A program made the translations under genes and the position numbers. A stretch of DNA of 64,000 nt, from contig CAZMYL010000001.1 of NCBI GenBank assembly GCA_964570505.1, positions 143,501-207,500 on the forward strand, read 5' to 3'. This document shows, one piece after another, positions 1-64,000 of this stretch (within the stretch, counting starts at the first letter, position 1; each line of letters opens with the position of its first letter). This DNA comes from an uncultured Pseudomonadota bacterium (GTDB taxonomy: Bacteria > Babelota > Babeliae > Babelales > CAIQNR01). Below the pieces are notes generated by a model. That model did no database searches. It was not told where the DNA came from and saw only the letters and a list, made by a program, of their open reading frames with translations.

Positions 1-171
1 TCTAATAATAAATTAGTTGAATTGAATTCTTTATCTTTTACTAGTCAAATTGCTGGTTCTAAAGTTTTATGCTCAGATTATTTTAATGGTGTAGGCTCAA
101 ATATTTTAGTATATGTTCCCTTACATTTTTCAGATCCAGGAACAACCTATGTTGGAACCGATATAACATAA
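1..171 (+). CDS. 3' end (56 codons) of an ORF that begins upstream of the window; hypothetical protein
   Basis: Frame +1 is open from base 1 to the TAA at 169-171 (...PGTTYVGTDIT*). It is on the same strand as, and 40 nt upstream of, the next exported-protein gene. No recognisable motif. Confidence 0.4.
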   Translation, partial: SNNKLVELNSLSFTSQIAGSKVLCSDYFNGVGSNILVYVPLHFSDPGTTYVGTDIT

Positions 172-211
172 TTATAATCTTGTATATCCAAAAATTTTTA
201 AAAGGATAAAA

Positions 212-1879
212 ATGAAAAAATATAAATATCTTGTTGTGCTGTATGCTGGTTTTATGATTATGAAGCTTAGCTCAGTTACTTATTTTGATATGATTGAAGA
301 TACTATTGCTTCAAACGTTCCTGTTGCGACTTCAACAAAAGTAGTTATTAATGGGTGTCCCTTGAATGTTACTGATATAAATGGAGTAAAAAAAAGTTCT
401 ACAGTGGCTATTACCCTTTATGTTGATCCTAATAATATTGTGAAAGAAATTGTTATTCCATATAAGAATTCCTCTTTAGATGAAGGTAATTTTGGTATTA
501 TTTGTGGTAATGTTCAAAAATCTATTACTCCAATTTTGAATAATACAGGTAATAAAAATTATTGCCCAAAAGAGAAGCCTTATAGTGCGCGTTATATTAT
601 GACGTGGAAGTCTAAAAAATATAAAAGTGCAGCAGAATGTAATAATATAGATTCTGACACCATTTTGTTTTTTAGTGACAATGATGAAATGCTTTTTGCA
701 ATAAAATTTGATGGAATAAATAAGTATTTAGGATTAAATAAATCAGAAATTACATTAAATGGTTTTCCTATAAGTATTGTAGAAATGGGTAAACGATCAA
801 AAAATAAAACTGATATATCTCCATTTATTAATGCCCCAGATGCTGATGGTCGTTTTAAATATCATTATGCTGTATATGGTAGTAACAGTTTATATAAAAA
901 AGTTTTAATTAAATACGGAGCAATACAAGGTCCTTTTGCAGATAGCGGTGTTTATTATAATGTTGTTACTTTCCCAAATAATAACATATTATCTGGTAAT
1001 AATTCTTCTGTGTGCGATCAGCTTATCATTTTTAATGATCAAACAGTTTGGGCAAATTATCAAAATTTACCATCTAAAGTGAGCGATTTTAATTTACAAA
1101 GTTTTTTAAATAATCTTCTTCCTAAAAAAAGTTTGAAGCCATGTCCTTCAGAAGTTCCTTATTTTATGCTTGATCAAAGTAGTATGATAAATAAAAATAT
1201 ATTTACTTTTATTATTGGATATGAAACTGAGACAAAAATTCAAGTATATGATTTTAATAAAATGGATGGATTGGTTGCTTATTCAAAAGATTATCAAGTT
1301 TCAGGGTCTACAGGTTATTATACTATTGTTGATGCTGTAACAAAACAAGTTAAAGAAGTTAGAAAATATACAGATATTAAAAAAAATACAACCACTTTTA
1401 TTCCTCCAAAATTAACAGGAATTGGGTCTGTTCTTAAAAATTCAGATAATGCCTATATAGGTATTGTTACAAGTCTTGATGGAATGATTATGACAGATAT
1501 TATTTATGCAGATGCGGATGCTAATTTCATTAATATATGGTCGATTGATAATTCAGATAATATGACTGCCAATTTGATTAGTGGATATGATAATGGTGTT
1601 TCTGTTAATGTCAGAGTTGAGGGTAATCAAATGGTTGCTACACTCACAACAGCTTCAGGTGTAAACACTAAAGTTGGAATGATGGTAAATTCTTCTGAAA
1701 GTTCTTCTTCTAGTCAAGGCGCAATGATGGAAAATGAATCTACTCTTACAGCTGCAGTAACTAAAGGAGTTGTTCCAGAATCAGCACTTACTTTTCAGGC
1801 TTTTCAAGAGAGGGTATCTAATTACGCATTTAAAAATGCGTATATTACTCCAACTGGTGAACGTTATATTTTATTTTAA
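212..1879 (+). CDS. hypothetical exported protein, 555 aa
   Basis: Long ORF with an ATG start. The N-terminus MKKYKYLVVLYAGFMIMKLSS looks like a signal peptide. Composition is N/S/T-rich, with a Ser run near the C-terminus, and the protein ends ...GERYILF. No family recognised. Confidence 0.7.
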   Translation: MKKYKYLVVLYAGFMIMKLSSVTYFDMIEDTIASNVPVATSTKVVINGCPLNVTDINGVKKSSTVAITLYVDPNNIVKEIVIPYKNSSLDEGNFGIICGNVQKSITPILNNTGNKNYCPKEKPYSARYIMTWKSKKYKSAAECNNIDSDTILFFSDNDEMLFAIKFDGINKYLGLNKSEITLNGFPISIVEMGKRSKNKTDISPFINAPDADGRFKYHYAVYGSNSLYKKVLIKYGAIQGPFADSGVYYNVVTFPNNNILSGNNSSVCDQLIIFNDQTVWANYQNLPSKVSDFNLQSFLNNLLPKKSLKPCPSEVPYFMLDQSSMINKNIFTFIIGYETETKIQVYDFNKMDGLVAYSKDYQVSGSTGYYTIVDAVTKQVKEVRKYTDIKKNTTTFIPPKLTGIGSVLKNSDNAYIGIVTSLDGMIMTDIIYADADANFINIWSIDNSDNMTANLISGYDNGVSVNVRVEGNQMVATLTTASGVNTKVGMMVNSSESSSSSQGAMMENESTLTAAVTKGVVPESALTFQAFQERVSNYAFKNAYITPTGERYILF

Positions 1880-1914
1880 TGTATAAATTTTATTAATAAT
1901 GAGGATTAAAAGGT

Positions 1915-4900
1915 ATGAAATATTATTTAATAGTAGCTCTTTTGAGTTTATATTCTGATATTCATACCTTTACTGTTACAACTCAATCAAAAACACCAGT
2001 AAATACAACAAATCAATTATCAAATACTTCATCTTCAAATATTGTTGCTCTATCTACAACTTCTTCTGGTTTAAATTCTAATTCTCAAAATAGTTCTACA
2101 CAAAGTGCTCTTACTTTAAATTCTGGTGCTGTAAAAAATAATTCAAAAGTTGTAAAGCAGTGGAGCGTAAAATTAAATGATTCTGATATTCCTAGTTTAT
2201 ATACGAGTCCTGAATTTATAACTGTACAAAAAACTGTGTATCAACTTTCTCAATTGATGAATTCATTGATTGGAAATTTTAAATCAGTTCAACAACAAAA
2301 TAATCAAATTATATGGTCTGTAACCGCTCAATCGTCATCTGATACATTAAAAAATTCGAATCAAAATGCAATAAATTCTCAAGGATTTGATTATGTTAAA
2401 ACATATAGTACTTTTCAGTCTTATATGTCTGGGCAAAGTACCTCTTTTGTAGCTTCTTTTCAAAGTGTTTATACTATTTATCAAAATTTATTTCCCACAT
2501 TTAAAGAGTATATGCAAAGTAGTGGTAAAGAGGTAAGTGCAACATCTCAAGCTTATTTTACTAAGCTGCCATTTCAAAAAGATTCATATACAATTACATT
2601 ATTGCAATCAATAAGTTCTGCAATTATTAAATATTTGACTGCTCGAGCATCGCTTATATCTGTTCAAAATTATATTCAAAATAATGGATCATCAGATCTT
2701 TTTGGTTCATCTGGAGCATTTCAATATGGCGATATAATTATGTCAGCACTTAAAAAATTTATGGACGAAGAATATAAAAAAGTTACTTCTCTTCAAGGAT
2801 TAACAGCTGAAGAAAATGTTGAATTACAATCATATTATAATCTTATTTTTTCTGATTATATAAAACAAAAAAATACCCTTCTTATTCAAACAGTAGTTAA
2901 GCTTTTAAAATCATTATCTTATAAAAATCAAAGTAATCTTGTGAGTATCAATACTAATAATCAGCCTATTGCAACTAATGAATTGGAAATTTTTGTTAAT
3001 AATGCAGTTACCGCTGCTCAGGCTTATAATTCATTGAGCGAAGAAACAATTCAAAATAAATTTTTAGAGTACGATTCAATTGATAATGCATTAATAGAGA
3101 TTCATAGTCTTCTTGCTGATTTGTATTGTTTTAATAGCAAAATTCTTTTATTAAATATAGAAAAATCTGCTCAAGAAAGTGGTGATTTACCTTATTCAAT
3201 TAATGATAAAGATCAAATTCAGTTTCAAACAACTCTGCTTAATGCTTTTTATCTTTTTCAAAAAATGATTTATCAGGCTGCTCAACATGCTTCTTTGGCT
3301 AAAAAATCAGACTTATATACACTTTATAGTGGTCAATCGGCAATGGCAGAAAGTATTATTATTAATTGGCAAAATGGACAATCTTCATATGCAGTTCAAT
3401 CATATTCTAATGCACTATCTTATTTTAATGCTGTTTTAAGCGCTTCTCAAAAATATCAACTTACTTATTGTGTTAATTATATTATTAGCATTATTCAAAA
3501 AATTAATTTGGAGTATGAGCAAACTTTGTTTGGTTTGTATGTACAAAATCCTTCTTATATTTCAGCGCTTTCAACATATATTGATCATGCCTTATCGACT
3601 AATGTATCTACATATGAAGAAGATCAGGCTTTATGGTGTTCAATTTGGTATCCAGATGCTTCTCCTGTTGCGTCTTCCGTAAAAAATTCAAATATCTATC
3701 AAGGTTTTTATTTATTATCAACATCTGCGGTTCAAACAATTCAAAGTATTTTAGCAAGTGCTCAAACTAATCAATTAAAGCTTTCTGAAGAAAAAATTAT
3801 TGATTTGCAATATGCTGTTAAAACATTAAATTTTTTAGTAGCAGGTCTTCAGGAAATGCTTGTTCAAAGTTCTTTGTTTCCAGATAAGCAATCTGCGGAC
3901 GCTAATATGTATGTTAATTATTATACGCCAGCAGGGTATAGAAAGGTTCATACACAATATCAATCTATTATTAATGCTTTTGATGGAATTGATAAAGTTT
4001 ATCAAGAGTCTGCAACTGATACATTGAATTCTTATTGTCCTTTGCAATCTTTATTAGTAAATCAAAAAAATATTTCTAATTTTGGCATGCTTGCTCGTCT
4101 TCATTATGCACGATGGGCTTTTTGTATGGGTATGTATGCAATTAAATATGCATCAAACAAAGATTGTTTAAAAGATAAAACATGTATTGTATATCAAAAT
4201 ACAGCATATCAGTATGCATTATGCGCTCTTGTTGATGCTCAAAATATATACGCAGGTTTGGGGCAAAAAGCTATTGTTAATTATATTGAAGATCAAATTT
4301 TATCTATAAAAATGTATGCATCTGGATTGCTTAATACTGCAGACTTAGTTGTATCATCAGAAAATTCAAATATGTCAGATACCTCATGGTATGATGCATT
4401 ATATTATACACAAGTTGCTGCAGCAGTAGATTCTTCAGTATATGGTAATGAATATATTAAAAGGCTTGAAGATCTAATTAAAAAAGAAACTTCTAATATT
4501 TTTAAAAGAACGATTCCCGATATTTATAAAGCATATCTTCTTTACCAAGGGTATATTTGGGCTTTATTTATTAATGATAATCTTTTAAAAAATAGTTATG
4601 CATCGCAACTACAAAAAACTCTTGATGCATCTGTGATTGCTGTTAATGCTTTACAGAATCAGTCACAATCAAAAGATAATAGTTTGTTGAATATTGAAAA
4701 AATCAAAGAATTGCAAAAAATTCAGAATATTTTAGAAATTTTTGCTGTAAATCAGAACTATCAAAAAGGTATTTTTATCACGAGCGGAAATGATTTTATT
4801 ACTATTGCTGAAAATAAAGTGGTTGGAAGTTCTATTTTAAATAAAAAAATAACATTTTTTGGCGGTTCTACTCTCTTTTTATCCAATATAGATTATAGCT

Positions 4901-7374
4901 TAGCACAGCTTTATGTAAGTCAGGCAAATACAATCCTTCTTCAAATTCAAGATTATTTTAATGGTAAAGAGTATGATAAAATTACTGATGATTTGTTTCT
5001 TAAAATGATTGGTTATTATAACAATGCAATAGAAAATTATAGTAAATTAGGCCTTTCAAATAATGTAATTTCTACAAGTAAATTAGTAAGTCAGGCGATG
5101 GCTTTTTATTTTTATAGTTTAATAATTCCATCTGATTCTGTTACATCAGCAATTGATGCTCTTATGAAATCAAGTAGCTCAACTGCTGTTAAAAAAACAG
5201 GTTTAATTATAAAAAATATGGGATCTTTTGTTAAAGATGAAAATAAAAATTTTATGAATCAATCTTTATATATTTTACGTTATGCACAACAAGATTTACA
5301 AAATTTTAAAGAAATTGCAGATGAAAATGTTGCGAATTTTCAAAAACAAACTGACTCAAGTTTGTTAAATAATGCTTTAGAACAACAAAAATTTTATGTA
5401 AAAATGATAGAAGTTGCAAAAGGATTTGTAGGTTCGCAGGATTATAAAGGAATTCTTAAAGAGTTAGTAATTCCTTTGTATAAATCAACATTAGTAAATT
5501 CTGGATATAAACATATTTTTAAAACGATTGATAATGAAGTTCAGGATTATGCAGGACAAATAGAGATGCTGATAGATAAAGGAATATCTATTGGTGGCAC
5601 AATTTTAAAAACAAAATTTGTAGTAGATCAGCAAAAAAATACTGATGGGTCTGTTTCGCTTATATTAAAATCATATAATATTCCAACTTCTGCAGTTCCT
5701 CAATTTACAGGGGATATTATGAGTGCTTTGGTTGTTTATACGCAATATCAAAATTTTTTTCAGCAAACAGCTCAGCCTGTGCAAACAAGTAGTGGTGTTT
5801 TTTCTGCTATTCCAGATCAAAATTCATATAAAAAAGCTCAATATTTAATAAATGAAACTTATATTTCTGCAGCAAATAGTTACAATAATAAATTGTTAAA
5901 ACTTATTGATCCTTTAAAAAATATTCAAAATAAAACAGAAAAAAGATTTGATGATTATGCAGCAAGTTATTCTTTGGTGAATGATATATATCAAGAAATT
6001 TTTGCTTATTATTCTGTTCTTGATCAGGTTCAAAAAGCAACGAGTATAATTTCTTATGATGTTTCTGGACTCTATGTGAAAAAATTTCAAGCATATAGTG
6101 AAGATTTGCAATATTTCTTGATAGGTGATCCTTCTTCTCCTGACTATATTAAACGAGTTATAGAATCTGCTATGGCATATTTGTTGATATCAAATTATAC
6201 ATCAGATACTACTACGTGGAGTCAAATGCATAAAAAAGCTGGAGATCTTTATAAAAAAACAGCTGATTTAGCTTATACTTATACTATTTCTGCTCCATCT
6301 TATAATGGATATCCAAGTAAATCTGCTCATAATTTTCCAAAAAAAGGCGATTCTTTTAAGGTTCCATCATCATTAATATGTGAAAATTTTGTAGCATCTG
6401 CAGATCCATCGTCACCAATTATTTTTTATGCGTATCAAGATGCTCAAGGGTATTATCAGCAAGCTTTACAAAACTACCGCCAGTCATATGCATTGTTACG
6501 CAATAATCAATCAAAAGGAGAAATGACTGATTCATCAATTATGACTTGTTGGTCTTTGTATCTTATAGCTGGAATTAAAAATGCAATTCAGCGTATAGGA
6601 TTATTTTCCAGAAATGCTTTTGAACCAATTGGAACTTCAATATTGTGTGATTTTTCTAGTGATTTTATTAAGTTGCAATCTGAAGGTAAAAATAATGGAT
6701 TTTCATCTGCGCAACAAGGGTATTCTTCGTTAGCAGGAATGGGAAATCAGTTAACAAATAATTATGTAGGCAAACAGTATGCTATTATGAAAAAATTATT
6801 AATTGATTCATTAATTTATCTTTCTGGTGCAATTAATATTTGTAATTCGTTATCTAAATCTTTGGGAATTTCAACGGCTACAATTGTTGATAAAAAACTT
6901 GGAGCATCATATTTCTGTGCTCTCGCTCGTTATTTTCCTACATTAACTTGTATGACAGGATCGGATCTTTCAGGATTGCTGCTTTCAAAATATATATCAA
7001 ATCCAGCAGGGCTTTCGATTTCAGCAGATTTAAATATACAACAACAATATGCATTTTTATATTCAGATAGTTTTATTCAAACTCATGATTATATAATTAA
7101 TTCGTTATGTGGTAATCAAACTACAATGTCTACCAAAATGAAAATGCCAGAAAATGTTGTAGCTATGGCAAGTTACATATCGCAACTTTTTGGAATGGTG
7201 CGTACGGTCTATGCAAATGCATTTTTACCGGAATTGGTAAAGGCGGTTGATGATGCTGGTGCAACTGGCAAACCTGTAGCTTCTGCTGTTTCTGCATTAC
7301 AACAAAGTATTAATACAGATGTCACAACAGCTCAACAAAATATGTTAATAGATTCATCAGGATACGTTGGTTGA
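1915..7374 (+). CDS. giant exported protein, 1819 aa, no recognisable domain
   Basis: 5.46-kb uninterrupted ORF starting 35 nt after the previous gene. Signal-peptide-like MKYYLIVALLSLYSDIHTF is followed by an S/T/N/Q-rich ~60-residue linker and then a Q/N/S/Y/A-rich body. No catalytic or repeat motif seen. Confidence 0.8.
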   Translation: MKYYLIVALLSLYSDIHTFTVTTQSKTPVNTTNQLSNTSSSNIVALSTTSSGLNSNSQNSSTQSALTLNSGAVKNNSKVVKQWSVKLNDSDIPSLYTSPEFITVQKTVYQLSQLMNSLIGNFKSVQQQNNQIIWSVTAQSSSDTLKNSNQNAINSQGFDYVKTYSTFQSYMSGQSTSFVASFQSVYTIYQNLFPTFKEYMQSSGKEVSATSQAYFTKLPFQKDSYTITLLQSISSAIIKYLTARASLISVQNYIQNNGSSDLFGSSGAFQYGDIIMSALKKFMDEEYKKVTSLQGLTAEENVELQSYYNLIFSDYIKQKNTLLIQTVVKLLKSLSYKNQSNLVSINTNNQPIATNELEIFVNNAVTAAQAYNSLSEETIQNKFLEYDSIDNALIEIHSLLADLYCFNSKILLLNIEKSAQESGDLPYSINDKDQIQFQTTLLNAFYLFQKMIYQAAQHASLAKKSDLYTLYSGQSAMAESIIINWQNGQSSYAVQSYSNALSYFNAVLSASQKYQLTYCVNYIISIIQKINLEYEQTLFGLYVQNPSYISALSTYIDHALSTNVSTYEEDQALWCSIWYPDASPVASSVKNSNIYQGFYLLSTSAVQTIQSILASAQTNQLKLSEEKIIDLQYAVKTLNFLVAGLQEMLVQSSLFPDKQSADANMYVNYYTPAGYRKVHTQYQSIINAFDGIDKVYQESATDTLNSYCPLQSLLVNQKNISNFGMLARLHYARWAFCMGMYAIKYASNKDCLKDKTCIVYQNTAYQYALCALVDAQNIYAGLGQKAIVNYIEDQILSIKMYASGLLNTADLVVSSENSNMSDTSWYDALYYTQVAAAVDSSVYGNEYIKRLEDLIKKETSNIFKRTIPDIYKAYLLYQGYIWALFINDNLLKNSYASQLQKTLDASVIAVNALQNQSQSKDNSLLNIEKIKELQKIQNILEIFAVNQNYQKGIFITSGNDFITIAENKVVGSSILNKKITFFGGSTLFLSNIDYSLAQLYVSQANTILLQIQDYFNGKEYDKITDDLFLKMIGYYNNAIENYSKLGLSNNVISTSKLVSQAMAFYFYSLIIPSDSVTSAIDALMKSSSSTAVKKTGLIIKNMGSFVKDENKNFMNQSLYILRYAQQDLQNFKEIADENVANFQKQTDSSLLNNALEQQKFYVKMIEVAKGFVGSQDYKGILKELVIPLYKSTLVNSGYKHIFKTIDNEVQDYAGQIEMLIDKGISIGGTILKTKFVVDQQKNTDGSVSLILKSYNIPTSAVPQFTGDIMSALVVYTQYQNFFQQTAQPVQTSSGVFSAIPDQNSYKKAQYLINETYISAANSYNNKLLKLIDPLKNIQNKTEKRFDDYAASYSLVNDIYQEIFAYYSVLDQVQKATSIISYDVSGLYVKKFQAYSEDLQYFLIGDPSSPDYIKRVIESAMAYLLISNYTSDTTTWSQMHKKAGDLYKKTADLAYTYTISAPSYNGYPSKSAHNFPKKGDSFKVPSSLICENFVASADPSSPIIFYAYQDAQGYYQQALQNYRQSYALLRNNQSKGEMTDSSIMTCWSLYLIAGIKNAIQRIGLFSRNAFEPIGTSILCDFSSDFIKLQSEGKNNGFSSAQQGYSSLAGMGNQLTNNYVGKQYAIMKKLLIDSLIYLSGAINICNSLSKSLGISTATIVDKKLGASYFCALARYFPTLTCMTGSDLSGLLLSKYISNPAGLSISADLNIQQQYAFLYSDSFIQTHDYIINSLCGNQTTMSTKMKMPENVVAMASYISQLFGMVRTVYANAFLPELVKAVDDAGATGKPVASAVSALQQSINTDVTTAQQNMLIDSSGYVG

Positions 7375-7439
7375 TAAATAAAAGATTTCTTTAGTATTTT
7401 TATATAATGAGACATTTAAAGAGATCTTTTATTTATGAT

Positions 7440-8069
7440 TTAGTCTAAGCATTCTACGGCTGTGGATCTAATTGTGTGAAATTTATATGATTCTTGAAAT
7501 TTATTTAATGCAGCTTGTTTATTATATAATTTCGTTGACTTAATTTTTTGAGGTTTAATTGTCGATCTAATTTTTTCAAATTCATCGAATGCAGCTTCTT
7601 TATTATCATATGCAAGTGTTAAAATTTTATAACGTTGGCTCATTGAAAAATCTTTGAATGAATTATAATTTTCTTCAGATGCTAATATTTTATATAAACA
7701 ACAAGGATGAACGGGTAGAAGTACTACTTCTTGTTCAATTCTCAGTGAAGAGTCTTTAAGTAACTTATAAACTTTAGATGTTAATAAGTTATATACAGAA
7801 GAAGACTTATATACACAAGAAGAACGAACGGGTGAAAGCATCTCTCCAGTTGCCAGTATTATTTCATCCAACCAAGGAAAAGAAACGGATAGACGCACTA
7901 CTTGTTCTTCAAAAAAAACTTTTTTAATTTTTCTTCCAATATCAAGCAGATCTTGATCTGAAGGAAGATAAGCTTGTTTCCATAGAAAATTTGGAACACC
8001 TCTACTAGCGTTTTCTATTCCTTGACATTTTCCTTGAAATAATACTAATAATGCAATTATTTTTTTCAT
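7440..8069 (-). CDS. hypothetical exported protein, 209 aa
   Basis: ORF with N-terminus MKKIIALLVLFQGKCQG (signal-like). It is preceded by conserved upstream module copy A. No family recognised. Confidence 0.6.
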   Translation of the reverse strand: MKKIIALLVLFQGKCQGIENASRGVPNFLWKQAYLPSDQDLLDIGRKIKKVFFEEQVVRLSVSFPWLDEIILATGEMLSPVRSSCVYKSSSVYNLLTSKVYKLLKDSSLRIEQEVVLLPVHPCCLYKILASEENYNSFKDFSMSQRYKILTLAYDNKEAAFDEFEKIRSTIKPQKIKSTKLYNKQAALNKFQESYKFHTIRSTAVECLD

Positions 8070-8120
8070 AAATAATCCCCCTTGATAAATTAATTAACGA
8101 AATAATTTTCAGATATGATT

Positions 8121-8146
8121 ATATATAGGGGGGGTAAAAGTCAAAT
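8121..8146 (-). promoter_or_regulatory. conserved upstream module, copy A (TTGACT, C7 tract, TATATA/TATAAT on the coding strand)
   Basis: On the minus strand it reads ATTTGACTTTTACCCCCCCTATATATAAT, about 55-75 nt upstream of the 8069 start. The G7 run at 8128-8134 is one of only two runs of 7 or more G in the window. Related modules sit at 21147-21188 and 24478-24522. Confidence 0.4.
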
Positions 8147-8188
8147 GGGAAATTATAAAATATAATTAATAATTTAAAATAGATAAAA

Positions 8189-8227
8189 AAGAACCTTTTC
8201 TTTATTGTTATTTAGATAAAGGTTCTT
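8189..8227 (-). terminator. rho-independent-type hairpin downstream of the HPS-like gene
   Basis: AAGAACCTTT ... AAAGGTTCTT forms a 10-bp stem, and a T-run follows on the minus strand (TTTTTTATC). Confidence 0.5.
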
Positions 8228-8245
8228 AGTATTTTTAATATAATA

Positions 8246-8869
8246 TTATTTATTGCATTTATCATAAAAGAATTGAGCTTCTGCAGCAGGATCATTACTG
8301 CCAAGTATTGCTTTGCCAACAATTATGCCATCCGGTTTTAGTGCTATAATATGATCAATATTTTCACGATCTACTTTTGCAGATACAAAAATTGGAAGAT
8401 CTGTATTTCCTCTCACCATTGTCCATTTTTCTAAAAATAAAATAGTTTCATTTTTGTCATAAGGTTGGTGAAACATAATAGAATCGATACCAAGGCTTTT
8501 TGCTTCAAGGGCAGCTTGGCCTGGAGAATTAGCATCTAGAACATCGAGCATTACTTTTTTCCCCATGTCATGAGCTTTTGAACAGACAGCATGAATGACT
8601 TCTTTATTGGTTCCTGCCATGACAGTTATCCAATCGGCGCCTGCTTGAGCAAAAATGCTTGCAGCATCCCTACCTCTGTCTACAATTTTGCAATCTGCAA
8701 GTAGTATTTTATCAGGAAATTCTGCGCGAAATAATTCAACTGCTTTGGCTCCCCATTTTAAAATAGGAAGTGTTCCAATTTCTAAGATTTCTGCATATTG
8801 GGCGATGATGCGCGCTTCTTCTATATTTTGATCAAGTTCGATTTCATCAAAAGATATTTGAAGTTTCAT
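8246..8869 (-). CDS. 3-hexulose-6-phosphate synthase-like enzyme (OMP-decarboxylase/KGPDC fold)
   Basis: 207 aa. MKLQISFD...EILEIGTLPILKWG...LLADCKIVD...DGIIVGKAI follows the HPS/UlaD family pattern (LQxAxD, EIGTP, ADxK, C-terminal VGxxI). I cannot separate HPS from 3-keto-L-gulonate-6-P decarboxylase by eye. Confidence 0.65.
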   Translation of the reverse strand: MKLQISFDEIELDQNIEEARIIAQYAEILEIGTLPILKWGAKAVELFRAEFPDKILLADCKIVDRGRDAASIFAQAGADWITVMAGTNKEVIHAVCSKAHDMGKKVMLDVLDANSPGQAALEAKSLGIDSIMFHQPYDKNETILFLEKWTMVRGNTDLPIFVSAKVDRENIDHIIALKPDGIIVGKAILGSNDPAAEAQFFYDKCNK

Positions 8870-8990
8870 ACGTGGTAGTTCTCCCTAGTAAATATACAAC
8901 AATATTGTTATTTAATTGTTTACTGATTAAGAAGCTTCTAATGTTTATTCTTAAAAAAAGTACTATAAAAGGATTTTTTTGCATAGTTAT

Positions 8991-9695
8991 TTATAGATTA
9001 GGATTTTTTATAGGGTCAATTGTTTTAAAAATATAATTAATTTCAAGAGAGGCTAAGTTATTTTTTATATGACTTGTGTCATCTTTTATATAAAAAGGAG
9101 GTAAGATAGTTTGACCAGTTTCATTTGTAAGAGAAGCTCCTTCTGGTATATATACACTTTCTGGTTCGGTAAAAAGTATGATTGTTTCTAAAGGTATTTG
9201 GTTATGTTCCGGTAATTTTTCTTTGGTGATTATCCAGATATAAGTTTCTGTTTGTTTGTCATATTTTTTTTCAATTTTAAAAAATGCATAGGCGCTGTTT
9301 TTTTCAATTTCAAGATGATGAACTGTATTTCTTAACATAAAAACAGGTCGAATTTGGTTTGATACTAAAAAAAACATTTCTGGATCTATATGCATTTTAG
9401 GAAACATAACAATGCCATCTGAACGAGAATGTGTAATATAACCAAAATAAATAATAGGTATGCCAGCTAAGTTTACTGTTCTTTTTTTATATTTATTTTT
9501 TCGTAAGTGATTGGCTTGTTCACCTTTGTTTTTTGGATTTATGACCATTTCAATTTCATGATCAGATTCAATTGCTTTGATATCTTGTAAAAATGGATAT
9601 TCAAGAAGTGTTAAAACGATTGAGTGAGGTATTTTTGAATGCATAGTGATCATCGTGAGAGTTAAGAGCAAGATTGTTGTTTGTTTTTTTACCAT
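8991..9695 (-). CDS. hypothetical exported protein, 234 aa
   Basis: ORF with a hydrophobic N-terminus MVKKQTTILLLTLTMITM. No family recognised. Confidence 0.55.
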   Translation of the reverse strand: MVKKQTTILLLTLTMITMHSKIPHSIVLTLLEYPFLQDIKAIESDHEIEMVINPKNKGEQANHLRKNKYKKRTVNLAGIPIIYFGYITHSRSDGIVMFPKMHIDPEMFFLVSNQIRPVFMLRNTVHHLEIEKNSAYAFFKIEKKYDKQTETYIWIITKEKLPEHNQIPLETIILFTEPESVYIPEGASLTNETGQTILPPFYIKDDTSHIKNNLASLEINYIFKTIDPIKNPNL

Positions 9696-9954
9696 GATTT
9701 TCTGGTTTCTCCGATTTTTATTACGTTTTATTATGCTCTTAGCATAGCAATAGTTTTAAAAAAATAGGAAGTGTTTTTCTTTTTTGATAAAAAATTATTA
9801 AAAATAAAAGATAAAATAATATATTTGTAATTATATTTTATTTTTGTTTTTCTATAAAATATGTACAGTACATTTGCATGATAATAATATTTTTTCTATC
9901 TTTTCTGAGGATATACCGTGATAACCATAAATACTTTGTTTAATTACAAGGAAG

Positions 9955-11385
9955 GTGCATGTGAAAAGAAACTTACTTAAAAGAAATTTACTTGTTAGTT
10001 ACTTAGGTGGTATCAGAGATCGTGATCATGGAGAGGGTTATTCAAAAATTTTTTATTATTTTATTCCAGAATTTATAACTGCGGTTATTTTATATTCAGT
10101 TCCTTTGTTGATTGATGCAAGCTGGGTTGCTCATCTTAAGTCAACATCGGCATATGCAACATTAGGTGTTACTAATTCATTACTTCATTCAATTATTAAA
10201 ATTGCAGAAGGTCTTTCCATAGGCACAATAGTAGTTGTTGGTAGATATAATGGTATTGGTAATTATAAAAAAGCAGGTTCTGCATTAATTAATTCTTTTT
10301 GGACAACTGTTTTTACAGGCTTATTTGTTGGTTTATTATTGTATTTTGGAGCTTATTATATTTTTGTTTGGTATCGAGTTCCAGAACAAATGATTGTTTT
10401 GGGCATTCCATTTTTGCGTATGCGTTCTTTGGGAGTTTTTTTTACTTTTGTTTATTTTGGTCTTATTGGTTTTTTGAGAGGTATTAAAAATACTCAAGTT
10501 CCAATGAATATTTTTATTGCAGGGTGCATATTATTTTTATTTTTTGATTACGCACTGATTTTTGGTAAATTTGGATTTCCAAAAATGGGCCTTATGGGTT
10601 CTGCAATCGCTTCTGTTGTAGAATATGGATCAATGTGTATTGCTGCCATATTGTATATTTTTTTTAGTAAATCCATCAGAGCTTATCAAATTAATTTTTT
10701 TGAATCATTTGCATCATATCAAAAAATGAAAGAGCTTTTTTTATTAAGTTTGCCTGTGATGATTGATAAAGCTGCTCTTGCTTGTTCATATGTTTGGCTT
10801 GGATATTGCATTGCTCCTATGGGTACCAATGCTCTTGCAAGTTTTTCTGTTATTAAAGATATTGAACGATTTTCATTACTTCCTGCAATTGCATTTGCTC
10901 AAGTGATTACTTTTTTGGTTAGTAATGATTATGGGAAAAAAGATTGGGAAGGAATTAAAAGTACAACAAAAAAAATTATTTTTATGGCTTCTGTGAGTGT
11001 TTTCTTTATTTTATTTTTATGTTCTATTTCTCCAAAATATATTATTCAATTATTTGACCTTAAAGGTGAATTTACTGATTTTGCTGCAAAAGCATTTCCT
11101 GTTATTAGTGTTCTTGCTTTTTTTGATATTTTACAACTGATTTTGGCAGGTGCATTACGTGGAGCAGCAGATGTTCGCGTTGTTATGTGGACTAGGCTTG
11201 TATTATGTGCAGGCTTTTTTGCGCCACTTGCCTTTGGTTTTTCTCGATTAGAAACGCAAAGTGTTGTTATCAAATTTATTTTAGTATACAGTTCCTTATA
11301 TGTTTGTAATGCCATAATGAGTATGGTTTATGTATGGAGATTACGAAGAGAATCGTGGAAAGAAAAAGTTCTAGAAGGTGTTTGA
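9955..11385 (+). CDS. MATE family efflux transporter
   Basis: 476 aa, about 12 predicted TM helices, typical MATE size and pattern (ATLGVTNSLLHSIIKIAEGLSIGT..., duplicated 6-TM halves). GTG start at 9955, so the start is uncertain. Confidence 0.7.
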   Translation: MHVKRNLLKRNLLVSYLGGIRDRDHGEGYSKIFYYFIPEFITAVILYSVPLLIDASWVAHLKSTSAYATLGVTNSLLHSIIKIAEGLSIGTIVVVGRYNGIGNYKKAGSALINSFWTTVFTGLFVGLLLYFGAYYIFVWYRVPEQMIVLGIPFLRMRSLGVFFTFVYFGLIGFLRGIKNTQVPMNIFIAGCILFLFFDYALIFGKFGFPKMGLMGSAIASVVEYGSMCIAAILYIFFSKSIRAYQINFFESFASYQKMKELFLLSLPVMIDKAALACSYVWLGYCIAPMGTNALASFSVIKDIERFSLLPAIAFAQVITFLVSNDYGKKDWEGIKSTTKKIIFMASVSVFFILFLCSISPKYIIQLFDLKGEFTDFAAKAFPVISVLAFFDILQLILAGALRGAADVRVVMWTRLVLCAGFFAPLAFGFSRLETQSVVIKFILVYSSLYVCNAIMSMVYVWRLRRESWKEKVLEGV

Positions 11386-11386
11386 G

Positions 11387-11677
11387 ATGAAAATTACTAA
11401 AGAAGAAGTTCAATCTATAGCTCACATTGCGCGTATTGCTGTTAAAGAAAGTGAAATTGAGGCGCTTGCTCATCAATTAGATGATATTTTATCTTACGCT
11501 CAGCGTGTAACTGATCTAGGGCAGGATGTTGTTGAATCTCCTTTAGTGATTCAAGAAGAAAACATTGTTCGTCCTGATATTGTTTCAATAAGCCCTGTTG
11601 ATATAGTTATGGCGGTTGCTCCAGAAGTGCAAGAGGGATATTATGTTGTCCCAAAAATTTTAGAAAAAACTAAGTGA
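11387..11677 (+). CDS. gatC: Asp/Glu-tRNA amidotransferase subunit C
   Basis: MKITKEEVQSIAHIARIAVKESEIEALAHQLDDILSYAQ is a classic GatC N-terminus. The ATG lies 1 nt after the MATE stop, and gatA follows directly. The ORF track starts it at GTG 11378. Confidence 0.85.
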   Translation: MKITKEEVQSIAHIARIAVKESEIEALAHQLDDILSYAQRVTDLGQDVVESPLVIQEENIVRPDIVSISPVDIVMAVAPEVQEGYYVVPKILEKTK

Positions 11678-11693
11678 TTTTGGAGTTGTTGAG

Positions 11694-13130
11694 ATGCAAG
11701 ATATTTCATTTTTAAGTATTGAAGAATTAAAAAGCCTTATAGATTCAAAGGCAATTTCAAAAAAAGAAGTAGTGGAGTTTTTTATAAATAAATCTACACA
11801 ACATAAAGATTTAAATGCTGTGTTAGAAAATTATGATATAGAATCAATTCTTTCGCAAAGTTCAGGTGATGGATTGTTATCTGGAATTCCTGGGTATGTT
11901 AAAAGTAATATTTGTCAAAAAGATAGAATTACTTCATGTTCTTCAAAAATATTAGAAAACTTTAGATCAACGTATGATGCAACCGTTGTAGAGCGTTTAA
12001 AAAAAGAGGGAGCTCTTTCTTTAGGATCTGCAAATAATGATGAATTTGCAATGGGAAGCTCTGGAGAAACTTCTGCATTTGGTATTACGAAAAATCCTTG
12101 GAATAAAGAGTTAGTGCCAGGGGGTTCAAGCAGTGGCTCAGCAGCAGCTGTTGCTGCTGGATTAGCGCCTTGGGCATTGGGTTCAGATACTGGAGGCTCT
12201 GTTCGTCAACCTGCTGCGCTATGCGGTATTGTTGGTTTTAAACCTACGTATGGTTTAAATTCTCGATTTGGATTAATAGCTTATGGATCATCGCTTGATA
12301 CAATTGGTTTTTTAACGCGTACTGTTTTTGACTCTGCATTATTACTTTCTGCTACTGCAGGTAAAGATAATAATGATTCTACAAGTCTTTCTGTTGGTAA
12401 AAAGGATTATACTAAAAATTTAGATGGTTCTATAAAGCCAGGCTTGAAAATCGGTGTTATAGAAGATGCATATAATGCTCAGGCATTGCATCCAGAAATT
12501 CGCCAAGCAAATGAAGAAGCTATTAAAGTATATGAAAAAATTGGTGCTACTGTTAAACGTATTAGTATTCCAAGTCTTGATTATGGAGCTGCATGCTATT
12601 TTATTATTAGTCGTGCAGAAGCTGCATCAAATTTAGCACGATTTGATGGAATACGTTATGGTCTTCGTGTACCAGGAAAATCTTTAATTGATCTTTATGA
12701 AGCAACGCGACATGACGGATTTGGCACTGAGGTAAAAGCGCGTATTCTTGTAGGTAACTATGTGTTATCTGTTGGCCATGCAGGTGCATTTTATGATAAC
12801 GCTCAAAAGGTTAGACAATTAATTCGTCAACAACTTTTGGATGCATTTAAAGATGTAGATCTTCTTGTTTTGCCAACACATGCAACTCCAGCTTTTAAAG
12901 TTGGGGAGTTTGATAATGATAAATTAACTATGGATTTGCAGGATTATTTTACTGCGCCATTTAATTTGGCAGGTGTTCCTGGTCTTTCTATTCCTGTAGG
13001 TTTTTCAAGTAAAGGGTTGCCGTTAGGAATGCAGTTAGTTGGACCACATCTTTCTGAAGAATTATTATTTCAAACTGCATATGCATATCAGCAAAAAACT
13101 GATTGGCATAGGAAACATCCGCTTCTGTAA
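11694..13130 (+). CDS. gatA: Asp/Glu-tRNA amidotransferase subunit A
   Basis: 478 aa with the amidase signature GGSSSGSAAAVAAG and GSDTGGSVRQPA. Adjacent to gatC. Confidence 0.9.
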   Translation: MQDISFLSIEELKSLIDSKAISKKEVVEFFINKSTQHKDLNAVLENYDIESILSQSSGDGLLSGIPGYVKSNICQKDRITSCSSKILENFRSTYDATVVERLKKEGALSLGSANNDEFAMGSSGETSAFGITKNPWNKELVPGGSSSGSAAAVAAGLAPWALGSDTGGSVRQPAALCGIVGFKPTYGLNSRFGLIAYGSSLDTIGFLTRTVFDSALLLSATAGKDNNDSTSLSVGKKDYTKNLDGSIKPGLKIGVIEDAYNAQALHPEIRQANEEAIKVYEKIGATVKRISIPSLDYGAACYFIISRAEAASNLARFDGIRYGLRVPGKSLIDLYEATRHDGFGTEVKARILVGNYVLSVGHAGAFYDNAQKVRQLIRQQLLDAFKDVDLLVLPTHATPAFKVGEFDNDKLTMDLQDYFTAPFNLAGVPGLSIPVGFSSKGLPLGMQLVGPHLSEELLFQTAYAYQQKTDWHRKHPLL

Positions 13131-13209
13131 TTATGTATCTTGCGTAACTACCTGTCATTTTTGATATACTGTTTCGGTATAAAGAGAAGGTAAAGGGGTA
13201 GGAGGGGGC

Positions 13210-14037
13210 ATGCGCAAGATACAAGGTATACTGTCAGTGCTAATAGCATTTTCATTTTTATATGGTGATGATGATGCGCATGAAAAAAATTTTAAAAAAC
13301 AAAGAAAAAAACCAGATGCTGTTAAAAATGTAAAAGATTTTACAGGTAGAATTCTTTCTGATATTGGTGCGGATCTTTATAATTTGTTTTCTTGGAATAC
13401 TTTTAATGTTGCTTGTGTTGGTATTCCTTTGTATATTGCAGCTCGTCCTGCAGACCATAAAATTCAAAAACATCTTTATGATCCAGTGCTTCATGAAAAT
13501 ATACATCAACCTTCGAAGGTTTTTTCTGAAATTGCATTACATACAGCAGCTATTGTAATTCCTATTGTTGCCTTACGAGATTTTTTTAGTCATGACCTTT
13601 ATCATAATAGAAGAGGTGAAATTTTTATAGGAGGTTTGGCATTAACGTGGATTACAAAAAATATTATTAAGCATACAGAAACAGAAGGAAATAAACGTCC
13701 TTGGAATGGAAATTTTAGCAGTCATTCGCGTGCGTATGGTGGTAATCCTTCTGGGCATAGCGCTTTGTTTGGTTATGTAACATCGTTTTGGTTTTTAGAA
13801 AAAGGTTTAATAGTAGGGATTCCTTTAATGATAGCTACGGGTTTTGAAATGGCGGCGTCTATTGTCACTAATAGGCATTATTTATCGCAAACGATTTTAG
13901 GTGTTACTTATGGAGTTGTATTTGGTTTTGCAGCTCATAAGACTTTAGAAAAAACAATTTTTAATGAAAATACCAAGATAGGCCTTGTTGCAAATCCTTC
14001 TACTGGTCTTGGATTAAAGTTAAGTTATAATTTTTAA
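13210..14037 (+). CDS. PAP2-superfamily phosphatase (membrane)
   Basis: All three PAP2 motifs are present: KHTETEGNKRPW (KxxxxxxRP), NPSGHS (PSGH) and TNRHYLSQTILG (SRxxxxxHxxxD-like). SD GGAGG lies 4 nt before the ATG. Signal/TM N-terminus. Confidence 0.75.
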   Translation: MRKIQGILSVLIAFSFLYGDDDAHEKNFKKQRKKPDAVKNVKDFTGRILSDIGADLYNLFSWNTFNVACVGIPLYIAARPADHKIQKHLYDPVLHENIHQPSKVFSEIALHTAAIVIPIVALRDFFSHDLYHNRRGEIFIGGLALTWITKNIIKHTETEGNKRPWNGNFSSHSRAYGGNPSGHSALFGYVTSFWFLEKGLIVGIPLMIATGFEMAASIVTNRHYLSQTILGVTYGVVFGFAAHKTLEKTIFNENTKIGLVANPSTGLGLKLSYNF

Positions 14038-14172
14038 TTACTTATTAGCTAGAAATTATTTTATTCATTTTACACTATATATATTGTTTCTTATAATTTT
14101 TTTTTGTTATCGTTGGATTTAAGTCTTTAAAGGAAAAAGATTAACAGTCTAGCCATAAAAGGAGATAGTTTC

Positions 14173-14328
14173 ATGGAAGGATACTGTGTAAAATGCAAAG
14201 CAAAATGCCAAATTGTTAACGGTAAAGAAGTGAGCATGAAGGCAAAAGGTGGTAAGCACCGCGCAGCGCTTAAAGGCGAATGTGCAAAATGTAAGACCGT
14301 TGTTTTTAGAATTTTACCAAGTAAATAA
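14173..14328 (+). CDS. small zinc-ribbon protein, 51 aa (absent from the ORF track)
   Basis: MEGYCVKCKAKCQIVNGKEVSMKAKGGKHRAALKGECAKCKTVVFRILPSK has CxxC...CxxC pairs. SD AAAGGAG lies 7 nt upstream, and a strong hairpin terminator follows. It is locally more G+C-rich than its surroundings. Confidence 0.65.
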   Translation: MEGYCVKCKAKCQIVNGKEVSMKAKGGKHRAALKGECAKCKTVVFRILPSK

Positions 14329-14346
14329 TAATCTACGCTAAAAATG

Positions 14347-14377
14347 AAAAAAGGGAGTCTTTAAGGCTCCCTTTTTT
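14347..14377 (+). terminator. rho-independent terminator after the zinc-ribbon ORF
   Basis: AAAAAAGGGAGTC TTTAA GGCTCCCTTTTTT: a GC-rich stem followed by a T6 run. Confidence 0.7.
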
Positions 14378-14440
14378 ATGGACTGTATGGTATACTGCCT
14401 CCTTTTACTAGTCTATTTGTAGTGTAGGGATACAAACGTT

Positions 14441-15406
14441 ATGTCTTATTGGCAGCAAAAAATTAAAATTGGTCATTTAGAAATTCCTCGTTTTATTGGT
14501 GGGCCACTTGATGGAATTACTGATTCTCCTTTTAGAAAAGTAGTGAGGCAGTTTTCAAAAGATGCTTTGTTGTACGGTGAAATGCGTCATGTTGGATGTG
14601 TTGCCAATGATGTAGGCGGTAAAAAATCTCTTGATTTTGAACAAATTGAACGACCTTTTACTTATCAAGTTTCTGCAAATTCTATTGATTTTATAGAGCA
14701 AGCATGTGAAAAAATTTTGGCAGCAGGTGTTGATATTGTAGATCTTAATATTGGTTGTCCTGCTCGATGTGTTGTTAAGTCAGGGTCAGGCTCTGCTCTT
14801 ATGGGTGACTTGACTCGTCTTGAAACAATATTAAAATTTTTTAGAAAAACGCTTCCTATTCCTTTTACATTAAAAATTAGAGCTGGTTTTAAAGAAAAAA
14901 ATGCTGTTACTGTAGCTAAACTTGCACAAGATTGTGGGGTTGATGCTCTTGCTATACATCCACGATTGCAAACACAAATGTTTTCTGGGCACCCAGATTA
15001 TGAATTAGCTCGTCAAGTTAAAGAAGCTCTTTCCATCCCGGTGTTTTTTTCTGGTGGTGTTGTTAATTGGGCAACGGCTCAGAGTGTTTATCAAAAAACT
15101 GGAGTTGATGGATATTTAATTGCTCGCGGTATGTGGTCAAGGCCATGGAAACTTAAAGAATTACAAGAGCTTTCTTATGGAAATCAGTTTGAAGTAAAAG
15201 AATCTATGATTTTACAAGCGGCATTAGATCACTTGTCTGCGATTGTTGATTATTATGGACCTCAAGGTATTCAAATTTTTAGAAAACATTTACCTTTTTA
15301 TATTAAAGGTAAGCCTTCGGCATCTGCTTTGCGTCAAAAATTAGTAATTTCTCAAACGCAAGAAGAATTAGCAGATGGATTAAGATCATTTTTTATAAGT
15401 GAGTAG
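14441..15406 (+). CDS. dusB: tRNA-dihydrouridine synthase
   Basis: 321 aa with Dus family motifs: PLDGITDSPFRK, DLNIGCPA and a TIM-barrel FMN pattern. Size is typical of DusB. TGGTATACT (extended -10 type) lies about 45 nt upstream. Confidence 0.8.
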   Translation: MSYWQQKIKIGHLEIPRFIGGPLDGITDSPFRKVVRQFSKDALLYGEMRHVGCVANDVGGKKSLDFEQIERPFTYQVSANSIDFIEQACEKILAAGVDIVDLNIGCPARCVVKSGSGSALMGDLTRLETILKFFRKTLPIPFTLKIRAGFKEKNAVTVAKLAQDCGVDALAIHPRLQTQMFSGHPDYELARQVKEALSIPVFFSGGVVNWATAQSVYQKTGVDGYLIARGMWSRPWKLKELQELSYGNQFEVKESMILQAALDHLSAIVDYYGPQGIQIFRKHLPFYIKGKPSASALRQKLVISQTQEELADGLRSFFISE

Positions 15407-15408
15407 TA

Positions 15409-16242
15409 ATGAAAGTAATAAAAAAAGGATTTTTGAATTTTAAATATTTTTTATTAATTTCTTTTGTTGTTTTTTTTGGTTCTATTTTTTTTATTGATAA
15501 TCATATTTTTTTTGTTGCGCGTACTACTTTTATATATCCCTTTTTATCTTTAGAGCATTGGGCAGTTAGTACTATTAAAGATTGGTCACTTTATATAGAA
15601 TCAAAACATACACTTATAGTAGAACGAAATATTTATCGCAATCGTTCTCAAGAGCTTCAAGGTGCTTTACTTGCATTAAAAGCTCAGAATATCTTCTTAA
15701 AAGAAACCAAAGAGCTTATTGAGTATAAAAATAAGTATGAAAATAATGAAAATGCAAAGCTTGCAAAAGTGCTTTTAAAACATTGCGACAAGGATGAATA
15801 TTTTTTTCTTATAAATGTAGGTGAAAAAGATGGTATTACAATCGACAGTCCTGTTGTTTATAAAAATTGCTTATTAGGTAAAGTTATAGAAGTTTATTAC
15901 TGTTTTAGTAAGGTCCTTTTGATTGTTGATCATCGATGCAAGGTGGCTTGTTTTTGTGAAAAAACAGGAGCATCGGGTATTTATGAAGGACGTTGCAGTA
16001 TGGACCATGGAGCGCTTGTTCATGTAAGTCATATGCAAAATTTGCATAATGGAGATACTCTTTTTTCTGCAGGAGAAGGGCTTGTGTTTCCGTATGGTTT
16101 TGGTGTTGGAACAATTGAATCGTTTGAGCTTGAGGGTATCCAATATAATATTAAAGTTAAACCATTGGTTGATTTTTCAACTATTGGTTATTGCTATGTA
16201 CTACCATCTCAAATATCTCAAAAAATAAAGCAATCGTTATAA
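15409..16242 (+). CDS. mreC: rod shape-determining protein MreC
   Basis: N-terminal TM segment, a coiled-coil segment, then the MreC beta-domain pattern (GEKDGITIDSPVVYKNCLLGKVIEV...GDTLFSAGEGLVFPYGFGVGTI). Starts 2 nt after dusB. Confidence 0.65.
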   Translation: MKVIKKGFLNFKYFLLISFVVFFGSIFFIDNHIFFVARTTFIYPFLSLEHWAVSTIKDWSLYIESKHTLIVERNIYRNRSQELQGALLALKAQNIFLKETKELIEYKNKYENNENAKLAKVLLKHCDKDEYFFLINVGEKDGITIDSPVVYKNCLLGKVIEVYYCFSKVLLIVDHRCKVACFCEKTGASGIYEGRCSMDHGALVHVSHMQNLHNGDTLFSAGEGLVFPYGFGVGTIESFELEGIQYNIKVKPLVDFSTIGYCYVLPSQISQKIKQSL

Positions 16243-16372
16243 AATAATTTTTTCACTAAGCTTATTTTGTTTAAAAGTGCAATTTGTAGCTTTTTTTAAA
16301 TTTGTTTTATTTTTCAAATAGTATATAATTTAATCTTGTTTTATATGCTTTTTTAAAAAAGTGAGGTTTTGT

Positions 16373-17029
16373 ATGAGAAAATTGATGATTGGTTCTTTTC
16401 TGTTTTTTACTTTAACAAGTTTTTCTACCTTGAAATTTCAAGAATCTAATATTTTTGATAAAGTTACAGAGCAATGCGTTACGGGTTCTGATATTGGGTT
16501 AAAAAATCAAATAGCAGCTCGATTTGTAGGATTGTTTATTGCTGCCAGTGCTTTAATTTTAATAAATGATTTATATTATTTATTAAATGTTGATTCTATT
16601 GTTATGCAGAAAGAACAAGAAAGATATCTTATTAAAGCTTTGAATTTTGCAAATATAATTTCTAGTTGTGGTTTAGGTTATATGGCACATTCTTTAGTTT
16701 CTTATAGATTAAGACCAGAAAATGTAGCAGGGCGAGTTTCTATTAAAGATAGAGAATTATTAAATCTTATATTTTTGAATGAAGATTTTATTGAATCGGA
16801 TAAACTTAAAAAAATATATCAATACAGAAGTGATTATCTTAAGCAAGCTTGGTTTGGTTGCAAACGTATCAAAAGGCATTTAGAGCTTATTATTTCATCT
16901 TTGCGTTCTATACCACAATATCAGCATAAAGATTTTGATTCTTTAAAAAATGATGTTGAATCTGTGCTTGATGGTGTGGAAATTGCTTTGAATAAAATTA
17001 ATCAAAAACTGCTATTATATGGTAATTAA
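16373..17029 (+). CDS. hypothetical membrane/exported protein
   Basis: ORF. The likely ATG start gives MRKLMIGSFLFFTLTSFS (the track starts at GTG 16361). Internal hydrophobic segments. No family recognised. Confidence 0.5.
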   Translation: MRKLMIGSFLFFTLTSFSTLKFQESNIFDKVTEQCVTGSDIGLKNQIAARFVGLFIAASALILINDLYYLLNVDSIVMQKEQERYLIKALNFANIISSCGLGYMAHSLVSYRLRPENVAGRVSIKDRELLNLIFLNEDFIESDKLKKIYQYRSDYLKQAWFGCKRIKRHLELIISSLRSIPQYQHKDFDSLKNDVESVLDGVEIALNKINQKLLLYGN

Positions 17030-17066
17030 GATTTTTTAAAAAAAATTATATCTAAAAAGAGCTATT

Positions 17067-17432
17067 ATGAAAAAAATAATTTTTATGGCAATCTGTTTTT
17101 TTGGATCTCAATCATTTGTTTTTGCAAGTGAAACCACTCAAAAGAGCTTAAGTAATAAAGAAATGTTGCTAATTAAGGTAAATGCTTCTATAGCAGGTAT
17201 TCAACAATCTTCTTGGTATCTTTTTACTAAAAATAACTTAAAAAAATATATGACTTATACAAAAGATAATTTTTTTTCAAAAAATAATATCCTTTTGCAG
17301 GATAGATTTTTTGCATTATCTGCAGCTTTAGCATTATTGGTTTATACTCAATGGTTTAATAAAAAATCTATAAAAAAAATAAAGCAGGTTGTTGAAAAAG
17401 ATGATCATGAAAAGAGCGACAAGCGTTCTTGA
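17067..17432 (+). CDS. hypothetical exported/membrane protein, 121 aa
   Basis: Signal-like MKKIIFMAICFFGSQSFVFA plus a second hydrophobic segment. No family recognised. Confidence 0.5.
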   Translation: MKKIIFMAICFFGSQSFVFASETTQKSLSNKEMLLIKVNASIAGIQQSSWYLFTKNNLKKYMTYTKDNFFSKNNILLQDRFFALSAALALLVYTQWFNKKSIKKIKQVVEKDDHEKSDKRS

Positions 17433-17433
17433 A

Positions 17434-17462
17434 TTGATTGATTTGAAGGCTGTGCGTATACT
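17434..17462 (+). promoter_or_regulatory. sigma-70-type promoter candidate for dnaX-der
   Basis: TTGATT, a 17-nt spacer, then TATACT, located about 40 nt upstream of the dnaX start. Confidence 0.45.
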
Positions 17463-17503
17463 AATTATAAATAATTTAATTTTTGTATTAAAAAGGCTGG
17501 TAT

Positions 17504-19234
17504 ATGGTTACCGCAGTTCTTAATTTAGCTCGAAAATGGCGTTCTAAACAATTTAATCAAGTTGTTGGTCAGGAATTGCCTGTTCGAATGTTGCAAAATA
17601 GTCTTTATGTAGGACAAATATTTCCAGTATATCTGTTTTCTGGTCAGCGAGGTTGTGGAAAAACTACGACTGCTCGAATTTTTGCATCTGCTTTAAATTG
17701 TGATCAATTAGAATTTTTTAAAAAAGACCCTAAACATTATATCATTCCATGTTTGACGTGTGCTTCTTGTTTGGCTATGGCTGCAGGAAATCATCCTGAT
17801 TTTATAGAAATTGATGCGGCATCTCATACAGGGGTTGATAATGTACGGCAAATTATTGATGCAGCATCATTATTGCCTGTTATGGGGTCTAAGCGAGTTT
17901 ATCTTATAGATGAAGCTCATATGCTTAGCAAGGCAGCTTTTAATGCTTTTTTAAAAATACTTGAAGAGCCGCCATCTTCGGTTGTTTTTATGCTTGCAAC
18001 TACCGATCCAGAAAAAATTTTAGATACTGTTAGATCTCGTTGCTTTCAGTTGTTTTTTACTGCTATAAAGAGCGATCCATTAGTCGAACATTTAAAAGAA
18101 GTTTGCGTGGCAGAAAATATTGAGTTTGAAATTTCTGCTCTTGAAACTATAGTTCAAGAAACTCAGGGGTCTGCTCGAGATGCCCTTAATCTACTTGAAC
18201 AGGTGCGTTTTTCTTCTTCTAAAGTTACCAATGATGCTGTTTTAATGGTTCTTGGGCATCTGCCAGAAGCCTTGCTTTTTGATTTAGTACAATCAGTTAT
18301 TCAAAAAAACAATTCAAGCTGTATGGAAGTTTTGAGTATTGTTCATGACGGTTCGTATACTCCTCTTTTAATTTGGCAAAAATTTCAAGAGCTCGTAAGA
18401 GCTTTATTAGCTTTAAAAAATAATGTTAAGCCTTGTGCGCACTATCATGATAAAGAACGAATGTTATTTTTAGCACAAGCAAGCTCAAGTAATGATTTGA
18501 TTAAATATCTGCAAATTTTATATGACTACGAAATGGTTTTATTAAAAAGTACTGCTCAAGAAGGTGTTTTGCATGTTATGTTTTTCACTATGATGGGTGA
18601 AAATAATCAAAAATCTCTTTCTTTTACTTTTAAAGAGCCTATTGTTCATAAAGAATTAGAGACTAAAAATATAGTAGAATTACCAATAGTTACTACAACT
18701 GTTGCTCAGCAAGCAGAAAAAGTTTTTTCTGACTTAAAAGAAGAGCAAAATGTTGAAAATTTCACTCAGTGGAGATTATTTAGTGAAGCAATAGAAACAT
18801 TAAGTGACCCTCTTTTAAAATCAATTTTTAAACAAGGAAGTTTTAAAAGCTATGATCAAAATTCTCATATTGTAACAGTTGTGTTTCCATTAGCTACTAA
18901 GTTTTATGGGGAATGGTTGCAAGAAACAAAGTTAATATGGCAACCATTGCTTCAAAAAGCATTTGGTGATCATGCAGAATGTGCAGCTTTATTTGAAGAT
19001 ATAAAAAATATTAATATGCTTTCCCATTCAGATGATATGCATGAAAAAACAAATTCTTCTGTTATAGAATCTCATTTAATAAAAAGTCAGAGTAACGAAA
19101 ATACTGAAGTAAAAATAAAACATGATTTTGTAAAAAATCGTGAAAAAACAGTTGATATTTCTGATAAAGAGACATGGAAAACTGCAAATATATTACGAGA
19201 TGCATTTGGCGGTACAATTACAGAAATAGAATAA
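17504..19234 (+). CDS. dnaX: DNA polymerase III subunit gamma/tau
   Basis: Walker A GQRGCGKTTTARIFA, a Zn module CLTCASC, Walker B/sensor LIDEAHML and SRC (VRSRCFQ). Confidence 0.9.
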   Translation: MVTAVLNLARKWRSKQFNQVVGQELPVRMLQNSLYVGQIFPVYLFSGQRGCGKTTTARIFASALNCDQLEFFKKDPKHYIIPCLTCASCLAMAAGNHPDFIEIDAASHTGVDNVRQIIDAASLLPVMGSKRVYLIDEAHMLSKAAFNAFLKILEEPPSSVVFMLATTDPEKILDTVRSRCFQLFFTAIKSDPLVEHLKEVCVAENIEFEISALETIVQETQGSARDALNLLEQVRFSSSKVTNDAVLMVLGHLPEALLFDLVQSVIQKNNSSCMEVLSIVHDGSYTPLLIWQKFQELVRALLALKNNVKPCAHYHDKERMLFLAQASSSNDLIKYLQILYDYEMVLLKSTAQEGVLHVMFFTMMGENNQKSLSFTFKEPIVHKELETKNIVELPIVTTTVAQQAEKVFSDLKEEQNVENFTQWRLFSEAIETLSDPLLKSIFKQGSFKSYDQNSHIVTVVFPLATKFYGEWLQETKLIWQPLLQKAFGDHAECAALFEDIKNINMLSHSDDMHEKTNSSVIESHLIKSQSNENTEVKIKHDFVKNREKTVDISDKETWKTANILRDAFGGTITEIE

Positions 19235-19253
19235 AAATATAAGCAGGATTATT

Positions 19254-20579
19254 ATGAAAAAGTTGAATAAAGTTGTCATTATTGGAAGAACAAATGTAGG
19301 AAAATCAACTCTTTTTAATCGTTTGTCTACTTCAGTTAAAAGTATGACACTTGATTATATGGGTGTTACTCGAGATTTTATTTCTGACACTGTTAGTTGG
19401 AAAGATAGATCATTTGAGTTAATTGACACAGGTGGTATTGATTTTAAAAAAGGTCTCGATTTTTTAACAGAAGCGATTCGTGAAAGAGCTGTTCAAGTAC
19501 TTGAGTCATCAGATGTTGTTCTTTTTGTTGTAGATGGAGCAGCTGGAGTTACGTCAGAAGACCAAACATTAGCACGTTTTGTACATAAGCTTAAAAAGCC
19601 TACATTGTTACTTATTAATAAAGGCGATAGTCATGCTGCTCAAGAAAATGAAAGTGAATTTATAGCACTTGGCTTTGGTTATCAAAATACTATTTTAATT
19701 TCTGCACAGCATGGTACTGGTATAGCTGATATTTGTGAAGGTATTTTAGCAAATCTTCCAGCGCAGGAAGATATTCCAGATGAAGAGCCAGGATATAAAG
19801 TAGTTTTGCTTGGAAAGCCAAATGTTGGAAAATCATCATTAATGAATGCTCTTTTGCAAAGAGATAGATCATTAGTTTCTGATATTGCAGGCACAACTCG
19901 AGAAGCAATTCGTGACCGTATGCATTTTTATAAAGAAACGATTGAAGTTGTTGATACTGCTGGAATTCGCCGTCAAAGATCAGTTGATGAAACTATTGAA
20001 GAAATGATGGTAAGAACATCATTTGGTGCAGTAAGAGATGCAGATATTGTTTTATTACTTATTGATGCTCATGAAGCACAACTTGCTCATCAAGAACTTA
20101 AACTAGCATCATATGTTTTTGAACAAGGTAAAGCGCTCATTATTATTCGTAATAAACATGACTTGGTTGATGAAGATATTCAAGAGCAGTGGAAATACGA
20201 TACCGAAGAATATGATCATTTACTACGAAAAATAGAGGTACTTACTGTTTCATGCACAACTGGTCATAATATTGGAAAAATTTTACCGCTTGTTAAAGAA
20301 GTTTGGGAGCGTTATACACATAATTTTTCAGCTGCTTATTTAACAATGATTTTTAAAGATGGTTTAGAGCGAACGCCGCTTTATCATAATAAGCATAGGC
20401 TTAAGATGTTCTCTGCAAAACAAGTTGGTATTAAACCTCTTTTAATCCGTTTAAATGTTAATGAGCCAGATTGGTTTGAAAGTAGCCAGCAAAACTTTTT
20501 TGAAAATCTTTTGCGTAAAGATTATAACCTTAAGAGTGTTCCGGTTAAGTTTAATTTACGAAGAATGTTTTTTGATTAA
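19254..20579 (+). CDS. der: ribosome-associated GTPase Der (EngA)
   Basis: Two tandem GTPase domains (GRTNVGKSTLFN...DTGG...NKGD and GKPNVGKSSLMN...DTAG...NKHD) plus a KH-like C-terminal domain. Confidence 0.9.
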   Translation: MKKLNKVVIIGRTNVGKSTLFNRLSTSVKSMTLDYMGVTRDFISDTVSWKDRSFELIDTGGIDFKKGLDFLTEAIRERAVQVLESSDVVLFVVDGAAGVTSEDQTLARFVHKLKKPTLLLINKGDSHAAQENESEFIALGFGYQNTILISAQHGTGIADICEGILANLPAQEDIPDEEPGYKVVLLGKPNVGKSSLMNALLQRDRSLVSDIAGTTREAIRDRMHFYKETIEVVDTAGIRRQRSVDETIEEMMVRTSFGAVRDADIVLLLIDAHEAQLAHQELKLASYVFEQGKALIIIRNKHDLVDEDIQEQWKYDTEEYDHLLRKIEVLTVSCTTGHNIGKILPLVKEVWERYTHNFSAAYLTMIFKDGLERTPLYHNKHRLKMFSAKQVGIKPLLIRLNVNEPDWFESSQQNFFENLLRKDYNLKSVPVKFNLRRMFFD

Positions 20580-20612
20580 TTGTTGAATAATACTAGTATA
20601 TATTTGATATTT

Positions 20613-20656
20613 AGATAATAAAAAAGCCTCTGTTATAAGAGGCTTTTTTATTATCT
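20613..20656. terminator. bidirectional hairpin terminator between der and the convergent 144-aa gene
   Basis: AGATAATAAAAAAGCCTCT GTTATA AGAGGCTTTTTTATTATCT: a 19-bp perfect stem with A/T runs on both sides. Confidence 0.75.
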
Positions 20657-20664
20657 AAGATAGT

Positions 20665-21099
20665 TTAGTTGGTTTTAGAAAGTTCATTTTTTTGTTTTTG
20701 GATTTCTTTATCAGGCATTAATTGAGCATTAAAAGCTGCAATTGCTTCTTTAGAAACACTTGTTAATATTTCTTTAGTCTTTCCTATTCCATAATCTCTG
20801 TCATATGAGCGTGGATGAATTTTTGTCATATCTTTCAAGTCAATATGCATAGCTCGGCCATTGATATAATCGCAGTGGCCATTCCAAGATTTTTCTGTAA
20901 ATATTTGTTTTGCTTCTTGTGCAGTTGAAATATTTGGTTGTGCATGCAAAAATCCCAAACCCATAGGTTGAGCATAATTATATAAAAGCATAAAGGCATG
21001 ATATTGCGACATACCTTCTGGCGCGCTAAAACTTTGAGATTCTGATCCATATGTTGAACTTACTATGCAAGTTAAGAGTAATAAGTTTAATTTTTTCAT
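20665..21099 (-). CDS. hypothetical exported protein, 144 aa
   Basis: Signal-like MKKLNLLLLTCIVSSTYG. It lies inside the segment bracketed by the duplicated der 3' ends and is preceded by upstream module copy B. No family recognised. Confidence 0.6.
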   Translation of the reverse strand: MKKLNLLLLTCIVSSTYGSESQSFSAPEGMSQYHAFMLLYNYAQPMGLGFLHAQPNISTAQEAKQIFTEKSWNGHCDYINGRAMHIDLKDMTKIHPRSYDRDYGIGKTKEILTSVSKEAIAAFNAQLMPDKEIQKQKNELSKTN

Positions 21100-21146
21100 A
21101 CATTGCCTTATTATATTGAGAGATTAAAATATATTTCTAAGTAAAA

Positions 21147-21188
21147 GTATATCAGGGGGTAAAGTCAAATTCTTTCTTTATTAGATTT
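21147..21188 (-). promoter_or_regulatory. conserved upstream module, copy B (TTGACT, C5 tract, TGATATACT)
   Basis: The minus strand reads AAATCTAATAAAGAAAGAATTTGACTTTACCCCCTGATATAC(T). TGATATACT matches the extended -10 form seen at other genes here. Nearly identical to copy C apart from tract length. It lies about 50-90 nt upstream of the 21099 start. Confidence 0.5.
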
Positions 21189-21203
21189 ATGCAACCGTGC
21201 TTG

Positions 21204-21240
21204 AAGTCTTTTAAATATCTTCATAATATTTAAAAGACTT
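21204..21240. repeat. palindromic repeat element, copy H1
   Basis: AAGTCTTTTAAATAT CTTCATA ATATTTAAAAGACTT: a perfect 15-bp stem with a 7-nt loop. Related copies are at 22132-22167 and 23491-23548. Confidence 0.7.
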
Positions 21241-21304
21241 ATTTTTATTTAAATGAGCAGAAAACCCCAAGTTTTTTTAAAACTGGGGATGAATGGTCAT
21301 CCTT

Positions 21305-21416
21305 ATTGGTTTGAAAGTAGTCAGCAAAACTTTTTTGAAAATCTTTTGCGTAAAGATTATAACCTTAAGAGCGTTCCGGTTAAGTTTAATTTACGTAGAA
21401 TGTTCTTTGATTAATT
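21305..21416 (+). pseudogene. orphan duplicate of the der 3' end (last 36 codons plus stop)
   Basis: The 112 bp align without gaps to der 20470-20581 (offset 835) with 4 mismatches. All four are synonymous in the der frame. No der body lies upstream. An ATG at 21289 creates a 41-codon relic ORF. Confidence 0.8.
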
Positions 21417-21441
21417 TTTAATATTTATATACTACTTACAA

Positions 21442-21469
21442 ATAAAGGCCTCTTTAAAGAGGCCTTTAT
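21442..21469. terminator. bidirectional hairpin terminator
   Basis: ATAAAGGCCTCTTT/AAAGAGGCCTTTAT is a perfect palindrome lying between the der relic and the stop of the convergent 175-aa gene. Confidence 0.65.
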
Positions 21470-21471
21470 AG

Positions 21472-21999
21472 TTATTTATTAATAATTGAAGATACAACAG
21501 AAATAAAATCTGGTTGGTAATATGGTAATTGAGGTCTTTCTAAACAATCTAATGTCAAATCTGTATGTATTGATAATGTTTCAATTTCTTCTGCTTTTAT
21601 TTTTATATATTCTAATTGTGCATTTTCTTGATTATTGCCATCTTGAAGATGTGTTGCACGTATTTCTATATCTATATTATCATATAAAAATAAAATTTGT
21701 TTTCTATGAAATTTAAAATAACGATAATATGTTGAAAATGATCCAGAAGATATATATTCTTTCATTTTTTTAAAATTATATAAAGTATAATAAATGTGAT
21801 GGGCCATAGAATCTCTTTTTTTATCATCACATAGATTTGCTAAATTAAGATAAAGAGCTGTATTTTTCTGTATTAACTCAATATCTTGTGTGTGCCACGA
21901 GATTAAAAAATTCCGTTTGTCTTTCTCAGATACATGCATTTGAGGAGAGCATTGATTTTGTGAAAAAATAAGAAATAATAAAAATGATTTTTTTGTCAT
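21472..21999 (-). CDS. hypothetical exported protein, 175 aa
   Basis: ORF with a hydrophobic N-terminus MTKKSFLLFLIFSQNQCS. No family recognised. Confidence 0.5.
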   Translation of the reverse strand: MTKKSFLLFLIFSQNQCSPQMHVSEKDKRNFLISWHTQDIELIQKNTALYLNLANLCDDKKRDSMAHHIYYTLYNFKKMKEYISSGSFSTYYRYFKFHRKQILFLYDNIDIEIRATHLQDGNNQENAQLEYIKIKAEEIETLSIHTDLTLDCLERPQLPYYQPDFISVVSSIINK

Positions 22000-22131
22000 A
22001 TTGTTCTTTTTTGAAATATATTTTGATATAAATCTTTGCGCTATAATAAGTGATATTTTATAGTATAATTTCTACAATGCAATTTTAAATAATTGAAATA
22101 ATGATTTGTGGCAGAATGTTGTAATGTTTTT

Positions 22132-22167
22132 TATGAGCAAAAAATAAGTCTTTTAAATATGATGAAG
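22132..22167. repeat. left direct repeat / half-copy (H2) of the palindromic element
   Basis: TATGAGCAAAAAATAAGTCTTTTAAATAT (22132-22160) recurs at 23491-23520 with one extra A. The following GATGAAG is the reverse complement of the H1/H3 loop CTTCAT(A/C). Confidence 0.65.
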
Positions 22168-22283
22168 TCAAATGTTGCCTAGTCATGAATTTTACGACAT
22201 TTTTTGTTTTATGATTAAGTTCAATAGAAGATAATTTATGTACATAATGATGTGATATATAAAAGTTAAAAAGAATTTTTAAC

Positions 22284-22313
22284 TTGACATAGTTCTCATT
22301 ATCCTTGTATTTT
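22284..22313 (+). promoter_or_regulatory. sigma-70-type promoter candidate for the ATPase gene, with operator-like repeats
   Basis: TTGACA (22284-22289), an 18-nt spacer, then TATTTT. A 10-bp-arm palindrome AAGTTAAAAA-GAA-TTTTTAACTT (22263-22285) overlaps the -35. TTCGAATTT occurs twice (22312 and 22325) just downstream of the -10. Confidence 0.45.
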
Positions 22314-22355
22314 CGAATTTAGAGTTCGAATTTTCAATGATAATAAGGATTATAA

Positions 22356-23495
22356 ATGAATAGAGAAAAATATTTAGCTTTAATTGAGCGACAATTTAAT
22401 GTGCATCCTGTATGTGCTATTCTTGGTCCTCGCCAGGTGGGAAAAACAACACTTGCTCACCTTTATAGTCAGCAGAAGTATAAAAATGATGCTATTTTTT
22501 TTGATTTAGAAAATCCAGAAGACTTGGCTCGATTAAGTAATCCTATGCTTGCACTCAATGGGGTGTCTCAATATTTGATTGTTATTGATGAAATTCAGTT
22601 AAGGCCAGATTTATTTCCTATACTTCGTGTGCTTGTTGATGATAAAGGTTTTAATCATAAGTTGCTTATTTTGGGTAGCGCATCTCGTGATCTTATCAGT
22701 CAATCGTCAGAAACGCTTGCAGGTAGAATTGGTTATTTAGAGTTAACGCCATTTATGCTTTTTGAAGTTCATGACATGAGTAGGCTTCTCCTTCGTGGGG
22801 GCTTTCCACGTTCTTATTTAGCATTATCTGATCAAGATAGTTATGAGTGGCGTAAAAGTTACGTTATGACATTTTTAGAGCGAGATATTCCAAATTTTGG
22901 TTTTTCTATTCCTGCGCAACAGCTGCGTCGTTTTTGGATGATGCTTGTGCATTATCATGGTCAAGTTTTAAATTATAGTGAGCTTGGGCGGTCTATGATG
23001 CTTTCTGACAATACTATCAAAAAATACATAGAAATTTTAGCAGGGACTTTTATGATTCGTTTGCTCTATCCATGGTTTGAAAACATTGGAAAGCGACAGG
23101 TTAAAGCGCCCAAAATATATATTCGTGATACGGGGATTTTTAATTTTTTAGTGGGTATGTCTACTTATGATGCAATGATGTCTCATCCTAAACTGGGAGC
23201 GTTATGGGAGGGGTTTGCGCTTGAAGAAATAATCTCAGTTCTTGGTTGTGCACAGGAAGAAGTATTTTTTTGGGCAACTCATGCGGATGCAGAACTAGAT
23301 TTATTTGTAGTAAAAGATGGAAAACGTTTAGGTTTTGAATGTAAATATTCTGATGCCCCAAAAACTACAAAATCAATGCATAGTGCAGTTGAAACATTAC
23401 ATTTAGATCATTTATATGTTATTTATCCCGGTAAGCAGCAGTATGGTTTGACTGAAAAAATTACGGTTTTTGGACTTGAAGTCTTTAAAATATGA
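22356..23495 (+). CDS. AAA+ ATPase of the AAA_14/DUF4143 type
   Basis: 379 aa with Walker A GPRQVGKTTLA and Walker B LIVIDEIQ. The C-terminal half has the DUF4143-like pattern (…LERDI…, …LYPWFENIGKRQVKAPKIYIRDTG…), typical of the widespread stand-alone ATP-binding protein family. Confidence 0.75.
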   Translation: MNREKYLALIERQFNVHPVCAILGPRQVGKTTLAHLYSQQKYKNDAIFFDLENPEDLARLSNPMLALNGVSQYLIVIDEIQLRPDLFPILRVLVDDKGFNHKLLILGSASRDLISQSSETLAGRIGYLELTPFMLFEVHDMSRLLLRGGFPRSYLALSDQDSYEWRKSYVMTFLERDIPNFGFSIPAQQLRRFWMMLVHYHGQVLNYSELGRSMMLSDNTIKKYIEILAGTFMIRLLYPWFENIGKRQVKAPKIYIRDTGIFNFLVGMSTYDAMMSHPKLGALWEGFALEEIISVLGCAQEEVFFWATHADAELDLFVVKDGKRLGFECKYSDAPKTTKSMHSAVETLHLDHLYVIYPGKQQYGLTEKITVFGLEVFKI

Positions 23496-23548
23496 GCAAA
23501 AAAATAAGTCTTTTAAATATCTTCATAATAGTTAAAAGACTTATTTTT
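23491..23548. repeat. right direct repeat plus full palindromic element (H3); probably also the terminator of the ATPase gene
   Basis: TATGAGCAAAAAAATAAGTCTTTTAAATAT contains the ATPase TGA stop. AAAAATAAGTCTTTTAA ...15 nt... TTAAAAGACTTATTTTT forms a 17-bp perfect stem (23500-23548), followed by T-rich sequence. Confidence 0.7.
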
Positions 23549-23569
23549 ATAATTTTTGTTTATGGTCTA

Positions 23570-24367
23570 TTATTTTATAGCGGAAACGTCTTTTGAATAT
23601 TTTCGTACTGCTTTAAGAACATCAGCAACTGTTGAGGCATAAAGACAACTATGTGTTTTGGGTTGCGCTGCATCTGTATAACGTTTTTCAAAAGGAGTTA
23701 AATGTTCAGTAGACGGACATTTAGATTTTTTTAAATTTTCTACCATCTTTTGCATATCATTAAGAACAGAATCTTGAGTAGATGGAATATCTGCGCGTGT
23801 TAAAGATTCAGCTATTTTATTAGCATTTCCTAAGATTCTTAAAGCAGGATTTTTACAAAAAATGCCATTGACTTGAAAATCTGATTTATTACCAATAGTT
23901 TGTTCTTTTTCTGAAAGGGTAGAAAAAATATATGCGTAGTATCTGAGTAGAGCATTCATTTCGAGATTAAAATTTTCACGTGCTATCTCATATGAATCAT
24001 TTTTATGATATCGTGATGAGTTTAAGAAACTATGAAAACTACCTATTGTTTCTTGAAAATTACCAAGAATTGTACCCATAGGATTTTTATGAAAATTATT
24101 TAAATTAAGCTCAACATCTACATGATACATAATTTCATCAAAAAGAAGAGCATATTCACCTTGTTGAAATTTAGGGATATTTTGATCGATGAGGTGACCA
24201 TATTTTTTCATTAAGTTTTGTAGGTGTTTATTGCAATCAATAGGCTGTCCTGTTAAAGGATGTACTGGCACTCCTAAATTGGTATGGGTAGCTTGTTTAT
24301 TTGATTCGGATGCATCGATGCCGTTGATGCAAGATAATAAAATAGTAAGTATTAATAATTTTTTCAT
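23570..24367 (-). CDS. hypothetical exported protein, 265 aa
   Basis: Signal-like MKKLLILTILLSCINGIDA. Preceded by upstream module copy C. No family recognised. Confidence 0.6.
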   Translation of the reverse strand: MKKLLILTILLSCINGIDASESNKQATHTNLGVPVHPLTGQPIDCNKHLQNLMKKYGHLIDQNIPKFQQGEYALLFDEIMYHVDVELNLNNFHKNPMGTILGNFQETIGSFHSFLNSSRYHKNDSYEIARENFNLEMNALLRYYAYIFSTLSEKEQTIGNKSDFQVNGIFCKNPALRILGNANKIAESLTRADIPSTQDSVLNDMQKMVENLKKSKCPSTEHLTPFEKRYTDAAQPKTHSCLYASTVADVLKAVRKYSKDVSAIK

Positions 24368-24477
24368 TTTGAGCCTTTAGTTAAAAATTTAAACCTATTA
24401 ATTCAATTGAGAATGAGTTTTTCTTAAAAAATCACTATAATTGAATTAATAAAAAGCAATATATTACAAATAGAAGT

Positions 24478-24522
24478 GTATATCGGGGGGGGGTAAAGTC
24501 AAATTCTTTTTTTATTAGATTT
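24478..24522 (-). promoter_or_regulatory. conserved upstream module, copy C (TTGACT, C9 tract, GATATACA)
   Basis: The minus strand reads AAATCTAATAAAAAAAGAATTTGACTTTACCCCCCCCCGATATAC. The G9 run at 24485-24493 is the longest G/C homopolymer in the window. It lies about 110-155 nt upstream of the 24367 start. Confidence 0.45.
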
Positions 24523-24627
24523 TTGTAATAGGCTTATAAAAATAAAAATAAGGTTTTTACAAAAGACAATTTTTTAATTTTATATACTCTGAGTTTTTAT
24601 TCGATATATAACTTTTTAAGGATAATA

Positions 24628-25911
24628 ATGAATATATTTTTTAGTTTTTTGCCTATTATTTCATTTATTGGGACGTATGTAGGTTCAGGAATTTATTTTT
24701 CATATTTAGGAGTAGATAAAGCTTTTTATCAAGTTTCTCCTATTGCTGCAATTATGCCAGCTCTTTTTTGTGCATGGATATTTTTTAAAGGTAATACTTC
24801 TGACCGTATGAAAGCCTTTATTGATGGAGTGCGTCATCCTGATATTATTACTATGTGTGTTTTATTTTTTTTAGCAGGTTCATTTGGATCGGTAACTTCT
24901 TCCATTGGAAGTGTTGATGCATTGGTAAATATGGCTATTAGTACAATACCTTCTCAGTTTTTGATTATTGGTATTTTTATAGCATGTGCTCTTATTTCTA
25001 CAGCAATTGGTACGTCTATGGGAACTATTGCAACATGTGCGCCTCTTGCTGCTGGTCTTGCTCATAGTGGTGTATTTTCTATGACACTTGCAATGGCCAC
25101 AGTAGTTGGAGGATCTATGTTTGGAGATAGTCTTTCTATGATTTCAGATACTACTATTGCAGCGGTGCTTTCTCAAGGCGCTGATATGAAGAAAAAATTT
25201 AAAATAAATGCTATTGTTGCGTTGATTGCAGCCTTTATTACGATAGGTGTTCTTTTAATGCTTTCTCATGATGGTGTTATTGTAGAACATCATTCAGCAT
25301 CTTTATTACTAGTTTTCCCTTATATTTTTCTTATAGTGCTTGCATTTTTAGGTATTAATCCATTTGTTGTTCTTTTTTTAGCATTAGTAGTTGCATGGGT
25401 TGTTGGTTATATTGATCATTCTTATTCATTATTAGAATTTGGCAAAGATATTGATGCAGGGTGTAAAGGTATGCATGAAATTGCATTGCTTTCTCTTTTA
25501 ATTGGGGGGCTTTCTAGCCTTTCAAGTAGTGCTATTAACTTTATAAGTTTATTTATTGAACGTTGTATTGGATCTTTGAAAAGTAAAAGAGCGGGTCAGT
25601 ACACAATAGGATTTCTTGTTGGTTTGTGTGATCTTTTTATGGCCAATAATACAATAGCAATTATTTTTAGTGGGAAAATAGCAAAAGATATTGCTCAGCG
25701 ACAAGCTATTCCAAGTCATTATACTGCAGCTTGGTTAGATATTTTTTCGTGTGTAACTCAAGGACTTATTCCTTATGGGGCGCAAGTTCTTCTTGCAAGT
25801 TCAATTGGAGGAGTTTCTCCTTTGAGTATTATTTCAGAAATATATTATTGTTATGCACTTTTTGTTGTTGCTGTTATATATATTGGTACTCAGAAAAAAT
25901 TATTAATTTGA
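24628..25911 (+). CDS. NhaC-family Na+/H+ antiporter-like transporter
   Basis: 427 aa polytopic membrane protein. The motif GGSMFGDSLSMISDTTIAAV resembles the NhaC-family GDxxSPISDTT signature. Confidence 0.55.
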   Translation: MNIFFSFLPIISFIGTYVGSGIYFSYLGVDKAFYQVSPIAAIMPALFCAWIFFKGNTSDRMKAFIDGVRHPDIITMCVLFFLAGSFGSVTSSIGSVDALVNMAISTIPSQFLIIGIFIACALISTAIGTSMGTIATCAPLAAGLAHSGVFSMTLAMATVVGGSMFGDSLSMISDTTIAAVLSQGADMKKKFKINAIVALIAAFITIGVLLMLSHDGVIVEHHSASLLLVFPYIFLIVLAFLGINPFVVLFLALVVAWVVGYIDHSYSLLEFGKDIDAGCKGMHEIALLSLLIGGLSSLSSSAINFISLFIERCIGSLKSKRAGQYTIGFLVGLCDLFMANNTIAIIFSGKIAKDIAQRQAIPSHYTAAWLDIFSCVTQGLIPYGAQVLLASSIGGVSPLSIISEIYYCYALFVVAVIYIGTQKKLLI

Positions 25912-25940
25912 TATTCAAAATTTAAGAAAAATTTGATAAT

Positions 25941-25967
25941 AAGAAAGGGCCTTTAATGCCCTTTCTT
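25941..25967. terminator. bidirectional hairpin terminator between the transporter gene and dsbD
   Basis: AAGAAAGGGC CTTTAAT GCCCTTTCTT: a 10-bp stem. Confidence 0.65.
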
Positions 25968-25980
25968 GTCTTAAATTAAT

Positions 25981-27753
25981 TTATTGTTGTACAAGGTTTT
26001 TAAATATTTTTGCTACATCTTCTGTGCTCATGTCGTACATTTCACTTTGCCAATGAGCAATCTCTTTTTTTGTTACTGGATCTATAATAATTAAATAAGG
26101 GACCCCAGAAACGCCAAATTCTTTTTTGATGCTTGCGTATGGTTCTACAAATGCATCAGATGCATCAACAGATAATATAACATAATCCGTTTTTAGCACT
26201 TCTGATACAACATTACTTTTAAGAATTTTATTGGTTATTCCTTTGCAGATTGAGCAATAAGGCGTCCAAGTATCTATAAATAATAATTTTTTAGAATTGC
26301 GAGCTTCTGTAAGAGCTTCTTCATAATCAGTAAACCATGCTGATTCAAATGAAACAATTTCTTGAGGATGATACCATGCCTGAACTGCTTGAATTCCTGT
26401 CATAACAGCAGTTATTATTGCTGCAAATCCTATAAGATTTTTAATGATTTTCCATGTAAAAGTATCTTCATTTTTTATAAAATAAAAGTAATGAATGCCT
26501 ATATAAAAAAATAAAAGTGTGGTTAATGCCATGATAATATAAAATGGTAAAATATTATTGAGATAATAAAGAGCCATAGCAAGTAGCATAAAACCAAATA
26601 TTTTTTGAATTTCAAGCATCCACATGCCTGCTTTTGGTAAAAGCGTCATAGATCTAGAAAATGTTCCAATAATTAAAAGTGGCGTGCTAATTCCAAATCC
26701 AAAAGCAAATAAAAGTAAAAAACCTAAAAATTTGCTACCAAGAGCGGCAACAATTGTTAAAATAAGTGCAAGCCCTGGAGATACACAAGGAGAGGCAACT
26801 GAACCACTTGCCATACCAAAAAAGAATGCAGATAATGCAGATCCTGAACCAGAAATAGAATTTTTATTTTGCATAAAGCGTGGAATATATAAATTGTAAA
26901 ATCCAAAAAGTGAAAATGCAAAATAGCATAAAAAGAGAACAATAAAAATTACAAAAATAGGGTTTGTCATAAGATAGCCAAATGCTTGCCCGGAGCTTGC
27001 AGCAAGAAGACCCATGAGTGAAAAAGTTGTTGCAAGCCCAACAGTATAAGAAAATGCGATAAAGAAATTGTGTATAAATGATGAATGTGTTTGTGATTGT
27101 AAAACACCAAGTGTTATAGGAATCATAGGGTAAATACAAGGGGTCAAACTTAATAAAAGGCCTAAAATAAAGGCTAAGAAAAGTTGCAATGTTAAAGAAT
27201 TGGTTTCTATAAGTATTTTTTTAATAGATTCTTTGTATGAAAAACTTGTTATTTTTGTAAGTAAAGATGATGAATCTGATGATTCAATTTTTAATGGAGT
27301 GTTTGTAGCTTTTTCTATATCTGGATTTGATTCTTCTGATTGATGTACTGATTGTGAAAATGAAAAAGGAATTAATATTTCTTGTGGTTCGGGGTTTTTA
27401 GAAGATGCGATTGTTACATGAAGAGAACCGCTGTTTGCAAGGGGTGTGTTATTTTTTTCTATACATGCAGTTATAATAAATGATTGATTATATGCATTAA
27501 TATTTTCTTGGAGTGTTTCATTAAAAGAAAAAACAGGTTTTTTATCGATAGACCAATTTTTTAAAGTACATTCTGGATCATCAATAGAAAGAATTATATG
27601 TTCATTATTAATCAGTTCCTGAGGTTCTAGTGAAATGGGAATATTTATAATAAGAGAATTTTCATCTTTTTGTTCTAAGGAATGGTCTAATTTAAAAGAT
27701 AGAAGCTTGCAATGAGAAAGTAGTAAAAAAGAAAATAATAATAATTTTTTCAT
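25981..27753 (-). CDS. dsbD: thiol:disulfide interchange protein DsbD-like
   Basis: Signal peptide and a periplasmic N-domain. The central DsbD/CcdA membrane core carries LTPCIYPMIPIT and ASPCVSPGL. The C-terminal thioredoxin domain has WTPYCSICK (CxxC). Confidence 0.8.
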   Translation of the reverse strand: MKKLLLFSFLLLSHCKLLSFKLDHSLEQKDENSLIINIPISLEPQELINNEHIILSIDDPECTLKNWSIDKKPVFSFNETLQENINAYNQSFIITACIEKNNTPLANSGSLHVTIASSKNPEPQEILIPFSFSQSVHQSEESNPDIEKATNTPLKIESSDSSSLLTKITSFSYKESIKKILIETNSLTLQLFLAFILGLLLSLTPCIYPMIPITLGVLQSQTHSSFIHNFFIAFSYTVGLATTFSLMGLLAASSGQAFGYLMTNPIFVIFIVLFLCYFAFSLFGFYNLYIPRFMQNKNSISGSGSALSAFFFGMASGSVASPCVSPGLALILTIVAALGSKFLGFLLLFAFGFGISTPLLIIGTFSRSMTLLPKAGMWMLEIQKIFGFMLLAMALYYLNNILPFYIIMALTTLLFFYIGIHYFYFIKNEDTFTWKIIKNLIGFAAIITAVMTGIQAVQAWYHPQEIVSFESAWFTDYEEALTEARNSKKLLFIDTWTPYCSICKGITNKILKSNVVSEVLKTDYVILSVDASDAFVEPYASIKKEFGVSGVPYLIIIDPVTKKEIAHWQSEMYDMSTEDVAKIFKNLVQQ

Positions 27754-27872
27754 ATGAATTCCTTTATCATGAGGTGATCGGTTGCATTTTTTTTACGATT
27801 ATTTACACTTACTATACTTATTTTTTTTCAATAAACAATGAGATAAAAATATTAAAAATTAAAATAAATTTT

Positions 27873-27945
27873 GGGGTTATAGCTCAGTTGGTAGAGCGCA
27901 CGGATGGCATTCGTGAGGTCAGCGGTTCGAGCCCGCTTAGCTCCA
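27873..27945 (+). tRNA. tRNA-Ala (anticodon GGC)
   Basis: The cloverleaf was folded by hand: acceptor GGGGTTA/TAGCTCC with the G3:U70 alanine identity pair, D arm GCTC-AGTTGGTA-GAGC, anticodon stem CACGG/TCGTG with loop ATGGCAT, and T arm AGCGG-TTCGAGC-CCGCT. CCA is not encoded. Confidence 0.9.
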
Positions 27946-27951
27946 AATAAA

Positions 27952-27976
27952 ATAAGGCACTTTTACAGTGCCTTAT
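27952..27976. terminator. bidirectional hairpin after tRNA-Ala and the convergent small gene
   Basis: ATAAGGCACT TTTAC AGTGCCTTAT: a 10-bp stem with T-rich flanks. Confidence 0.65.
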
Positions 27977-27979
27977 TTA

Positions 27980-28171
27980 TTAATGCGTGTGGCATTTTTC
28001 ATGTTCATTATGTTTGTGTTTGTTTGAGCAACAATGAGATACGCATTCTCCGTCTATTTTTTTTCTGCATATCATTTTACCAAGTAGATACATGGTTCCA
28101 ATGCTTGCTCCAATTATTCCAATAATCATTAAAGATATTTTTAAAAGATATGTTATTTTTTTTGATATCAT
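27980..28171 (-). CDS. small membrane protein with a Cys/His-rich tail, 63 aa
   Basis: One TM helix (LLKISLMIIGIIGASIGTMYLL) followed by CRKKIDGECVSHCCSNKHKHNEHEKCHTH. Its ATG overlaps the stop of the upstream gene (ATGA), which implies translational coupling. Confidence 0.55.
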   Translation of the reverse strand: MISKKITYLLKISLMIIGIIGASIGTMYLLGKMICRKKIDGECVSHCCSNKHKHNEHEKCHTH

Positions 28172-28962
28172 GCTCGTAACACTTTTACGTTTCCAGAATT
28201 TGTTAATAATCTAACTTCACAGCCTTCAGAATTTCCTAATGTTCCTTGTATATCTTTCCTTAATTGTGCAAGTGCCATATTAGAAATTTCTGTTGATACA
28301 TTTTTTAAAAGTACTTTTTGTTCAGTTGTTACCTTTCCACGAGATGTTTTTGCATAAAGGGTAGCATTAGTATTTTCTGGAATGCGAATGTTAACATTTC
28401 CTTTTGTACTTAATGCTAAGATATTGTCTGGTTTTTTAAGATCAGTTGTTTCTATATCAATATTGCCAAATTTTGTTTCTGCTTTAATTGCTCGAGCTCC
28501 GTTAATTTTGATTGATCCTTTATATGCTTTTGCATTAACAGGTTCAGTAACACCATTTATAGAAATATTCCCTTTTTCTGTTTGAGCGTCAACAGAGCAA
28601 CGTTTTGGAATTACTAAAGTGTAGTTAACGTGGCATGAACCAGTTGATTTTTCTACAGTTTTGATATTAAACGAAGATTTTGTATGTTTTATATCAACAT
28701 GTGTTTCTTCAATATCATCTGGTTTTCCAGATTTAACTACTTCTAGTAAAACTTCATTTTTAGACCATGTTTTTATGGTTATGTCACCAGTAAAATTTTT
28801 AATTATTATATGATTTTCTTTATCTGTTAACATATGTTTAGAAGAATTAATATCATTTTCGATGCCGTATATCCAATTGGATATATTTGTAAATAAACCA
28901 TCACGACTAACTATTGTCATGTAAGTGAAAAGTAACGATGTTAACAGTAAAATTTTTTTCAT
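28168..28962 (-). CDS. exported DUF4097-type (putative adhesin / beta-helix) protein
   Basis: Signal peptide MKKILLLTSLLFTYMTIV. Repeated G(N/D/S)I(x)I strands (GDITIKT, GNISING, GSIKING, GNIDIET, GNVNIRI, GNVKVLR) are typical of DUF4097. Confidence 0.6.
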   Translation of the reverse strand: MKKILLLTSLLFTYMTIVSRDGLFTNISNWIYGIENDINSSKHMLTDKENHIIIKNFTGDITIKTWSKNEVLLEVVKSGKPDDIEETHVDIKHTKSSFNIKTVEKSTGSCHVNYTLVIPKRCSVDAQTEKGNISINGVTEPVNAKAYKGSIKINGARAIKAETKFGNIDIETTDLKKPDNILALSTKGNVNIRIPENTNATLYAKTSRGKVTTEQKVLLKNVSTEISNMALAQLRKDIQGTLGNSEGCEVRLLTNSGNVKVLRA

Positions 28963-28987
28963 AAAAAGTCCTTTTTAAGCTTAGAAA

Positions 28988-30418
28988 GTGTATAAGACTA
29001 TGAATTCTACAAAAGTTGTAACAATTGTGCAAAAAGTAATGAAAGAAATTAAAGAAGAATTTCCTCTAATTGAAAAAATAATAAATGATCTTCATATTCA
29101 AAACAACGGTGTACAATGTATTCTTGTTGGAGGAGCGGTTAGAGATGCTTTTTTAGATATCCCTATAAAAGATTTTGATATAGAAGTGTATGGAATTGAA
29201 TTAGACGATTTAGAAAAATTTTTACGTCAATATGGTTTTGTAAGAAAAATTGGAAAAGTTTTTGGAGTTTTTAAAATTGATGGTCTGCCTGTTGATTGGT
29301 CGCTGCCACGTATCGATGGAGTAGGGAGAAGACCAGTGATTGAAATAAATTCTAAATTACCTTATCAAGAGGCGTTTTCAAGAAGAGATGTTACTATTAA
29401 TGCTATGGGAATCAATCTTGCAAATGGTGAGTTTGTTGATCCATTTAATGGAATTGAAGATTTAAAAAATAAAACGTTAAGAGTAGCCAATAGTAATTTT
29501 TTTAAAGAAGATCCGCTACGTTATTTTAGAATAATGCAATTTATAGGTCGATTCGATTTTTTTCCAGATAAAGAATTATATGAAATCGGAACTTCTATGG
29601 AATTGTCAGGTCTTTCGGTTGAACGTATTAAAGAAGAATTTTATAAATTGTTTGTTCTTTCTAAAAAGCCTTCGTTAGGATTGCAATGGCTTGTTGATAC
29701 AGGCAGACTTAAAGAAATTTTACCAGAAATTTACGCTCTTATTGGAGTTGAGCAAAATGCTCAGTGGCACCCAGAGGGGGATGTTTTTGAGCATACTAAG
29801 CAGGTAGTAGATAGAGCAGCTTTAGAGCATTATGATACGCAAGAAGATAGATATGTAATGGTACTTTCTGCATTGTGTCATGATCTTGGAAAGGCGATAA
29901 CAACTAAGAATAGTAATGGAAAAATTTCTTCAATAGGACATGATATCGCAGGTGTTCAATTAGCTCAAAAAGTTTTGGATATTGTTTCTATTTCAAAAAA
30001 AATAAATAGTAGAGTTACTAAATTAGTACGTTGGCATATGGTACCTTTTTCATTTGTTTATAATAAAGCTGGTGCTGCTGCGTATAAACGACTTGCTTTG
30101 AGACTTTCTCCTGAGACTTCATGTAAAGAATTGGGTATTTTAATGATATGTGATAAAACAGGAAGAAATCCTCATAAAGATAAGATTTCTTTAAATAATA
30201 GTGATTCAATTGTTGAAGAATTCTTAGCAAAAGCTCAATCTTATGGAGTTTTATATAAACCAGAGGATCCTATTCTTAAAGGAATTGATTTGCTTGATTC
30301 TATAAAACCTGGCAAAGCTTTAGGGGTTGCGTTAGATGCTGCGTATTCTTTACAAATTGAAAAAGGTATTGTGGATAAGCATGAACTTAAAAAAAGGGTT
30401 TTATTATGCAGAAAATAA
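28988..30418 (+). CDS. cca: CCA-adding tRNA nucleotidyltransferase with HD domain
   Basis: Pol-beta NTase head LVGGAVRDAFLDIPIKDFDIEV and RRDVTINA, with an HD domain HDLGK. The start may be the ATG at 29000 rather than GTG 28988. Confidence 0.8.
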   Translation: MYKTMNSTKVVTIVQKVMKEIKEEFPLIEKIINDLHIQNNGVQCILVGGAVRDAFLDIPIKDFDIEVYGIELDDLEKFLRQYGFVRKIGKVFGVFKIDGLPVDWSLPRIDGVGRRPVIEINSKLPYQEAFSRRDVTINAMGINLANGEFVDPFNGIEDLKNKTLRVANSNFFKEDPLRYFRIMQFIGRFDFFPDKELYEIGTSMELSGLSVERIKEEFYKLFVLSKKPSLGLQWLVDTGRLKEILPEIYALIGVEQNAQWHPEGDVFEHTKQVVDRAALEHYDTQEDRYVMVLSALCHDLGKAITTKNSNGKISSIGHDIAGVQLAQKVLDIVSISKKINSRVTKLVRWHMVPFSFVYNKAGAAAYKRLALRLSPETSCKELGILMICDKTGRNPHKDKISLNNSDSIVEEFLAKAQSYGVLYKPEDPILKGIDLLDSIKPGKALGVALDAAYSLQIEKGIVDKHELKKRVLLCRK

Positions 30419-31143
30419 GTATGTTCATTTGTTTTTTTATGAATGTTTTATATATAAAAGCAGAAGAAAAAAAAATTGTTTATCAATGCCCATGGCCTGA
30501 TCCAGAATTTTCTATTTTATCTGTTAGACCAACAAATTTGCTTCGAATTACTCCTTGTTTTTACAAAAACAAAAAAAATACACAACAGGTATATGTTGAT
30601 GTTCCTTTTGATTGGGTAGTTGTTGATCAAAAAAATAAAAATTATATTAATCTTAAAGTCTTTGGTAAAGCGGAATTGCAAAAAGATTGGACAGATGCTT
30701 TTTTAAGGCCAATGCGTTATTCATATAAATATTTATATATTGGGATATATGGATTGTTATTACCAAGCTCTGATGGAAAGCCTTTAGCCCTTGAAACTAG
30801 TGTGTCAATGACAACTAGTATTGATCCAATTACACAAAAAGAAATTGATTGTGTAAGCGGGTATGATTATATAAAAAATAAAAAATTATATGGATGTGAT
30901 ATATTAATTGAATCAGATACATTAGAAGCTCCTATTCTTGATGAAGTTTCTGTATCTTTTGAAATTCCTTTATTAAAAATAGATTATGATGCAAAAAAAA
31001 TTTCATGTGTTTATCCAGAGTATGTAGAAAAAAAGTCTGTTTTTCAAAAAAATAAAACTATTTTTAGTGCTCAATTTCCCAGTGAATTAATGAATGCTTC
31101 AGTAAAAATTAAATCAAAAAATTGCGTAGAATTTTGTTTATAA
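30406..31143 (+). CDS. hypothetical exported Cys-containing protein, 245 aa
   Basis: Signal-like MQKISMFICFFMNVLYIKA. Overlaps the cca 3' end by 13 nt and sits immediately upstream of tolQ. No family recognised. Confidence 0.55.
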   Translation: MQKISMFICFFMNVLYIKAEEKKIVYQCPWPDPEFSILSVRPTNLLRITPCFYKNKKNTQQVYVDVPFDWVVVDQKNKNYINLKVFGKAELQKDWTDAFLRPMRYSYKYLYIGIYGLLLPSSDGKPLALETSVSMTTSIDPITQKEIDCVSGYDYIKNKKLYGCDILIESDTLEAPILDEVSVSFEIPLLKIDYDAKKISCVYPEYVEKKSVFQKNKTIFSAQFPSELMNASVKIKSKNCVEFCL

Positions 31144-31200
31144 TCTTGTACAATTTAGATTACATGAATTATCTCATAATTAATCTAAAAAGGTGTGTCT

Positions 31201-31875
31201 ATGAAACTTTTTTTCGGTAATGCTTTGTGGCATTTGCTTATGCAATCTGATTTTGTAACTAAGTGTATTATGCTTGGTCTTTTAATAGTATCTATTATTT
31301 GCTGGACTGTTATTTTTTATAAATGGGTACAACTAAGTGATAAATCAAAGCAGTTATCTTTATTACTTAAAAAATTTGATCGTATCAAAAATGGAGCTGA
31401 GTTTAATCGGATAATTCATGAAAGTAGTACGCTTTTTGGTGGTGAAGTAGTAATCAATTATATTGATGAGTCAAAAAAAGTAGAGAGTTTAAAAATTGAT
31501 TATCAAAAAGAATTGTTAGATGAAAAACAATATTTAGTCATTGATGAATTGGTGTTTCAAGAATCTTCTTATTTATTAATACTTTTTATAGCTGCTGCTT
31601 GTGGTCCTTTGGTTGGTTTGTTTGGAACTGTATGGGGATTGATGCATTCATTTATGAGTATTGCTCAAAAACATACAGCAGATATTGTGACTGTTGCTCC
31701 TGGTATAGCAGAAGCTCTTTTAACTACGTTGGCGGGGCTTTTAGTAGCAATACCAGCTTTGATTATGTATCACTATTTAGTTCATAAAATTCGTTGTATT
31801 GAGCATGATTTATATAAGCTATCTGCTGTCATGAGTGATGTTTCAAAAGCATTTATTTTCTCTGTAAAGGATTAA
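31201..31875 (+). CDS. tolQ: Tol-Pal system protein TolQ (MotA/TolQ/ExbB proton channel)
   Basis: Three TM helices and the conserved C-terminal channel motif GLFGTVWGLMHSF...APGIAEALLTTLAGLLVAIPA. Followed by tolR, a tolA-like gene and tolB. The track start is GTG 31195. Confidence 0.8.
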   Translation: MKLFFGNALWHLLMQSDFVTKCIMLGLLIVSIICWTVIFYKWVQLSDKSKQLSLLLKKFDRIKNGAEFNRIIHESSTLFGGEVVINYIDESKKVESLKIDYQKELLDEKQYLVIDELVFQESSYLLILFIAAACGPLVGLFGTVWGLMHSFMSIAQKHTADIVTVAPGIAEALLTTLAGLLVAIPALIMYHYLVHKIRCIEHDLYKLSAVMSDVSKAFIFSVKD

Positions 31876-31876
31876 T

Positions 31877-32308
31877 ATGAAATTACGTTTACAGAGATTG
31901 CGTAAAAAAAAAGAAAATGTTCATTTAGATGTCAATTTGATGCCTCTTATTGATGTTGCATTAAATCTACTTATTATTTTTATGGTTGCAGCTCCAATGC
32001 TCCATCAAGAAAATGGAATTCAAGTTGAGCTTCCTCGAGGTAATGTTAAAGAAACTGATGATGCAGTAAGTCAAAACATTGTTGTTTATATCAATAAAAA
32101 AGGACAGTTTTTTATTGATGATGTTTTAACAAAATTAGAAAATTTAATAGAAAATATTCAAAAAAAAGCTGGATCTAAAGGAGAAAAAACTGTCTTTGTA
32201 AAAGCAGATACAGCTGTTTCATATGGTAAAGTTATAGAACTTGTTGATCAAATTAAGCATATTGGGGGAGTTCGGTATGTTGCGTTGGCTACATCAAAGA
32301 TTGACTAG
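31877..32308 (+). CDS. tolR: Tol-Pal system protein TolR (ExbD/TolR family)
   Basis: 143 aa with the ExbD/TolR pattern: VNLMPLIDVALNLLIIFMV, a single TM helix and a periplasmic domain. Confidence 0.8.
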   Translation: MKLRLQRLRKKKENVHLDVNLMPLIDVALNLLIIFMVAAPMLHQENGIQVELPRGNVKETDDAVSQNIVVYINKKGQFFIDDVLTKLENLIENIQKKAGSKGEKTVFVKADTAVSYGKVIELVDQIKHIGGVRYVALATSKID

Positions 32309-33050
32309 ATATAAAAATAACGTACATGCATTTTTATTTTTTACGTTTTTTCTCCATATTTTATTTGTTTGGGTGATTTTTTTTGGCTATAGGCAATCAA
32401 TTGATTTTACATTTATGATTAATAAATCATCATCACATGCTCTTATAAAATTATTACCGTTGGGTGAAATAAAACCTAAATTAAATAATGGATCTTTTAA
32501 AAATAAAGATAAAAGTGAAATTCTTTTAGATAAAAAAAATAAAAATAAAAATGAGATAAAAAAGAAAAAGACTGCAATATTAAAAGAAAAAAAACAAAAA
32601 AAAATATCTATAAAAAAGAATAAAAGTAACCAAATAAAAAATAATCAAATAAATGGTGAAAATGTTGATCAAAAAAAAGAAGAAATTTCTATAAAGGAAG
32701 CTAAGTCAGAAGTAGAAAATGTAAAAAAAGAATTAATTGACGAGAAGATGATTCAGCAGCCTCAGGAAGATGTTCTGTATGTTACTCAAAAAGAATTAGA
32801 TGCATTACAGTTAGAACAGCAACTTAAAGAGGCAATAGAACAAGTTTGGGTATCTCCTTTTGGAGTAGAAAATGATTTGATTTGTGAAGTTTTAGTTGTG
32901 ATTGGTTGGGATGGTACAATAATTGAAAAATCATTAACAAAACCAAGTGAAATTTACATTTATGATAGTGCTGTTGAAGAAGCATTAGATAAATTAATTG
33001 TTCCTCAGCAATTATGGGGTAAAACAATTACAATAATATTTAAACCTTAA
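32277..33050 (+). CDS. tolA: TolA/TonB-family energy-transducing protein
   Basis: N-terminal TM helix (AFLFFTFFLHILFVWVIFF), a long Lys/Glu/Asn-rich linker and a small C-terminal TonB_C/TolA-like domain. Its position between tolR and tolB supports the call. The start (32241 or 32277) is uncertain. Confidence 0.55.
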   Translation: MLRWLHQRLTRYKNNVHAFLFFTFFLHILFVWVIFFGYRQSIDFTFMINKSSSHALIKLLPLGEIKPKLNNGSFKNKDKSEILLDKKNKNKNEIKKKKTAILKEKKQKKISIKKNKSNQIKNNQINGENVDQKKEEISIKEAKSEVENVKKELIDEKMIQQPQEDVLYVTQKELDALQLEQQLKEAIEQVWVSPFGVENDLICEVLVVIGWDGTIIEKSLTKPSEIYIYDSAVEEALDKLIVPQQLWGKTITIIFKP

Positions 33051-33061
33051 TAATCGAAAAT

Positions 33062-34378
33062 ATGTTTATGAATATAAGATATATAAGTATGTTTCTATTT
33101 TCTTTTTTAGTATTAAATGGATATTCAAAAGATAATATACAAGAAAATATGCAAGTTCATGTTGGCGCAAAAGAGAGTAAAAAAGTTCAATTAGCCTTAG
33201 TTTTTATTGAAAAGAAAGAATCTTCTGAAAGCATAGCTTCATTGATTCAAAAAGATCTTATTTTTACAGATAGATTTGATGTAAGTATTCTTTTTATGAA
33301 AAAAATTCCTCTTAAAAAGGATATTCAAAAATTAGAAGATAAAGGATTTTCTGTAGTTGTTTTTATTGATCATAATTATAAGAAAAAATTATGTGATGTT
33401 CGTCTTTATGATGTTAAAAAAGGTACAATGATTACAGACAAGGGATATGTTGTTCATAAATCAGGTAGGTTAGAAAAAATATGGGCACATGAAATTTCTG
33501 ATTTGATAGTTGAAAAACTGACTCATAATTCAGGTTCTTTTTGCAGTAAGTTAACATATTGCAAACAGCTTGCTACAGGGCAAAGGTGTATTTGTGTTAG
33601 TGATTATGATGGAACTGATGAACGTATTGTTGCAAAAGGAAATTTGCTTTTAGCGCCTCGATGGAATCAAGATGATGAATATCCCTCTATCTTGTATTCT
33701 CGTTATACAGCATCTAATGTTTGTTTAATGGAAGTTGACTTGCGCAGCGGTAAACAAAAAAAAGTAGTAAGTTATGAAGGTCTTAATATTTTGCCTGCTT
33801 TTGCGCCAGATTCTAATGAGGTAGTATTGTGTTTGTCCTGTAAGGGTAATACACAACTCTATAGTTATAGATATGATAGAAATAAAAAACCAATAAATTT
33901 TATACAAATAACGTTTAATAATGGAAACAATATTGCCCCGACAATTTTGGAAGACGATAAAATTATTTTTTGCTCTGATTTTCAAATAGGAAGGCCTCAA
34001 TTATATTTACTTGACCGTAAAAATGAAAAACTTGTTTGTTTGTCAGAGAATGAAGATGTATGTTTTGCGCCAACGTATAGCCCTGTTAATAAAAAAGTGG
34101 TGTATACAAAGATGGTTGATGGGATTGGGCAATTATTTTTGTATAATGTAAAAACAGGAATTCATAAACAAATAACATTTGATCAAGGTCATAAACAAGA
34201 GGCCTCATGGTCGCCTTGTGGAAATTATATAGCTTTTGGATTTAGTAATGGTAATGCAAAACGAATTGCATTACAAAACATCTGTACAGGTAAGCGTATT
34301 TTTGTAACAGATGAAAATTCTTTATGCACATACCCTGCATGGTCAATCAATTTTAAAGATTTTCCAATTCTTAAATAA
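33062..34378 (+). CDS. tolB: Tol-Pal system beta-propeller protein TolB
   Basis: Signal peptide, a TolB N-domain and repeated propeller blades with P(A/T)(F/Y/W)(A/S)P(D/x) motifs (PAFAPDSNEVV, APTYSPVNKKVVY, EASWSPCGNYIAF, YPAWS). Confidence 0.8.
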   Translation: MFMNIRYISMFLFSFLVLNGYSKDNIQENMQVHVGAKESKKVQLALVFIEKKESSESIASLIQKDLIFTDRFDVSILFMKKIPLKKDIQKLEDKGFSVVVFIDHNYKKKLCDVRLYDVKKGTMITDKGYVVHKSGRLEKIWAHEISDLIVEKLTHNSGSFCSKLTYCKQLATGQRCICVSDYDGTDERIVAKGNLLLAPRWNQDDEYPSILYSRYTASNVCLMEVDLRSGKQKKVVSYEGLNILPAFAPDSNEVVLCLSCKGNTQLYSYRYDRNKKPINFIQITFNNGNNIAPTILEDDKIIFCSDFQIGRPQLYLLDRKNEKLVCLSENEDVCFAPTYSPVNKKVVYTKMVDGIGQLFLYNVKTGIHKQITFDQGHKQEASWSPCGNYIAFGFSNGNAKRIALQNICTGKRIFVTDENSLCTYPAWSINFKDFPILK

Positions 34379-34487
34379 TCAAACGATCGACAGAAATATT
34401 ATATTTTATTATAATTGGCATTGATTAGGGGTAGTGAGAGCTAATCTTGCTCGATTGCAGAGTTTCATCATTTGTGTAGGAAGTTTC

Positions 34488-36305
34488 ATGAAAAAAAATA
34501 TATTCAATTCTAGTGGTCCTCGAAATATTGTTATTGTTGTTTTACTGATAGTGGGAGCTTTGTGGCTTTTAACAAAAGTAGTTGATCCAAAAAGAAACAC
34601 AGAAGAATATAAATATTCTCAATTTTTAGAGATGGTAGAAAAAGGTGGTATTAAGAGTGCAGTAGTTTCAGGCCAATTGATTGTTGGTGTTACTAAGGAT
34701 GGTAATCGTTTTGAAACTATTATGCCTTCTGACCAAGGGGTTTGGGAAAAACTTTCAAAAAATAAAGTTGAATTTTCTGTGGTAAGCCCTCAAGCAGATA
34801 TTAATGTCTGGCAAATTCTTTTAGGGCTTTCATTCCTTATTGGTCTTTTAGTTGTTTGGTATGTTTTTAGGCAAACTAAAAGTGGTGTTGGTTCTGGAGG
34901 AGGTGCAAATCCTTTCAATATAGGTAAAAGTAGAGCTAAAATGTTTTTACCATCTTCTATTAAAGAAAAATTTACATCAGTAGCGGGAGCAACTGAGGCA
35001 AAAGAAGAGTTGCTTGATGTAGTAGATTTTTTAAGAAATCCAGAAAAATATAAAAAATTAGGTGCGAAAATTACTCGAGGGGCGCTTCTTGTTGGTTCTC
35101 CTGGAAATGGAAAAACACTACTTGCTCGTGCAGTAGCAGGTGAGGCAAATTGTCCATTTTTTAGTATTAGTGGTTCTGATTTTATAGAAGTATTTGTTGG
35201 AGTTGGTGCATCTCGTGTACGAGATCTTTTTGCTCAAGCTCGTAAGCATGCTCCTTGTATTATTTTTATAGATGAAATTGATGCAGTTGGTCGTCATAGA
35301 GGTAGTGGTCTTGGTGGTGGCAACGATGAAAGAGAGCAGACATTAAACCAATTGCTTACAGAAATGGATGGATTTGAAACATCAAAAGATCCTGTTATTG
35401 TGCTTGCAGCTACTAATAGACCAGATGTTCTTGATTCTGCATTATTACGTCCAGGTCGTTTTGATAGACGCATAGAAGTTCCTTATCCTGATTTAGTAAG
35501 TCGTGAACAAATTTTAAGAGTTCATGCTAATTCTGTTCAAATTGATCCAGATTTAGATCTTAAAAAAGTAGCAAGAGGAACTCCAGGTTTTTCTGGAGCT
35601 GATTTAGCTAATTTAATTAATGAGGCTGCTATTATTGCTTCTAAAAAAAATCAAAAAGAAGTTATGATGCATGATGTAGAAGAAGCTCGTGATAAGGTTC
35701 TTTTAGGCAAAGAATTGCGAACAATTGCGCTTTCAGAAGATGAAAGAAAAATGACTGCTTTTCATGAAGCTGGGCATGCTCTTATTCGTTTATTATTGCC
35801 AGAAGTTATGGATCCTCTTCATAAAGTAACTATTATTCCAAGAGGTCGTGCGCTTGGTGTAACACATTCAATGCCTGAACGAGAAAAATATTCAACAGTT
35901 AAAGAAGAAATGCTTGCATTAGTTCAATCTGCGCTTGGTGGTCGTATAGCTGAAGAAATTGTATTTCATAAGGTTTCAACAGGTGCTTATAGTGATTTTA
36001 CTAAAGCAACCGAAGTTGTTAGAGATATGGTTTGTCGTTATGGCATGTCAGATAAGCTTGGGCCTGTTGTTTATTCTCAACAGCAAGGTGATTTTGTATA
36101 TTCACAAGAAACAGCAAAGCTTATTGATGATGAAGTTTTGAATATTACTAATAAGTGTTATGCAGATGCTAAAAAGCTTTTAGAAGAGCATAGAGATAAG
36201 CTTGATATATTGGCACATGCACTTCTTGAAAAAGAAACAATGTATGCTAGTGAGATTTATGAACTTTTACAGATTACTCCACGAGAAGATCATAAGCTTA
36301 TTTAA
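34488..36305 (+). CDS. ftsH: ATP-dependent zinc metalloprotease FtsH
   Basis: Two TM helices, Walker [19 protein letters not shown], Walker [34 protein letters not shown] and the Zn site HEAGHAL. ATG at 34488 (the track begins at 34434). Confidence 0.9.
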
Positions 36306-36334
36306 ATAAATTTAAGTTTTCTGGCAATTTGTAG

Positions 36335-36357
36335 AGGGCTATATTTTATATAGCCCT
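36335..36357 (+). terminator. hairpin terminator after ftsH
   Basis: AGGGCTATA TTTTA TATAGCCCT followed by ATTTTATTT. Confidence 0.6.
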
Positions 36358-36441
36358 ATTTTATTTATTTAAAAATTATTTGATATTCTTAAATAAATAA
36401 ATTGATGATATTGAAACTGTTTTATTATTAGGAGTAAGTAA

Positions 36442-37215
36442 TTGAAAATTTCATTAGAAGAAATTAATAAAAAAGTTCAGAAAATTATTGTGAATGCGGG
36501 AGATATTTTAGTCAGTTTTTATCAAAAAAATCTTATTTTTAAGTATAAAACAGATGGTTCTTTTTGTACTCAAGCTGATATTGAAAGCGAAAAATATTTA
36601 ATGCAAGAGCTTTCACAATTGATTCCAGGAGCTGGTTTTTATGCTGAAGAATCGGGTGTTAAAGAATCTTTAAATAATTATGTTTGGATAATTGATCCTC
36701 TTGATGGTACTTCTAATTTTTCTATAGGAATATCATATTTTTGCATTTCCATTGCATTAACTTATAACAATGAGCCTGTTTTGGGGTGGATTTATAATCC
36801 TATTTCTAAAGAGTTATTTTATGCTCAAAAAGGAAATGGAGCTTATTGTAATGACAGATTGCTTATAATTGAAAAAAAGAAATTAATTAAGCATACGAGA
36901 ATAGCTTTTGGTATTTCTAATAAGGATTTTTTTATTATTTCTAAAGTATTACCATATGTGACAGGTATTCGTATCTGTGGTGCTTCTGCTTTAGATTTAG
37001 CTTATGTAGCTGCAGGTAAATATGATGGAGTCTTTTTAACTCAGTTTAAGTGGTGGGATGTTGCAGCAGGAATTTTATTGATAAGTGAATCTCAAGGTTC
37101 AAGTGTTACTTTTGAGGGTTTTTCTGTTGATTTGAGTTCTAAAAGCTTGATTAGTACAAATTTATTTTTGATTAATCCCTTTCTTGAGCTTATTGGTAAT
37201 GATAATTCGATTTGA
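36442..37215 (+). CDS. inositol monophosphatase family protein (SuhB-like)
   Basis: IMPase motifs AEESG, WIIDPLDGTSNF and WWDVAAG. TTG start. Confidence 0.8.
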   Translation: MKISLEEINKKVQKIIVNAGDILVSFYQKNLIFKYKTDGSFCTQADIESEKYLMQELSQLIPGAGFYAEESGVKESLNNYVWIIDPLDGTSNFSIGISYFCISIALTYNNEPVLGWIYNPISKELFYAQKGNGAYCNDRLLIIEKKKLIKHTRIAFGISNKDFFIISKVLPYVTGIRICGASALDLAYVAAGKYDGVFLTQFKWWDVAAGILLISESQGSSVTFEGFSVDLSSKSLISTNLFLINPFLELIGNDNSI

Positions 37216-37239
37216 TAAAAAAGGATCATTTGCTATACT
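37212..37239 (+). promoter_or_regulatory. sigma-70-type promoter candidate for rpmB-rpsT
   Basis: TTGATA, a 16-nt spacer, then TATACT, about 60 nt upstream of the rpmB start. Confidence 0.45.
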
Positions 37240-37297
37240 GACATTCTATCCTTCTTTATCTCATGATAGATTTTGTTAAGCGTGAAAAGGTGTAATT

Positions 37298-37501
37298 ATG
37301 TCAAGAATATGTTTTGTTTGTGGAAAAGCACCGCGAACAGCAAATTTAGTTAGTAAAGCAAATAATAAAACAGGACGTTGGGTTTACCCAAATGTTCAAA
37401 AAATGCGTTTTACTATTGCTGGTGATGCTAAAAATAAAGTGCATCAATCAAAAGTTTGTACTAAGTGCTTAAAAGCAGAAAAAGTTAAAAAGGTACTATA
37501 G
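37298..37501 (+). CDS. rpmB: 50S ribosomal protein L28
   Basis: MSRICFVCGKAPRTANLVSKANNKTGRWVYPNVQKMRF matches the L28 N-terminal consensus (MSRxCxxxGKxPxxGNxxSHAxNxTKRxxxPNL). Confidence 0.85.
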   Translation: MSRICFVCGKAPRTANLVSKANNKTGRWVYPNVQKMRFTIAGDAKNKVHQSKVCTKCLKAEKVKKVL

Positions 37502-37511
37502 GTAAGGTCAT

Positions 37512-37790
37512 ATGGCTAATACAAAATCAGCGAAGAAAAGAGTTCTTCAAAATAATAAAAAAAGAAAAATTAATTTGTCTCGTAGAACATCATTAAAAAC
37601 AGCAGTTAAAAAAGTTCTTGATGCTGTTAAATCTGGTGACTATGAAAATTCAATGATCTTGTTAAAAGATGCAGAAGCAAAATTTGCTCGTGCAAAAGGT
37701 AAGCATGTTATACATGCAAATGCAGCTGCTCGTAAAACAAGTAGATTAGCAAAAAAAGTTGCTGCTCTTGCAAAAGAAAAACAAAATTAA
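37512..37790 (+). CDS. rpsT: 30S ribosomal protein S20
   Basis: MANTKSAKKRVLQNNKKRKINLSRRTSLKT... is a classic S20 N-terminus with a basic helical protein behind it. Confidence 0.9.
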   Translation: MANTKSAKKRVLQNNKKRKINLSRRTSLKTAVKKVLDAVKSGDYENSMILLKDAEAKFARAKGKHVIHANAAARKTSRLAKKVAALAKEKQN

Positions 37791-37826
37791 ATTTTTATAA
37801 TTTAAATATTTTTTGTTATTAAAAAT

Positions 37827-37850
37827 TAAGGCACTTTTTAAAGTGCCTTA
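37827..37850. terminator. bidirectional hairpin terminator after rpsT
   Basis: TAAGGCACTT TTTA AAGTGCCTTA followed by T6. The core is almost identical to the hairpin at 27952-27976. Confidence 0.7.
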
Positions 37851-37874
37851 TTTTTTAATATTTAATTATTAAAG

Positions 37875-38183
37875 TTAATTTTTTCTAATTAAAGATTCTA
37901 TATTTGCATTAAGGATTTTAATAGATTTTTCGGTTCTTTCTGTATTTTCTTCAATTTTTACTAAAAGATAACTCATGAAAATTGTATAACCGAGTGTAGC
38001 AAAATTTATTATTGGAAAATCAAAATCCGGTTCTGGTTTTTGATTATTTAAATTTCGTACGGTCTTGAAAGCTTTTGAAGAATAACTATTAACAATTAAT
38101 CTTTTAAAAGCAGAACTAGAATGAAGTTGAAATGAATGTGTTATAAAAAAAATTGAAAATATAGAAAAGTATAATTTTTTCAA
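37875..38183 (-). CDS. hypothetical exported/membrane protein, 102 aa
   Basis: Signal-like MKKLYFSIFSIFFITHSFQLHS plus a second hydrophobic segment. No family recognised. Confidence 0.45.
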   Translation of the reverse strand: MKKLYFSIFSIFFITHSFQLHSSSAFKRLIVNSYSSKAFKTVRNLNNQKPEPDFDFPIINFATLGYTIFMSYLLVKIEENTERTEKSIKILNANIESLIRKN

Positions 38184-38256
38184 AATAATTCCCTTTATTA
38201 ATGAATTAAATAAGGAGGTAAATTATATGATTTAAATTAAAAATCAATTGTAATAA

Positions 38257-40059
38257 TTATTCCTCGTCTGCATACTGTAATTCTTTTTCAGAGAATGATA
38301 GAGTTTGCGGTTGATATTCGTAATTGATGTTTCTTTTTTCCATTACATTTTTATATTTTTTTAAAAAATCTTTTGCAATTGTTATAGGAAGTTCAGTGCC
38401 ACCTGTTTTTTCTGTTAAAATAACTAAAGTCATTGCAGGTTGTCCTTTATAACTAAAATTTGCAGCAAGCCAACCATGTTCTAAAAAATCATCGCTTATT
38501 TTTTTCTTATGAAGTCCGCTCATTTGAGCAGTACTTGTTTTTGATCGAATAATAAAATCATTTAAATATGAAAGTCTTCGTGCTGTTCCTTTAGTAGTTA
38601 CAGCATGCATTGCTTGTTGTAAAAATTTTCTTGTTTCTGGGCGTATAGCAAGTGGTTGCTTTTCAATTGGCATGTCTTCTGTTATTCGCATAGAAGTTAA
38701 ATATCCTGTTTCTACTGCTGCTACCATCCGTGCCATTTGTAATGGAGTTACTAAAAGAAAGCTTTGCCCAATTGATGCAGAAAAAGTTTCTCCAAGCCAC
38801 CAACGTTCCCCTTTTACCCTTTTTTTCCATTCTTTTGTTGGTATAAGGCCAGTATCTTCTTGTAGAGCTGTATTTGTTTTTTCGCCAAGACCAAATATAT
38901 GCGCATATCGTGCAATAGTATCAATATCAAGATGTCGAGCCATATCAAAAGGAGGAATGTTGCATGAATGGGCAAATGCTTGTTTGAGAGTCAATTCTCC
39001 ATGGCCTTGTTTGCGAGCGCAATGGTAATGTCGTTCGTTTAATACACTATATCCTCCACAATACCATGTTGATTGGTGATTGACGATTCCTGTTTCAAGT
39101 GCAGCAGAAAAGGTGACAAGTTTAAAAATAGAACCGGGTGGATACACTGCTTTGCATATTCTGTTTAAGAAAGATTTTTGTTCCTGAAGGGTGTTCCAAT
39201 CTTTTTTGTTGATTGCAGTTAAAAACATATTTGGATCAAAACTAGGTCGAGAAAGAACAGCTCTTAAGCTCCCTGTAAATGGATCCATCAATATAAAAAT
39301 GCCAGCTTTATCCAAAGGAAAAACTTCTTCGGCAATTTTCTGTAATTCAAGATCTAATGTTGTAATAATATCGTATCCTGGATGATTTTTTTCTATTTCT
39401 TGTTCTGCTATGTGGCTGCCCATTGAGTTAACTATCCTCATAAGTGAACCAGCTTTTCCTCTTAGTTCTTTTTCGTATATTTTTTCAATACCCATTTTAC
39501 CACCAACAGAACTTGAATTCTCTGATTCATTATCAAGATGACCAAGGTATCCTAATAAGTGGCATGCTAGTGTTGTATGTGGATAGTAACGTTTGAATGT
39601 TGTTTCAATAAAAATATTAGGATTATTAGAAAATATCTCTGCAATTTTACTTAATTGCTCAAATGATGCATCAGGGATAAGAGTATATTTTTTAGAATGT
39701 CTTTCTGCTCTTTGAATATCTTTTTTTTTATCAATAAGGCTTTCATTAAGTAAGTTATTAATAATTAAAAAAGTTTCTTCTTGCTCAAGTGTTAATTTTT
39801 TATTACCTGATCCCTTCCAATAAATAGAAGTAACAGGTCTATTTGTAGCAATAATAGAGCCATAGGTATCTAAAATATTTCCTCGAGGCGAAAGAAGGGT
39901 TTCATAGCGTGTATAATTTTTATTACTCTGAATTGCAAAGGATTCTCCAAGATAAATTTGTAAATAAAAAAGACGTACAATAACAATCATTAAACTTAAG
40001 GTAGTTAATTGTAAAAGCCATTTTTTTTTAGATATAAAAAGAGCAGAAACTTTTGACAT
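38257..40059 (-). CDS. mrdA: penicillin-binding protein 2 (elongasome transpeptidase)
   Basis: N-terminal TM helix and a PBP dimerisation domain. The transpeptidase motifs are SIFK (SxxK), SCN (SxN) and KTS in place of K(T/S)G, in SKTSTAQ. Confidence 0.8.
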   Translation of the reverse strand: MSKVSALFISKKKWLLQLTTLSLMIVIVRLFYLQIYLGESFAIQSNKNYTRYETLLSPRGNILDTYGSIIATNRPVTSIYWKGSGNKKLTLEQEETFLIINNLLNESLIDKKKDIQRAERHSKKYTLIPDASFEQLSKIAEIFSNNPNIFIETTFKRYYPHTTLACHLLGYLGHLDNESENSSSVGGKMGIEKIYEKELRGKAGSLMRIVNSMGSHIAEQEIEKNHPGYDIITTLDLELQKIAEEVFPLDKAGIFILMDPFTGSLRAVLSRPSFDPNMFLTAINKKDWNTLQEQKSFLNRICKAVYPPGSIFKLVTFSAALETGIVNHQSTWYCGGYSVLNERHYHCARKQGHGELTLKQAFAHSCNIPPFDMARHLDIDTIARYAHIFGLGEKTNTALQEDTGLIPTKEWKKRVKGERWWLGETFSASIGQSFLLVTPLQMARMVAAVETGYLTSMRITEDMPIEKQPLAIRPETRKFLQQAMHAVTTKGTARRLSYLNDFIIRSKTSTAQMSGLHKKKISDDFLEHGWLAANFSYKGQPAMTLVILTEKTGGTELPITIAKDFLKKYKNVMEKRNINYEYQPQTLSFSEKELQYADEE

Positions 40060-40982
40060 TATTGCTGCTTTCTTTTGATCATATTTTTAATAGGGTGTAA
40101 CGTATCGCATATCGTAGTTAATTCTTCTAATGAAATATGTGTGTATTTTTCTGTACTAGATAAGCTTTGATGTCCTAAAAGTTCTTGTACTGATCGTAAG
40201 TCGACACCAGCATTAAGTAAATGTGTAGCAAAAGAATGTCTGATTTTATGAGGAGTAATTATTTTTTTTATTGGTAAAAAGGTTCCAAACATCCCAATAA
40301 TACGTTGTATAGAACGGGGGTCTAAAGGTTCGTTTCTGCAATTTACAAATAATTTTTCTGAAAGAGAATGGCTTTTAGGGCGTTCGTGTTTAAGGTATTC
40401 AAGCATTTTTTCGTGTGCTTTTGACCCAAAAAGAACAATACGTTCTTTTCTTCCTTTTCCCATAATTCGAATGATTTTATTGTTAAAATCTATATTGCCA
40501 ATACTAATATTACAAAGTTCTGAGCAGCGGATTCCTGTTGCATAGAGCACTTCAAAGATTGCTTTGTCTCTTAAAGGTCTTTGAGTGGGAAGATCTTCAT
40601 TTTTTATAGTGTCAAGTAGGTAAAAGATTTCATCAACACTTAAATAAGTAGGTAATTTTTTATCTATTCTTGGTCGTTGTACATTAAGTTGTAAATTAAC
40701 ATCGATTGATTTTAAAAATTTTTTAAGAGAAGTGAAGGATGAAATTTTTCTTGCAACAGAATTTTTATCAATTTTTTTATTAAATAATTGAATGAAGTAT
40801 CGTTCAATTATTTGTGTAAAATTAAAATCTTTTTTTTCTGTATAATTAACTGTGTTCCAAAATGTTATAAATAATTTAAAATCACTATTATATGATCTGC
40901 AAGTGTTTTTACTAAGATTTTTTTCTATTTCTATATAGGTTAAAAAATCATCCGAATATTTTTGAAATTCAATAATTGTCAT
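40059..40982 (-). CDS. tyrosine recombinase XerC/XerD family
   Basis: 307 aa with an N-terminal SAM-like domain. Catalytic residues are present in ATGIRCSEL, HKIRHSFATHLL and LGHQSLSSTEKYTH. Its stop overlaps the mrdA start by 1 nt. Confidence 0.8.
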   Translation of the reverse strand: MTIIEFQKYSDDFLTYIEIEKNLSKNTCRSYNSDFKLFITFWNTVNYTEKKDFNFTQIIERYFIQLFNKKIDKNSVARKISSFTSLKKFLKSIDVNLQLNVQRPRIDKKLPTYLSVDEIFYLLDTIKNEDLPTQRPLRDKAIFEVLYATGIRCSELCNISIGNIDFNNKIIRIMGKGRKERIVLFGSKAHEKMLEYLKHERPKSHSLSEKLFVNCRNEPLDPRSIQRIIGMFGTFLPIKKIITPHKIRHSFATHLLNAGVDLRSVQELLGHQSLSSTEKYTHISLEELTTICDTLHPIKNMIKRKQQ

Positions 40983-41054
40983 ATACTTTTATCTCATACA
41001 TAAAATATTTATAAAGTATATAAGGGTATAACAGGTTCTTATTGCCTGCAAATT

Positions 41055-43802
41055 TTATAAAATTCCATAATCTTTGCATCTTCGATGAATGGAAGATCTA
41101 TTAACTCCAAGAAACAGTGCAATTTTATTTTGATTTTTAAATTTATTCCATAGCATTGCCATTATCATTGGATCTTTTAAGGCATGTTTTCCTAAGCGTG
41201 CAGCCTCTGCTAGTTTTGGATCAGAAATATTGTATGCAGCATCAAAGGTAGTTTCTTCATAAACATCCATTTTTTTTGATTTTGCAAGTAATAAATTTTT
41301 AATATTTTCTTTTATGTCATATAAACTTGCAGGACGCTGAGAAATTAATATTTCACGATCTTTTTCTGAAAGTGTTAATAATTTATTAGTTGGATTTTCT
41401 GCGTTAAGTGATTGTTCTGTAAAGTTTTCTATGAGTGTATTAATTTCATTAGTAGGTAATGTTAATAAAGTTGGAAGAGTTAATGATGTATTTCGTAGTT
41501 CTTTTAATAACATTTCTGAAAAAAGGCCTTCTTTTACAAGATGTTCTAAATTTTGATTAGTAGAGCATATAATTCTTACTTCACTAAACATTTTACGTTC
41601 AGTTTTTAGAATTTTATAAAATCCATAGCGTATGAATGTTGCAAGATTGTTTTGAGATTCTAAATCTAAAAAATGAATATTTTTTATAAAAAGTGTTCCT
41701 TTCTTATTTAATTTTTCAAGAAGAGGTTCTTTTGCAGATTCTGTTAAAGAGTTTATTGCAAAAAGTTGATTAATTCCAAATAAAGAAATTCCTATTTCTT
41801 TAGATGTAATTGGTGCTTGTAAATTTAGGATATGTAAATTTTCTTTAAGAGATATGTGATGGATAAGTTCAACCATAGAAATAATATCCTTTTCAGGAAT
41901 ATTAATAAGAAGTGCTTTTTTTGTAAGAGCTACTTTTAAAAGTTCTATTTTAAAATTTAGTAAAGTAGAACCATTTCCTGGGATTAAATTATTAATGAGT
42001 TTCCCTGATTCTGTTGTTTCTAAGTATAATAAATAATCCCAATTGCTAGGATTATTTATATGATCTATGAGTTCTTCTACAATATCGGAAAGTTCTGGAT
42101 AATAAACAGTAAAGATAACACTTGTATTTTCTGGGTGAGGAATTCCTGATATAACAAATCGTTTGTTATAAATATTTTTTGTAAACTGTAATTGAGGGCC
42201 CTTGTATTTTTCTATTTTTTCGGCCATTTCAAGTAATAATTTTGTAGTTGGATCACCTTTTTCTTTATTTGGATTGATTCCTAATATTTTATTTGCATCT
42301 TCATTGGCAAATGAAAATATTTTATTTTTATAAAGTATAATTCCTATAGAATTGCCTTTATTTATTTTTATAAATGATTGAAGGCTTTCTTTATATCGAG
42401 TAATTTCTTGGTGTTTTGTATAAAGTTCTTCAGTGATTTCTTTTCGTTCTTTAAGAAGCTCATTTAAATTTCTATTTTGTAGTAAATTTACAATTTTTGC
42501 TGCGTAAGTTGTAAAAATAATCATTTCATCACGTTCAATATTTGTATAGAATTTTTTTCTTCCAGAATTTTTATTAATGATGATATAGCCAATAATTCTA
42601 TCTTGATCATACATTGGTAAAAATACATCAGCATTAATATCATTTAAAAAAGTTAATAAACGTTGTGTAAAATTACTTGGTTCATGAAAATGGGTGTATG
42701 CAATTTCATCGTAAATAAGAATTTGAATAAGGTTTTCTGAATTATTTGATTGAGAAAGTATTTCAAAGTTTGCTTGAGTTATAAAATTTTCAATAGTTGT
42801 TTGTAGCAAGTTATGTTGTTTATAAAAATAATCTTTTTCTGTTGAATGAGGAGTAAAGATAATTTTTAGGTTTATTTTTTGTTGATCGATTTTAAAAGCT
42901 TTGTTGAAAAATTGCTGGGAAAGAATTTTTATTTCTGTGATGTTTGTTATTTGTCCAAGTTCTTCTAACACTATTTTAAAATCATAAAGAAAATTAAATC
43001 TTTTTGAATCATATACATGACTATGTACATTTAAAAATCTAAGTCCAATAATAGTTTTAAAAAAATAAAAAAGAGCAAAAGCTAAGAATATTTCAGAAAG
43101 AATAAGGCCTTCTGTGTGAAAAGAAAATGTATTTATTATAGGAAATACTTGCCAAATATTTGCAAGTAAAATTGGAATTAAAAAATAAACAATACATGTT
43201 TTTACTTGTTCAGATAAAATTTTAGGTAATGGCTCTGATTGTATTATTGAAATACCTTCAATAATGGCATATGGCATTAGAACTAAAAGATTATAACGTA
43301 CAATAAAAGTAATAATTTTATATTTTGTAAGATAATTTATTAAATCAACAAATCCATTGTCTTGAAAAAAAGCATAAATAATAAAGATTAATAATGGTAT
43401 CAGGAATAAATTGGTGATAATAAAAAAAATAAGATTAAGATTCTTCTTTAGATTTGTTTTTTCATTGATTTTGAAAGATTGTATAAAAAGTATAAAGCTA
43501 TAATACATAATAAGATAAGTTGCATATCCAATACAAATAATTCCCATAGTAAAATTTTGACTTGGAAATTTAAAATTTTTGTAACATATATACGAAAACC
43601 ACGTTAAATTTTCTATTAAAGAAGTTATAATAATTATAAGTAAAGTGATTGCTGGAGCTTTATTTTTTGATAATTGTGAAATTTTTCTTAAAAAAGGAAA
43701 AAATAATGCTATTTTAAATATAATTAAAGACGCTTCAATCCATAACATGACATAATGGTTGTTTAAAAAATTTGTTAATATTGTTAAAAAATTATATATC
43801 AT
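41055..43802 (-). CDS. membrane-anchored sensor/regulator: multi-TM N-domain, GAF-like and PAS-like domains, a degenerate sigma-54-activator AAA+ module and a Fis-type HTH
   Basis: 915 aa with about 8 TM helices in the first ~270 aa. GAF-like ...FLPMYDQDRIIGYIIINKNSGRKKFYTNIERDEMIIFTTYAAKIV. Residues ~628-800 align with NtrC-type AAA+ domains, but the Walker A, Walker B and GAFTGA motifs are replaced. The C-terminal HTH_8-like sequence is IALFLGVNRSSIHRRCKDYGI. Confidence 0.65.
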   Translation of the reverse strand: MIYNFLTILTNFLNNHYVMLWIEASLIIFKIALFFPFLRKISQLSKNKAPAITLLIIIITSLIENLTWFSYICYKNFKFPSQNFTMGIICIGYATYLIMYYSFILFIQSFKINEKTNLKKNLNLIFFIITNLFLIPLLIFIIYAFFQDNGFVDLINYLTKYKIITFIVRYNLLVLMPYAIIEGISIIQSEPLPKILSEQVKTCIVYFLIPILLANIWQVFPIINTFSFHTEGLILSEIFLAFALFYFFKTIIGLRFLNVHSHVYDSKRFNFLYDFKIVLEELGQITNITEIKILSQQFFNKAFKIDQQKINLKIIFTPHSTEKDYFYKQHNLLQTTIENFITQANFEILSQSNNSENLIQILIYDEIAYTHFHEPSNFTQRLLTFLNDINADVFLPMYDQDRIIGYIIINKNSGRKKFYTNIERDEMIIFTTYAAKIVNLLQNRNLNELLKERKEITEELYTKHQEITRYKESLQSFIKINKGNSIGIILYKNKIFSFANEDANKILGINPNKEKGDPTTKLLLEMAEKIEKYKGPQLQFTKNIYNKRFVISGIPHPENTSVIFTVYYPELSDIVEELIDHINNPSNWDYLLYLETTESGKLINNLIPGNGSTLLNFKIELLKVALTKKALLINIPEKDIISMVELIHHISLKENLHILNLQAPITSKEIGISLFGINQLFAINSLTESAKEPLLEKLNKKGTLFIKNIHFLDLESQNNLATFIRYGFYKILKTERKMFSEVRIICSTNQNLEHLVKEGLFSEMLLKELRNTSLTLPTLLTLPTNEINTLIENFTEQSLNAENPTNKLLTLSEKDREILISQRPASLYDIKENIKNLLLAKSKKMDVYEETTFDAAYNISDPKLAEAARLGKHALKDPMIMAMLWNKFKNQNKIALFLGVNRSSIHRRCKDYGIL

Positions 43803-43906
43803 GAAATTTTCTATTTATTTTAAACGTTTTACGTAATTGACTTTTATACAAATATACTTACATTATTGTAATAATATTTACAAAAACAGCAAAGCTAAGA
43901 GGTTTT

Positions 43907-43990
43907 ATGAAAAAAAGTGTTTCATTGTTGTTCTTATTTTTAATTATTACAATAATTTATTCATTTACACCCCCAACTCCTCCTTATTGA
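43907..43990 (+). CDS. possible 27-aa hydrophobic mini-ORF
   Basis: SD AAGAGG lies 5 nt before the ATG. The product is MKKSVSLLFLFLIITIIYSFTPPTPPY*. It may be a small membrane peptide or a relic signal-peptide exon. Not in the ORF track. Confidence 0.25.
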   Translation: MKKSVSLLFLFLIITIIYSFTPPTPPY

Positions 43991-44053
43991 TTTATTAAGT
44001 TTTAGTTTCATGATTTGGCGATTGTTTTAAGTTGCATCTATATTGAAAATATC

Positions 44054-44728
44054 ATGAAATACAGTGTTGATCCATCAATTTCTTTTGAGGTTGTTTTAAA
44101 AAAACTTAGATCGGAGACTCTTTCTATGTCTGAGCCGATCTCTTTTTTTTTAATTGAGCGCTTTGGTAGGGATCCTTATATTGTTCTTGTAAGTTGTATT
44201 TTAAGTTTAAGGACCAAGGATAAGATAACTTTAGAAGCTAGTTTGAGGCTTTTTAGTATTGCAAAAACGCCTCACGATATGGTTTTAATACCACTTCAAG
44301 TTTTGGAAAAATTAATTTATCCCGTAGGTTTTTATCGTCGCAAAGCTGAGCACATTCAAAAAATAAATAAAATTCTAATAGAAGTTTATGGCGGGCAGGT
44401 GCCAAATCTTAAAGAACTCCTCTTAAATTTGCCTGGGGTTGGCATAAAAACAGCAAATCTTGTACTTGGATTGGGTTTTAAAATTCCTGCTTTATGTGTT
44501 GATATTCATGTTCATAGAATTGCAAATAGATTAGGATTGGTTTATACCAAAAACCCTGAACAAACAGAGCAAGCTCTTATGAAAATTTTTCCTAAAGAGC
44601 ATTGGATAGAGCTTAATAGGCTTCTTGTTATGTGGGGGCAAAATATATGTACTCCTCTATCTCCTTATTGCTCAAAATGTATAATTTCTTCTTTATGTAA
44701 AAAAAATAGTGTTTTAAAACAAAGATAA
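44054..44728 (+). CDS. nth: endonuclease III (HhH-GPD DNA glycosylase with a 4Fe-4S cluster)
   Basis: HhH LPGVGIKTANLVL, a catalytic-region VDIHVHRI and a cluster loop CTPLSPYCSKCIISSLC. ATG at 44054 (the track begins at TTG 44015). Confidence 0.8.
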   Translation: MKYSVDPSISFEVVLKKLRSETLSMSEPISFFLIERFGRDPYIVLVSCILSLRTKDKITLEASLRLFSIAKTPHDMVLIPLQVLEKLIYPVGFYRRKAEHIQKINKILIEVYGGQVPNLKELLLNLPGVGIKTANLVLGLGFKIPALCVDIHVHRIANRLGLVYTKNPEQTEQALMKIFPKEHWIELNRLLVMWGQNICTPLSPYCSKCIISSLCKKNSVLKQR

Positions 44729-44782
44729 TAAGCTTAATGGGATTAATGCCAATTTTTATTTTGAGCTTATTTTCTGTGCTAA

Positions 44783-44810
44783 TTGACGATTTAGTGCTAT
44801 TTGATATACT
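44783..44810 (+). promoter_or_regulatory. strong sigma-70-type promoter candidate for the secreted-protein cluster
   Basis: TTGACG, a 16-nt spacer ending in TGA, then TATACT (extended -10 form TGATATACT), about 60 nt upstream of the 44872 start. Confidence 0.5.
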
Positions 44811-44871
44811 ATTAGTATGTTTAGAAGTTGCTTAAATAGCTGATAATAAGATTATGAGTAAAGGATTTATT

Positions 44872-45369
44872 ATGAAATTTAATCTTAGAAAAACTAAAAA
44901 AGTGATGTTCTTATGGAGTTCTTTGTTTGGAGTAAGTCTTCAGGCTCAGGTAGAAAATAAATTAACGGTGACAACAGATGTTGCTGTTGAAGTGGTGGAA
45001 AGTGTTGCTGAAGGTAATGCAGATTCAGTGACCGTCGTTGAAATTGATAAAAATGTAGTTATAGAATCAGAAGATTCTGTGATTAATGAAGAAAGCAGTT
45101 CTCTTGTATGTGCTCATTCCTTAGAAGAATTGGCAAATATAATCAATATTGGTGCGATTTCGACATTTGATCAGTTTACGATTGTTGCTAAAAACTTCCC
45201 AGAGCTTGTTGAAGCTGCAGCTGCTTTTAAAAAAGCAGGTGTTTTAACAAATGCTATGGTTCTTTTGCAATTTAAGTCATTAAAAAATCAAAAAGCAAAA
45301 GATTTTATGATGTCTTTGTTTTTGAAAATTAAAAATAAAAACAATCTGTGGACAATTATTAAAAACTAA
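44872..45369 (+). CDS. hypothetical exported protein, about 165 aa
   Basis: The ATG preceded by AAAGGA gives MKFNLRKTKKVMFLWSSLFGVSLQAQ (signal-like). An acidic V/E/S-rich segment is followed by a helical C-terminal half. The track start is 44854. Confidence 0.55.
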   Translation: MKFNLRKTKKVMFLWSSLFGVSLQAQVENKLTVTTDVAVEVVESVAEGNADSVTVVEIDKNVVIESEDSVINEESSSLVCAHSLEELANIINIGAISTFDQFTIVAKNFPELVEAAAAFKKAGVLTNAMVLLQFKSLKNQKAKDFMMSLFLKIKNKNNLWTIIKN

Positions 45370-45394
45370 TATGTATAGAAAGATGGGGTTATCT

Positions 45395-46114
45395 ATGAAA
45401 AAATTTTTATTGTTATTATGCGTTTCGCTTTGCGCAACCCGTGTTTACTGTGCTCCCACTGATGATAAATATAGTTGGCTTACAAGGCTTGGTATGTTTT
45501 TAAGAAATAGTCCTCAGCAAATTTTGACACAGTTAAAACAAGAAAATTTGTATACTGATTTATGGCTAGAAGAATTACCTGCTCCAGAAGGTATCGTATA
45601 TAGAGTATATCGTATTATTAAGGTAAGTAATGAATTGTCGATAGCTTTTCATGTAGGAAATATATTTATTGGCGATGATGGTATTAGTGTTCGTACTGAG
45701 ACTTTTGGGGGACAAGTATTAGATCATGCTCAGCAAGCCGAAGTAGATTGTGAAACAATTATAAGGTGTATTGCATGGAATCGTCCTCCGCAGCAATTTA
45801 TTGAATTTTTGAGGAAAGTTTTTTCTAAAGAATTAGATAGTAAAACAATGACAGAGATTCAAAAGCAATTGTATAATATAAAAAACCCTGAGGAGAGCAA
45901 AGGATTTGTTTTTACGCAAAACAAAAGGTGTAACTCAATTATTGATGAAGAATTAGCTCAAGCTGCTCAATGTGGGCAACGGATGATGGTTAGAGTCGCT
46001 GCAAAGGCTGCAGCTCTTTATGGATTGTATTCTTTAAGAAATGAAATTGCTACAGGTGTTAAAAATGGTACTTCATCTCTTGTGGCTGCAGTTGCAAGTG
46101 GACTAGGTAAGTAA
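45395..46114 (+). CDS. secreted/tail-anchored paralogue 1 of a three-gene tandem family
   Basis: MKKFLLLLCVSLCATRVYCA signal peptide. The C-terminus ...AALYGLYSLRNEIATGVKNGTSSLVAAVASGLGK is shared with the next two genes, and the middle is divergent. The track start is 45371. Confidence 0.7.
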   Translation: MKKFLLLLCVSLCATRVYCAPTDDKYSWLTRLGMFLRNSPQQILTQLKQENLYTDLWLEELPAPEGIVYRVYRIIKVSNELSIAFHVGNIFIGDDGISVRTETFGGQVLDHAQQAEVDCETIIRCIAWNRPPQQFIEFLRKVFSKELDSKTMTEIQKQLYNIKNPEESKGFVFTQNKRCNSIIDEELAQAAQCGQRMMVRVAAKAAALYGLYSLRNEIATGVKNGTSSLVAAVASGLGK

Positions 46115-46139
46115 TGATATATGGCTTAAGAGGTTATCT

Positions 46140-46880
46140 GTGAAGAAATTTTTATTGTTAGTATGTATTTTTGTTTGTGCAACTCGTGTTTACTGTGCTG
46201 CCACTGATGATAAATATGGTTGGTTTACAAGGCTTGGTATGTACTTAACAAAGAGTCCTCAGCGAATTGCGAAAGAGTTAAGAAAACAACGTTTGTATAC
46301 TCATTTATTGATAAAAAAATCTTCCGAAAATTCTGAATATCCAAGAAAATCTAATGGTTATCATTTATATCATTTTTTTGAAAATAGTAATGTTGGTATA
46401 TCGAAAAGAATGATAGTTGAACAATATGGTACTGTTGATGTTGAAGAATCTTCTGGGTTCTATATCGTTAACCCTAAAGAATTTCAAGAAAATTCTAGCT
46501 TAATAATATCTACTATTGCGCTGTATTATCCTCAGAAATTTATTAGTTTTTTGAGAGAAGTTTTTTCTGAAAAAGATTCTACTTTAGACGACTTCTCTAA
46601 AAGCAACAGTTGGGCTGAAATCTGTCGGAAAAAGAAAATAGATACGCTTGATTATAGTGCACAGCAACAGATTATTAGTGAAAATAATAAAAAGTGTAAC
46701 TCAATTATTGATAAAGAATTGTCTCGAGCTACTCAATGTGGAGTTGCTGCAACGGTTGGAGTTGCTGCAGCGGGTGCAGCACTTTATGGATTGTATTTTT
46801 TAAGAAATGAAATTGCTACAGGTGTTAAAAATGGTACTTCATCTCTTGTGGCTGCAGTTGCAAGTGGACTAGGTAAGTAA
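46140..46880 (+). CDS. secreted/tail-anchored paralogue 2
   Basis: GTG start 6 nt after SD AAGAGG. MKKFLLLVCIFVCATRVYCA signal peptide and a Gly/Ala-rich hydrophobic C-terminal segment. Identical to paralogue 3. Confidence 0.7.
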   Translation: MKKFLLLVCIFVCATRVYCAATDDKYGWFTRLGMYLTKSPQRIAKELRKQRLYTHLLIKKSSENSEYPRKSNGYHLYHFFENSNVGISKRMIVEQYGTVDVEESSGFYIVNPKEFQENSSLIISTIALYYPQKFISFLREVFSEKDSTLDDFSKSNSWAEICRKKKIDTLDYSAQQQIISENNKKCNSIIDKELSRATQCGVAATVGVAAAGAALYGLYFLRNEIATGVKNGTSSLVAAVASGLGK

Positions 46881-46905
46881 TGATATATGGCTTAAGAGGT
46901 TATCT

Positions 46906-47646
46906 GTGAAGAAATTTTTATTGTTAGTATGTATTTTTGTTTGTGCAACTCGTGTTTACTGTGCTGCCACTGATGATAAATATGGTTGGTTTACAAGGCT
47001 TGGTATGTACTTAACAAAGAGTCCTCAGCGAATTGCGAAAGAGTTAAGAAAACAACGTTTGTATACTCATTTATTGATAAAAAAATCTTCCGAAAATTCT
47101 GAATATCCAAGAAAATCTAATGGTTATCATTTATATCATTTTTTTGAAAATAGTAATGTTGGTATATCGAAAAGAATGATAGTTGAACAATATGGTACTG
47201 TTGATGTTGAAGAATCTTCTGGGTTCTATATCGTTAACCCTAAAGAATTTCAAGAAAATTCTAGCTTAATAATATCTACTATTGCGCTGTATTATCCTCA
47301 GAAATTTATTAGTTTTTTGAGAGAAGTTTTTTCTGAAAAAGATTCTACTTTAGACGACTTCTCTAAAAGCAACAGTTGGGCTGAAATCTGTCGGAAAAAG
47401 AAAATAGATACGCTTGATTATAGTGCACAGCAACAGATTATTAGTGAAAATAATAAAAAGTGTAACTCAATTATTGATAAAGAATTGTCTCGAGCTACTC
47501 AATGTGGAGTTGCTGCAACGGTTGGAGTTGCTGCAGCGGGTGCAGCACTTTATGGATTGTATTTTTTAAGAAATGAAATTGCTACAGGTGTTAAAAATGG
47601 TACTTCATCTCTTGTGGCTGCAGTTGCAAGTGGACTAGGTAAGTAA
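46906..47646 (+). CDS. secreted/tail-anchored paralogue 3 (identical copy of paralogue 2)
   Basis: Identical 246-aa translation and, as far as I can read, identical nucleotides at a 766-nt offset. Confidence 0.7.
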   Translation: MKKFLLLVCIFVCATRVYCAATDDKYGWFTRLGMYLTKSPQRIAKELRKQRLYTHLLIKKSSENSEYPRKSNGYHLYHFFENSNVGISKRMIVEQYGTVDVEESSGFYIVNPKEFQENSSLIISTIALYYPQKFISFLREVFSEKDSTLDDFSKSNSWAEICRKKKIDTLDYSAQQQIISENNKKCNSIIDKELSRATQCGVAATVGVAAAGAALYGLYFLRNEIATGVKNGTSSLVAAVASGLGK

Positions 47647-47833
47647 TGATATATGGCTTAAATGCCTTTTTTTGTAAAATATTTTTAAAGTGAGTTTTTT
47701 TGCATTGTGATTTTTGACATTGTAAGAAGCTCGCTTTTTGATTAATTGCCGATTTTTGCCATTTCTATATACTCTTTCTGAGGTTATATACATAAAAAAT
47801 TATTAAGATGTTTGAGTAAGGGTGATAAGGGAT

Positions 47834-49684
47834 ATGAAAACAGAATATTCATATGACGTTATTGTAGTTGGAGCGGGGCATGCAGGCGTAGAAGCTGCTT
47901 ATGCTGCTGCGCGTCGAGGTTCAAGGACTGTTCTTATTACTCTTGAAAAAGATAAAATTGGATATATGCCTTGCAATCCTGCAGTTGGGGGTATTGGCAA
48001 AGGGCATATTGTTTTTGAAATTAGTGCGCTTGGCGGTCTTATGCCAAAATTATGCACAAGAACTTATTTGCAGGTCCGTATGCTCAATACAAGTAAAGGT
48101 CCTGCTGTGCATGGGCTTCGTCTTCAAATTGACAAAAATGCGTATAGTAAAGCTGCTCAGGAAGAGCTTTTTGCTACAGAAAATCTTACTATTATTGAAG
48201 GCATGGTGGAAGATGTTCTTGTTAATGAAAAATCCCAAGTTGTTGGTGTCAAGTTGGCTCATGATACAATTATTACAGCTCCATGTGTAGTTCTTACAAC
48301 AGGAACATTTTTAAATGGATTAGTTCATGTTGGATTGCATAATTATGCTTCAGGAAGAGAAGATGAAGAACCAGCTGTTAATTTATCACATTCTCTTAGA
48401 AAATTAGGATTAGTGCTTGGTAGGTTAAAAACTGGAACACCTCCTCGGTTACTTGCATCAAGTATTGATTTTAGTCGTCTTGAAAAACAGCAATCAGATA
48501 ATTTAGATTATCTTTTTGAATTTTATCCTCATACTACAACTACAAAAAGAGATTGTTATATTACGCATACTAATGAAAAAGTTCATCAAATTATAAAAGA
48601 CAATGCGCATCTTTCTCCTATTTTACGAAAAGAAATAACAGGTACAGGTCCTCGTTATTGCCCATCTATTGAAGATAAAATAACTCGATTTCCTCATAAG
48701 GCAGCGCACCAAATTTTTGTAGAACCAGAAAGTCTTTCAACTGAATGGATTTATCCTAATGGTCTTTCAACTTCATTGCCGCTTGAAGTTCAAAAACAGT
48801 ATATTAATGCAATTAAAGGATTTGAAAACGCTATTATTGTTCGAGCTGGTTACGCTATTGAATACGATATGGTGCTTCCAAATCAATTAAAAACAACATT
48901 AGAAGCTAAGAATATAGAAGGACTTTTTTTGGCTGGTCAAATAAATGGTACAACAGGCTATGAAGAAGCCGCTGGTCAAGGTATTATTGCGGGAATTAAT
49001 GCTTCTTTAAAGGCAGATAAAAAGCCTCCCTTTGTATTAAGTAGAAGTGAAAGTTATATAGGTATTATGATTGATGATTTAACAACATTAAGCATAGACG
49101 AGCCGTATAGAATGTTTACTTCAAGAGCAGAACATAGATTGTTGTTGCGTCAAGATAATTCATTTTTAAGATTAACGGAAAAAGCGTATCAAGTAGGTCT
49201 TATTGATGAAGTTTTATATAAAGATTTTAAGCAAGAACAAGATATTATTATAAGTACCATTAAAGAACTTCGTTCTGGAAATAATACAACAGATTTATTA
49301 CGTCTTTTTGGTGATAATACAGGTGCATGTAAAGCAGTTGCAGAAACAACAGGTAAGATATTAGGGGAAAGGCCTGCTCAAACGGTACAAGCAGAAATAA
49401 AATATGCTCCTTACATAGAGCGAGAAAGCTTAGAAGTAGAGCGACTTAAAAAACATCAAGCTATGAAAATTCCTGATAATTTTGAATTCATGGGAATGGA
49501 AGGATTGTCTACAGAATTACAGCAAAAATTAACAAAAATAAAACCAGCAACAATTGCTCAGGCAGGTCTTATTCCGGGAATGACGCCGGCAGCTCTTTCG
49601 CTGCTTATGTTAAAAATAAATATTTATAATAGACCTAAAAGCGTTTATATACCCTATAGTAAATCTGAAGCAAAGGAAGATTGA
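47834..49684 (+). CDS. mnmG: tRNA uridine 5-carboxymethylaminomethyl modification enzyme MnmG (GidA)
   Basis: FAD motif YDVIVVGAGHAGVEAA, GQINGTTGYEEAA and full-length GidA architecture. A TTGCCG-16-TATACT promoter candidate lies at 47746-47773. Confidence 0.9.
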   Translation: MKTEYSYDVIVVGAGHAGVEAAYAAARRGSRTVLITLEKDKIGYMPCNPAVGGIGKGHIVFEISALGGLMPKLCTRTYLQVRMLNTSKGPAVHGLRLQIDKNAYSKAAQEELFATENLTIIEGMVEDVLVNEKSQVVGVKLAHDTIITAPCVVLTTGTFLNGLVHVGLHNYASGREDEEPAVNLSHSLRKLGLVLGRLKTGTPPRLLASSIDFSRLEKQQSDNLDYLFEFYPHTTTTKRDCYITHTNEKVHQIIKDNAHLSPILRKEITGTGPRYCPSIEDKITRFPHKAAHQIFVEPESLSTEWIYPNGLSTSLPLEVQKQYINAIKGFENAIIVRAGYAIEYDMVLPNQLKTTLEAKNIEGLFLAGQINGTTGYEEAAGQGIIAGINASLKADKKPPFVLSRSESYIGIMIDDLTTLSIDEPYRMFTSRAEHRLLLRQDNSFLRLTEKAYQVGLIDEVLYKDFKQEQDIIISTIKELRSGNNTTDLLRLFGDNTGACKAVAETTGKILGERPAQTVQAEIKYAPYIERESLEVERLKKHQAMKIPDNFEFMGMEGLSTELQQKLTKIKPATIAQAGLIPGMTPAALSLLMLKINIYNRPKSVYIPYSKSEAKED

Positions 49685-50463
49685 TGATTCCTGTTTTGTT
49701 CCATATTTGGGGTCCTTTATCTATTCATACTTATGGCTTTATGATAGCCATTGCGGCTTCTGCAACACTTTATTTAATGCAAAAAGATATGAAATTAATG
49801 AAAGTTATTCATCATAAAAATATTTTTGATATTGCAAGTATCATTATTTTTGCGGCTATAATTGGTGGTCGTTTATTACATATTTTTGAATATCCAGAAA
49901 CTATTCATTCTTTTTTTGATTGCATTGATTTAACAAGCGCAGGATTTTCTTTGCTTGGAAGTATTATTGCAGGTACGGGGTCATTAATATTGTATGGTTA
50001 TATTCAAAAAATAAATATTATAAATATGCTCGATAGATTTAGTATCTATATGCCTTTGCTTTATGCAATTTCACGAATAGGATGTTTTTTTGCAGGATGT
50101 TGTTATGGCGTTGAGACTACATATTTTTGGTCAATTGTGTATACGAATCACAATGTTTTTGCGCCTTGTTTTATTCATTTACATCCAACTCAATTATATA
50201 GCGCTTTTTTGGGTTTTTTAATTTTTTTAATTATGTATTTTTTGGTTGATTTAGTTTTTAAAAAACCAGGGCAACTTGTTGGAAGTTATTTTTTATTAAT
50301 TGGAGTAGAGCGTTTTTTTGTTGATTTTTTTCGTGCAGAACGCGTTATGGTTAATGAATTCTTTTCGACATCTCAAATCATTTCGATATTATTTATGATA
50401 ATTGGGTTATCAATTTTTGGTGTAGTAACAATCTTTCCAAAGAAAAACAATGAATGTTTTTAA
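49684..50463 (+). CDS. lgt: prolipoprotein diacylglyceryl transferase
   Basis: GPLSIHTYGFMIAIA, RIGCFFAGCCYG and seven TM helices. The ATG overlaps the mnmG stop (TGATG). Confidence 0.85.
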   Translation: MIPVLFHIWGPLSIHTYGFMIAIAASATLYLMQKDMKLMKVIHHKNIFDIASIIIFAAIIGGRLLHIFEYPETIHSFFDCIDLTSAGFSLLGSIIAGTGSLILYGYIQKINIINMLDRFSIYMPLLYAISRIGCFFAGCCYGVETTYFWSIVYTNHNVFAPCFIHLHPTQLYSAFLGFLIFLIMYFLVDLVFKKPGQLVGSYFLLIGVERFFVDFFRAERVMVNEFFSTSQIISILFMIIGLSIFGVVTIFPKKNNECF

Positions 50464-52186
50464 TATTGTAAAAAGTAAAGTTCAAATTCTTGATATTATT
50501 GGTCAGCATGTTGTTTTAAAAAAAGCTGGGCATTATTGGAAAGGATCCTGTCCTTTTCATAGCGAAAAAACAGCATCGTTTAGTGTAAGTCCTCATAGAG
50601 AAATTTTTTATTGTTTTGGTTGTCAAGAAACAGGCGATGTTATTGCATTTATTAGTAAAATTGAACATTGTTCTCAAATAGAAGCTGTAAAATTTCTTGC
50701 AGAACGTTATGCAATTGAACTTCCAGATAATTTTTCAACAGAGACAGCAGAAAGCTTTGATGAAAAAAAACGTTATTTTTCATTATGTTCGCTTGTAGCC
50801 ACATGGTGTTATGAACGTTTGTTAGAAAATCCTCAGGTTATGGAATATGTTTTGCAGCGAGGTATTAATCATGATGAAATTAATATTTTTAAAATAGGTT
50901 ATTTTCCTTCTGGAACGCAATTTTTAAAGCATTTATTACAAGAATTGCGAAAAGAAAATTTTTTATTAAAGGATCTTATTGATGCTGGGATAGCAGGAGA
51001 AGGCAAAGCTATTTATTCATCATTTGAACAACGAATTATATTTCCTATACGCGATCATTTAGGACGTTATTGTGGATTTGGAGGTCGAATTTTTAAACCA
51101 TCTGATGAGCGGTCAAAGTATTATAATTCTCCTGAAAATAATTATTTTCAAAAAGGCTCTATTCTTTTTGGGCTAGATATTGCAAAACGAGATATTCAAA
51201 CAAAAGGAACAGTTTTTTTGGTGGAAGGTTATACTGATTGTATTGCAATGCATCAGCATGGGTATAAAAACACAGTAGCCACACTTGGAACGGCTTGTAC
51301 TGTTGAGCATCTTAAATTACTTTCACATCATGCGCATACTGTTTTGACTTTATATGATGGTGATAGTGCAGGTAGAAAAGCGATGCTAAGATTGGTTGAG
51401 CTTTGTTGGCAGGTTAATTTAGAATTAAAAGTCATTGTTTTGCCTAAAGATTCTGATCCTGCTTCTTTTTTAAAAACTGGTCAGTCATTAGAATTATTAA
51501 TTGCTCAGGCTCAGGATTTATTTGATTTTTTCTTAAGTGATTTGGGTAAAGATTATAAAAATGCACCTTTACAACAGAAGCTTATTTTAGCTAGAAATTT
51601 TTTAACTATTATAAAAAAACTGAATGATCCATTAAAGGAAAATATTTTACTTCAAAAAGCCTCTGAAATTTTTGGCATTCCTTTACATTCATTACAACAA
51701 GAGCTTAAGCAATCTTATAAAAAAGAAGCTTTGCCTGTATCATCAATTCCTGTTGTAGAGCATTATGAAATTTCTAACTTAGAAAAAAAATTTATATGTG
51801 CTATATTGTCTGATACGCAATTATTAAAAAAACACTCAGTAGTAAGAATTTTAAATTATTTGCCAGACGAGCTTAAAGTTTTGATAGAAAAGTTGATTAT
51901 TGCTCAAAATGAATCAGAGTCAGAAGTTTATTCAACCTTTTTTGAGACTCTTGATGAGCGTCAAAAAATATTGGTAAATCAAATGTTGATGACTGAATCT
52001 GAGATACAAGATGATTTTGAAAATATAGAAATGTTGTTGGAAAAAAAGTATTGGAAAATGATTGTTAATGATACAAAAGCACAGCTTAATGAAGCGCAAT
52101 TGCAAAATAACTTGCAAGCAGTGCAAGCAATTATTGGCTCTTTTTTGGATCTGAAAAAAAAATTATTACATAAGGGGCTTATATAA
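50450..52186 (+). CDS. dnaG: DNA primase
   Basis: Zn finger [15 protein letters not shown]...FYCFGC and a TOPRIM domain ([16 protein letters not shown]...[11 protein letters not shown]). Overlaps lgt by 14 nt. Confidence 0.9.
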
Positions 52187-54465
52187 TGGTTATTAAAAGC
52201 ATAATTAATAAAATTTTGGGAATTTCAAAAAAGAGTAATTCTAAAAAAGCAACAAAAAAAATAAAACAAATTAAAAAAATTAGTTCTAAAAAAAGTTCTT
52301 TAAAAACAAAAAAAATTGTTGTTAGAAAAAATAAAAAAACAGTTGATAAAACTGTAAAAAAAGTAACAGTTAAAAAAAATGTTGAGTTGAAAAGCTCTCA
52401 AAAAAAGGCAGGGTCTTTAAAGAAAAATATTTCAAAGCCTTCTGTTAAAGCGCCATCTCGTGTAGTAAAGACTACATTAGATGTTAAAAATTCTTTGATT
52501 AAAAATGAAGTAACTAAAACATCTCTTCAAGCAAAGCCAACAGCTTCTATTAAAAAAACAGTAAAATCAGTCACTTCTAAAAAAGTAGCGACTAAGGCAA
52601 AAGTAGCAGCGCCTGTAGTTTCTGTTAAAAAAGAATTAGATCTTAAAAAAGATTTGATGGATGCAATCTTAGAAAAAGGTAAAGAAACAGGTGTTTTAAC
52701 TTATGAAGAAATAATGGTTCTTCATGATAAAGCTCATCTTACCGAAAAAGAAGCTAATGATTTTATGAAGGTTCTTGAAAAAGAGCATATAGAATTAATT
52801 ATGGAAGAGGAGCTGTTAGCGCAAGATGCACTGGATGATCATAGTAAAGATGAAATTGGATCTCACGCGGAATTGAAGGATAAATTTGTTTCGAGTCTTT
52901 CTGTTGATGAAGACGGTGGTGATGAAGAAGATACAGATTCAGAAGATGACGAAGAAGAGATTGTTGAAAGAGCAGAAGTTTCTCATATTGCCGATGGTGT
53001 TAAATGTTATTTAAGAGATATTGGTAAAATTCCATTACTTAATAAAACAACAGAAAAAGTTATTTCAGATAAGATAGCAACAAGTAAAAATTCTTGTATT
53101 GAGGCTATTTCTCATTTTCCTTTTGTTTATAAAGAATTTTTATCTATTGGAGAGAAACTTCATAAAAATCCAATGATTCTTAAAGATGTGATTCAATTTG
53201 CTGAATATGATGAAGAAAATTTACCTAAAATTGGCGAAGAGCGTGATGCATTTTTAAAAACAATAACAGCACTTGAAGATTTAATTAAAAATGAAGAGCG
53301 CATTTATGCTTCGTATCGGAATCAATTAACATCTCAAGAAAAAAAACAAGAGATGTTAAGAAAAGTAAAAGAGAATAAAGAGGCAATTAGTGAAACTGTT
53401 CAGTCAATTAGAATAGCTAATAAATTTATTAGAAAAATTGGTAAAAAAATTGAAAAGCTTCTTTTGAAAATTCAAGAAAAACAGCAAATTATTCGTGATG
53501 GTCAAAAAACAATTGATTTTATAAAAAAAGGAAAAGACATTTCTTCGGATAATAAAATTTTGCTTGAAGAAACAGAAGTAGAAATAAGAATGGCTACTAA
53601 GTCTATTAAAAAAACGGAAAGTGAAGCAGGTCTTCCTCTTGATGTTATCACTAAGTACTACCGTCAGCTTGTAAAGAGCCAAAAAGATGACAAACATGCT
53701 AAAGATGAACTTGCTAAAGCAAATTTACGTTTGGTAGTGAATATTGCAAAGAAGTATGTTAATAGAGGTCTTCATTTCTTAGATCTTATTCAAGAAGGTA
53801 ATATTGGTCTTATGAAGGCTGTAGAAAAATTTGAATTTGAACGTGGATATAAATTTTCTACTTATGCAACATGGTGGATTAGACAGGCAATTACACGTGC
53901 AATAGCAGATCAGTCAAGAACTATTCGTGTTCCTGTTCATATGGTAGAAACACTTAATAAAATTAATAAAATTAAACGTCTTTTTATTCAGCAACATGGG
54001 CAAGAGCCTTCATATGCAGATTTAGCAAAAGAACTGAATCTTGATGAAAAGAAAGTTAAAAATATTATTAAAATTTCAAAAGAGCCTATTTCGCTTGAAA
54101 CACCAGTTGGCGATAGTGAAGATGCGTTTATTAAAGATTTCATAGAAAATGACAAAGATTTTTCTCCTGCTGAAACAGTAGCAAATTCTGATTTAAAAGA
54201 GCGTGTACGCGAAGTTCTTAAAACACTTGCTCCACGAGAAGAAAAAGTTCTTAAAATGAGATTTGGTATTGATGTTGCATCTGAACATACTTTGGAAGAA
54301 GTAGGAAAAGATTTTTCTGTGACTAGAGAACGTATACGACAAATTGAGGTAAAAGCATTGCGTAAATTACGTCATCCTTCTAGAAGTAAAAAATTACAAT
54401 CGTTTTTTGATAAAGAAATAAATGTGGATGAAAATGATGATATTACTAGTGAATCATTTGAATAA
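52186..54465 (+). CDS. rpoD: primary RNA polymerase sigma factor RpoD with a long Lys-rich N-terminal extension
   Basis: Region 2 reads [44 protein letters not shown]. Region 4.2 reads [29 protein letters not shown]. The start overlaps the dnaG stop (TAATG). Confidence 0.9.
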
Positions 54466-54489
54466 TTTGACGAAAGGCCTAAGGGGTAT

Positions 54490-55803
54490 ATGAGTTCGGA
54501 TATAACAAATTCGTTACTTTCAATGCAGCTTATTTATTTTTCGATAGCGCTTTTTTTCTGTGCATTATTTTCATTTTTAGAGACAGCAGTTACTGCACTG
54601 CGTCTTTTTAATTTAAACGAAATTGCAAAAAGCACGCGCGGTTATACTAATTTACTTACAGTTTTAGAAAAAGAACCTCAACGTGTTTTAATTTCTATTT
54701 TAATAGCAAATAGTATTGCAGATGTTACTTCTGCTGCTCTTATTACAAGAATGATGGAAGATTTTTTTAAATCTTTACAGCTTTCAGAAGGATTGGGATT
54801 TTCTTTAGGGATTGCAATTGCAACAGCAACAACGTTATTGGTTGGTGAAGTAATACCTAAAAATGTAGCACAAGCTCATGGTCCTCAACTTTTTAAATCA
54901 ACATTATGGCTTACTAATATTACATTTTATATTATGTCTCCATTAGTTAATATTCTTTCTAAAATTTCAAATTTTATTGTTTCTTTGGTTAAAAATAGTT
55001 CTGATCAAGAAGACAGTACTGAAACATATACATCAGAAAAAGAGATTCAATTTCTTATAGATTATATTAACAAAAAAGGAATGATGGATACTGATAAAAC
55101 ACAAATGTTACATAGTATTTTTGATCTTGGACATACAACTGTTAAAGAAATTATGGTGCCAGAAACGGATATTGTAACAGTAAATGTTTCATGTTCGTTG
55201 CAAGAAGCATTAGATCTTTTTTCTCGATACCATTTTTCTAGACTTCCTGTATATGAAGGTCAAAATGATAATATTATAGGAATGGTGCATCAAAAAGATG
55301 CATATTTAGTTTTACTAAAAAATGAGAAAAAAACATTGCAAGAACTTGTTCGTCCTATTTTATTTGTTCCAGAAAGCATGAAAGTTAATCAATTATTGCG
55401 CCAATTTAAACAACAGCGGCATCATATAGCGATGGTACTTAATGAATATGGTGGCATTATTGGTTTAGTAACACTTGAAGATGCTATAGAAGAGATTGTT
55501 GGAGAAATAAATGATGAACACGAGTCAGTTCCTGAAGCAATAGTTACATTAGAGCAAGGTGGATGGCTTGTTTCTGCAAGTGTAGACCTTGATGAACTTG
55601 AAAAACTTTTAAACGTTCGTTTTGAATGTGATGATGCTGTGACTTTGGGTGGATTTGTAAGTGAAAAATTGCAAAGACTACCAAAAAAAGGAGAACGTCT
55701 TTCTTATAAAGGATATGTTTTTCAAATTCAAAAATCATCAGAAAAACGTATATTTCAGGTTCTAATTTTTAAAGATAATATACCGGATTCTTTTATTATG
55801 TAA
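54490..55803 (+). CDS. CNNM/DUF21 membrane protein with a CBS pair and CorC_HlyC domain (hemolysin-family / Mg/Co efflux-like)
   Basis: Four N-terminal TM helices (DUF21), a CBS pair region (TVKEIMVPETDIV...RLPVYEG...IGMVHQKD) and a C-terminal CorC/HlyC domain. Confidence 0.8.
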   Translation: MSSDITNSLLSMQLIYFSIALFFCALFSFLETAVTALRLFNLNEIAKSTRGYTNLLTVLEKEPQRVLISILIANSIADVTSAALITRMMEDFFKSLQLSEGLGFSLGIAIATATTLLVGEVIPKNVAQAHGPQLFKSTLWLTNITFYIMSPLVNILSKISNFIVSLVKNSSDQEDSTETYTSEKEIQFLIDYINKKGMMDTDKTQMLHSIFDLGHTTVKEIMVPETDIVTVNVSCSLQEALDLFSRYHFSRLPVYEGQNDNIIGMVHQKDAYLVLLKNEKKTLQELVRPILFVPESMKVNQLLRQFKQQRHHIAMVLNEYGGIIGLVTLEDAIEEIVGEINDEHESVPEAIVTLEQGGWLVSASVDLDELEKLLNVRFECDDAVTLGGFVSEKLQRLPKKGERLSYKGYVFQIQKSSEKRIFQVLIFKDNIPDSFIM

Positions 55804-55878
55804 TTATGAATTTGTATGTTCTTATGTGCATTTTGTGATGCAGGATAGTCACTTATTGTCGCTAAAGGATATATAATC

Positions 55879-56289
55879 ATGCCTTATAAAAGAATAATAT
55901 TAATCATGTTGTGTGTTTTTATTCATAGTGAAATACTAACTAATCAAGTTAATATTTCACATCAAAATGAATCTAATAATGCTGGAAAATTAGTTTCATA
56001 TTTTTTAAGAGATATCTTAGGTGGGATTGTTGGCCTTAAAGCAAATCAGGGAAATTCTCAAGAAGCATCAGCATCATTAAAACAGGTCTTAAATGGCATG
56101 GCTGGTTTAGTAGAGACAGTTCTTGAAGAAAATAAAGTACGTGGAGTTTCAATATCATCAGAAGATATTGAAACTATAATGTTATATTTAAAAAATATAA
56201 TCAAATATTCTCTTGATACAGAACAAGGTCAAAAAGCATTAGAGGTATTGCTTAAAGACTTAAATTTATTAAAAAAAGAAAATAAATAG
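55879..56289 (+). CDS. hypothetical exported protein, 136 aa
   Basis: Signal-like MPYKRIILIMLCVFIHSEI. No family recognised. Confidence 0.5.
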   Translation: MPYKRIILIMLCVFIHSEILTNQVNISHQNESNNAGKLVSYFLRDILGGIVGLKANQGNSQEASASLKQVLNGMAGLVETVLEENKVRGVSISSEDIETIMLYLKNIIKYSLDTEQGQKALEVLLKDLNLLKKENK

Positions 56290-56420
56290 TTCAATTAAAA
56301 TTATTATATTATCGGATCTATCCTGCATCTTTTATTGTAATAATAATATTTTTTCATTTACACTACTTTTTACGCAGTGTGTTAATTGAATCATTATTTA
56401 TTATAAAAAAAGGAGTAGCA

Positions 56421-56477
56421 ATGAATATGTTTTTAAAATTCATATTATTATGCGTTATAATTTTTCCTCAATTATAG
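56421..56477 (+). CDS. possible 18-aa hydrophobic mini-ORF
   Basis: SD AGGAG lies 5 nt before the ATG. The product is MNMFLKFILLCVIIFPQL*. Not in the ORF track. It could be a relic signal-peptide fragment. Confidence 0.2.
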   Translation: MNMFLKFILLCVIIFPQL

Positions 56478-56483
56478 AATATC

Positions 56484-57833
56484 TTATGGGAAGCAATATT
56501 CTTGCACAACAACCATTTCATAAGGTTCTAATCCAACAGAAACAATTGCTATAGGAACTCCTGCAAGACACTCAAGTTGTTTTAAAAAAATGCGAGCTTC
56601 TTGCGGTAGTTCACTAAAAGTCCGTGCATTTCGAGTCGATTTTTTCCATCCAGGAAAAACAATATAATGAGGCACAACTCGTTTTTGATCTTCAAGTGCT
56701 GGTGCAGGGTAATCAAGATGTCTTCCGTCAAGGTCGTAATCGATGCACATTTTTATTTCATCAAGATCATCAAGTAAATGTAAACCATTAAATGCTATAC
56801 AATCGGCTCCGTTTATCATAACTGCTTGACGTATCATAACAAGATCAATCCATCCGTATTGATGTTTTGGATTGTATATTTTTCCAAATTTTGTTTTTAC
56901 CATATTTGAAACTTCGGGGTCTTCTATTGCAGTAATAATTTTTTCAGTTCCTGGGTAAATACTATAAGAATCTACAATTGCTATAACAGTTTTGATTCGT
57001 TTAAATCCAACACCTGCAGAGCTACAAATGCTTGAAGCAAGAGCACTTACTCCTGAAGTATAAGAGCATGTTCCATGAGTACTATCAAGATAAGTACCAT
57101 AAGGACTATCAAAAAGACCTATTTTGCCATGGCTTAACATTTGATTAAATTTAAGCTCAATTCCATCACGAACATAAGGTTTTAGTATTTTTCTGTATTT
57201 AGTAAATGTATTATAAACTTCTTTAAAATCTATTGGCTTGTTTTCATAGAGTTTAATAATGATATCATTTCCTCTTTGAACATTTTCTTTAAGAAGGTCC
57301 TTATAACCGGCGCTCATTAAATCTGCTATTCTAAAGGCAACACCCATACATTTATCTGATCCTGCAGCGCCAACACCTACGCGTACACCAGATCCGATTC
57401 GACATGTTTTTTTCTTACGACTATAGTGTCCAATGCTTTTTTGATAAGGCATTAAAATTTGTGCGCTTGCAGATATTCGAATTCTTTTTTTTGTATCAAT
57501 TCCGAGCTTTTCAAGATCTTCAAGTTCCTTAATAAGTAAATCAGGATCAATAAGTGTTCCTGGAGCAATGTATACTTTAATTGCAGGCGATTGTAAAATT
57601 CCAACAGGGATATGATAAAAATTGTAAGAAACACCATCAACAGTTGCTTTGTGAGGATTTGTATAAGGAGCTTTTGTTTGGACTAAAAAATCAGATTTTC
57701 TTGCAAGATAATCTAAAATAACGGTTTGATAGTCATTGGTCCAACCTGTACCAATTGCAACCATACCATACGCTCTTTTTGAGTTAACATTACAAAATAA
57801 AAGTGCAACTACTATAATAGTAAATTTTTTCAT
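56484..57833 (-). CDS. exported adenylosuccinate synthetase (PurA)-like protein with degenerate catalytic motifs
   Basis: SD AAGGAG lies 7 nt before the ATG at 57833. Signal-like MKKFTIIVVALLFCNVNSKRAYG. The protein is collinear with PurA over its full length (IPVGIL, LDSTHGTCSYTSG, YGWIDLVMIRQAV, FPGW, VSVG). The P-loop, GGHNAGHT, GTTGRGIGP, TTGRRRR and (N/T)KLD motifs are all replaced. The track ORF extends to 57893. Confidence 0.7.
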   Translation of the reverse strand: MKKFTIIVVALLFCNVNSKRAYGMVAIGTGWTNDYQTVILDYLARKSDFLVQTKAPYTNPHKATVDGVSYNFYHIPVGILQSPAIKVYIAPGTLIDPDLLIKELEDLEKLGIDTKKRIRISASAQILMPYQKSIGHYSRKKKTCRIGSGVRVGVGAAGSDKCMGVAFRIADLMSAGYKDLLKENVQRGNDIIIKLYENKPIDFKEVYNTFTKYRKILKPYVRDGIELKFNQMLSHGKIGLFDSPYGTYLDSTHGTCSYTSGVSALASSICSSAGVGFKRIKTVIAIVDSYSIYPGTEKIITAIEDPEVSNMVKTKFGKIYNPKHQYGWIDLVMIRQAVMINGADCIAFNGLHLLDDLDEIKMCIDYDLDGRHLDYPAPALEDQKRVVPHYIVFPGWKKSTRNARTFSELPQEARIFLKQLECLAGVPIAIVSVGLEPYEMVVVQEYCFP

Positions 57834-57916
57834 AATCTTCTCCTTACTATAAGGACGGTAGTCTGCCTTAAAAGTAATAATCTGTAAACCCATCTATTTA
57901 TTGTTTGATAGGCTTG

Positions 57917-57959
57917 TTAAAATTAATTTAAAAATTTTTGACTTTTAAATTAATTTTAA
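57917..57959. repeat. perfect 17-bp-arm A/T palindrome in a divergent intergenic region
   Basis: TTAAAATTAATTTAAAA ATTTTTGAC TTTTAAATTAATTTTAA, located about 85 nt upstream of the PurA-like gene start. Confidence 0.6.
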
Positions 57960-58139
57960 CAGTTCAAAAAAGATGGTAATTAGTGGTTTGAAAAAAGAAT
58001 ATTTTCATGGATCAATACATTTAGAATGATTTTTGTTTGTTGTCAGAAGTTGTCAATCCATATACATGCATTTATTCAAATGATTTTTAAGATCATTATT
58101 TTTAATGAGTGCTTTTAGATAGGTTCTAAATAAATTTGA

Positions 58140-58220
58140 TGATGAGTATCAAATTGTTGGCACTACAAAAGCCTATTTTAGTGAGAAAGAGATTTTGCAG
58201 TCATTTGTAAAATAATTAAG
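58140..58220 (+). pseudogene. orphan perfect copy of the murE 3' end (last 24 codons, stop and 5 nt)
   Basis: 81/81 identity with 63362-63442 (offset 5222). An in-frame TAG lies upstream at 58120-58122 and there is no start codon, so it is not expressed as murE. Confidence 0.85.
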
Positions 58221-58359
58221 CTCATTTTTTTAAAAATCATAATAAATTTGGCTTAATCGAATTCTTTGATGCCCTTTTTGGTTTTTGTAAAATTGACTAT
58301 TTTTTAAATTTATATATTCTAATTGAATAATTTAATATAAAAAAATAGAGGTTATAATT

Positions 58360-59901
58360 ATGTTATTTAAGAAATTTTTTTTATTATTTTCTATTTGTGG
58401 TAATTATAAAGATCCTGTAAAAAGTGAACCTTTAGAATGTTCTGAAAACAGTAAAACTTCTGATTCTCCTTATTTAAGACGTATTCCAAGAGATCCTATT
58501 ACATATTTTCAATTCAAATTTGCAACAGAAAACGAAAAGGCTATAAATTATGAGAGAAGTTTAAAAAAATCAGTCGTTCCTGGCTATGATTTTACTGACT
58601 TATATGTAAAAAAAGAAAAAGAATTTATAGAAAATGATGGTGGTATTTATGCTTCTGCATTTTGTCAATTATTGATAAGCCGATCTGTTTCTGTTACGGG
58701 AAAAAGTCAATTACATAATATAGTAAGCCCAGTAAATGTTTATACATTTAAAAACAGGCCTGATACTCGAGCTTGTGCATATTTTCATACAATATGGTTT
58801 AAGGAATCTAGTTTGAAAAGAACATCTTTGTCTGAAAATTGTTTTACAGCATTGCATGAACTTCATCATATTATACACGGTGATTATAGAAGTAACAAAA
58901 GCATGTATAATCATTTTAATGATAGGTTTTCTACAGAGGAATCATATTCAAAATATATAGAATATAGTGCTGATGTAGGCGCTTTAGAGTATATGGGTTC
59001 AGCTGCAGCTATTAATGAAGTAGCTGAAAAATGTCCTGATGATTATAATTCAAGTAATGGTTATTTAAATAAAAAACAATATATGGAATTTGCTAAAGAA
59101 GCGCGAAAACAAGAAGATCAGTTTAAAGCTAATTTTTCCTATAATGATATGATTTTGCAACAAAAAGAATTTACACAAGATGATTTAAATCAATTTAAAT
59201 TTAACAATACAACTAAAAAAGAGTTGCTCCAAGATCAAGAAGAACATGCAGCGTATATGAAAAACTTGTCTTCTGATAATGATAATAATAATGAATTTCA
59301 AGCAGTTAATGATCGTAAAATGACGATGCTTTTAGCAATCCAAAAAAAATTACATATTGAAATTCAATTATTTGATATTGATGAAGAAAATAATGATCTG
59401 AAAAACAAGCTTTATATAAAATTATTGCATATTCATTCTATGCTAGAAGAGTCGGGATATATTAATCAAAAAGTGTATTCTGATGAATTTTATTATAATG
59501 GTCCTTCTTATATTGATAAAGAAAATAATGATCTGAAAAACAAGCTTTATATAAAATTATTGCATGTTAACTCTATGCTAGAAGAACATGCGTATATTAA
59601 TGCAAGAGTGCATTCGGATCAATTTCAGTATCAATATCCTTCTGATGTTAATGCTGAAGAGCTTAAAAAAAGATCATTTAATGATTTAAAAGGCAACCAA
59701 GATAAAAGTGAGCGATGGTTATTATCTAATTTATTTGCAGCATTGCAATATAATAATTTAGATAAATTAGAAGTTGATCTTAATTGGGTTGATCTAGAAA
59801 TAACAAAAGCTAATTTAGAACGTAATCAAGAAGAAGTTGAAAGACTTAAATGTATTAAAGCAAATTATGAAGAGCAGATTGAGAGTCTAAAAGGTAGTTA
59901 A
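58360..59901 (+). CDS. hypothetical HExxH-motif protein (putative zinc metalloprotease) with a coiled-coil/repeat C-terminal half
   Basis: 513 aa with a hydrophobic N-terminus MLFKKFFLLFSICG. ALHELHHIIHGD contains HExxH. There is a 45-aa internal tandem repeat, and the C-terminus is rich in E/K/N/L heptads. Confidence 0.65.
   Translation: MLFKKFFLLFSICGNYKDPVKSEPLECSENSKTSDSPYLRRIPRDPITYFQFKFATENEKAINYERSLKKSVVPGYDFTDLYVKKEKEFIENDGGIYASAFCQLLISRSVSVTGKSQLHNIVSPVNVYTFKNRPDTRACAYFHTIWFKESSLKRTSLSENCFTALHELHHIIHGDYRSNKSMYNHFNDRFSTEESYSKYIEYSADVGALEYMGSAAAINEVAEKCPDDYNSSNGYLNKKQYMEFAKEARKQEDQFKANFSYNDMILQQKEFTQDDLNQFKFNNTTKKELLQDQEEHAAYMKNLSSDNDNNNEFQAVNDRKMTMLLAIQKKLHIEIQLFDIDEENNDLKNKLYIKLLHIHSMLEESGYINQKVYSDEFYYNGPSYIDKENNDLKNKLYIKLLHVNSMLEEHAYINARVHSDQFQYQYPSDVNAEELKKRSFNDLKGNQDKSERWLLSNLFAALQYNNLDKLEVDLNWVDLEITKANLERNQEEVERLKCIKANYEEQIESLKGS
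59386..59655 (+). repeat. internal tandem repeat, 2 x 135 nt, within the HExxH gene
   Basis: ENNDLKNKLYIKLLH(I/V)(H/N)SMLEE... occurs twice. The first 45 nt of each unit are identical (GAAAATAATGATCTGAAAAACAAGCTTTATATAAAATTATTGCAT). Confidence 0.8.
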
Positions 59902-59905
59902 ATTT

Positions 59906-59982
59906 TGGTGTGCCCAACAGGAATTGAACCTGTGGCCTACAGATTAGGAATCTGTCGCTCTATCCAACTGAGCTATGGGCAC
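59906..59982 (-). tRNA. tRNA-Arg (anticodon CCT), CCA encoded
   Basis: Hand-folded: acceptor GTGCCCA/TGGGCAC, D arm GCTC-AGTTGGATA-GAGC, anticodon stem ACAGA/TCTGT with loop TTCCTAA, T arm ACAGG-TTCAATT-CCTGT, and 3' ACCA. Confidence 0.9.
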
Positions 59983-60053
59983 ATTTTAATGAGATTAGTT
60001 TTTTTAAATAGAACCCTTACATAATAACAAAAGATGTGAAAAAAAATAGGTAT

Positions 60054-60479
60054 TTAATCTTCATACTCTGTGGTGTTGTTTAAATTGTTTTGAAATTGTA
60101 ATCGCATTAAATATCCTTCTAAGATAAGTGCTGCAGCTTTTGAATGAATTTCTAACTTTTCACCTTTTTTTCCTAAATTTTGGGCTTGCTTACTAGTAAG
60201 CCGTTCGTCATAAAATTCCCATTTTTGATTTGGAAATTGTAATGATAGTTCTTCTTTAAGAAGAACTATTTTTTTTGTTTGTTCGCTTTCAGTTCCTCGA
60301 AGTGTTTGTGGATATCCTACAACAACTATTGAAATTGATTCGTGTAAAAACAATTCTTTTAAAAAATCTTGTAATTGGTTAAGAGGTACAGTTTTAAAAG
60401 GTCTGGCAAGTATTCTTGATGCATCGGTAATTGCGGTTCCTACCCATTGGTCACCAAGATCTAAAGCTATAATTTTCAT
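60054..60479 (-). CDS. ruvX: Holliday-junction-resolvase-like pre-16S rRNA nuclease RuvX (YqgF)
   Basis: MKIIALDLGDQWVGTAITD is the YqgF N-terminal signature. Size is 141 aa. Confidence 0.85.
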   Translation of the reverse strand: MKIIALDLGDQWVGTAITDASRILARPFKTVPLNQLQDFLKELFLHESISIVVVGYPQTLRGTESEQTKKIVLLKEELSLQFPNQKWEFYDERLTSKQAQNLGKKGEKLEIHSKAAALILEGYLMRLQFQNNLNNTTEYED

Positions 60480-60625
60480 TACATTTCCTTATTTAATAAG
60501 AGCTTATTTTTTCTATTATATGGCTTTATTATATCAAAATTCTGAAGACATTCATAAAAGAGTCTTGTATACTCGCTTTTTAAATAATAGTTAGTGCGTT
60601 TAATCTTCTACGAAAGGAAACTACT

Positions 60626-61999
60626 ATGATCGCTGATTTGATCTATAAGTTTCAGCACGCTGTTCATGCAGTTAAAGATGTTATATGGAGTTTGCCGTTT
60701 ATAATTTTTTTTGTTGCGGTTGCTTGTATTATTACAATTGCATTACGTTTTATTCAATTTAGAACTTTTGTAAAAAGCTGTCAGCTTGTTTTTTTTCCTG
60801 AAAAATCAACAGGTTCAAAATCAGGAGATATGTCATCTTTTCAAGCATTTTTAAATACTTTAAGTGTTAGTATAGGTAATGGATGTCTTTCTGGTACAGC
60901 CGTAGCTCTTTTTGCAGGAGGACCTGGCGTTGCTTTTTGGATGTTTGTAGTGGGATTGCTTTGTATGGCAATTAGATTTGCAGAGGTTTTTTTAGCAGTT
61001 TCTTTTGGTTTGGAAAATAAAGATAAAAATAAATTAGGCGGACCATTTCTTTATATAGAAAAACTACCAGGTGGAATGATTTTAACTTATTTATATGGTA
61101 TTGCATGTTTGTTTTTTAGTTTAACAGGTGGTAATGCTATGCAATGCAATACTATTAGTACTTCATTTAACAAGATGATTCCTTCTAATTGGTATTTGTA
61201 TGATGACATTTCTATAGTTAAATTAATGTTAGGTTTAATTTTAGCATCTTTTTCGATGTACATTCTAATTGGTGGAACAAAACGAATAGTAAAAGTTATA
61301 GAAAAGGTTGTTCCTCTTAAAGTAGGTCTTTTCTTTTTTACTATTTTGATAGTCCTTGCTTATTATTGGTCTCATATTCCTGCAGCCATTGCTCTTATTA
61401 TGGATAATGCATTTACTCCTCAAGCAATGGGTGGTGCTGCAATGGGGTTAACACTTCAGCAAGTTTTTTATCATGCAGCATATGCTACAGTTAATGCTAG
61501 TGAGGCTGGTCTTGGAACAGCTTCTGTGTTGTATGGAAGTACAGGGTCAAAAGAACCTATTAATGATGCATCTTCAAGTATGTTAAGTACATTTATTAGT
61601 AACAATATTGCAATGACTATGGTGGCAATTGCTTTGATTGCAAGTGGCGCTTGGATGTCTGGTGAAACTGGGGCTCCAATGGTTATTGAAGCATATCAAT
61701 CTGTTTTTGGTTATTATGGTGGATGGATTTTAACTGGATTAACTTTACCATTTGGTATTGGTGTTATTGTTCCTTATTGTTACATTGGGTATCAATCGTG
61801 GACTTATGTAACTGGTGGTAGAGCTATGGGATTATTCCCAATAATTTTTGTAGCAGTTTCATTTTTAGGGGCTATAGCTGATATTAGTGAGTTATGGACA
61901 TTAATTAGTATAGTGATTGCAGCCCTTTTAATAGTAAACTTGCTTGCTATGCTCTATTTTATACCTTATATGCGTAAACATGTTTTGAAAAAACAATAA
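60626..61999 (+). CDS. agcS: alanine/glycine:cation symporter (AGCS family)
   Basis: 457 aa polytopic protein. SFQAFLNTLSVSIGNGCLSGTAVALFAGGPGVAFWMF matches the AGCS signature region. Confidence 0.75.
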   Translation: MIADLIYKFQHAVHAVKDVIWSLPFIIFFVAVACIITIALRFIQFRTFVKSCQLVFFPEKSTGSKSGDMSSFQAFLNTLSVSIGNGCLSGTAVALFAGGPGVAFWMFVVGLLCMAIRFAEVFLAVSFGLENKDKNKLGGPFLYIEKLPGGMILTYLYGIACLFFSLTGGNAMQCNTISTSFNKMIPSNWYLYDDISIVKLMLGLILASFSMYILIGGTKRIVKVIEKVVPLKVGLFFFTILIVLAYYWSHIPAAIALIMDNAFTPQAMGGAAMGLTLQQVFYHAAYATVNASEAGLGTASVLYGSTGSKEPINDASSSMLSTFISNNIAMTMVAIALIASGAWMSGETGAPMVIEAYQSVFGYYGGWILTGLTLPFGIGVIVPYCYIGYQSWTYVTGGRAMGLFPIIFVAVSFLGAIADISELWTLISIVIAALLIVNLLAMLYFIPYMRKHVLKKQ

Positions 62000-62009
62000 A
62001 TTATAATTT

Positions 62010-63437
62010 ATGAAACTATCTCAAAAAATAAGCATGCCTGTTACTTTTCCTGTAGCAGCTCATACAGATAATGTTGGTCAAGGAACAATATTTGTTGCAA
62101 TTTCTGGCCAGCATTATGATGGAATTTTGTATATTCCACAAGCTATAGCAAAGGGTGCTTCTCGTATAATTATTCAACAAAATGCAGTTGTTCCAGAAGA
62201 TATTTTATTATTGCTTACTATGCATGAAATTCCACTTACTCGAGTGGATAATCCTCGCAAGGCATTGGCAGAATTAAGTAATCAAATGGCAGATTATCCT
62301 TCAAAGCAATTGAAAATTATTGGAATTACTGGAACTAAAGGAAAAACAACATCTGTTTATATTTTAGAAGCTCTTTTAAAGAGAATGGGTAAAAAAGTTG
62401 CTCGATTAAGCACTGTTTCTAATGCAATTGATGGTTATGAATTAACTGCTCCGCTTACGACTGCTCAACCAGATTATTTACATCAATTTTTTAGATTATG
62501 TCTTGATCAAAGCATTGAATATGTAGTTATGGAAATTGCAGCTCAAGCTACAACTTTTAATAGAATTGATGATATTCAATTAGACGCTCTTATTTTTACT
62601 AATTTAGAAAGAGAACATGCCGAATTGTATCCTGATATAGAGGATTATTTTCAAGCAAAATATAAAATTATAGATCATGTAAAAAGTGATGGATATGTGA
62701 TTGTTAATGCGGATGATATGTACGGGCAACGCATTTTAAAACAAAATAACTGTGCACGGGCATTTTCTTTTAAAGATGGAAATTCTGTTTATAGTTATGT
62801 TCAATACAGTCAAGAAAAAATAAAAATAATGATTAATGAATATGAATATGTTCTTAATTATAAGGGAATTCCTGGTATTTTTAATGCATATAATTTAGCA
62901 GGGGCTTTTATTGTTTTATTTTATTTAGGTATCTCTTTAGATCAATTGCTAGATGGGATTATTGAGTTTCCAAAAATACCAGGCCGATTAGAAGAGTATG
63001 CATTGCCTAATGGTGCGTGTGCTTATATTGATTATGCTCATACGGCAGGATCATTTAAAAGTTTGTTGTCTGTTGTACGTCAATGGACTGACCATTTGAT
63101 TGTTGTATTTGGTGCAGGTGGTGGTAAAGATTCTATAAAGCGTCCAGAAATGGGAAGAATTGCATCTGAATATAGTGACCTTATTATTCTTACAACTGAT
63201 AATCCTCGACAAGAAGATCCAAAAAAAATAATTGAAGATATTATGGTAGGAATTTTTGAAAAAGATAAAGTATTGGTTGAGCTTGATAGATCTAGAGCTA
63301 TACAAATGGCTTATAATTATTCAAAAAAAAGTTCTATTATTATGCTTCTTGGAAAAGGTCCTGATGAGTATCAAATTGTTGGCACTACAAAAGCCTATTT
63401 TAGTGAGAAAGAGATTTTGCAGTCATTTGTAAAATAA
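62010..63437 (+). CDS. murE: UDP-N-acetylmuramoyl-L-alanyl-D-glutamate--2,6-diaminopimelate ligase
   Basis: Mur ligase P-loop GITGTKGKTT and the DAP-specific DNPR motif in TTDNPRQEDP. 475 aa. Confidence 0.9.
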   Translation: MKLSQKISMPVTFPVAAHTDNVGQGTIFVAISGQHYDGILYIPQAIAKGASRIIIQQNAVVPEDILLLLTMHEIPLTRVDNPRKALAELSNQMADYPSKQLKIIGITGTKGKTTSVYILEALLKRMGKKVARLSTVSNAIDGYELTAPLTTAQPDYLHQFFRLCLDQSIEYVVMEIAAQATTFNRIDDIQLDALIFTNLEREHAELYPDIEDYFQAKYKIIDHVKSDGYVIVNADDMYGQRILKQNNCARAFSFKDGNSVYSYVQYSQEKIKIMINEYEYVLNYKGIPGIFNAYNLAGAFIVLFYLGISLDQLLDGIIEFPKIPGRLEEYALPNGACAYIDYAHTAGSFKSLLSVVRQWTDHLIVVFGAGGGKDSIKRPEMGRIASEYSDLIILTTDNPRQEDPKKIIEDIMVGIFEKDKVLVELDRSRAIQMAYNYSKKSSIIMLLGKGPDEYQIVGTTKAYFSEKEILQSFVK

Positions 63438-63512
63438 TTAAGAGCTTATCTAAAAACTAAATGTTCTTGAGAATAATGATCTGGAAGAACATTTGAACAA
63501 ATAATTGTATAT

Positions 63513-63575
63513 GACTTAAATGTATTAAAGCGAATTATCCAAAACAAATTAAAAATTTAAAGGGTAATGAATTTT
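63513..63575 (+). pseudogene. decayed relic of the 3' end of an HExxH-gene paralogue
   Basis: Collinear, at the same 3670-nt offset as the tRNAs, with 59843-59905. The first 26 nt match 25/26, and overall 49/63. Most differences are G to A in the relic. Confidence 0.6.
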
Positions 63576-63652
63576 TGGTGTGCCCGATAGGAATTGAACC
63601 TATGACCTACGGATTAGAAGTCCGTCGCTCTATCCAACTGAGCTACGGGCAC
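63576..63652 (-). tRNA. tRNA-Arg (anticodon TCT), CCA encoded
   Basis: Hand-folded: acceptor GTGCCCG/CGGGCAC, anticodon stem ACGGA/TCCGT with loop CTTCTAA, T arm ATAGG-TTCAATT-CCTAT. It is a paralogue of the tRNA at 59906-59982, with compensatory stem changes. Confidence 0.9.
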
Positions 63653-63716
63653 ATTTTAATGCATTAAGTTATAATTTAACTTAATAAGAATAAGTATAAG
63701 CTTTTTATAGATATTT

Positions 63717-64000
63717 TCAAATTATCCACTTTTTTCCATCAGGTAATACAAATAATGTTTTAAATTCTTGAAGTATTCGTTTAAGTTCTTCGTGTGTTTC
63801 TTGAGAAATATCTTTAGTTTCAGCAATTGTGTTGTAGAGTTTTGAATATACGGATTCAATATAACTTACAAATTGCATAACAAATGTATGAATATAAGCA
63901 GTCTCTACATCATTAATTTCATTATCTTGCAATACAAAAAGCATTAAAGCTTCTTCTATTAAAGAATAGGTCATATATTGAGATTGTTTAAGTATTTCTA
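63717..64000 (-). CDS. atpA: C-terminal part of F-type ATP synthase alpha subunit (ORF continues beyond the window)
   Basis: The minus frame is open to the window edge. ...EILKQSQYMTYSLIEEALMLFVLQDNEINDV...FVSYIES...ETHEELKRILQEFKTLF follows the conserved AtpA C-terminal pattern (ELLKQxQYxPxxxEEQVxxxxA...). The ATG at 63974 is internal. Confidence 0.6.
   Translation of the reverse strand, partial: EILKQSQYMTYSLIEEALMLFVLQDNEINDVETAYIHTFVMQFVSYIESVYSKLYNTIAETKDISQETHEELKRILQEFKTLFVLPDGKKWII

What the first reader, a model, noticed from the sequence alone, without database searches (positions are those of the whole stretch)
56484..57893. Signal-peptide-bearing adenylosuccinate synthetase homologue in which every catalytic motif is degenerate
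Seen in the sequence: taking the SD-preceded ATG at 57833, the product starts MKKFTIIVVALLFCNVNSKRAYG, which looks like a signal peptide. It then aligns by eye along its whole length with PurA (IPVGIL~IPSGIL, LDSTHGTCSYTSG~LDIDHGTYPYVTSS, YGWIDLVMIRQAV~TGWLDTVAVRRAV, FPGW~MPGW, VSVGLEP~ISTGPDR). Established knowledge: PurA is a cytosolic GTP-dependent enzyme whose P-loop GDEGKGK, GGHNAGHT, GTTGRGIGP, TTGRxRR and (N/T)KxD motifs are essentially invariant. Here they read TNDYQTV, APYTNPHKAT, RIGSGVRVG, YNPKHQY and NGLH. Inference: this is an exported, catalytically dead or re-purposed PurA fold, either a pseudoenzyme or a ligand-binding or host-directed protein. I do not know of a described precedent. 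No other purine-biosynthesis gene lies in the window.
Basis: partly seen in the sequence, partly recalled or inferred. Interest (0 to 1): 0.85.

Follow-up and report, generated by a model that had tools for sequence, protein, structure and literature searches.

The report
Exported, catalytically dead PurA-fold protein
An uncultured intracellular bacterium (Babeliales/Dependentiae, TM6) keeps a well-conserved copy of the purine enzyme adenylosuccinate synthetase that has gained an export signal and lost every substrate-binding motif, so the fold has probably been put to a non-enzymatic use outside the cytoplasm.

Summary
The gene at 56484..57833 (-) starts at an ATG preceded by a ribosome-binding site. 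It encodes a 449-aa protein that matches PF00709 end to end (E=2e-78). Its AlphaFold model superposes on solved PurA structures (TM 0.86-0.91).

The protein scores far below NCBI's purA cut-offs. It lacks the P-loop, the catalytic Asp13, the IMP site, the aspartate loop and the guanine-specificity motif.

Residues 1-23 form a typical Sec signal peptide: MKK, then 13 uncharged hydrophobic residues, then VNS/AYG.

It is not a decaying gene: dN/dS is 0.06 against its 95% identical orthologue. It is also not a recent duplicate. It belongs to a 27-member clade (bootstrap 100) found only in Babeliales/Dependentiae-type genomes, mostly at one conserved chromosomal position.

All members lack the IMP and aspartate motifs, and 26 of 27 carry the signal-like N-terminus. 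Half keep the GTP P-loop, which was lost at least 7 times independently. The window's lineage is the only one that lost everything.

Export, cleavage, loss of activity and the actual function are inferred, not shown. I found no precedent in the searchable literature.

I rate it a new variant of a known kind, with interest about 0.6.

The parts
56484..57833 (-). Coding sequence of the PurA-fold protein (449 aa; stop codon TAA at 56484-56486)
   Evidence: ORF list and sequence. PF00709 E=2e-78. AF2 pLDDT 88.4 and Foldseek TM 0.86-0.91 to PurA structures. dN/dS 0.056.
57840..57845 (-). Shine-Dalgarno-like AAGGAG, 6 nt upstream of the ATG at 57833
   Evidence: Read directly from the sequence. Orthologues start at the same MKK.
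57765..57833 (-). N-terminal signal-peptide-like segment, residues 1-23 (MKK / FTIIVVALLFCNV / NS-KRAYG). Candidate cleavage sites are after VNS18 or AYG23.
   Evidence: Hydrophobic run at residues 4-16, mean KD 2.7, two positive charges before it. The same architecture occurs in 26 of 27 family members and in no ordinary bacterial PurA. This segment evolves faster than the rest (dN/dS 0.47 against 0.04), as signal peptides do. SignalP was not available.
57720..57740 (-). Former P-loop, residues 32-38, TNDYQTV (E. coli G12-K18, GDEGKGK). The catalytic Asp13 is Asn here.
   Evidence: Alignments.
57648..57671 (-). Former GGHNAGHT segment, residues 55-62, APYTNPHK. Asn38 is Thr, Gly40 is Pro, His41 is kept.
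57369..57395 (-). Former IMP-phosphate loop GTTGRGIG, residues 147-155, GSGVRVGVG. The Arg143 equivalent further on is Gly.
   Evidence: This loop has lower model confidence (pLDDT 65).
57093..57110 (-). Former EGAQGT segment, residues 242-247, DSPYGT. Gln224 is Tyr.
56856..56885 (-). Former aspartate-binding loop, residues 317-326, GKIYNPKHQY. It is 2-3 residues shorter than the canonical loop, and Thr300, Thr301, Arg303 and Arg305 are absent.
56778..56789 (-). Former guanine-specificity motif (N/T)KxD, residues 349-352, NGLH
   Evidence: This motif is lost only in the window's clade and in L013.
56529..56540 (-). Former STGP segment, residues 432-435, SVGL. Ser414 and Gly416 are kept.

Best explanation
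The gene encodes a Sec-exported, non-catalytic protein that keeps the adenylosuccinate synthetase (PurA) fold.

**Shown**
- It is a true PurA homologue with the fold intact.
- Every motif that binds GTP, Mg2+, IMP or aspartate is replaced.
- An N-terminal MKK + hydrophobic + small-residue segment sits directly in front of the first beta strand.
- The gene is under strong purifying selection.
- It is one member of an old family restricted to Babeliales/Dependentiae-type genomes, mostly at one conserved chromosomal position.

**Inferred**
- The N-terminal segment is a cleavable Sec signal, so the roughly 47 kDa domain ends up in the periplasm. From there the type II secretion system reported for this phylum could carry it to the cell surface or into the host.
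- The protein cannot make adenylosuccinate.
- It works by binding something (a protein partner, an envelope component or a host factor) rather than by catalysis.

**Likely history**
1. A PurA of the PVC/Chlamydiota type acquired an export signal.
2. The IMP and aspartate sites were lost in the family's common ancestor.
3. GTP binding then became dispensable and was lost at least seven separate times.
4. The window's lineage lost the whole nucleotide site during a burst of faster evolution.
For: **Homology and fold**
- PF00709 E=2e-78.
- PDB PurA chains E about 1e-55 to 1e-58.
- AF2 pLDDT 88.4 and pTM 0.85.
- Foldseek top 31 hits are all PurA, TM 0.78-0.92.

**Not a working PurA**
- NCBIfam equivalog scores are 268 against a cut-off of 402, and 252 against 395.55.
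- Only 41% of 54 near-invariant canonical positions are kept, against 98-100% in real PurAs.
- All the motifs are replaced.

**No re-tooled pocket is evident**
- In canonical PurAs the 51 ligand-site columns are far more conserved than the other columns (0.82 against 0.42).
- In the window's clade they are not (0.71 against 0.74). No other clade of the family shows a significant excess either; the largest is 0.75 against 0.69, permutation fraction 0.09, in the sister clade that keeps the P-loop.

**Functional gene**
- dN/dS is 0.056, 0.12 and 0.10 in three pairwise comparisons.
- The family is monophyletic with 100% bootstrap.
- Flanking genes are shared in up to 9 of 12 loci.

**Export signal**
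- It is present in 26 of 27 members and absent from ordinary bacterial PurAs.
- Only its character is conserved, not its sequence.
- The internal Met24, which could give a cytosolic form, is Leu or Ile in close relatives.
- The other signal-bearing ORFs in the window are envelope proteins (DsbD, a TolB-like protein, PAP2) or ORFans. Housekeeping enzymes lack the signal.

**Phylum background**
- TM6 lack purine synthesis and have Sec plus a type II secretion system (PMC4776705).
- 44% of Chromulinavorax coding sequences carry predicted signal peptides (PMC6561590).

**GTP site dispensable**
- The P-loop is intact in 14 of 27 members, with at least 7 independent losses.
Against: - No experimental data exist on localisation, cleavage or activity, and SignalP could not be run.
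- In the window's clade two basic residues (KR) follow the first candidate cleavage site. In E. coli this disfavours Sec export (my own knowledge, not tested here). The segment could instead act as an uncleaved anchor, or be cut later at AYG|M.
- Half of the family keeps an intact P-loop, His41 and a [KR]xD motif. That is odd for proteins sent to a periplasm without GTP, and it hints that some relatives still bind a nucleotide, perhaps in the host.
- The positions replacing the old active site are almost invariant among the four closest sequences (N33, Y35, Y245, R151). A new small-molecule site is therefore not excluded.
- No partner or ligand is identified, so the binding role is a default inference.
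Confidence: 0.6

Rival explanations
1. It is still an enzyme. The PurA scaffold has been re-tooled for a different reaction or substrate, as in phage PurZ, and works in the periplasm or host.
For: The protein is under strong purifying selection. Replacement residues at the old site are conserved in the four closest sequences: N33, Y35, Q36, R151, Y245. Other family members keep the P-loop, His41, [KR]xD and Ser414. That could mean a GTP-dependent activity on a new acceptor in those lineages. PurZ shows that the fold tolerates substrate switches.
Against: In the window's clade no phosphate-binding loop, Mg2+ ligand or base-recognition motif remains. Old-site columns are no more conserved than the rest of the protein in this clade, with no significant excess in the others. 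P0004 already varies or deletes within the former P-loop (CNFY-PA). The P-loop was lost at least 7 times in the family, so nucleotide use is not the conserved function.
Confidence: 0.15
2. The N-terminal hydrophobic segment is an uncleaved membrane anchor rather than a cleaved signal. The PurA-fold domain is then tethered to the inner membrane, facing the periplasm or, less likely, the cytoplasm.
For: In the window's clade KR follows directly after the hydrophobic run, so charge is balanced on both sides. Three relatives (L005, L016, P0038) have an 18-residue hydrophobic run followed by a linker of about 40 residues. That resembles a signal-anchor plus stalk.
Against: The hydrophobic run is only 12-14 residues in the window's clade, too short for a stable transmembrane helix. 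It is followed by polar residues with small side chains at -3/-1 in most members, e.g. VEA|K, LNA|K, VDA|L, VTA|I. The MKK n-region follows the positive-inside rule for N-in topology, which puts the domain outside.
Confidence: 0.15
3. It is a cytosolic protein translated from the internal Met24 (or from the upstream ATG at 57893), and the apparent signal peptide is untranslated or incidental.
For: Met24 sits exactly where canonical PurAs begin. The protein on record in the public collection (P0186, 469 aa, source NCBI) uses the upstream ATG.
Against: Met24 is Leu or Ile in P0002, P0003 and P0004. AAGGAG precedes ATG 57833 and not the other two candidate starts. The 22-30 codon hydrophobic extension stays open and in frame in 26 of 27 orthologues, down to 36% identity. 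L003 and L004 have no Met upstream of MKK.
Confidence: 0.04
4. It is a decaying relic of purA on its way to loss, i.e. a pseudogene that is still open by chance.
For: All catalytic motifs are gone. The phylum has lost purine synthesis (PMC4776705). The window's clade evolves faster than its relatives.
Against: dN/dS is 0.04-0.12 while synonymous divergence reaches 0.5-1.8. The reading frame is intact at full length in 27 lineages. The predicted fold is confident. The chromosomal position is conserved.
Confidence: 0.02

Closest known systems
Canonical adenylosuccinate synthetase PurA (EC 6.3.4.4; PF00709, TIGR00184; e.g. E. coli 1ADE, B. anthracis 4M9D)
   Same: Same fold over the whole length (TM 0.86-0.91). 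About 27% identity to E. coli PurA. Shared structural residues include W11, D229, G233, G308-W309, D311 and S414/G416.
   Different: It has an N-terminal export signal. The P-loop, Asp13, Asn38, Thr128/129, Arg131, Arg143, Gln224, Thr300/301, Arg303/305, Lys331 and Asp333 are all replaced. It scores below the NCBIfam equivalog cut-offs. No purine pathway context was found.
Phage PurZ / PurZ0 (succino-amino-deoxyadenylate synthase; PDB 7ODX, 7VF6, 6FKO)
   Same: A divergent offshoot of the PurA fold with altered function.
   Different: PurZ keeps a working nucleotide site and catalysis, with changed substrates (the PDB entries show it bound to ATP/dATP and dGMP). The window protein scores 46.8 against a cut-off of 300 on the PurZ model. 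It is structurally much closer to PurA (TM 0.9) than to PurZ (TM 0.5-0.7). No PurZ searched for here carries a signal peptide.
The other members of its own Babeliales family (e.g. P0005-P0010, P0037, P0038; 36-44% identical)
   Same: Same signal-like N-terminus, mostly the same chromosomal position, and the same loss of the GTTGRG and TTGRxRR motifs.
   Different: Fourteen of the 27 members keep the DxGKGK P-loop. Most of the 22 outside the window's clade also keep His41 (16 of 22) and a [KR]xD motif (21 of 22). They may still bind GTP. The window's clade has lost these too and sits on a long branch.
Signal-bearing PurAs with intact or nearly intact motifs (P0050, P0119; P0055 with P0194-P0196, whose nearest named relatives are Chlamydiia/Verrucomicrobiota)
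   Same: A hydrophobic N-terminal extension in front of a PurA domain. They fall in the weakly supported sister group of the family.
   Different: They retain 98-100% of canonical invariant residues and so could be active enzymes. The P0055 group alters only Arg131 to Gln, Thr301 to Asp and Arg303 to Lys.
Pseudoenzymes in general (e.g. iRhom pseudoproteases, inactive metallopeptidase homologues; PMC3149277, PMC11266112)
   Same: A homologue of an enzyme family that lacks the catalytic residues yet is conserved by selection. Such proteins usually act through binding or scaffolding.
   Different: I found no pseudoenzyme of the PurA family, and no exported PurA homologue, described in the searchable literature.

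Membership tests
Adenylosuccinate synthetase (PurA, EC 6.3.4.4) | Homology to PF00709 and the PurA fold | tested here: met
   PF00709 E=2e-78, 264 bits against a cut-off of 27. Foldseek TM 0.86-0.91 to PurA structures.
Adenylosuccinate synthetase (PurA, EC 6.3.4.4) | Score above the curated equivalog cut-offs (NF002223, TIGR00184) | tested here: not met
   267.7 against 402, and 252.4 against 395.55.
Adenylosuccinate synthetase (PurA, EC 6.3.4.4) | GTP phosphate-binding P-loop GDEGKGK with the catalytic base and Mg2+ ligand Asp13 | tested here: not met
   The motif reads TNDYQTV, with Asp13 as Asn and Lys16 as Gln. The role of Asp12-Gly16 in H. pylori AdSS is given in PMC11276676.
Adenylosuccinate synthetase (PurA, EC 6.3.4.4) | GGxNAGHT segment (Asn38, Gly40, catalytic His41, Thr42) | tested here: not met
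   The segment reads APYTNPHK. Only His41 is kept, and it is Arg in P0003 and P0004.
Adenylosuccinate synthetase (PurA, EC 6.3.4.4) | IMP site: GTTGRGIGP loop, Gln224, Thr239, and Arg143 from the partner subunit | tested here: not met
   The loop reads SGVRVGVG. Gln224 is Tyr, Thr239 is Ser and Arg143 is Gly.
Adenylosuccinate synthetase (PurA, EC 6.3.4.4) | Aspartate-binding loop TTGRxRR (Thr300, Thr301, Arg303, Arg305) | tested here: not met
   The loop is shortened by 2-3 residues and reads Y-NPKHQ, with none of the four residues present.
Adenylosuccinate synthetase (PurA, EC 6.3.4.4) | Guanine specificity: (N/T)KxD and S(T/V)GP | tested here: not met
   The first motif reads NGLH, with Lys331 as Gly and Asp333 as His. 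The second reads SVGL and keeps Ser414 and Gly416.
Adenylosuccinate synthetase (PurA, EC 6.3.4.4) | Catalytic activity (IMP + Asp + GTP to adenylosuccinate) | not testable with these tools
   Needs an enzyme assay or purA complementation.
Adenylosuccinate synthetase (PurA, EC 6.3.4.4) | Cytosolic protein that starts 2-10 residues before the first strand | tested here: not met
   It has a 23-residue extension with a hydrophobic core. The ordinary bacterial canonical PurAs in the comparison set have 2-10 residues before the first strand and no hydrophobic run.
PurZ (succino-amino-deoxyadenylate synthase) | Score above the NF038379 cut-off | tested here: not met
   46.8 against 300, partial match only. 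Foldseek TM to PurZ is 0.5-0.7.
Sec (SPase I) signal peptide | Positively charged n-region, uncharged hydrophobic h-region of 7-15 residues, polar c-region with small residues at -3/-1 | tested here: met
   MKK / residues 4-16 with KD 2.7 / V-N-S or A-Y-G. This is rule-based only, because SignalP was not available. Caveat: KR lies at +1/+2 of the first candidate site.
Sec (SPase I) signal peptide | Actual translocation and cleavage | not testable with these tools
   Needs reporter fusions or N-terminal proteomics.
Bacterial lipoprotein (SPase II) | Conserved lipobox L-[ASTVI]-[GAS]-C | tested here: not met
   LLFC has Phe at -1, and the Cys is absent in P0001, P0002 and P0004.
Pseudoenzyme | Homologue of an enzyme family, lacking catalytic residues, kept by purifying selection | tested here: met
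   Absence of any activity was not tested.

The most novel reading that the evidence does not exclude
Exported PurA homologues are a recurrent, undescribed class of host-directed factors in obligate intracellular bacteria. Signal-bearing PurAs with intact sites (P0050, P0119 and the Chlamydiia-like P0055 group) would be secreted enzymes that tap or skew the host's IMP-to-AMP branch. The Babeliales family would be their derivative. It first lost IMP and aspartate chemistry while keeping GTP binding. In the window's lineage it became a fully dead protein that acts on the host by binding, for example as a decoy or poison subunit for the host's dimeric adenylosuccinate synthetase.
Probability: 0.1. 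Interest if true: 0.85.

Novelty: new variant of a known kind. Interest (0 to 1): 0.6.

Why it matters
PurA is one of the most uniform housekeeping enzymes known, and its motifs are treated as invariant. Here a whole bacterial order keeps an export-tagged version whose active site has decayed in steps while the fold stays under strong selection.

That gives a natural series for studying how an enzyme fold is re-used: intact with a signal, then IMP and aspartate sites lost, then the GTP site lost. It also points to an unknown component of the envelope or host interface of Dependentiae, a phylum of protist parasites with almost no experimental biology.

There is a practical consequence too. Automated pipelines name relatives 'adenylosuccinate synthase' (JGI names for P0008, P0050 and P0055). 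Metabolic reconstructions of these genomes may therefore wrongly credit them with the IMP-to-AMP step. The protein on record for the window's gene (P0186, 469 aa, source NCBI) also starts at an upstream ATG that hides the signal peptide.

Tried and rejected
- **Shifted manual alignment.** Rejected.
- **Pseudogene.** Rejected by dN/dS of 0.04-0.12.
- **Recent lineage-specific duplicate of a resident purA.** Rejected. The gene mostly sits at one conserved position across relatives as distant as 35% identity, and each genome bin gave one locus.
- **Lipoprotein.** Rejected because the Cys is not conserved.
- **PurZ-like enzyme.** Rejected.
- **Functional link to neighbouring genes.**
  - The NfeD-SPFH pair lies directly upstream on the same strand in most loci, but the whole region is a conserved housekeeping backbone.
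  - The link is broken in the window and in L004, so I draw no functional conclusion from it.
  - A small, fast-evolving signal-bearing ORF always lies convergent downstream; I noted it but did not pursue it.
- **Family-specific conserved residues as a new motif.** Only 14 scattered positions turned up (Q10 to G, T239 to S, G130 to R and others), with no obvious new site.
- **Literature searches.** Searches for a precedent (Dependentiae + adenylosuccinate; adenylosuccinate synthetase + signal peptide/pseudoenzyme; PurA-like terms) found nothing relevant. The nearest results were PurA genes next to ART-like genes in proteobacteria, phage PurA-like genes and PurZ.
- **Residue-role paper for E. 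coli.** That search failed, so I used an H. pylori AdSS paper instead.
  - The look-up of the window's own protein in the contig index found no record.
  - The first tree script timed out.
- **Taxonomy of P0050.** Could not be settled because no DNA is held for it.
Full report
**1. The observation**

The ORF at 56484..57893 on the minus strand is real. Three possible starts exist.

- ATG 57833 is preceded by AAGGAG (57840-57845) at a 6-nt spacing.
- ATG 57893 follows an in-frame TAG directly and has no ribosome-binding site.
- ATG at codon 24 has none either.

In the two close orthologues for which DNA was fetched, the frame upstream of MKK holds no Met. Met24 is Leu or Ile in P0002-P0004. I therefore take 57833 as the start, giving 449 aa.

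The protein matches Pfam PF00709 over profile positions 2-412 of 416 (E=2e-78). It matches solved PurA structures over their full length (E about 1e-55 to 1e-58).

| Canonical motif | Window protein |
|---|---|
| GDEGKGK | TNDYQTV |
| GGHNAGHT | APYTNPHK |
| GTTGRGIG | SGVRVGVG |
| EGAQGT | DSPYGT |
| TTGRRRR | a shortened Y-NPKHQ loop |
| TKLD | NGLH |
| STGP | SVGL |

Only His41, Ser414 and Gly416 survive among the ligand-contact residues.

The roles of the equivalent residues are documented for H. pylori AdSS: Asp12-Gly16, Thr41, Lys322, Asp324 and Ser400-402 for GDP; Asp12 and Gly39 for the metal; Arg135 from the partner subunit for IMP; and the 289-294 loop for aspartate (PMC11276676). 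The E. coli K16Q, R143L and R303L mutant structures also appear among the fold hits.

The protein falls well below both NCBIfam purA equivalog cut-offs (268 against 402, and 252 against 395.55).

Pfam scans of the remaining large ORFs found no purine gene. MnmG, Lgt, DnaG and RpoD were assigned from precomputed Pfam hits on their orthologues. The only gene near nucleotide metabolism is an OMP-decarboxylase/HUMPS-family protein at 8246..8869.

**2. What organism and what family**

The closest relative (95% identity) lies on a 790-kb contig of a 'Candidatus Babeliales bacterium' MAG. Other relatives come from MAGs labelled Babeliales, Babelota or TM6. Some are labelled Pseudomonadota, Gammaproteobacteria or Alteromonas, or are unnamed. 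Of those, the loci long enough to show flanking genes (L006, L009, L010) share the flanking gene set described below, so I treat those labels as probable binning or naming errors.

A profile search of 1.84 billion representative proteins found only about a dozen clusters at 50% identity scoring above the background of ordinary PurAs. This is a small family.

In a neighbour-joining tree of 60 sequences, the 27 family members form a clade with 100% bootstrap support. The window's sequence groups with P0001-P0004 (100%) on a long branch. That group is sister (97%) to a clade that keeps its P-loop.

The nearest ordinary PurAs are of the PVC type. P0047 has a Chlamydia-like gene context, and named relatives of P0055 are Chlamydiia, Chlamydiota and Verrucomicrobiota. 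This grouping has only 43% support.

**3. Position in the genome**

Twelve loci were compared, and most share one gene order:

ribonucleotide reductase NrdA/NrdB ... ComEC-like ... transketolase, NfeD, SPFH/Band 7, **the PurA-like gene**, a small signal-bearing ORF on the other strand, CorC/CNNM, RpoD, DnaG, Lgt, MnmG.

The CorC/RpoD/DnaG side is shared by 9 of the 12 loci. The gene is therefore an old orthologue, seen once per genome bin, and not a recent duplicate. In the window and in L004 the upstream side has been rearranged, so RuvX and other genes lie there instead.

**4. Stepwise decay**

All 27 members lack the GTTGRGIGP and TTGRxRR motifs, so the IMP and aspartate sites were lost in the common ancestor. 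The DxGKGK P-loop is intact in 14 of 27 members. By parsimony on the tree it was lost at least 7 separate times. The [KR]xD motif is kept in 21 of 27.

| Group | Share of 54 near-invariant canonical positions kept |
|---|---|
| Window's clade | 41-44% |
| Rest of the family | 57-76% |
| Ordinary PurAs shown (including the three signal-bearing ones) | 98-100% |

The window's clade has also evolved faster. Its Kimura distance to ordinary PurAs is 1.67, against 1.23-1.25 for the other clades.

In ordinary PurAs the 51 ligand-site columns are much more conserved than the rest (0.82 against 0.42). In the window's clade they are not (0.71 against 0.74), and no other clade of the family shows a significant excess. 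I read this as the old pocket no longer being the selected feature.

**5. Not a dying gene**

dN/dS is 0.056 against L004 at dS 0.53. It is 0.12 and 0.10 against L003. The AlphaFold model is confident (pLDDT 88.4, pTM 0.85). The only weaker stretches are the signal region and the former active-site loops. The best 31 Foldseek hits in the PDB are all adenylosuccinate synthetases (TM 0.78-0.92), followed by PurZ and DgsS at TM 0.5-0.7.

**6. The export signal**

Residues 1-23 read MKK-FTIIVVALLFCNV-NSKRAYG. They hold two positive charges, then a 13-residue uncharged run (mean hydropathy 2.7), then small residues at -3/-1.

Twenty-six of 27 family members have the same design: MK[KR], a hydrophobic run of 9-19 residues, and an extension of 22-30 residues. 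Three of them have 62-65 residues with a linker. P0010 looks like a mis-called start.

The ordinary bacterial PurAs in the same alignment have 2-10 residues before the first strand and no hydrophobic run. The segment's sequence drifts (dN/dS 0.47) while its character is kept, as expected for a signal peptide.

About 20 of 48 large ORFs in the window show the same kind of N-terminus. Those with Pfam matches are envelope proteins (DsbD, a TolB-like protein, PAP2, a toastrack-domain protein). Housekeeping enzymes (RpoD, DnaG, MnmG, Der, MurE, the clamp loader and others) lack it.

This fits published reports on the phylum. Signal peptides are predicted on 44% of Chromulinavorax coding sequences, which are exported through Sec (PMC6561590). 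TM6 genomes have a type II secretion system, no nucleotide biosynthesis and ATP/ADP translocases (PMC4776705).

Two caveats apply. SignalP was not available. In the window's clade KR follows the first candidate cleavage site, which would be unfavourable in E. coli (my own knowledge).

**7. Mechanism**

*Shown:* PurA fold, loss of all substrate motifs, a conserved signal-like N-terminus, purifying selection, and an old, mostly syntenic family.

*Inferred:* Sec export to the periplasm and possibly beyond through type II secretion; no adenylosuccinate synthetase activity; a function based on binding rather than catalysis.

The repeated loss of the P-loop argues that the family's common function does not need GTP. 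Its retention in half of the members leaves open that some still bind a nucleotide.

The rivals are:
- a re-tooled enzyme;
- an uncleaved membrane anchor;
- a cytosolic form from another start codon;
- a pseudogene.

They are weighed in the rival section. The last two are close to excluded.

**8. Comparison and novelty**

The protein works like a pseudoenzyme. By homology it belongs to the PF00709 superfamily, but it fails every functional criterion for PurA and for PurZ (see the membership table).

Full-text searches found no exported or catalytically dead PurA homologue. The nearest described cases are phage PurZ/PurZ0, phage PurA-like genes, and PurA genes linked to ART-like genes.

I rate it a new variant of a known kind. 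The family and its stepwise decay are solid and unexpected, but the function is unknown and the organism is uncultured. Interest is about 0.6.

Noticed in passing
P0055, P0194, P0195, P0196 (locus L019 6001-7371); P0050; P0119: PurA homologues with intact or nearly intact catalytic motifs also carry hydrophobic, signal-like N-terminal extensions. Examples are MLKFCLFIATLLSLSADVIVVVGTQFGDEGKGK and MRKFQNIFYILLLQLLPLFILAKGQA. The nearest named relatives of the P0055 group are Chlamydiia and Verrucomicrobiota. That group changes only Arg131 to Gln, Thr301 to Asp and Arg303 to Lys. Export-tagged PurAs may therefore have arisen more than once in host-associated bacteria.
   Followed up: partly
window 56484..57893 (-): The copy of this protein in the public collection (P0186, 469 aa, source NCBI, 229.5-kb contig) starts at the upstream ATG 57893. 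That puts 20 extra residues in front of the signal peptide and hides it from predictors. JGI names the relatives P0008, P0050 and P0055 'adenylosuccinate synthase'.
   Followed up: yes
window 58360..59901 (+): A 513-aa ORF with a hydrophobic N-terminus, an HELHH (HExxH) motif and only a sub-threshold Peptidase_M78 hit (E=0.0065). It has an internal direct repeat (ENNDLKNKLYIKLLH.xSMLEE, twice). Its orthologue in the 95% identical relative lies elsewhere (L004 2603-4240, between the ATP synthase alpha subunit and a Mur ligase). A local rearrangement therefore separates the two genomes next to the PurA-like gene.
   Followed up: partly
window 55879..56289 (+); L003 8946-9347; L004 9548-9970; L006, L008 and L009 equivalents: A small (127-161 aa), fast-evolving, signal-bearing ORF with no Pfam match lies convergent to the PurA-like gene at the same position in most loci. 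It could be a partner, or merely a positional neighbour.
   Followed up: no
L003, L006, L008-L012, L016 (e.g. L009 6371-7822): An NfeD + SPFH/Band 7 gene pair lies upstream on the same strand in 8 of 12 loci, directly adjacent in 7 of them (about 60-170 bp away). This could be an operon. The linkage is lost in the window and in L004.
   Followed up: partly
window 45371..47646 (+): Three tandem paralogues of 246-247 aa with signal-like N-termini and no Pfam match. The last two (46140..46880 and 46906..47646) are identical over at least their first 42 residues, which suggests a very recent tandem duplication.
   Followed up: no
window 52186..54465 (+): The sigma-70 factor RpoD is 759 aa long and has a long lysine- and serine-rich N-terminal extension. 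The extension is conserved as a feature across the Babeliales loci (684-792 aa).
   Followed up: no
window, whole: About 20 of 48 ORFs of 120 aa or more begin with MKK plus a hydrophobic run. Most of these have no Pfam match, including an 1819-aa ORF at 1915..7374. This matches the very large predicted secretome reported for Dependentiae.
   Followed up: partly
window 8246..8869 (-): An OMP-decarboxylase/HUMPS-family protein (PF00215, E=2e-19) in a genome said to lack nucleotide synthesis. It is more likely a hexulose-phosphate synthase or keto-gulonate-phosphate decarboxylase type than PyrF.
   Followed up: no

Follow-up and report, generated by a model that had tools for sequence, protein, structure and literature searches.

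We consider it probable that the locus described here, which lies near the right end of a 64-kb window (the whole 64,000-nt stretch of DNA that was analysed, from an uncultured Babeliales bacterium), is a scar left when two blocks were interchanged by duplication and loss, and not a working device. It is a rearrangement scar rather than a new system, and the underlying event is ordinary genome rearrangement, apart from one 81-base fragment, the preservation of which is far too good for its age. The sequence-only reading of this DNA had recognized a set of collinear pieces, namely a murE tail, a gene with an HExxH motif (X in the following), a tRNA, further genes, a relic and a second tRNA, and this pattern is reproduced in the features of the locus, which are as follows.

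58059–58126, plus strand: D', the native spacer upstream of purA; ancestral 3' flank of tRNA-Arg(CCT)
58126–58139, plus strand: q, a short spacer at the left junction
58140–58220, plus strand: orphan murE tail, 81/81 identical to 63362–63442, with no ORF in the murE frame
58221–58359, plus strand: murE–X spacer, ancestral and carried with X; aligned to L001 11434–11516
58360–59901, plus strand: X, the relocated, surviving copy; encodes a 513-aa orphan protein
59843–59905, plus strand: X 3' end (the final 59 nt with the stop codon, and 4 nt more), the part duplicated as the relic
59906–59982, minus strand: tRNA-Arg(CCT) (ARAGORN, Rfam)
60054–60479, minus strand: ruvX (Pfam)
60626–61999, plus strand: agcS, Na/Ala symporter (Pfam)
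62010–63437, plus strand: murE (Pfam Mur ligase domains)
63362–63442, plus strand: functional murE tail plus 5 nt, the second repeat copy
63443–63512, plus strand: D, a 70-nt filler in place of the spacer and nearly all of the original X
63513–63575, plus strand: X-end relic, in the ancestral position beside tRNA(TCT); collinear with the X end and tRNA(TCT) of L001
63576–63652, minus strand: tRNA-Arg(TCT) (ARAGORN, Rfam), in the ancestral position next to atpA

Comparison with the nearest relative, L001, the MurE of which is 81% identical to that of the window, indicates how this arrangement arose. The order in L001 is purA (minus strand), tRNA-Arg(CCT) (minus), ruvX (minus), agcS, murE, spacer, X, tRNA-Arg(TCT) (minus) and atpA (minus). 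Judged from this one close relative and the internal scars, with no intermediate state observed, the L001 order is ancestral, and in the window X has been swapped with the block running from tRNA(CCT) to murE. The change is from A-B-X-C in L001 to A-X-B-C in the window, with the strands of all blocks unchanged. A blastn comparison of the two gives four collinear blocks in swapped order, and the overlaps between these blocks are exactly the 81-nt murE tail and roughly the 63-nt X end; such repeats are absent when L001 is compared with itself. Searches of genome, protein and metagenome collections turned up no relative closer than L001. Window positions 60054–63437 are collinear with L001 7889–11433 at 85% identity, and the tRNA(CCT)-ruvX-agcS-murE arrangement is kept in the outgroups L002 and L005–L008, all of which lack X. 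The conserved block that traded places with X is made up of ruvX, agcS and murE together with tRNA(CCT). Remnants of the lost copies are located at the positions predicted for them, with the murE tail directly before the spacer and X and the X-end relic directly before tRNA(TCT), and are leftovers of the old gene order.

The product of X carries the sequence HELHHIIHGD and a hydrophobic N-terminus with a conserved cysteine, and the gene contains an internal 135-bp tandem repeat (59375–59644). Over its full length it shares 62% identity with the product of a 545-aa ORF located between murE and tRNA(TCT) in L001. These two are the only members of the family among 5.8 billion protein clusters, and the only Pfam match is a sub-threshold one to Peptidase_M78 (E = 0.0065). 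The relic aligns to the X end without gaps and in the register set by the tRNA ends, with 49 of 63 positions identical (binomial P = 2e-15, taking 0.29 as the background match rate). The earlier suggestion that one copy of X was lost and left a relic behind is borne out. A three-way comparison over 60 sites gave ten relic-specific changes, four X-specific changes and three on the L001 or stem branch, and the relic joins the X tree near the split between the window and L001 (branch lengths 10/4/3). The decayed copy is the original X beside tRNA(TCT), and the surviving gene is the relocated copy. A G-to-A bias had also been ascribed to the relic. Half of the differences (7/14) are indeed G in X and A in the relic, but when polarized with L001 only four are G-to-A changes in the relic, and three are A-to-G changes in the live gene.

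The perfect 81-bp copy of the murE 3' end was confirmed (81/81 identical at an offset of 5222), with similarity falling to background immediately beyond both ends. The repeat comprises the last 76 nt of murE and 5 nt more. As had been claimed, the orphan copy has no start codon of its own: an in-frame TAG (58120–58122) lies upstream of the repeat, and after it no ATG, GTG or TTG occurs in the murE frame before a sole candidate, a TTG six codons from the stop. In L001 the murE tail runs without interruption through the spacer into the start of X, and this stretch matches window positions 58140–58296 at 90.5%; the tail, spacer and X of the window are this ancestral murE–X junction. The first 45 nt of the spacer are nearly unchanged from L001. 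The remainder includes a window-specific insert of ~55 nt and, as indicated by folding, a fossil murE terminator-like hairpin with a T-run (58250–58287).

The duplicated pieces differ widely in divergence: 14/63 (22%) between the X end and its relic, 16/66 (24%) between D and D', and 0/81 for the murE tail. The orthologous spacers of the window and L001 are 78% identical (22% diverged). At the rate of the relic (0.167 changes per site) some 13 changes would be expected in a neutral 81-nt copy and none is observed (P for 81/81 = 4e-7). The remnants are consequently not of one age, and a single-event model fails unless a homogenizing process is added to it. The sequence-only reading, which had invoked a younger event or gene conversion at this repeat, was a fair one, since the age of this repeat does not match that of the other duplicated pieces. 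What is needed is either gene conversion with selection or the late trimming of a longer homogenized duplicate.

In our view, gene conversion between two slow-evolving copies is the most likely cause of the perfect identity. The two copies are closer to one another than to the L001 ortholog (77/81 for the orphan tail), and both contain GAG and GGC, which are derived by outgroup comparison; this is the relationship expected from conversion. At all four sites of the tail that differ from L001, the window has G or C and L001 has A or T (P about 0.011 relative to the murE background); a GC bias in conversion would produce this pattern, which is an indirect hint. Mosaic paralogs are present elsewhere in the window, another hint of the same indirect kind. 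Concerted evolution of duplicated bacterial sequences proceeds by gene conversion, and the situation here is similar in that the paralogs are identical to each other, lie 5% from the ortholog, have derived substitutions in common and show four GC-ward differences. It differs in that the repeat is only 81 bp long and one copy is a non-coding fragment. The neighbouring repeats of 63–70 nt, which stem from this same rearrangement, have not been homogenized, and it is a puzzle for conversion that the 63-nt X end, which is contiguous with an 88%-identical tRNA, and the 70-nt D and D' diverged while the 81 bp stayed identical.

Purifying selection might account for the identity without conversion if MurE coding constraint preserved the one copy and a role in a cis-element required by X preserved the other. 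The element in question (58140–58265) is 118/126 identical to L001 although it is non-coding in the window, where spacers average 78%, and the first 45 nt of the spacer, which occur in one copy only, are ~97% identical to L001, a level that conversion cannot explain. Inspection by eye also suggests a conserved −10-like CATAAT (58238–58243) and a hairpin with a T-run before X. At that level of constraint, however, 1.5 to 6 differences would be expected between the copies (P of zero ~0.002 to 0.2 depending on age), and at least two outgroup-derived changes are common to both; the element matches no Rfam family and its fold is not significant. We therefore regard selection alone as unlikely, and conversion acting on constrained copies as the better reading. 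The window contains a second orphan tail, that of der, which follows an orphan 144-aa secreted-protein gene at 20.4–21.4 kb. It seems quite unlikely to us that such orphan housekeeping 3' tails (murE and der) are kept near-identical on purpose, as cis-regulatory leaders or as recombination handles for reversible amplification or excision of the segment between the copies; in the leader version, the tails would have been captured together with lineage-specific secreted-protein genes.

The space between murE and the relic is occupied by D, which is identical to the reverse complement of D' at 50 of 66 aligned positions (76%; core 37/47). D' is the best match of D in the 64-kb window, with a score of 26 compared with a mean of 17.5 (sd 1.3, maximum 21) for shuffled D, about 6.5 sd above. 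D' itself aligns to the end of the L001 purA–tRNA(CCT) spacer and is the template of the inverted filler D. An 11-bp-stem hairpin within D (63458–63495) now lies just after murE. At the left junction, CTAAATAAATTT in q matches the final 12 nt of the 81-bp repeat imperfectly (9/12) in inverted orientation; wider inverted homology from q into the repeat is not significant. The sequence across this junction reads TGA/TGATG (TTTGA/TGATGAG versus GGTCC/TGATGAG). The L001 spacer is not alignable at q, a putative native flank of tRNA(CCT), and the junctions are 22% diverged and AT-rich, so that these microhomology matches are weak.

The window sequence is part of a metagenome-assembled contig of 229.5 kb, and a mis-joined repeat or junction, or the collapse of two slightly different copies, has to be weighed; the assembly graph cannot tell the integrated form from a deleted chromosome accompanied by a 5.2-kb circle. 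A mis-join cannot, however, create diverged sequences such as the relic, the inverted filler and the four novel junctions, and no linear path other than flank-repeat-loop-repeat-flank makes use of all segments. A perfect 766-bp tandem duplication is resolved on this contig, suggesting that repeats were handled properly, and we consider an assembly artefact very unlikely.

The two tRNA-Arg genes of the window are identical at 68 of 77 positions. Six of the nine differences are compensatory and make up three base pairs (one each in the acceptor stem, at 7:66, the anticodon stem and the T stem), in agreement with the compensatory substitutions described previously; the others are at positions 32 and 34 and at one variable-loop base. 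Each gene is 77/77 identical to the L001 ortholog with the same anticodon, and tRNA(CCT) is also 77/77 identical to that of L002. These identities, taken with the conservation of the block in outgroups without X, indicate that both tRNAs long predate the event. The tRNAs probably served as the recombination site and are not a product of the event: the right junction of the relocated segment is at the 3' end of tRNA(CCT), inside the 10-nt TGGTGTGCCC common to both tRNAs, and an X end is directly joined to TGGTGTGCCC at each of them.

It had been proposed instead that a unit of X plus tRNA-Arg was duplicated long ago, after which one anticodon changed (CCT/TCT) and one copy of X was lost. Such a model would find support in an extended stretch of homology (158 nt at 83%) that takes in the X end, the tRNA and the next ~18 nt, in the compensatory nature of the tRNA differences and in the 9 nt upstream of both window tRNAs, which are identical (CATTAAAAT). 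It is contradicted by the tRNA orthology (77/77, against 68/77 between the paralogs) and by the outgroups, in every one of which tRNA(CCT) adjoins ruvX in the conserved block and X is missing. The L001 tRNA(CCT) has no X-like flank, and the upstream flank of the window tRNA(CCT), read by eye, aligns about equally well to that of the L001 tRNA(CCT). We find the model highly improbable. tRNA remolding, which is duplication with anticodon change (PMC4783518), resembles the present case in that two tRNAs of an isoacceptor family with similar flanks lie close together, but its mark of a tRNA closer to an in-genome paralog than to the same-anticodon ortholog is absent here (68/77 versus 77/77). Scarcely credible is a mobile element integrated site-specifically into the murE 3' end, with the 81-bp repeats as attL and attR: a perfect direct repeat from the 3' end of a gene is a classic att signature and X is an orphan gene, but the orphan tail lies upstream of murE (5.2 kb before the murE tail) and not downstream as required, the 5.1 kb between the repeats holds a conserved housekeeping block in place of accessory cargo (tRNA(CCT), ruvX, agcS and the greater part of murE), no integrase or recombinase is found within the repeat-bounded segment (X, tRNA(CCT), ruvX, agcS and murE only) and L001 has X without any repeat.

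For the block interchange we infer the following course of events. In the window lineage, the segment that begins 76 nt short of the murE stop and extends to the end of X would first have been duplicated to the 3' side of tRNA(CCT), with the right junction within the 10 nt at the 3' ends of both old tRNA-Arg paralogs and the left junction at a short TGATG/TGGTG microhomology. This may have occurred by unequal crossing-over between the tRNAs, giving a ~5.3 kb tandem duplication from which the first tRNA-ruvX-agcS-murE copy was later deleted, or by a direct template-switch 'copy-paste' that inserted 1,766 bp. A deletion of ~1.6 kb would then have destroyed the original X between murE and tRNA(TCT), leaving its last 63 nt as the decaying relic, and its junction would have been patched by template switching with the 70-nt inverted copy of the purA spacer. 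Thereafter gene conversion would have held the murE tail upstream of the relocated X identical to the functional tail, both copies evolving slowly, one constrained as MurE coding sequence and the other inside the conserved 126-nt element upstream of X; alternatively, a longer, conversion-homogenized duplicate may have been trimmed only recently.

Unequal homologous recombination between dispersed paralogous rRNA or tRNA genes yields duplications in bacteria, and the right junction here likewise lies in sequence common to same-strand tRNA-Arg paralogs, ~5.3 kb apart ancestrally. The crossover differs in being confined to 10 identical nt at the tRNA 3' end. This is below the homology usually considered necessary for RecA-type recombination, so that microhomology or template switching is an equally good explanation. 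Template switching during replication has been described at quasi-palindromes, as have complex rearrangements mediated by microhomology (PMC7202029, PMC6357072); in common with these, a short inverted copy of sequence from nearby fills a deletion junction, and a 9/12 imperfect inverted match may mark the switch point. The template here, however, is ~5 kb away in the present order, far beyond classical quasi-palindrome events, and the junction details are blurred by ~24% later divergence. Tandem-duplication/random-loss gene-order change has been described mainly for animal mitochondrial genomes (PMC3283314). The locus is similar in that two adjacent blocks exchange order, partial remnants occur where the model predicts and tRNA genes lie at the boundaries. 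It differs in being on a bacterial chromosome, in having remnants of unequal age (0% versus 22% divergence) and an inverted templated insertion at one loss junction, and in that no full-duplication intermediate was seen.

The practical consequences are small: the organism is uncultured, only one locus is concerned and no phenotype is attached to it. The locus is nonetheless a base-resolved example of gene-order change in a reduced intracellular bacterium, showing paralogous tRNA genes as a junction, duplication followed by loss and a templated inverted patch at one deletion, and it sets right a conclusion about tRNA anticodon evolution that is tempting but mistaken. The one real puzzle is the 81-nt non-coding fragment, unchanged while neighbouring duplicated DNA diverged by ~22%; the der tail looks like another case of the kind. 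Together, the murE and der tails suggest that a functional parent gene can drag short fragments of itself along, through conversion or through selection linked to the parent, which matters wherever duplications are dated by repeat identity.

The three collinear pieces described in the sequence-only reading of this locus (an 81/81 repeat, a 49/63 relic and two tRNA-Arg genes) were all found to be present. The features concerned are as follows.

58140-58220, orphan murE tail
58360-59901, plus strand, X, a 513-aa orphan HExxH gene
59906-59982, minus strand, tRNA-Arg(CCT) (ARAGORN and Rfam)
63362-63442, functional murE tail
63443-63512, D, a 70-nt filler between murE tail and relic
63513-63575, relic, the decayed end of X
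63576-63652, minus strand, tRNA-Arg(TCT) (ARAGORN and Rfam)

The two murE tails are identical at 81 of 81 positions, with similarity dropping at once to background outside both ends, and the murE frame of the orphan tail has no usable start codon, as had been claimed. Between the relic and the terminal 63 nt of the X region (59843-59905), 49/63 positions agree, in register with the tRNA ends (P = 2e-15 at a window background match rate of 0.29). The two tRNA genes differ at nine positions, six of which make up three compensatory stem pairs. Pfam confirmed ruvX, the Na/Ala symporter gene (agcS), murE and the purA-like gene.

A MurE scan of species-representative genomes led from the window, which has a G+C content of 30%, to the Babeliales (Dependentiae), with MurE identities of 81% for the nearest relative, L001, and 74% for the outgroup L002. 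Protein searches added the outgroups L005 (MurE 74%) and L006-L008 (69%). Exact-protein look-ups of MurE and X returned no further assembly of the same organism, metagenome scans with X and MurE alignments gave nothing closer than L001, and no nearer relative was found across the protein, genome and metagenome collections. A search of 5.8 billion protein clusters gave two members for X and no more, the window gene and its L001 ortholog. The gene order in L001 is dnaG, rpoD, corC-like, a small ORF, purA(-), tRNA(CCT)(-), ruvX(-), agcS, murE, a 545-aa ORF, tRNA(TCT)(-) and atpA(-), in which the 545-aa ORF is a full-length ortholog of X with 62% identity.

Collinear blocks between the window and L001 (blastn)
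Window 50086-57899, L001 1-7823: left flank through purA
Window 58140-58296, L001 11353-11506: murE tail and spacer
Window 58342-59987, L001 11499-13237: X, into tRNA
Window 59906-63442, L001 7889-11433: tRNA(CCT) to murE
Window 63514-64000, L001 13097-13579: X end, tRNA(TCT) and atpA

Relative to L001, then, X and the tRNA(CCT)-ruvX-agcS-murE block have traded places in the window. Their overlaps are precisely the 81-nt murE tail and roughly 63 nt of the X end; a self-blast of L001 found neither repeat. Window 58140-58296 has a 90.5% match to an uninterrupted stretch of L001 that runs from the murE tail through the spacer to the start of X, and thus the orphan murE tail is the old murE-X junction, which moved together with X. 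Where X formerly ended is shown by the relic next to tRNA(TCT). We take the L001 order to be ancestral because the scars are present in the window and none is found in L001.

The proposal that an [X + tRNA-Arg] unit was duplicated, with later anticodon change and loss of one X, is refuted by the tRNA genes and the outgroups. The window tRNA(CCT) is identical at 77/77 positions to its CCT counterparts in L001 and L002, and tRNA(TCT) at 77/77 to that in L001, against 68/77 between the two window paralogs; tRNA(CCT) adjoins ruvX-agcS-murE in every outgroup examined, and X is absent from all of them. The flanks of the tRNAs are homologous because the 3' end of X was copied up against tRNA(CCT). 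At this right junction the X end is followed by TGGTGTGCCC, 10 nt that the two tRNAs share without a difference; they part at the very next base. A hybrid tRNA formed by crossing-over inside the tRNA body was rejected, since the CCT gene carries the TCT-type base at 0/9 positions; any crossover must therefore lie within these 10 nt. We also note that the 9 nt directly upstream of both window tRNA-Arg genes (59983-59991 and 63653-63661) are identical (CATTAAAAT, tRNA sense), with different sequences at those sites in L001. The upstream flank of the window tRNA(CCT) aligns about equally well to that of L001 tRNA(CCT). The shared 9 nt, a minor detail, may be a common promoter, a processing signal or a small conversion patch.

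D has replaced about 1.56 kb of X together with the spacer. It is an inverted copy of 58059-58126 (D'), in the purA spacer just left of the orphan murE tail, with 37/47 matches in the core and 50/66 overall. D' is the top match of D across the 64-kb window (score 26; best matches of shuffled D, mean 17.5, sd 1.3). It is native to its site, its aligned counterpart in L001 being the end of the spacer between purA and tRNA(CCT), and D shares with D' states that are absent from L001. The last 12 nt of the 81-bp repeat form an imperfect inverted match (9/12) with 58126-58137, and quasi-palindromes of this kind are sites of replication template switches (PMC7202029, PMC6357072). D supplies a hairpin with an 11-bp stem directly after murE; the ancestral murE terminator-like hairpin and T-run moved along with X (58250-58287; clearer in L001). 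Three other readings were set aside. A second X relic at 63467-63513 (an ENNDL-like match to the internal repeat of X, 16/18) was dropped because its chance expectation is about 0.2 by our own estimate and the inverted purA-spacer copy explains all 70 nt. Extension of the blastn inverted homology into the 81-bp repeat is not significant alone (self-reverse-complement score 15 versus 12.6, sd 2.8), and older homology left of the repeat edge was rejected, the 17/32 matches lying mostly on D', which itself has an L001 ortholog. The spacer upstream of purA is 246 nt long in the window versus 132 nt in L001, and contains an inverted repeat (57915-57961) with perfect 19-nt arms and a 9-nt loop (TGTTAAAATTAATTTAAAA ... 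TTTTAAATTAATTTTAACA) that is missing from L001.

The impression of layered ages is the part of the earlier interpretation that holds, in contrast to the unit duplication with anticodon change: divergence is 0% for the 81-bp repeat versus 22% for the X end and relic and 24% for D and D'. Seven orthologous spacers are 22% diverged between the window and L001 (449/574 identical). When the X end was compared three ways (60 sites), there were 10 relic-specific, four X-specific and three L001 or stem changes, which places the relic split near the time of the window/L001 separation, within a wide range of roughly 0.3 to 1.1 of the genome separation when the D/D'/L001 alignment is included (our own count). 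If a neutral copy of 81 nt changed at the relic rate (0.167 per site), about 13 changes would be expected in it, and the probability of 81/81 identity is about 4e-7.

In our view the locus bears the scar of a block interchange by duplication and loss that was anchored on a pair of ancient tRNA-Arg paralogs and in which one deletion was patched with a templated inverted copy. Two routes fit equally well. Unequal crossing-over between tRNA(TCT) and tRNA(CCT) would have given a tandem duplication, from which the first tRNA-ruvX-agcS-murE copy would then have been deleted between TGGTG (tRNA end) and TGATG (start of the retained tail); mitochondrial gene order is known to change by the same duplication-and-loss scheme (PMC3283314). 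Alternatively, 58140-59905 could have been inserted in one template-switching step exactly at the 3' end of tRNA(CCT), with entry at TGATG and return at TGGTGTGCCC. A mis-assembly of the locus has a small probability, as no mis-join could give rise to diverged relics and an inverted filler, and a perfect 766-bp tandem repeat is resolved on the same contig. An integrative element between the 81-bp repeats is rejected, with the orphan tail on the wrong side, no integrase and housekeeping genes between the repeats. The process is of a known kind; the instance is new and well resolved.

The zero divergence of the 81-bp tail is the sole unexplained element of the scar. The copies are 81/81 identical to each other versus 77/81 to L001, and at least two of the four differences from L001 (GAG, GGC) are window-derived by outgroup comparison and present in both copies. 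At all four the window has G/C and L001 has A/T, a class that makes up 33% of other murE differences (P about 0.011); this is the pattern that GC-biased gene conversion would produce. The tail and the first 45 nt of the spacer (58140-58265), wholly non-coding in the window, are 118/126 identical to L001; this is far higher than the spacer level (78%) and ranks within the top 8% of 126-nt windows drawn from coding-rich blocks. As the 45-nt part is single-copy, its conservation must reflect selection on something upstream of X, and the stretch 58140-58265 could serve X as a conserved leader or a regulatory element. Rfam gave no RNA family in this element, its predicted fold was not significant, and promoter and terminator scans stayed at background level. 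We note a -10-like CATAAT (58238-58243) within it and the hairpin and T-run that follow it.

Our weightings of the causes of the perfect copy are rough and conditional on the rearrangement being real. Conversion acting on two slowly evolving copies is moderately favoured; against conversion by itself, the 63-nt and 70-nt repeats of the same rearrangement stayed unhomogenised. It is less likely, though a serious contender, that conversion homogenised a long tandem duplicate of the housekeeping block, which lost all but 81 bp only in recent times. Selection alone predicts 1.5 to 6 differences between the copies (P of none about 0.002 to 0.2) and is improbable, and we give an artefact or other cause the same low weight.

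X itself carries the motif HELHHIIHGD, with Pfam giving only a sub-threshold Peptidase_M78 match, NCBIfam no match and a PDB profile search only noise; its AlphaFold model (mean pLDDT 32.7) is unusable. A 135-bp internal tandem repeat (59375-59644; two copies, 83% identical, encoding ...ENNDLKNKLYIKLLH...) is also found in L001 and so predates the split. Between 58360-59901 and L001 11517-13154, G/C in the window faces A/T in L001 118 times versus 87 for the reverse, the flanking blocks being symmetric; the relocated segment is slightly GC-enriched.

Two further duplications were noted in the window. One involves der (engA, 19254-20579), whose final 110 nt, with the 5 nt after them (20470-20584), recur 835 bp downstream (21305-21419; 111/115); between the copies lies an orphan minus-strand ORF (20665-21099) for a 144-aa signal-peptide protein. 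All four differences are synonymous third positions, the orphan copy having the state of the outgroup L020 at three, and homology goes on through the terminator hairpin at only about 73%, with indels. The orphan der tail lies inside a possible 42-aa ORF starting at ATG 21289. The relatives L020-L022 are without this insertion, der being followed directly by an 81-aa ORF and an Na/H antiporter gene, so that the window has about 4 kb extra there. The der tail looks like a second gene-tail fragment far better preserved than its surroundings. At 45371-47646 there are three tandem paralogs of a 246/247-aa signal-peptide protein with no Pfam match. Two of the units, 46111-46876 and 46877-47642, show 100% identity and make up a perfect tandem duplication of 766 bp. 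The third paralog, upstream, is a mosaic when set against this pair (100% over the last ~75 nt, 82-92% near the 5' end, 34-57% in the middle), which suggests recent duplication and/or gene conversion. Together, the der-tail pair and the 766-bp tandem show that duplication is active in this lineage, and conversion probably is as well.
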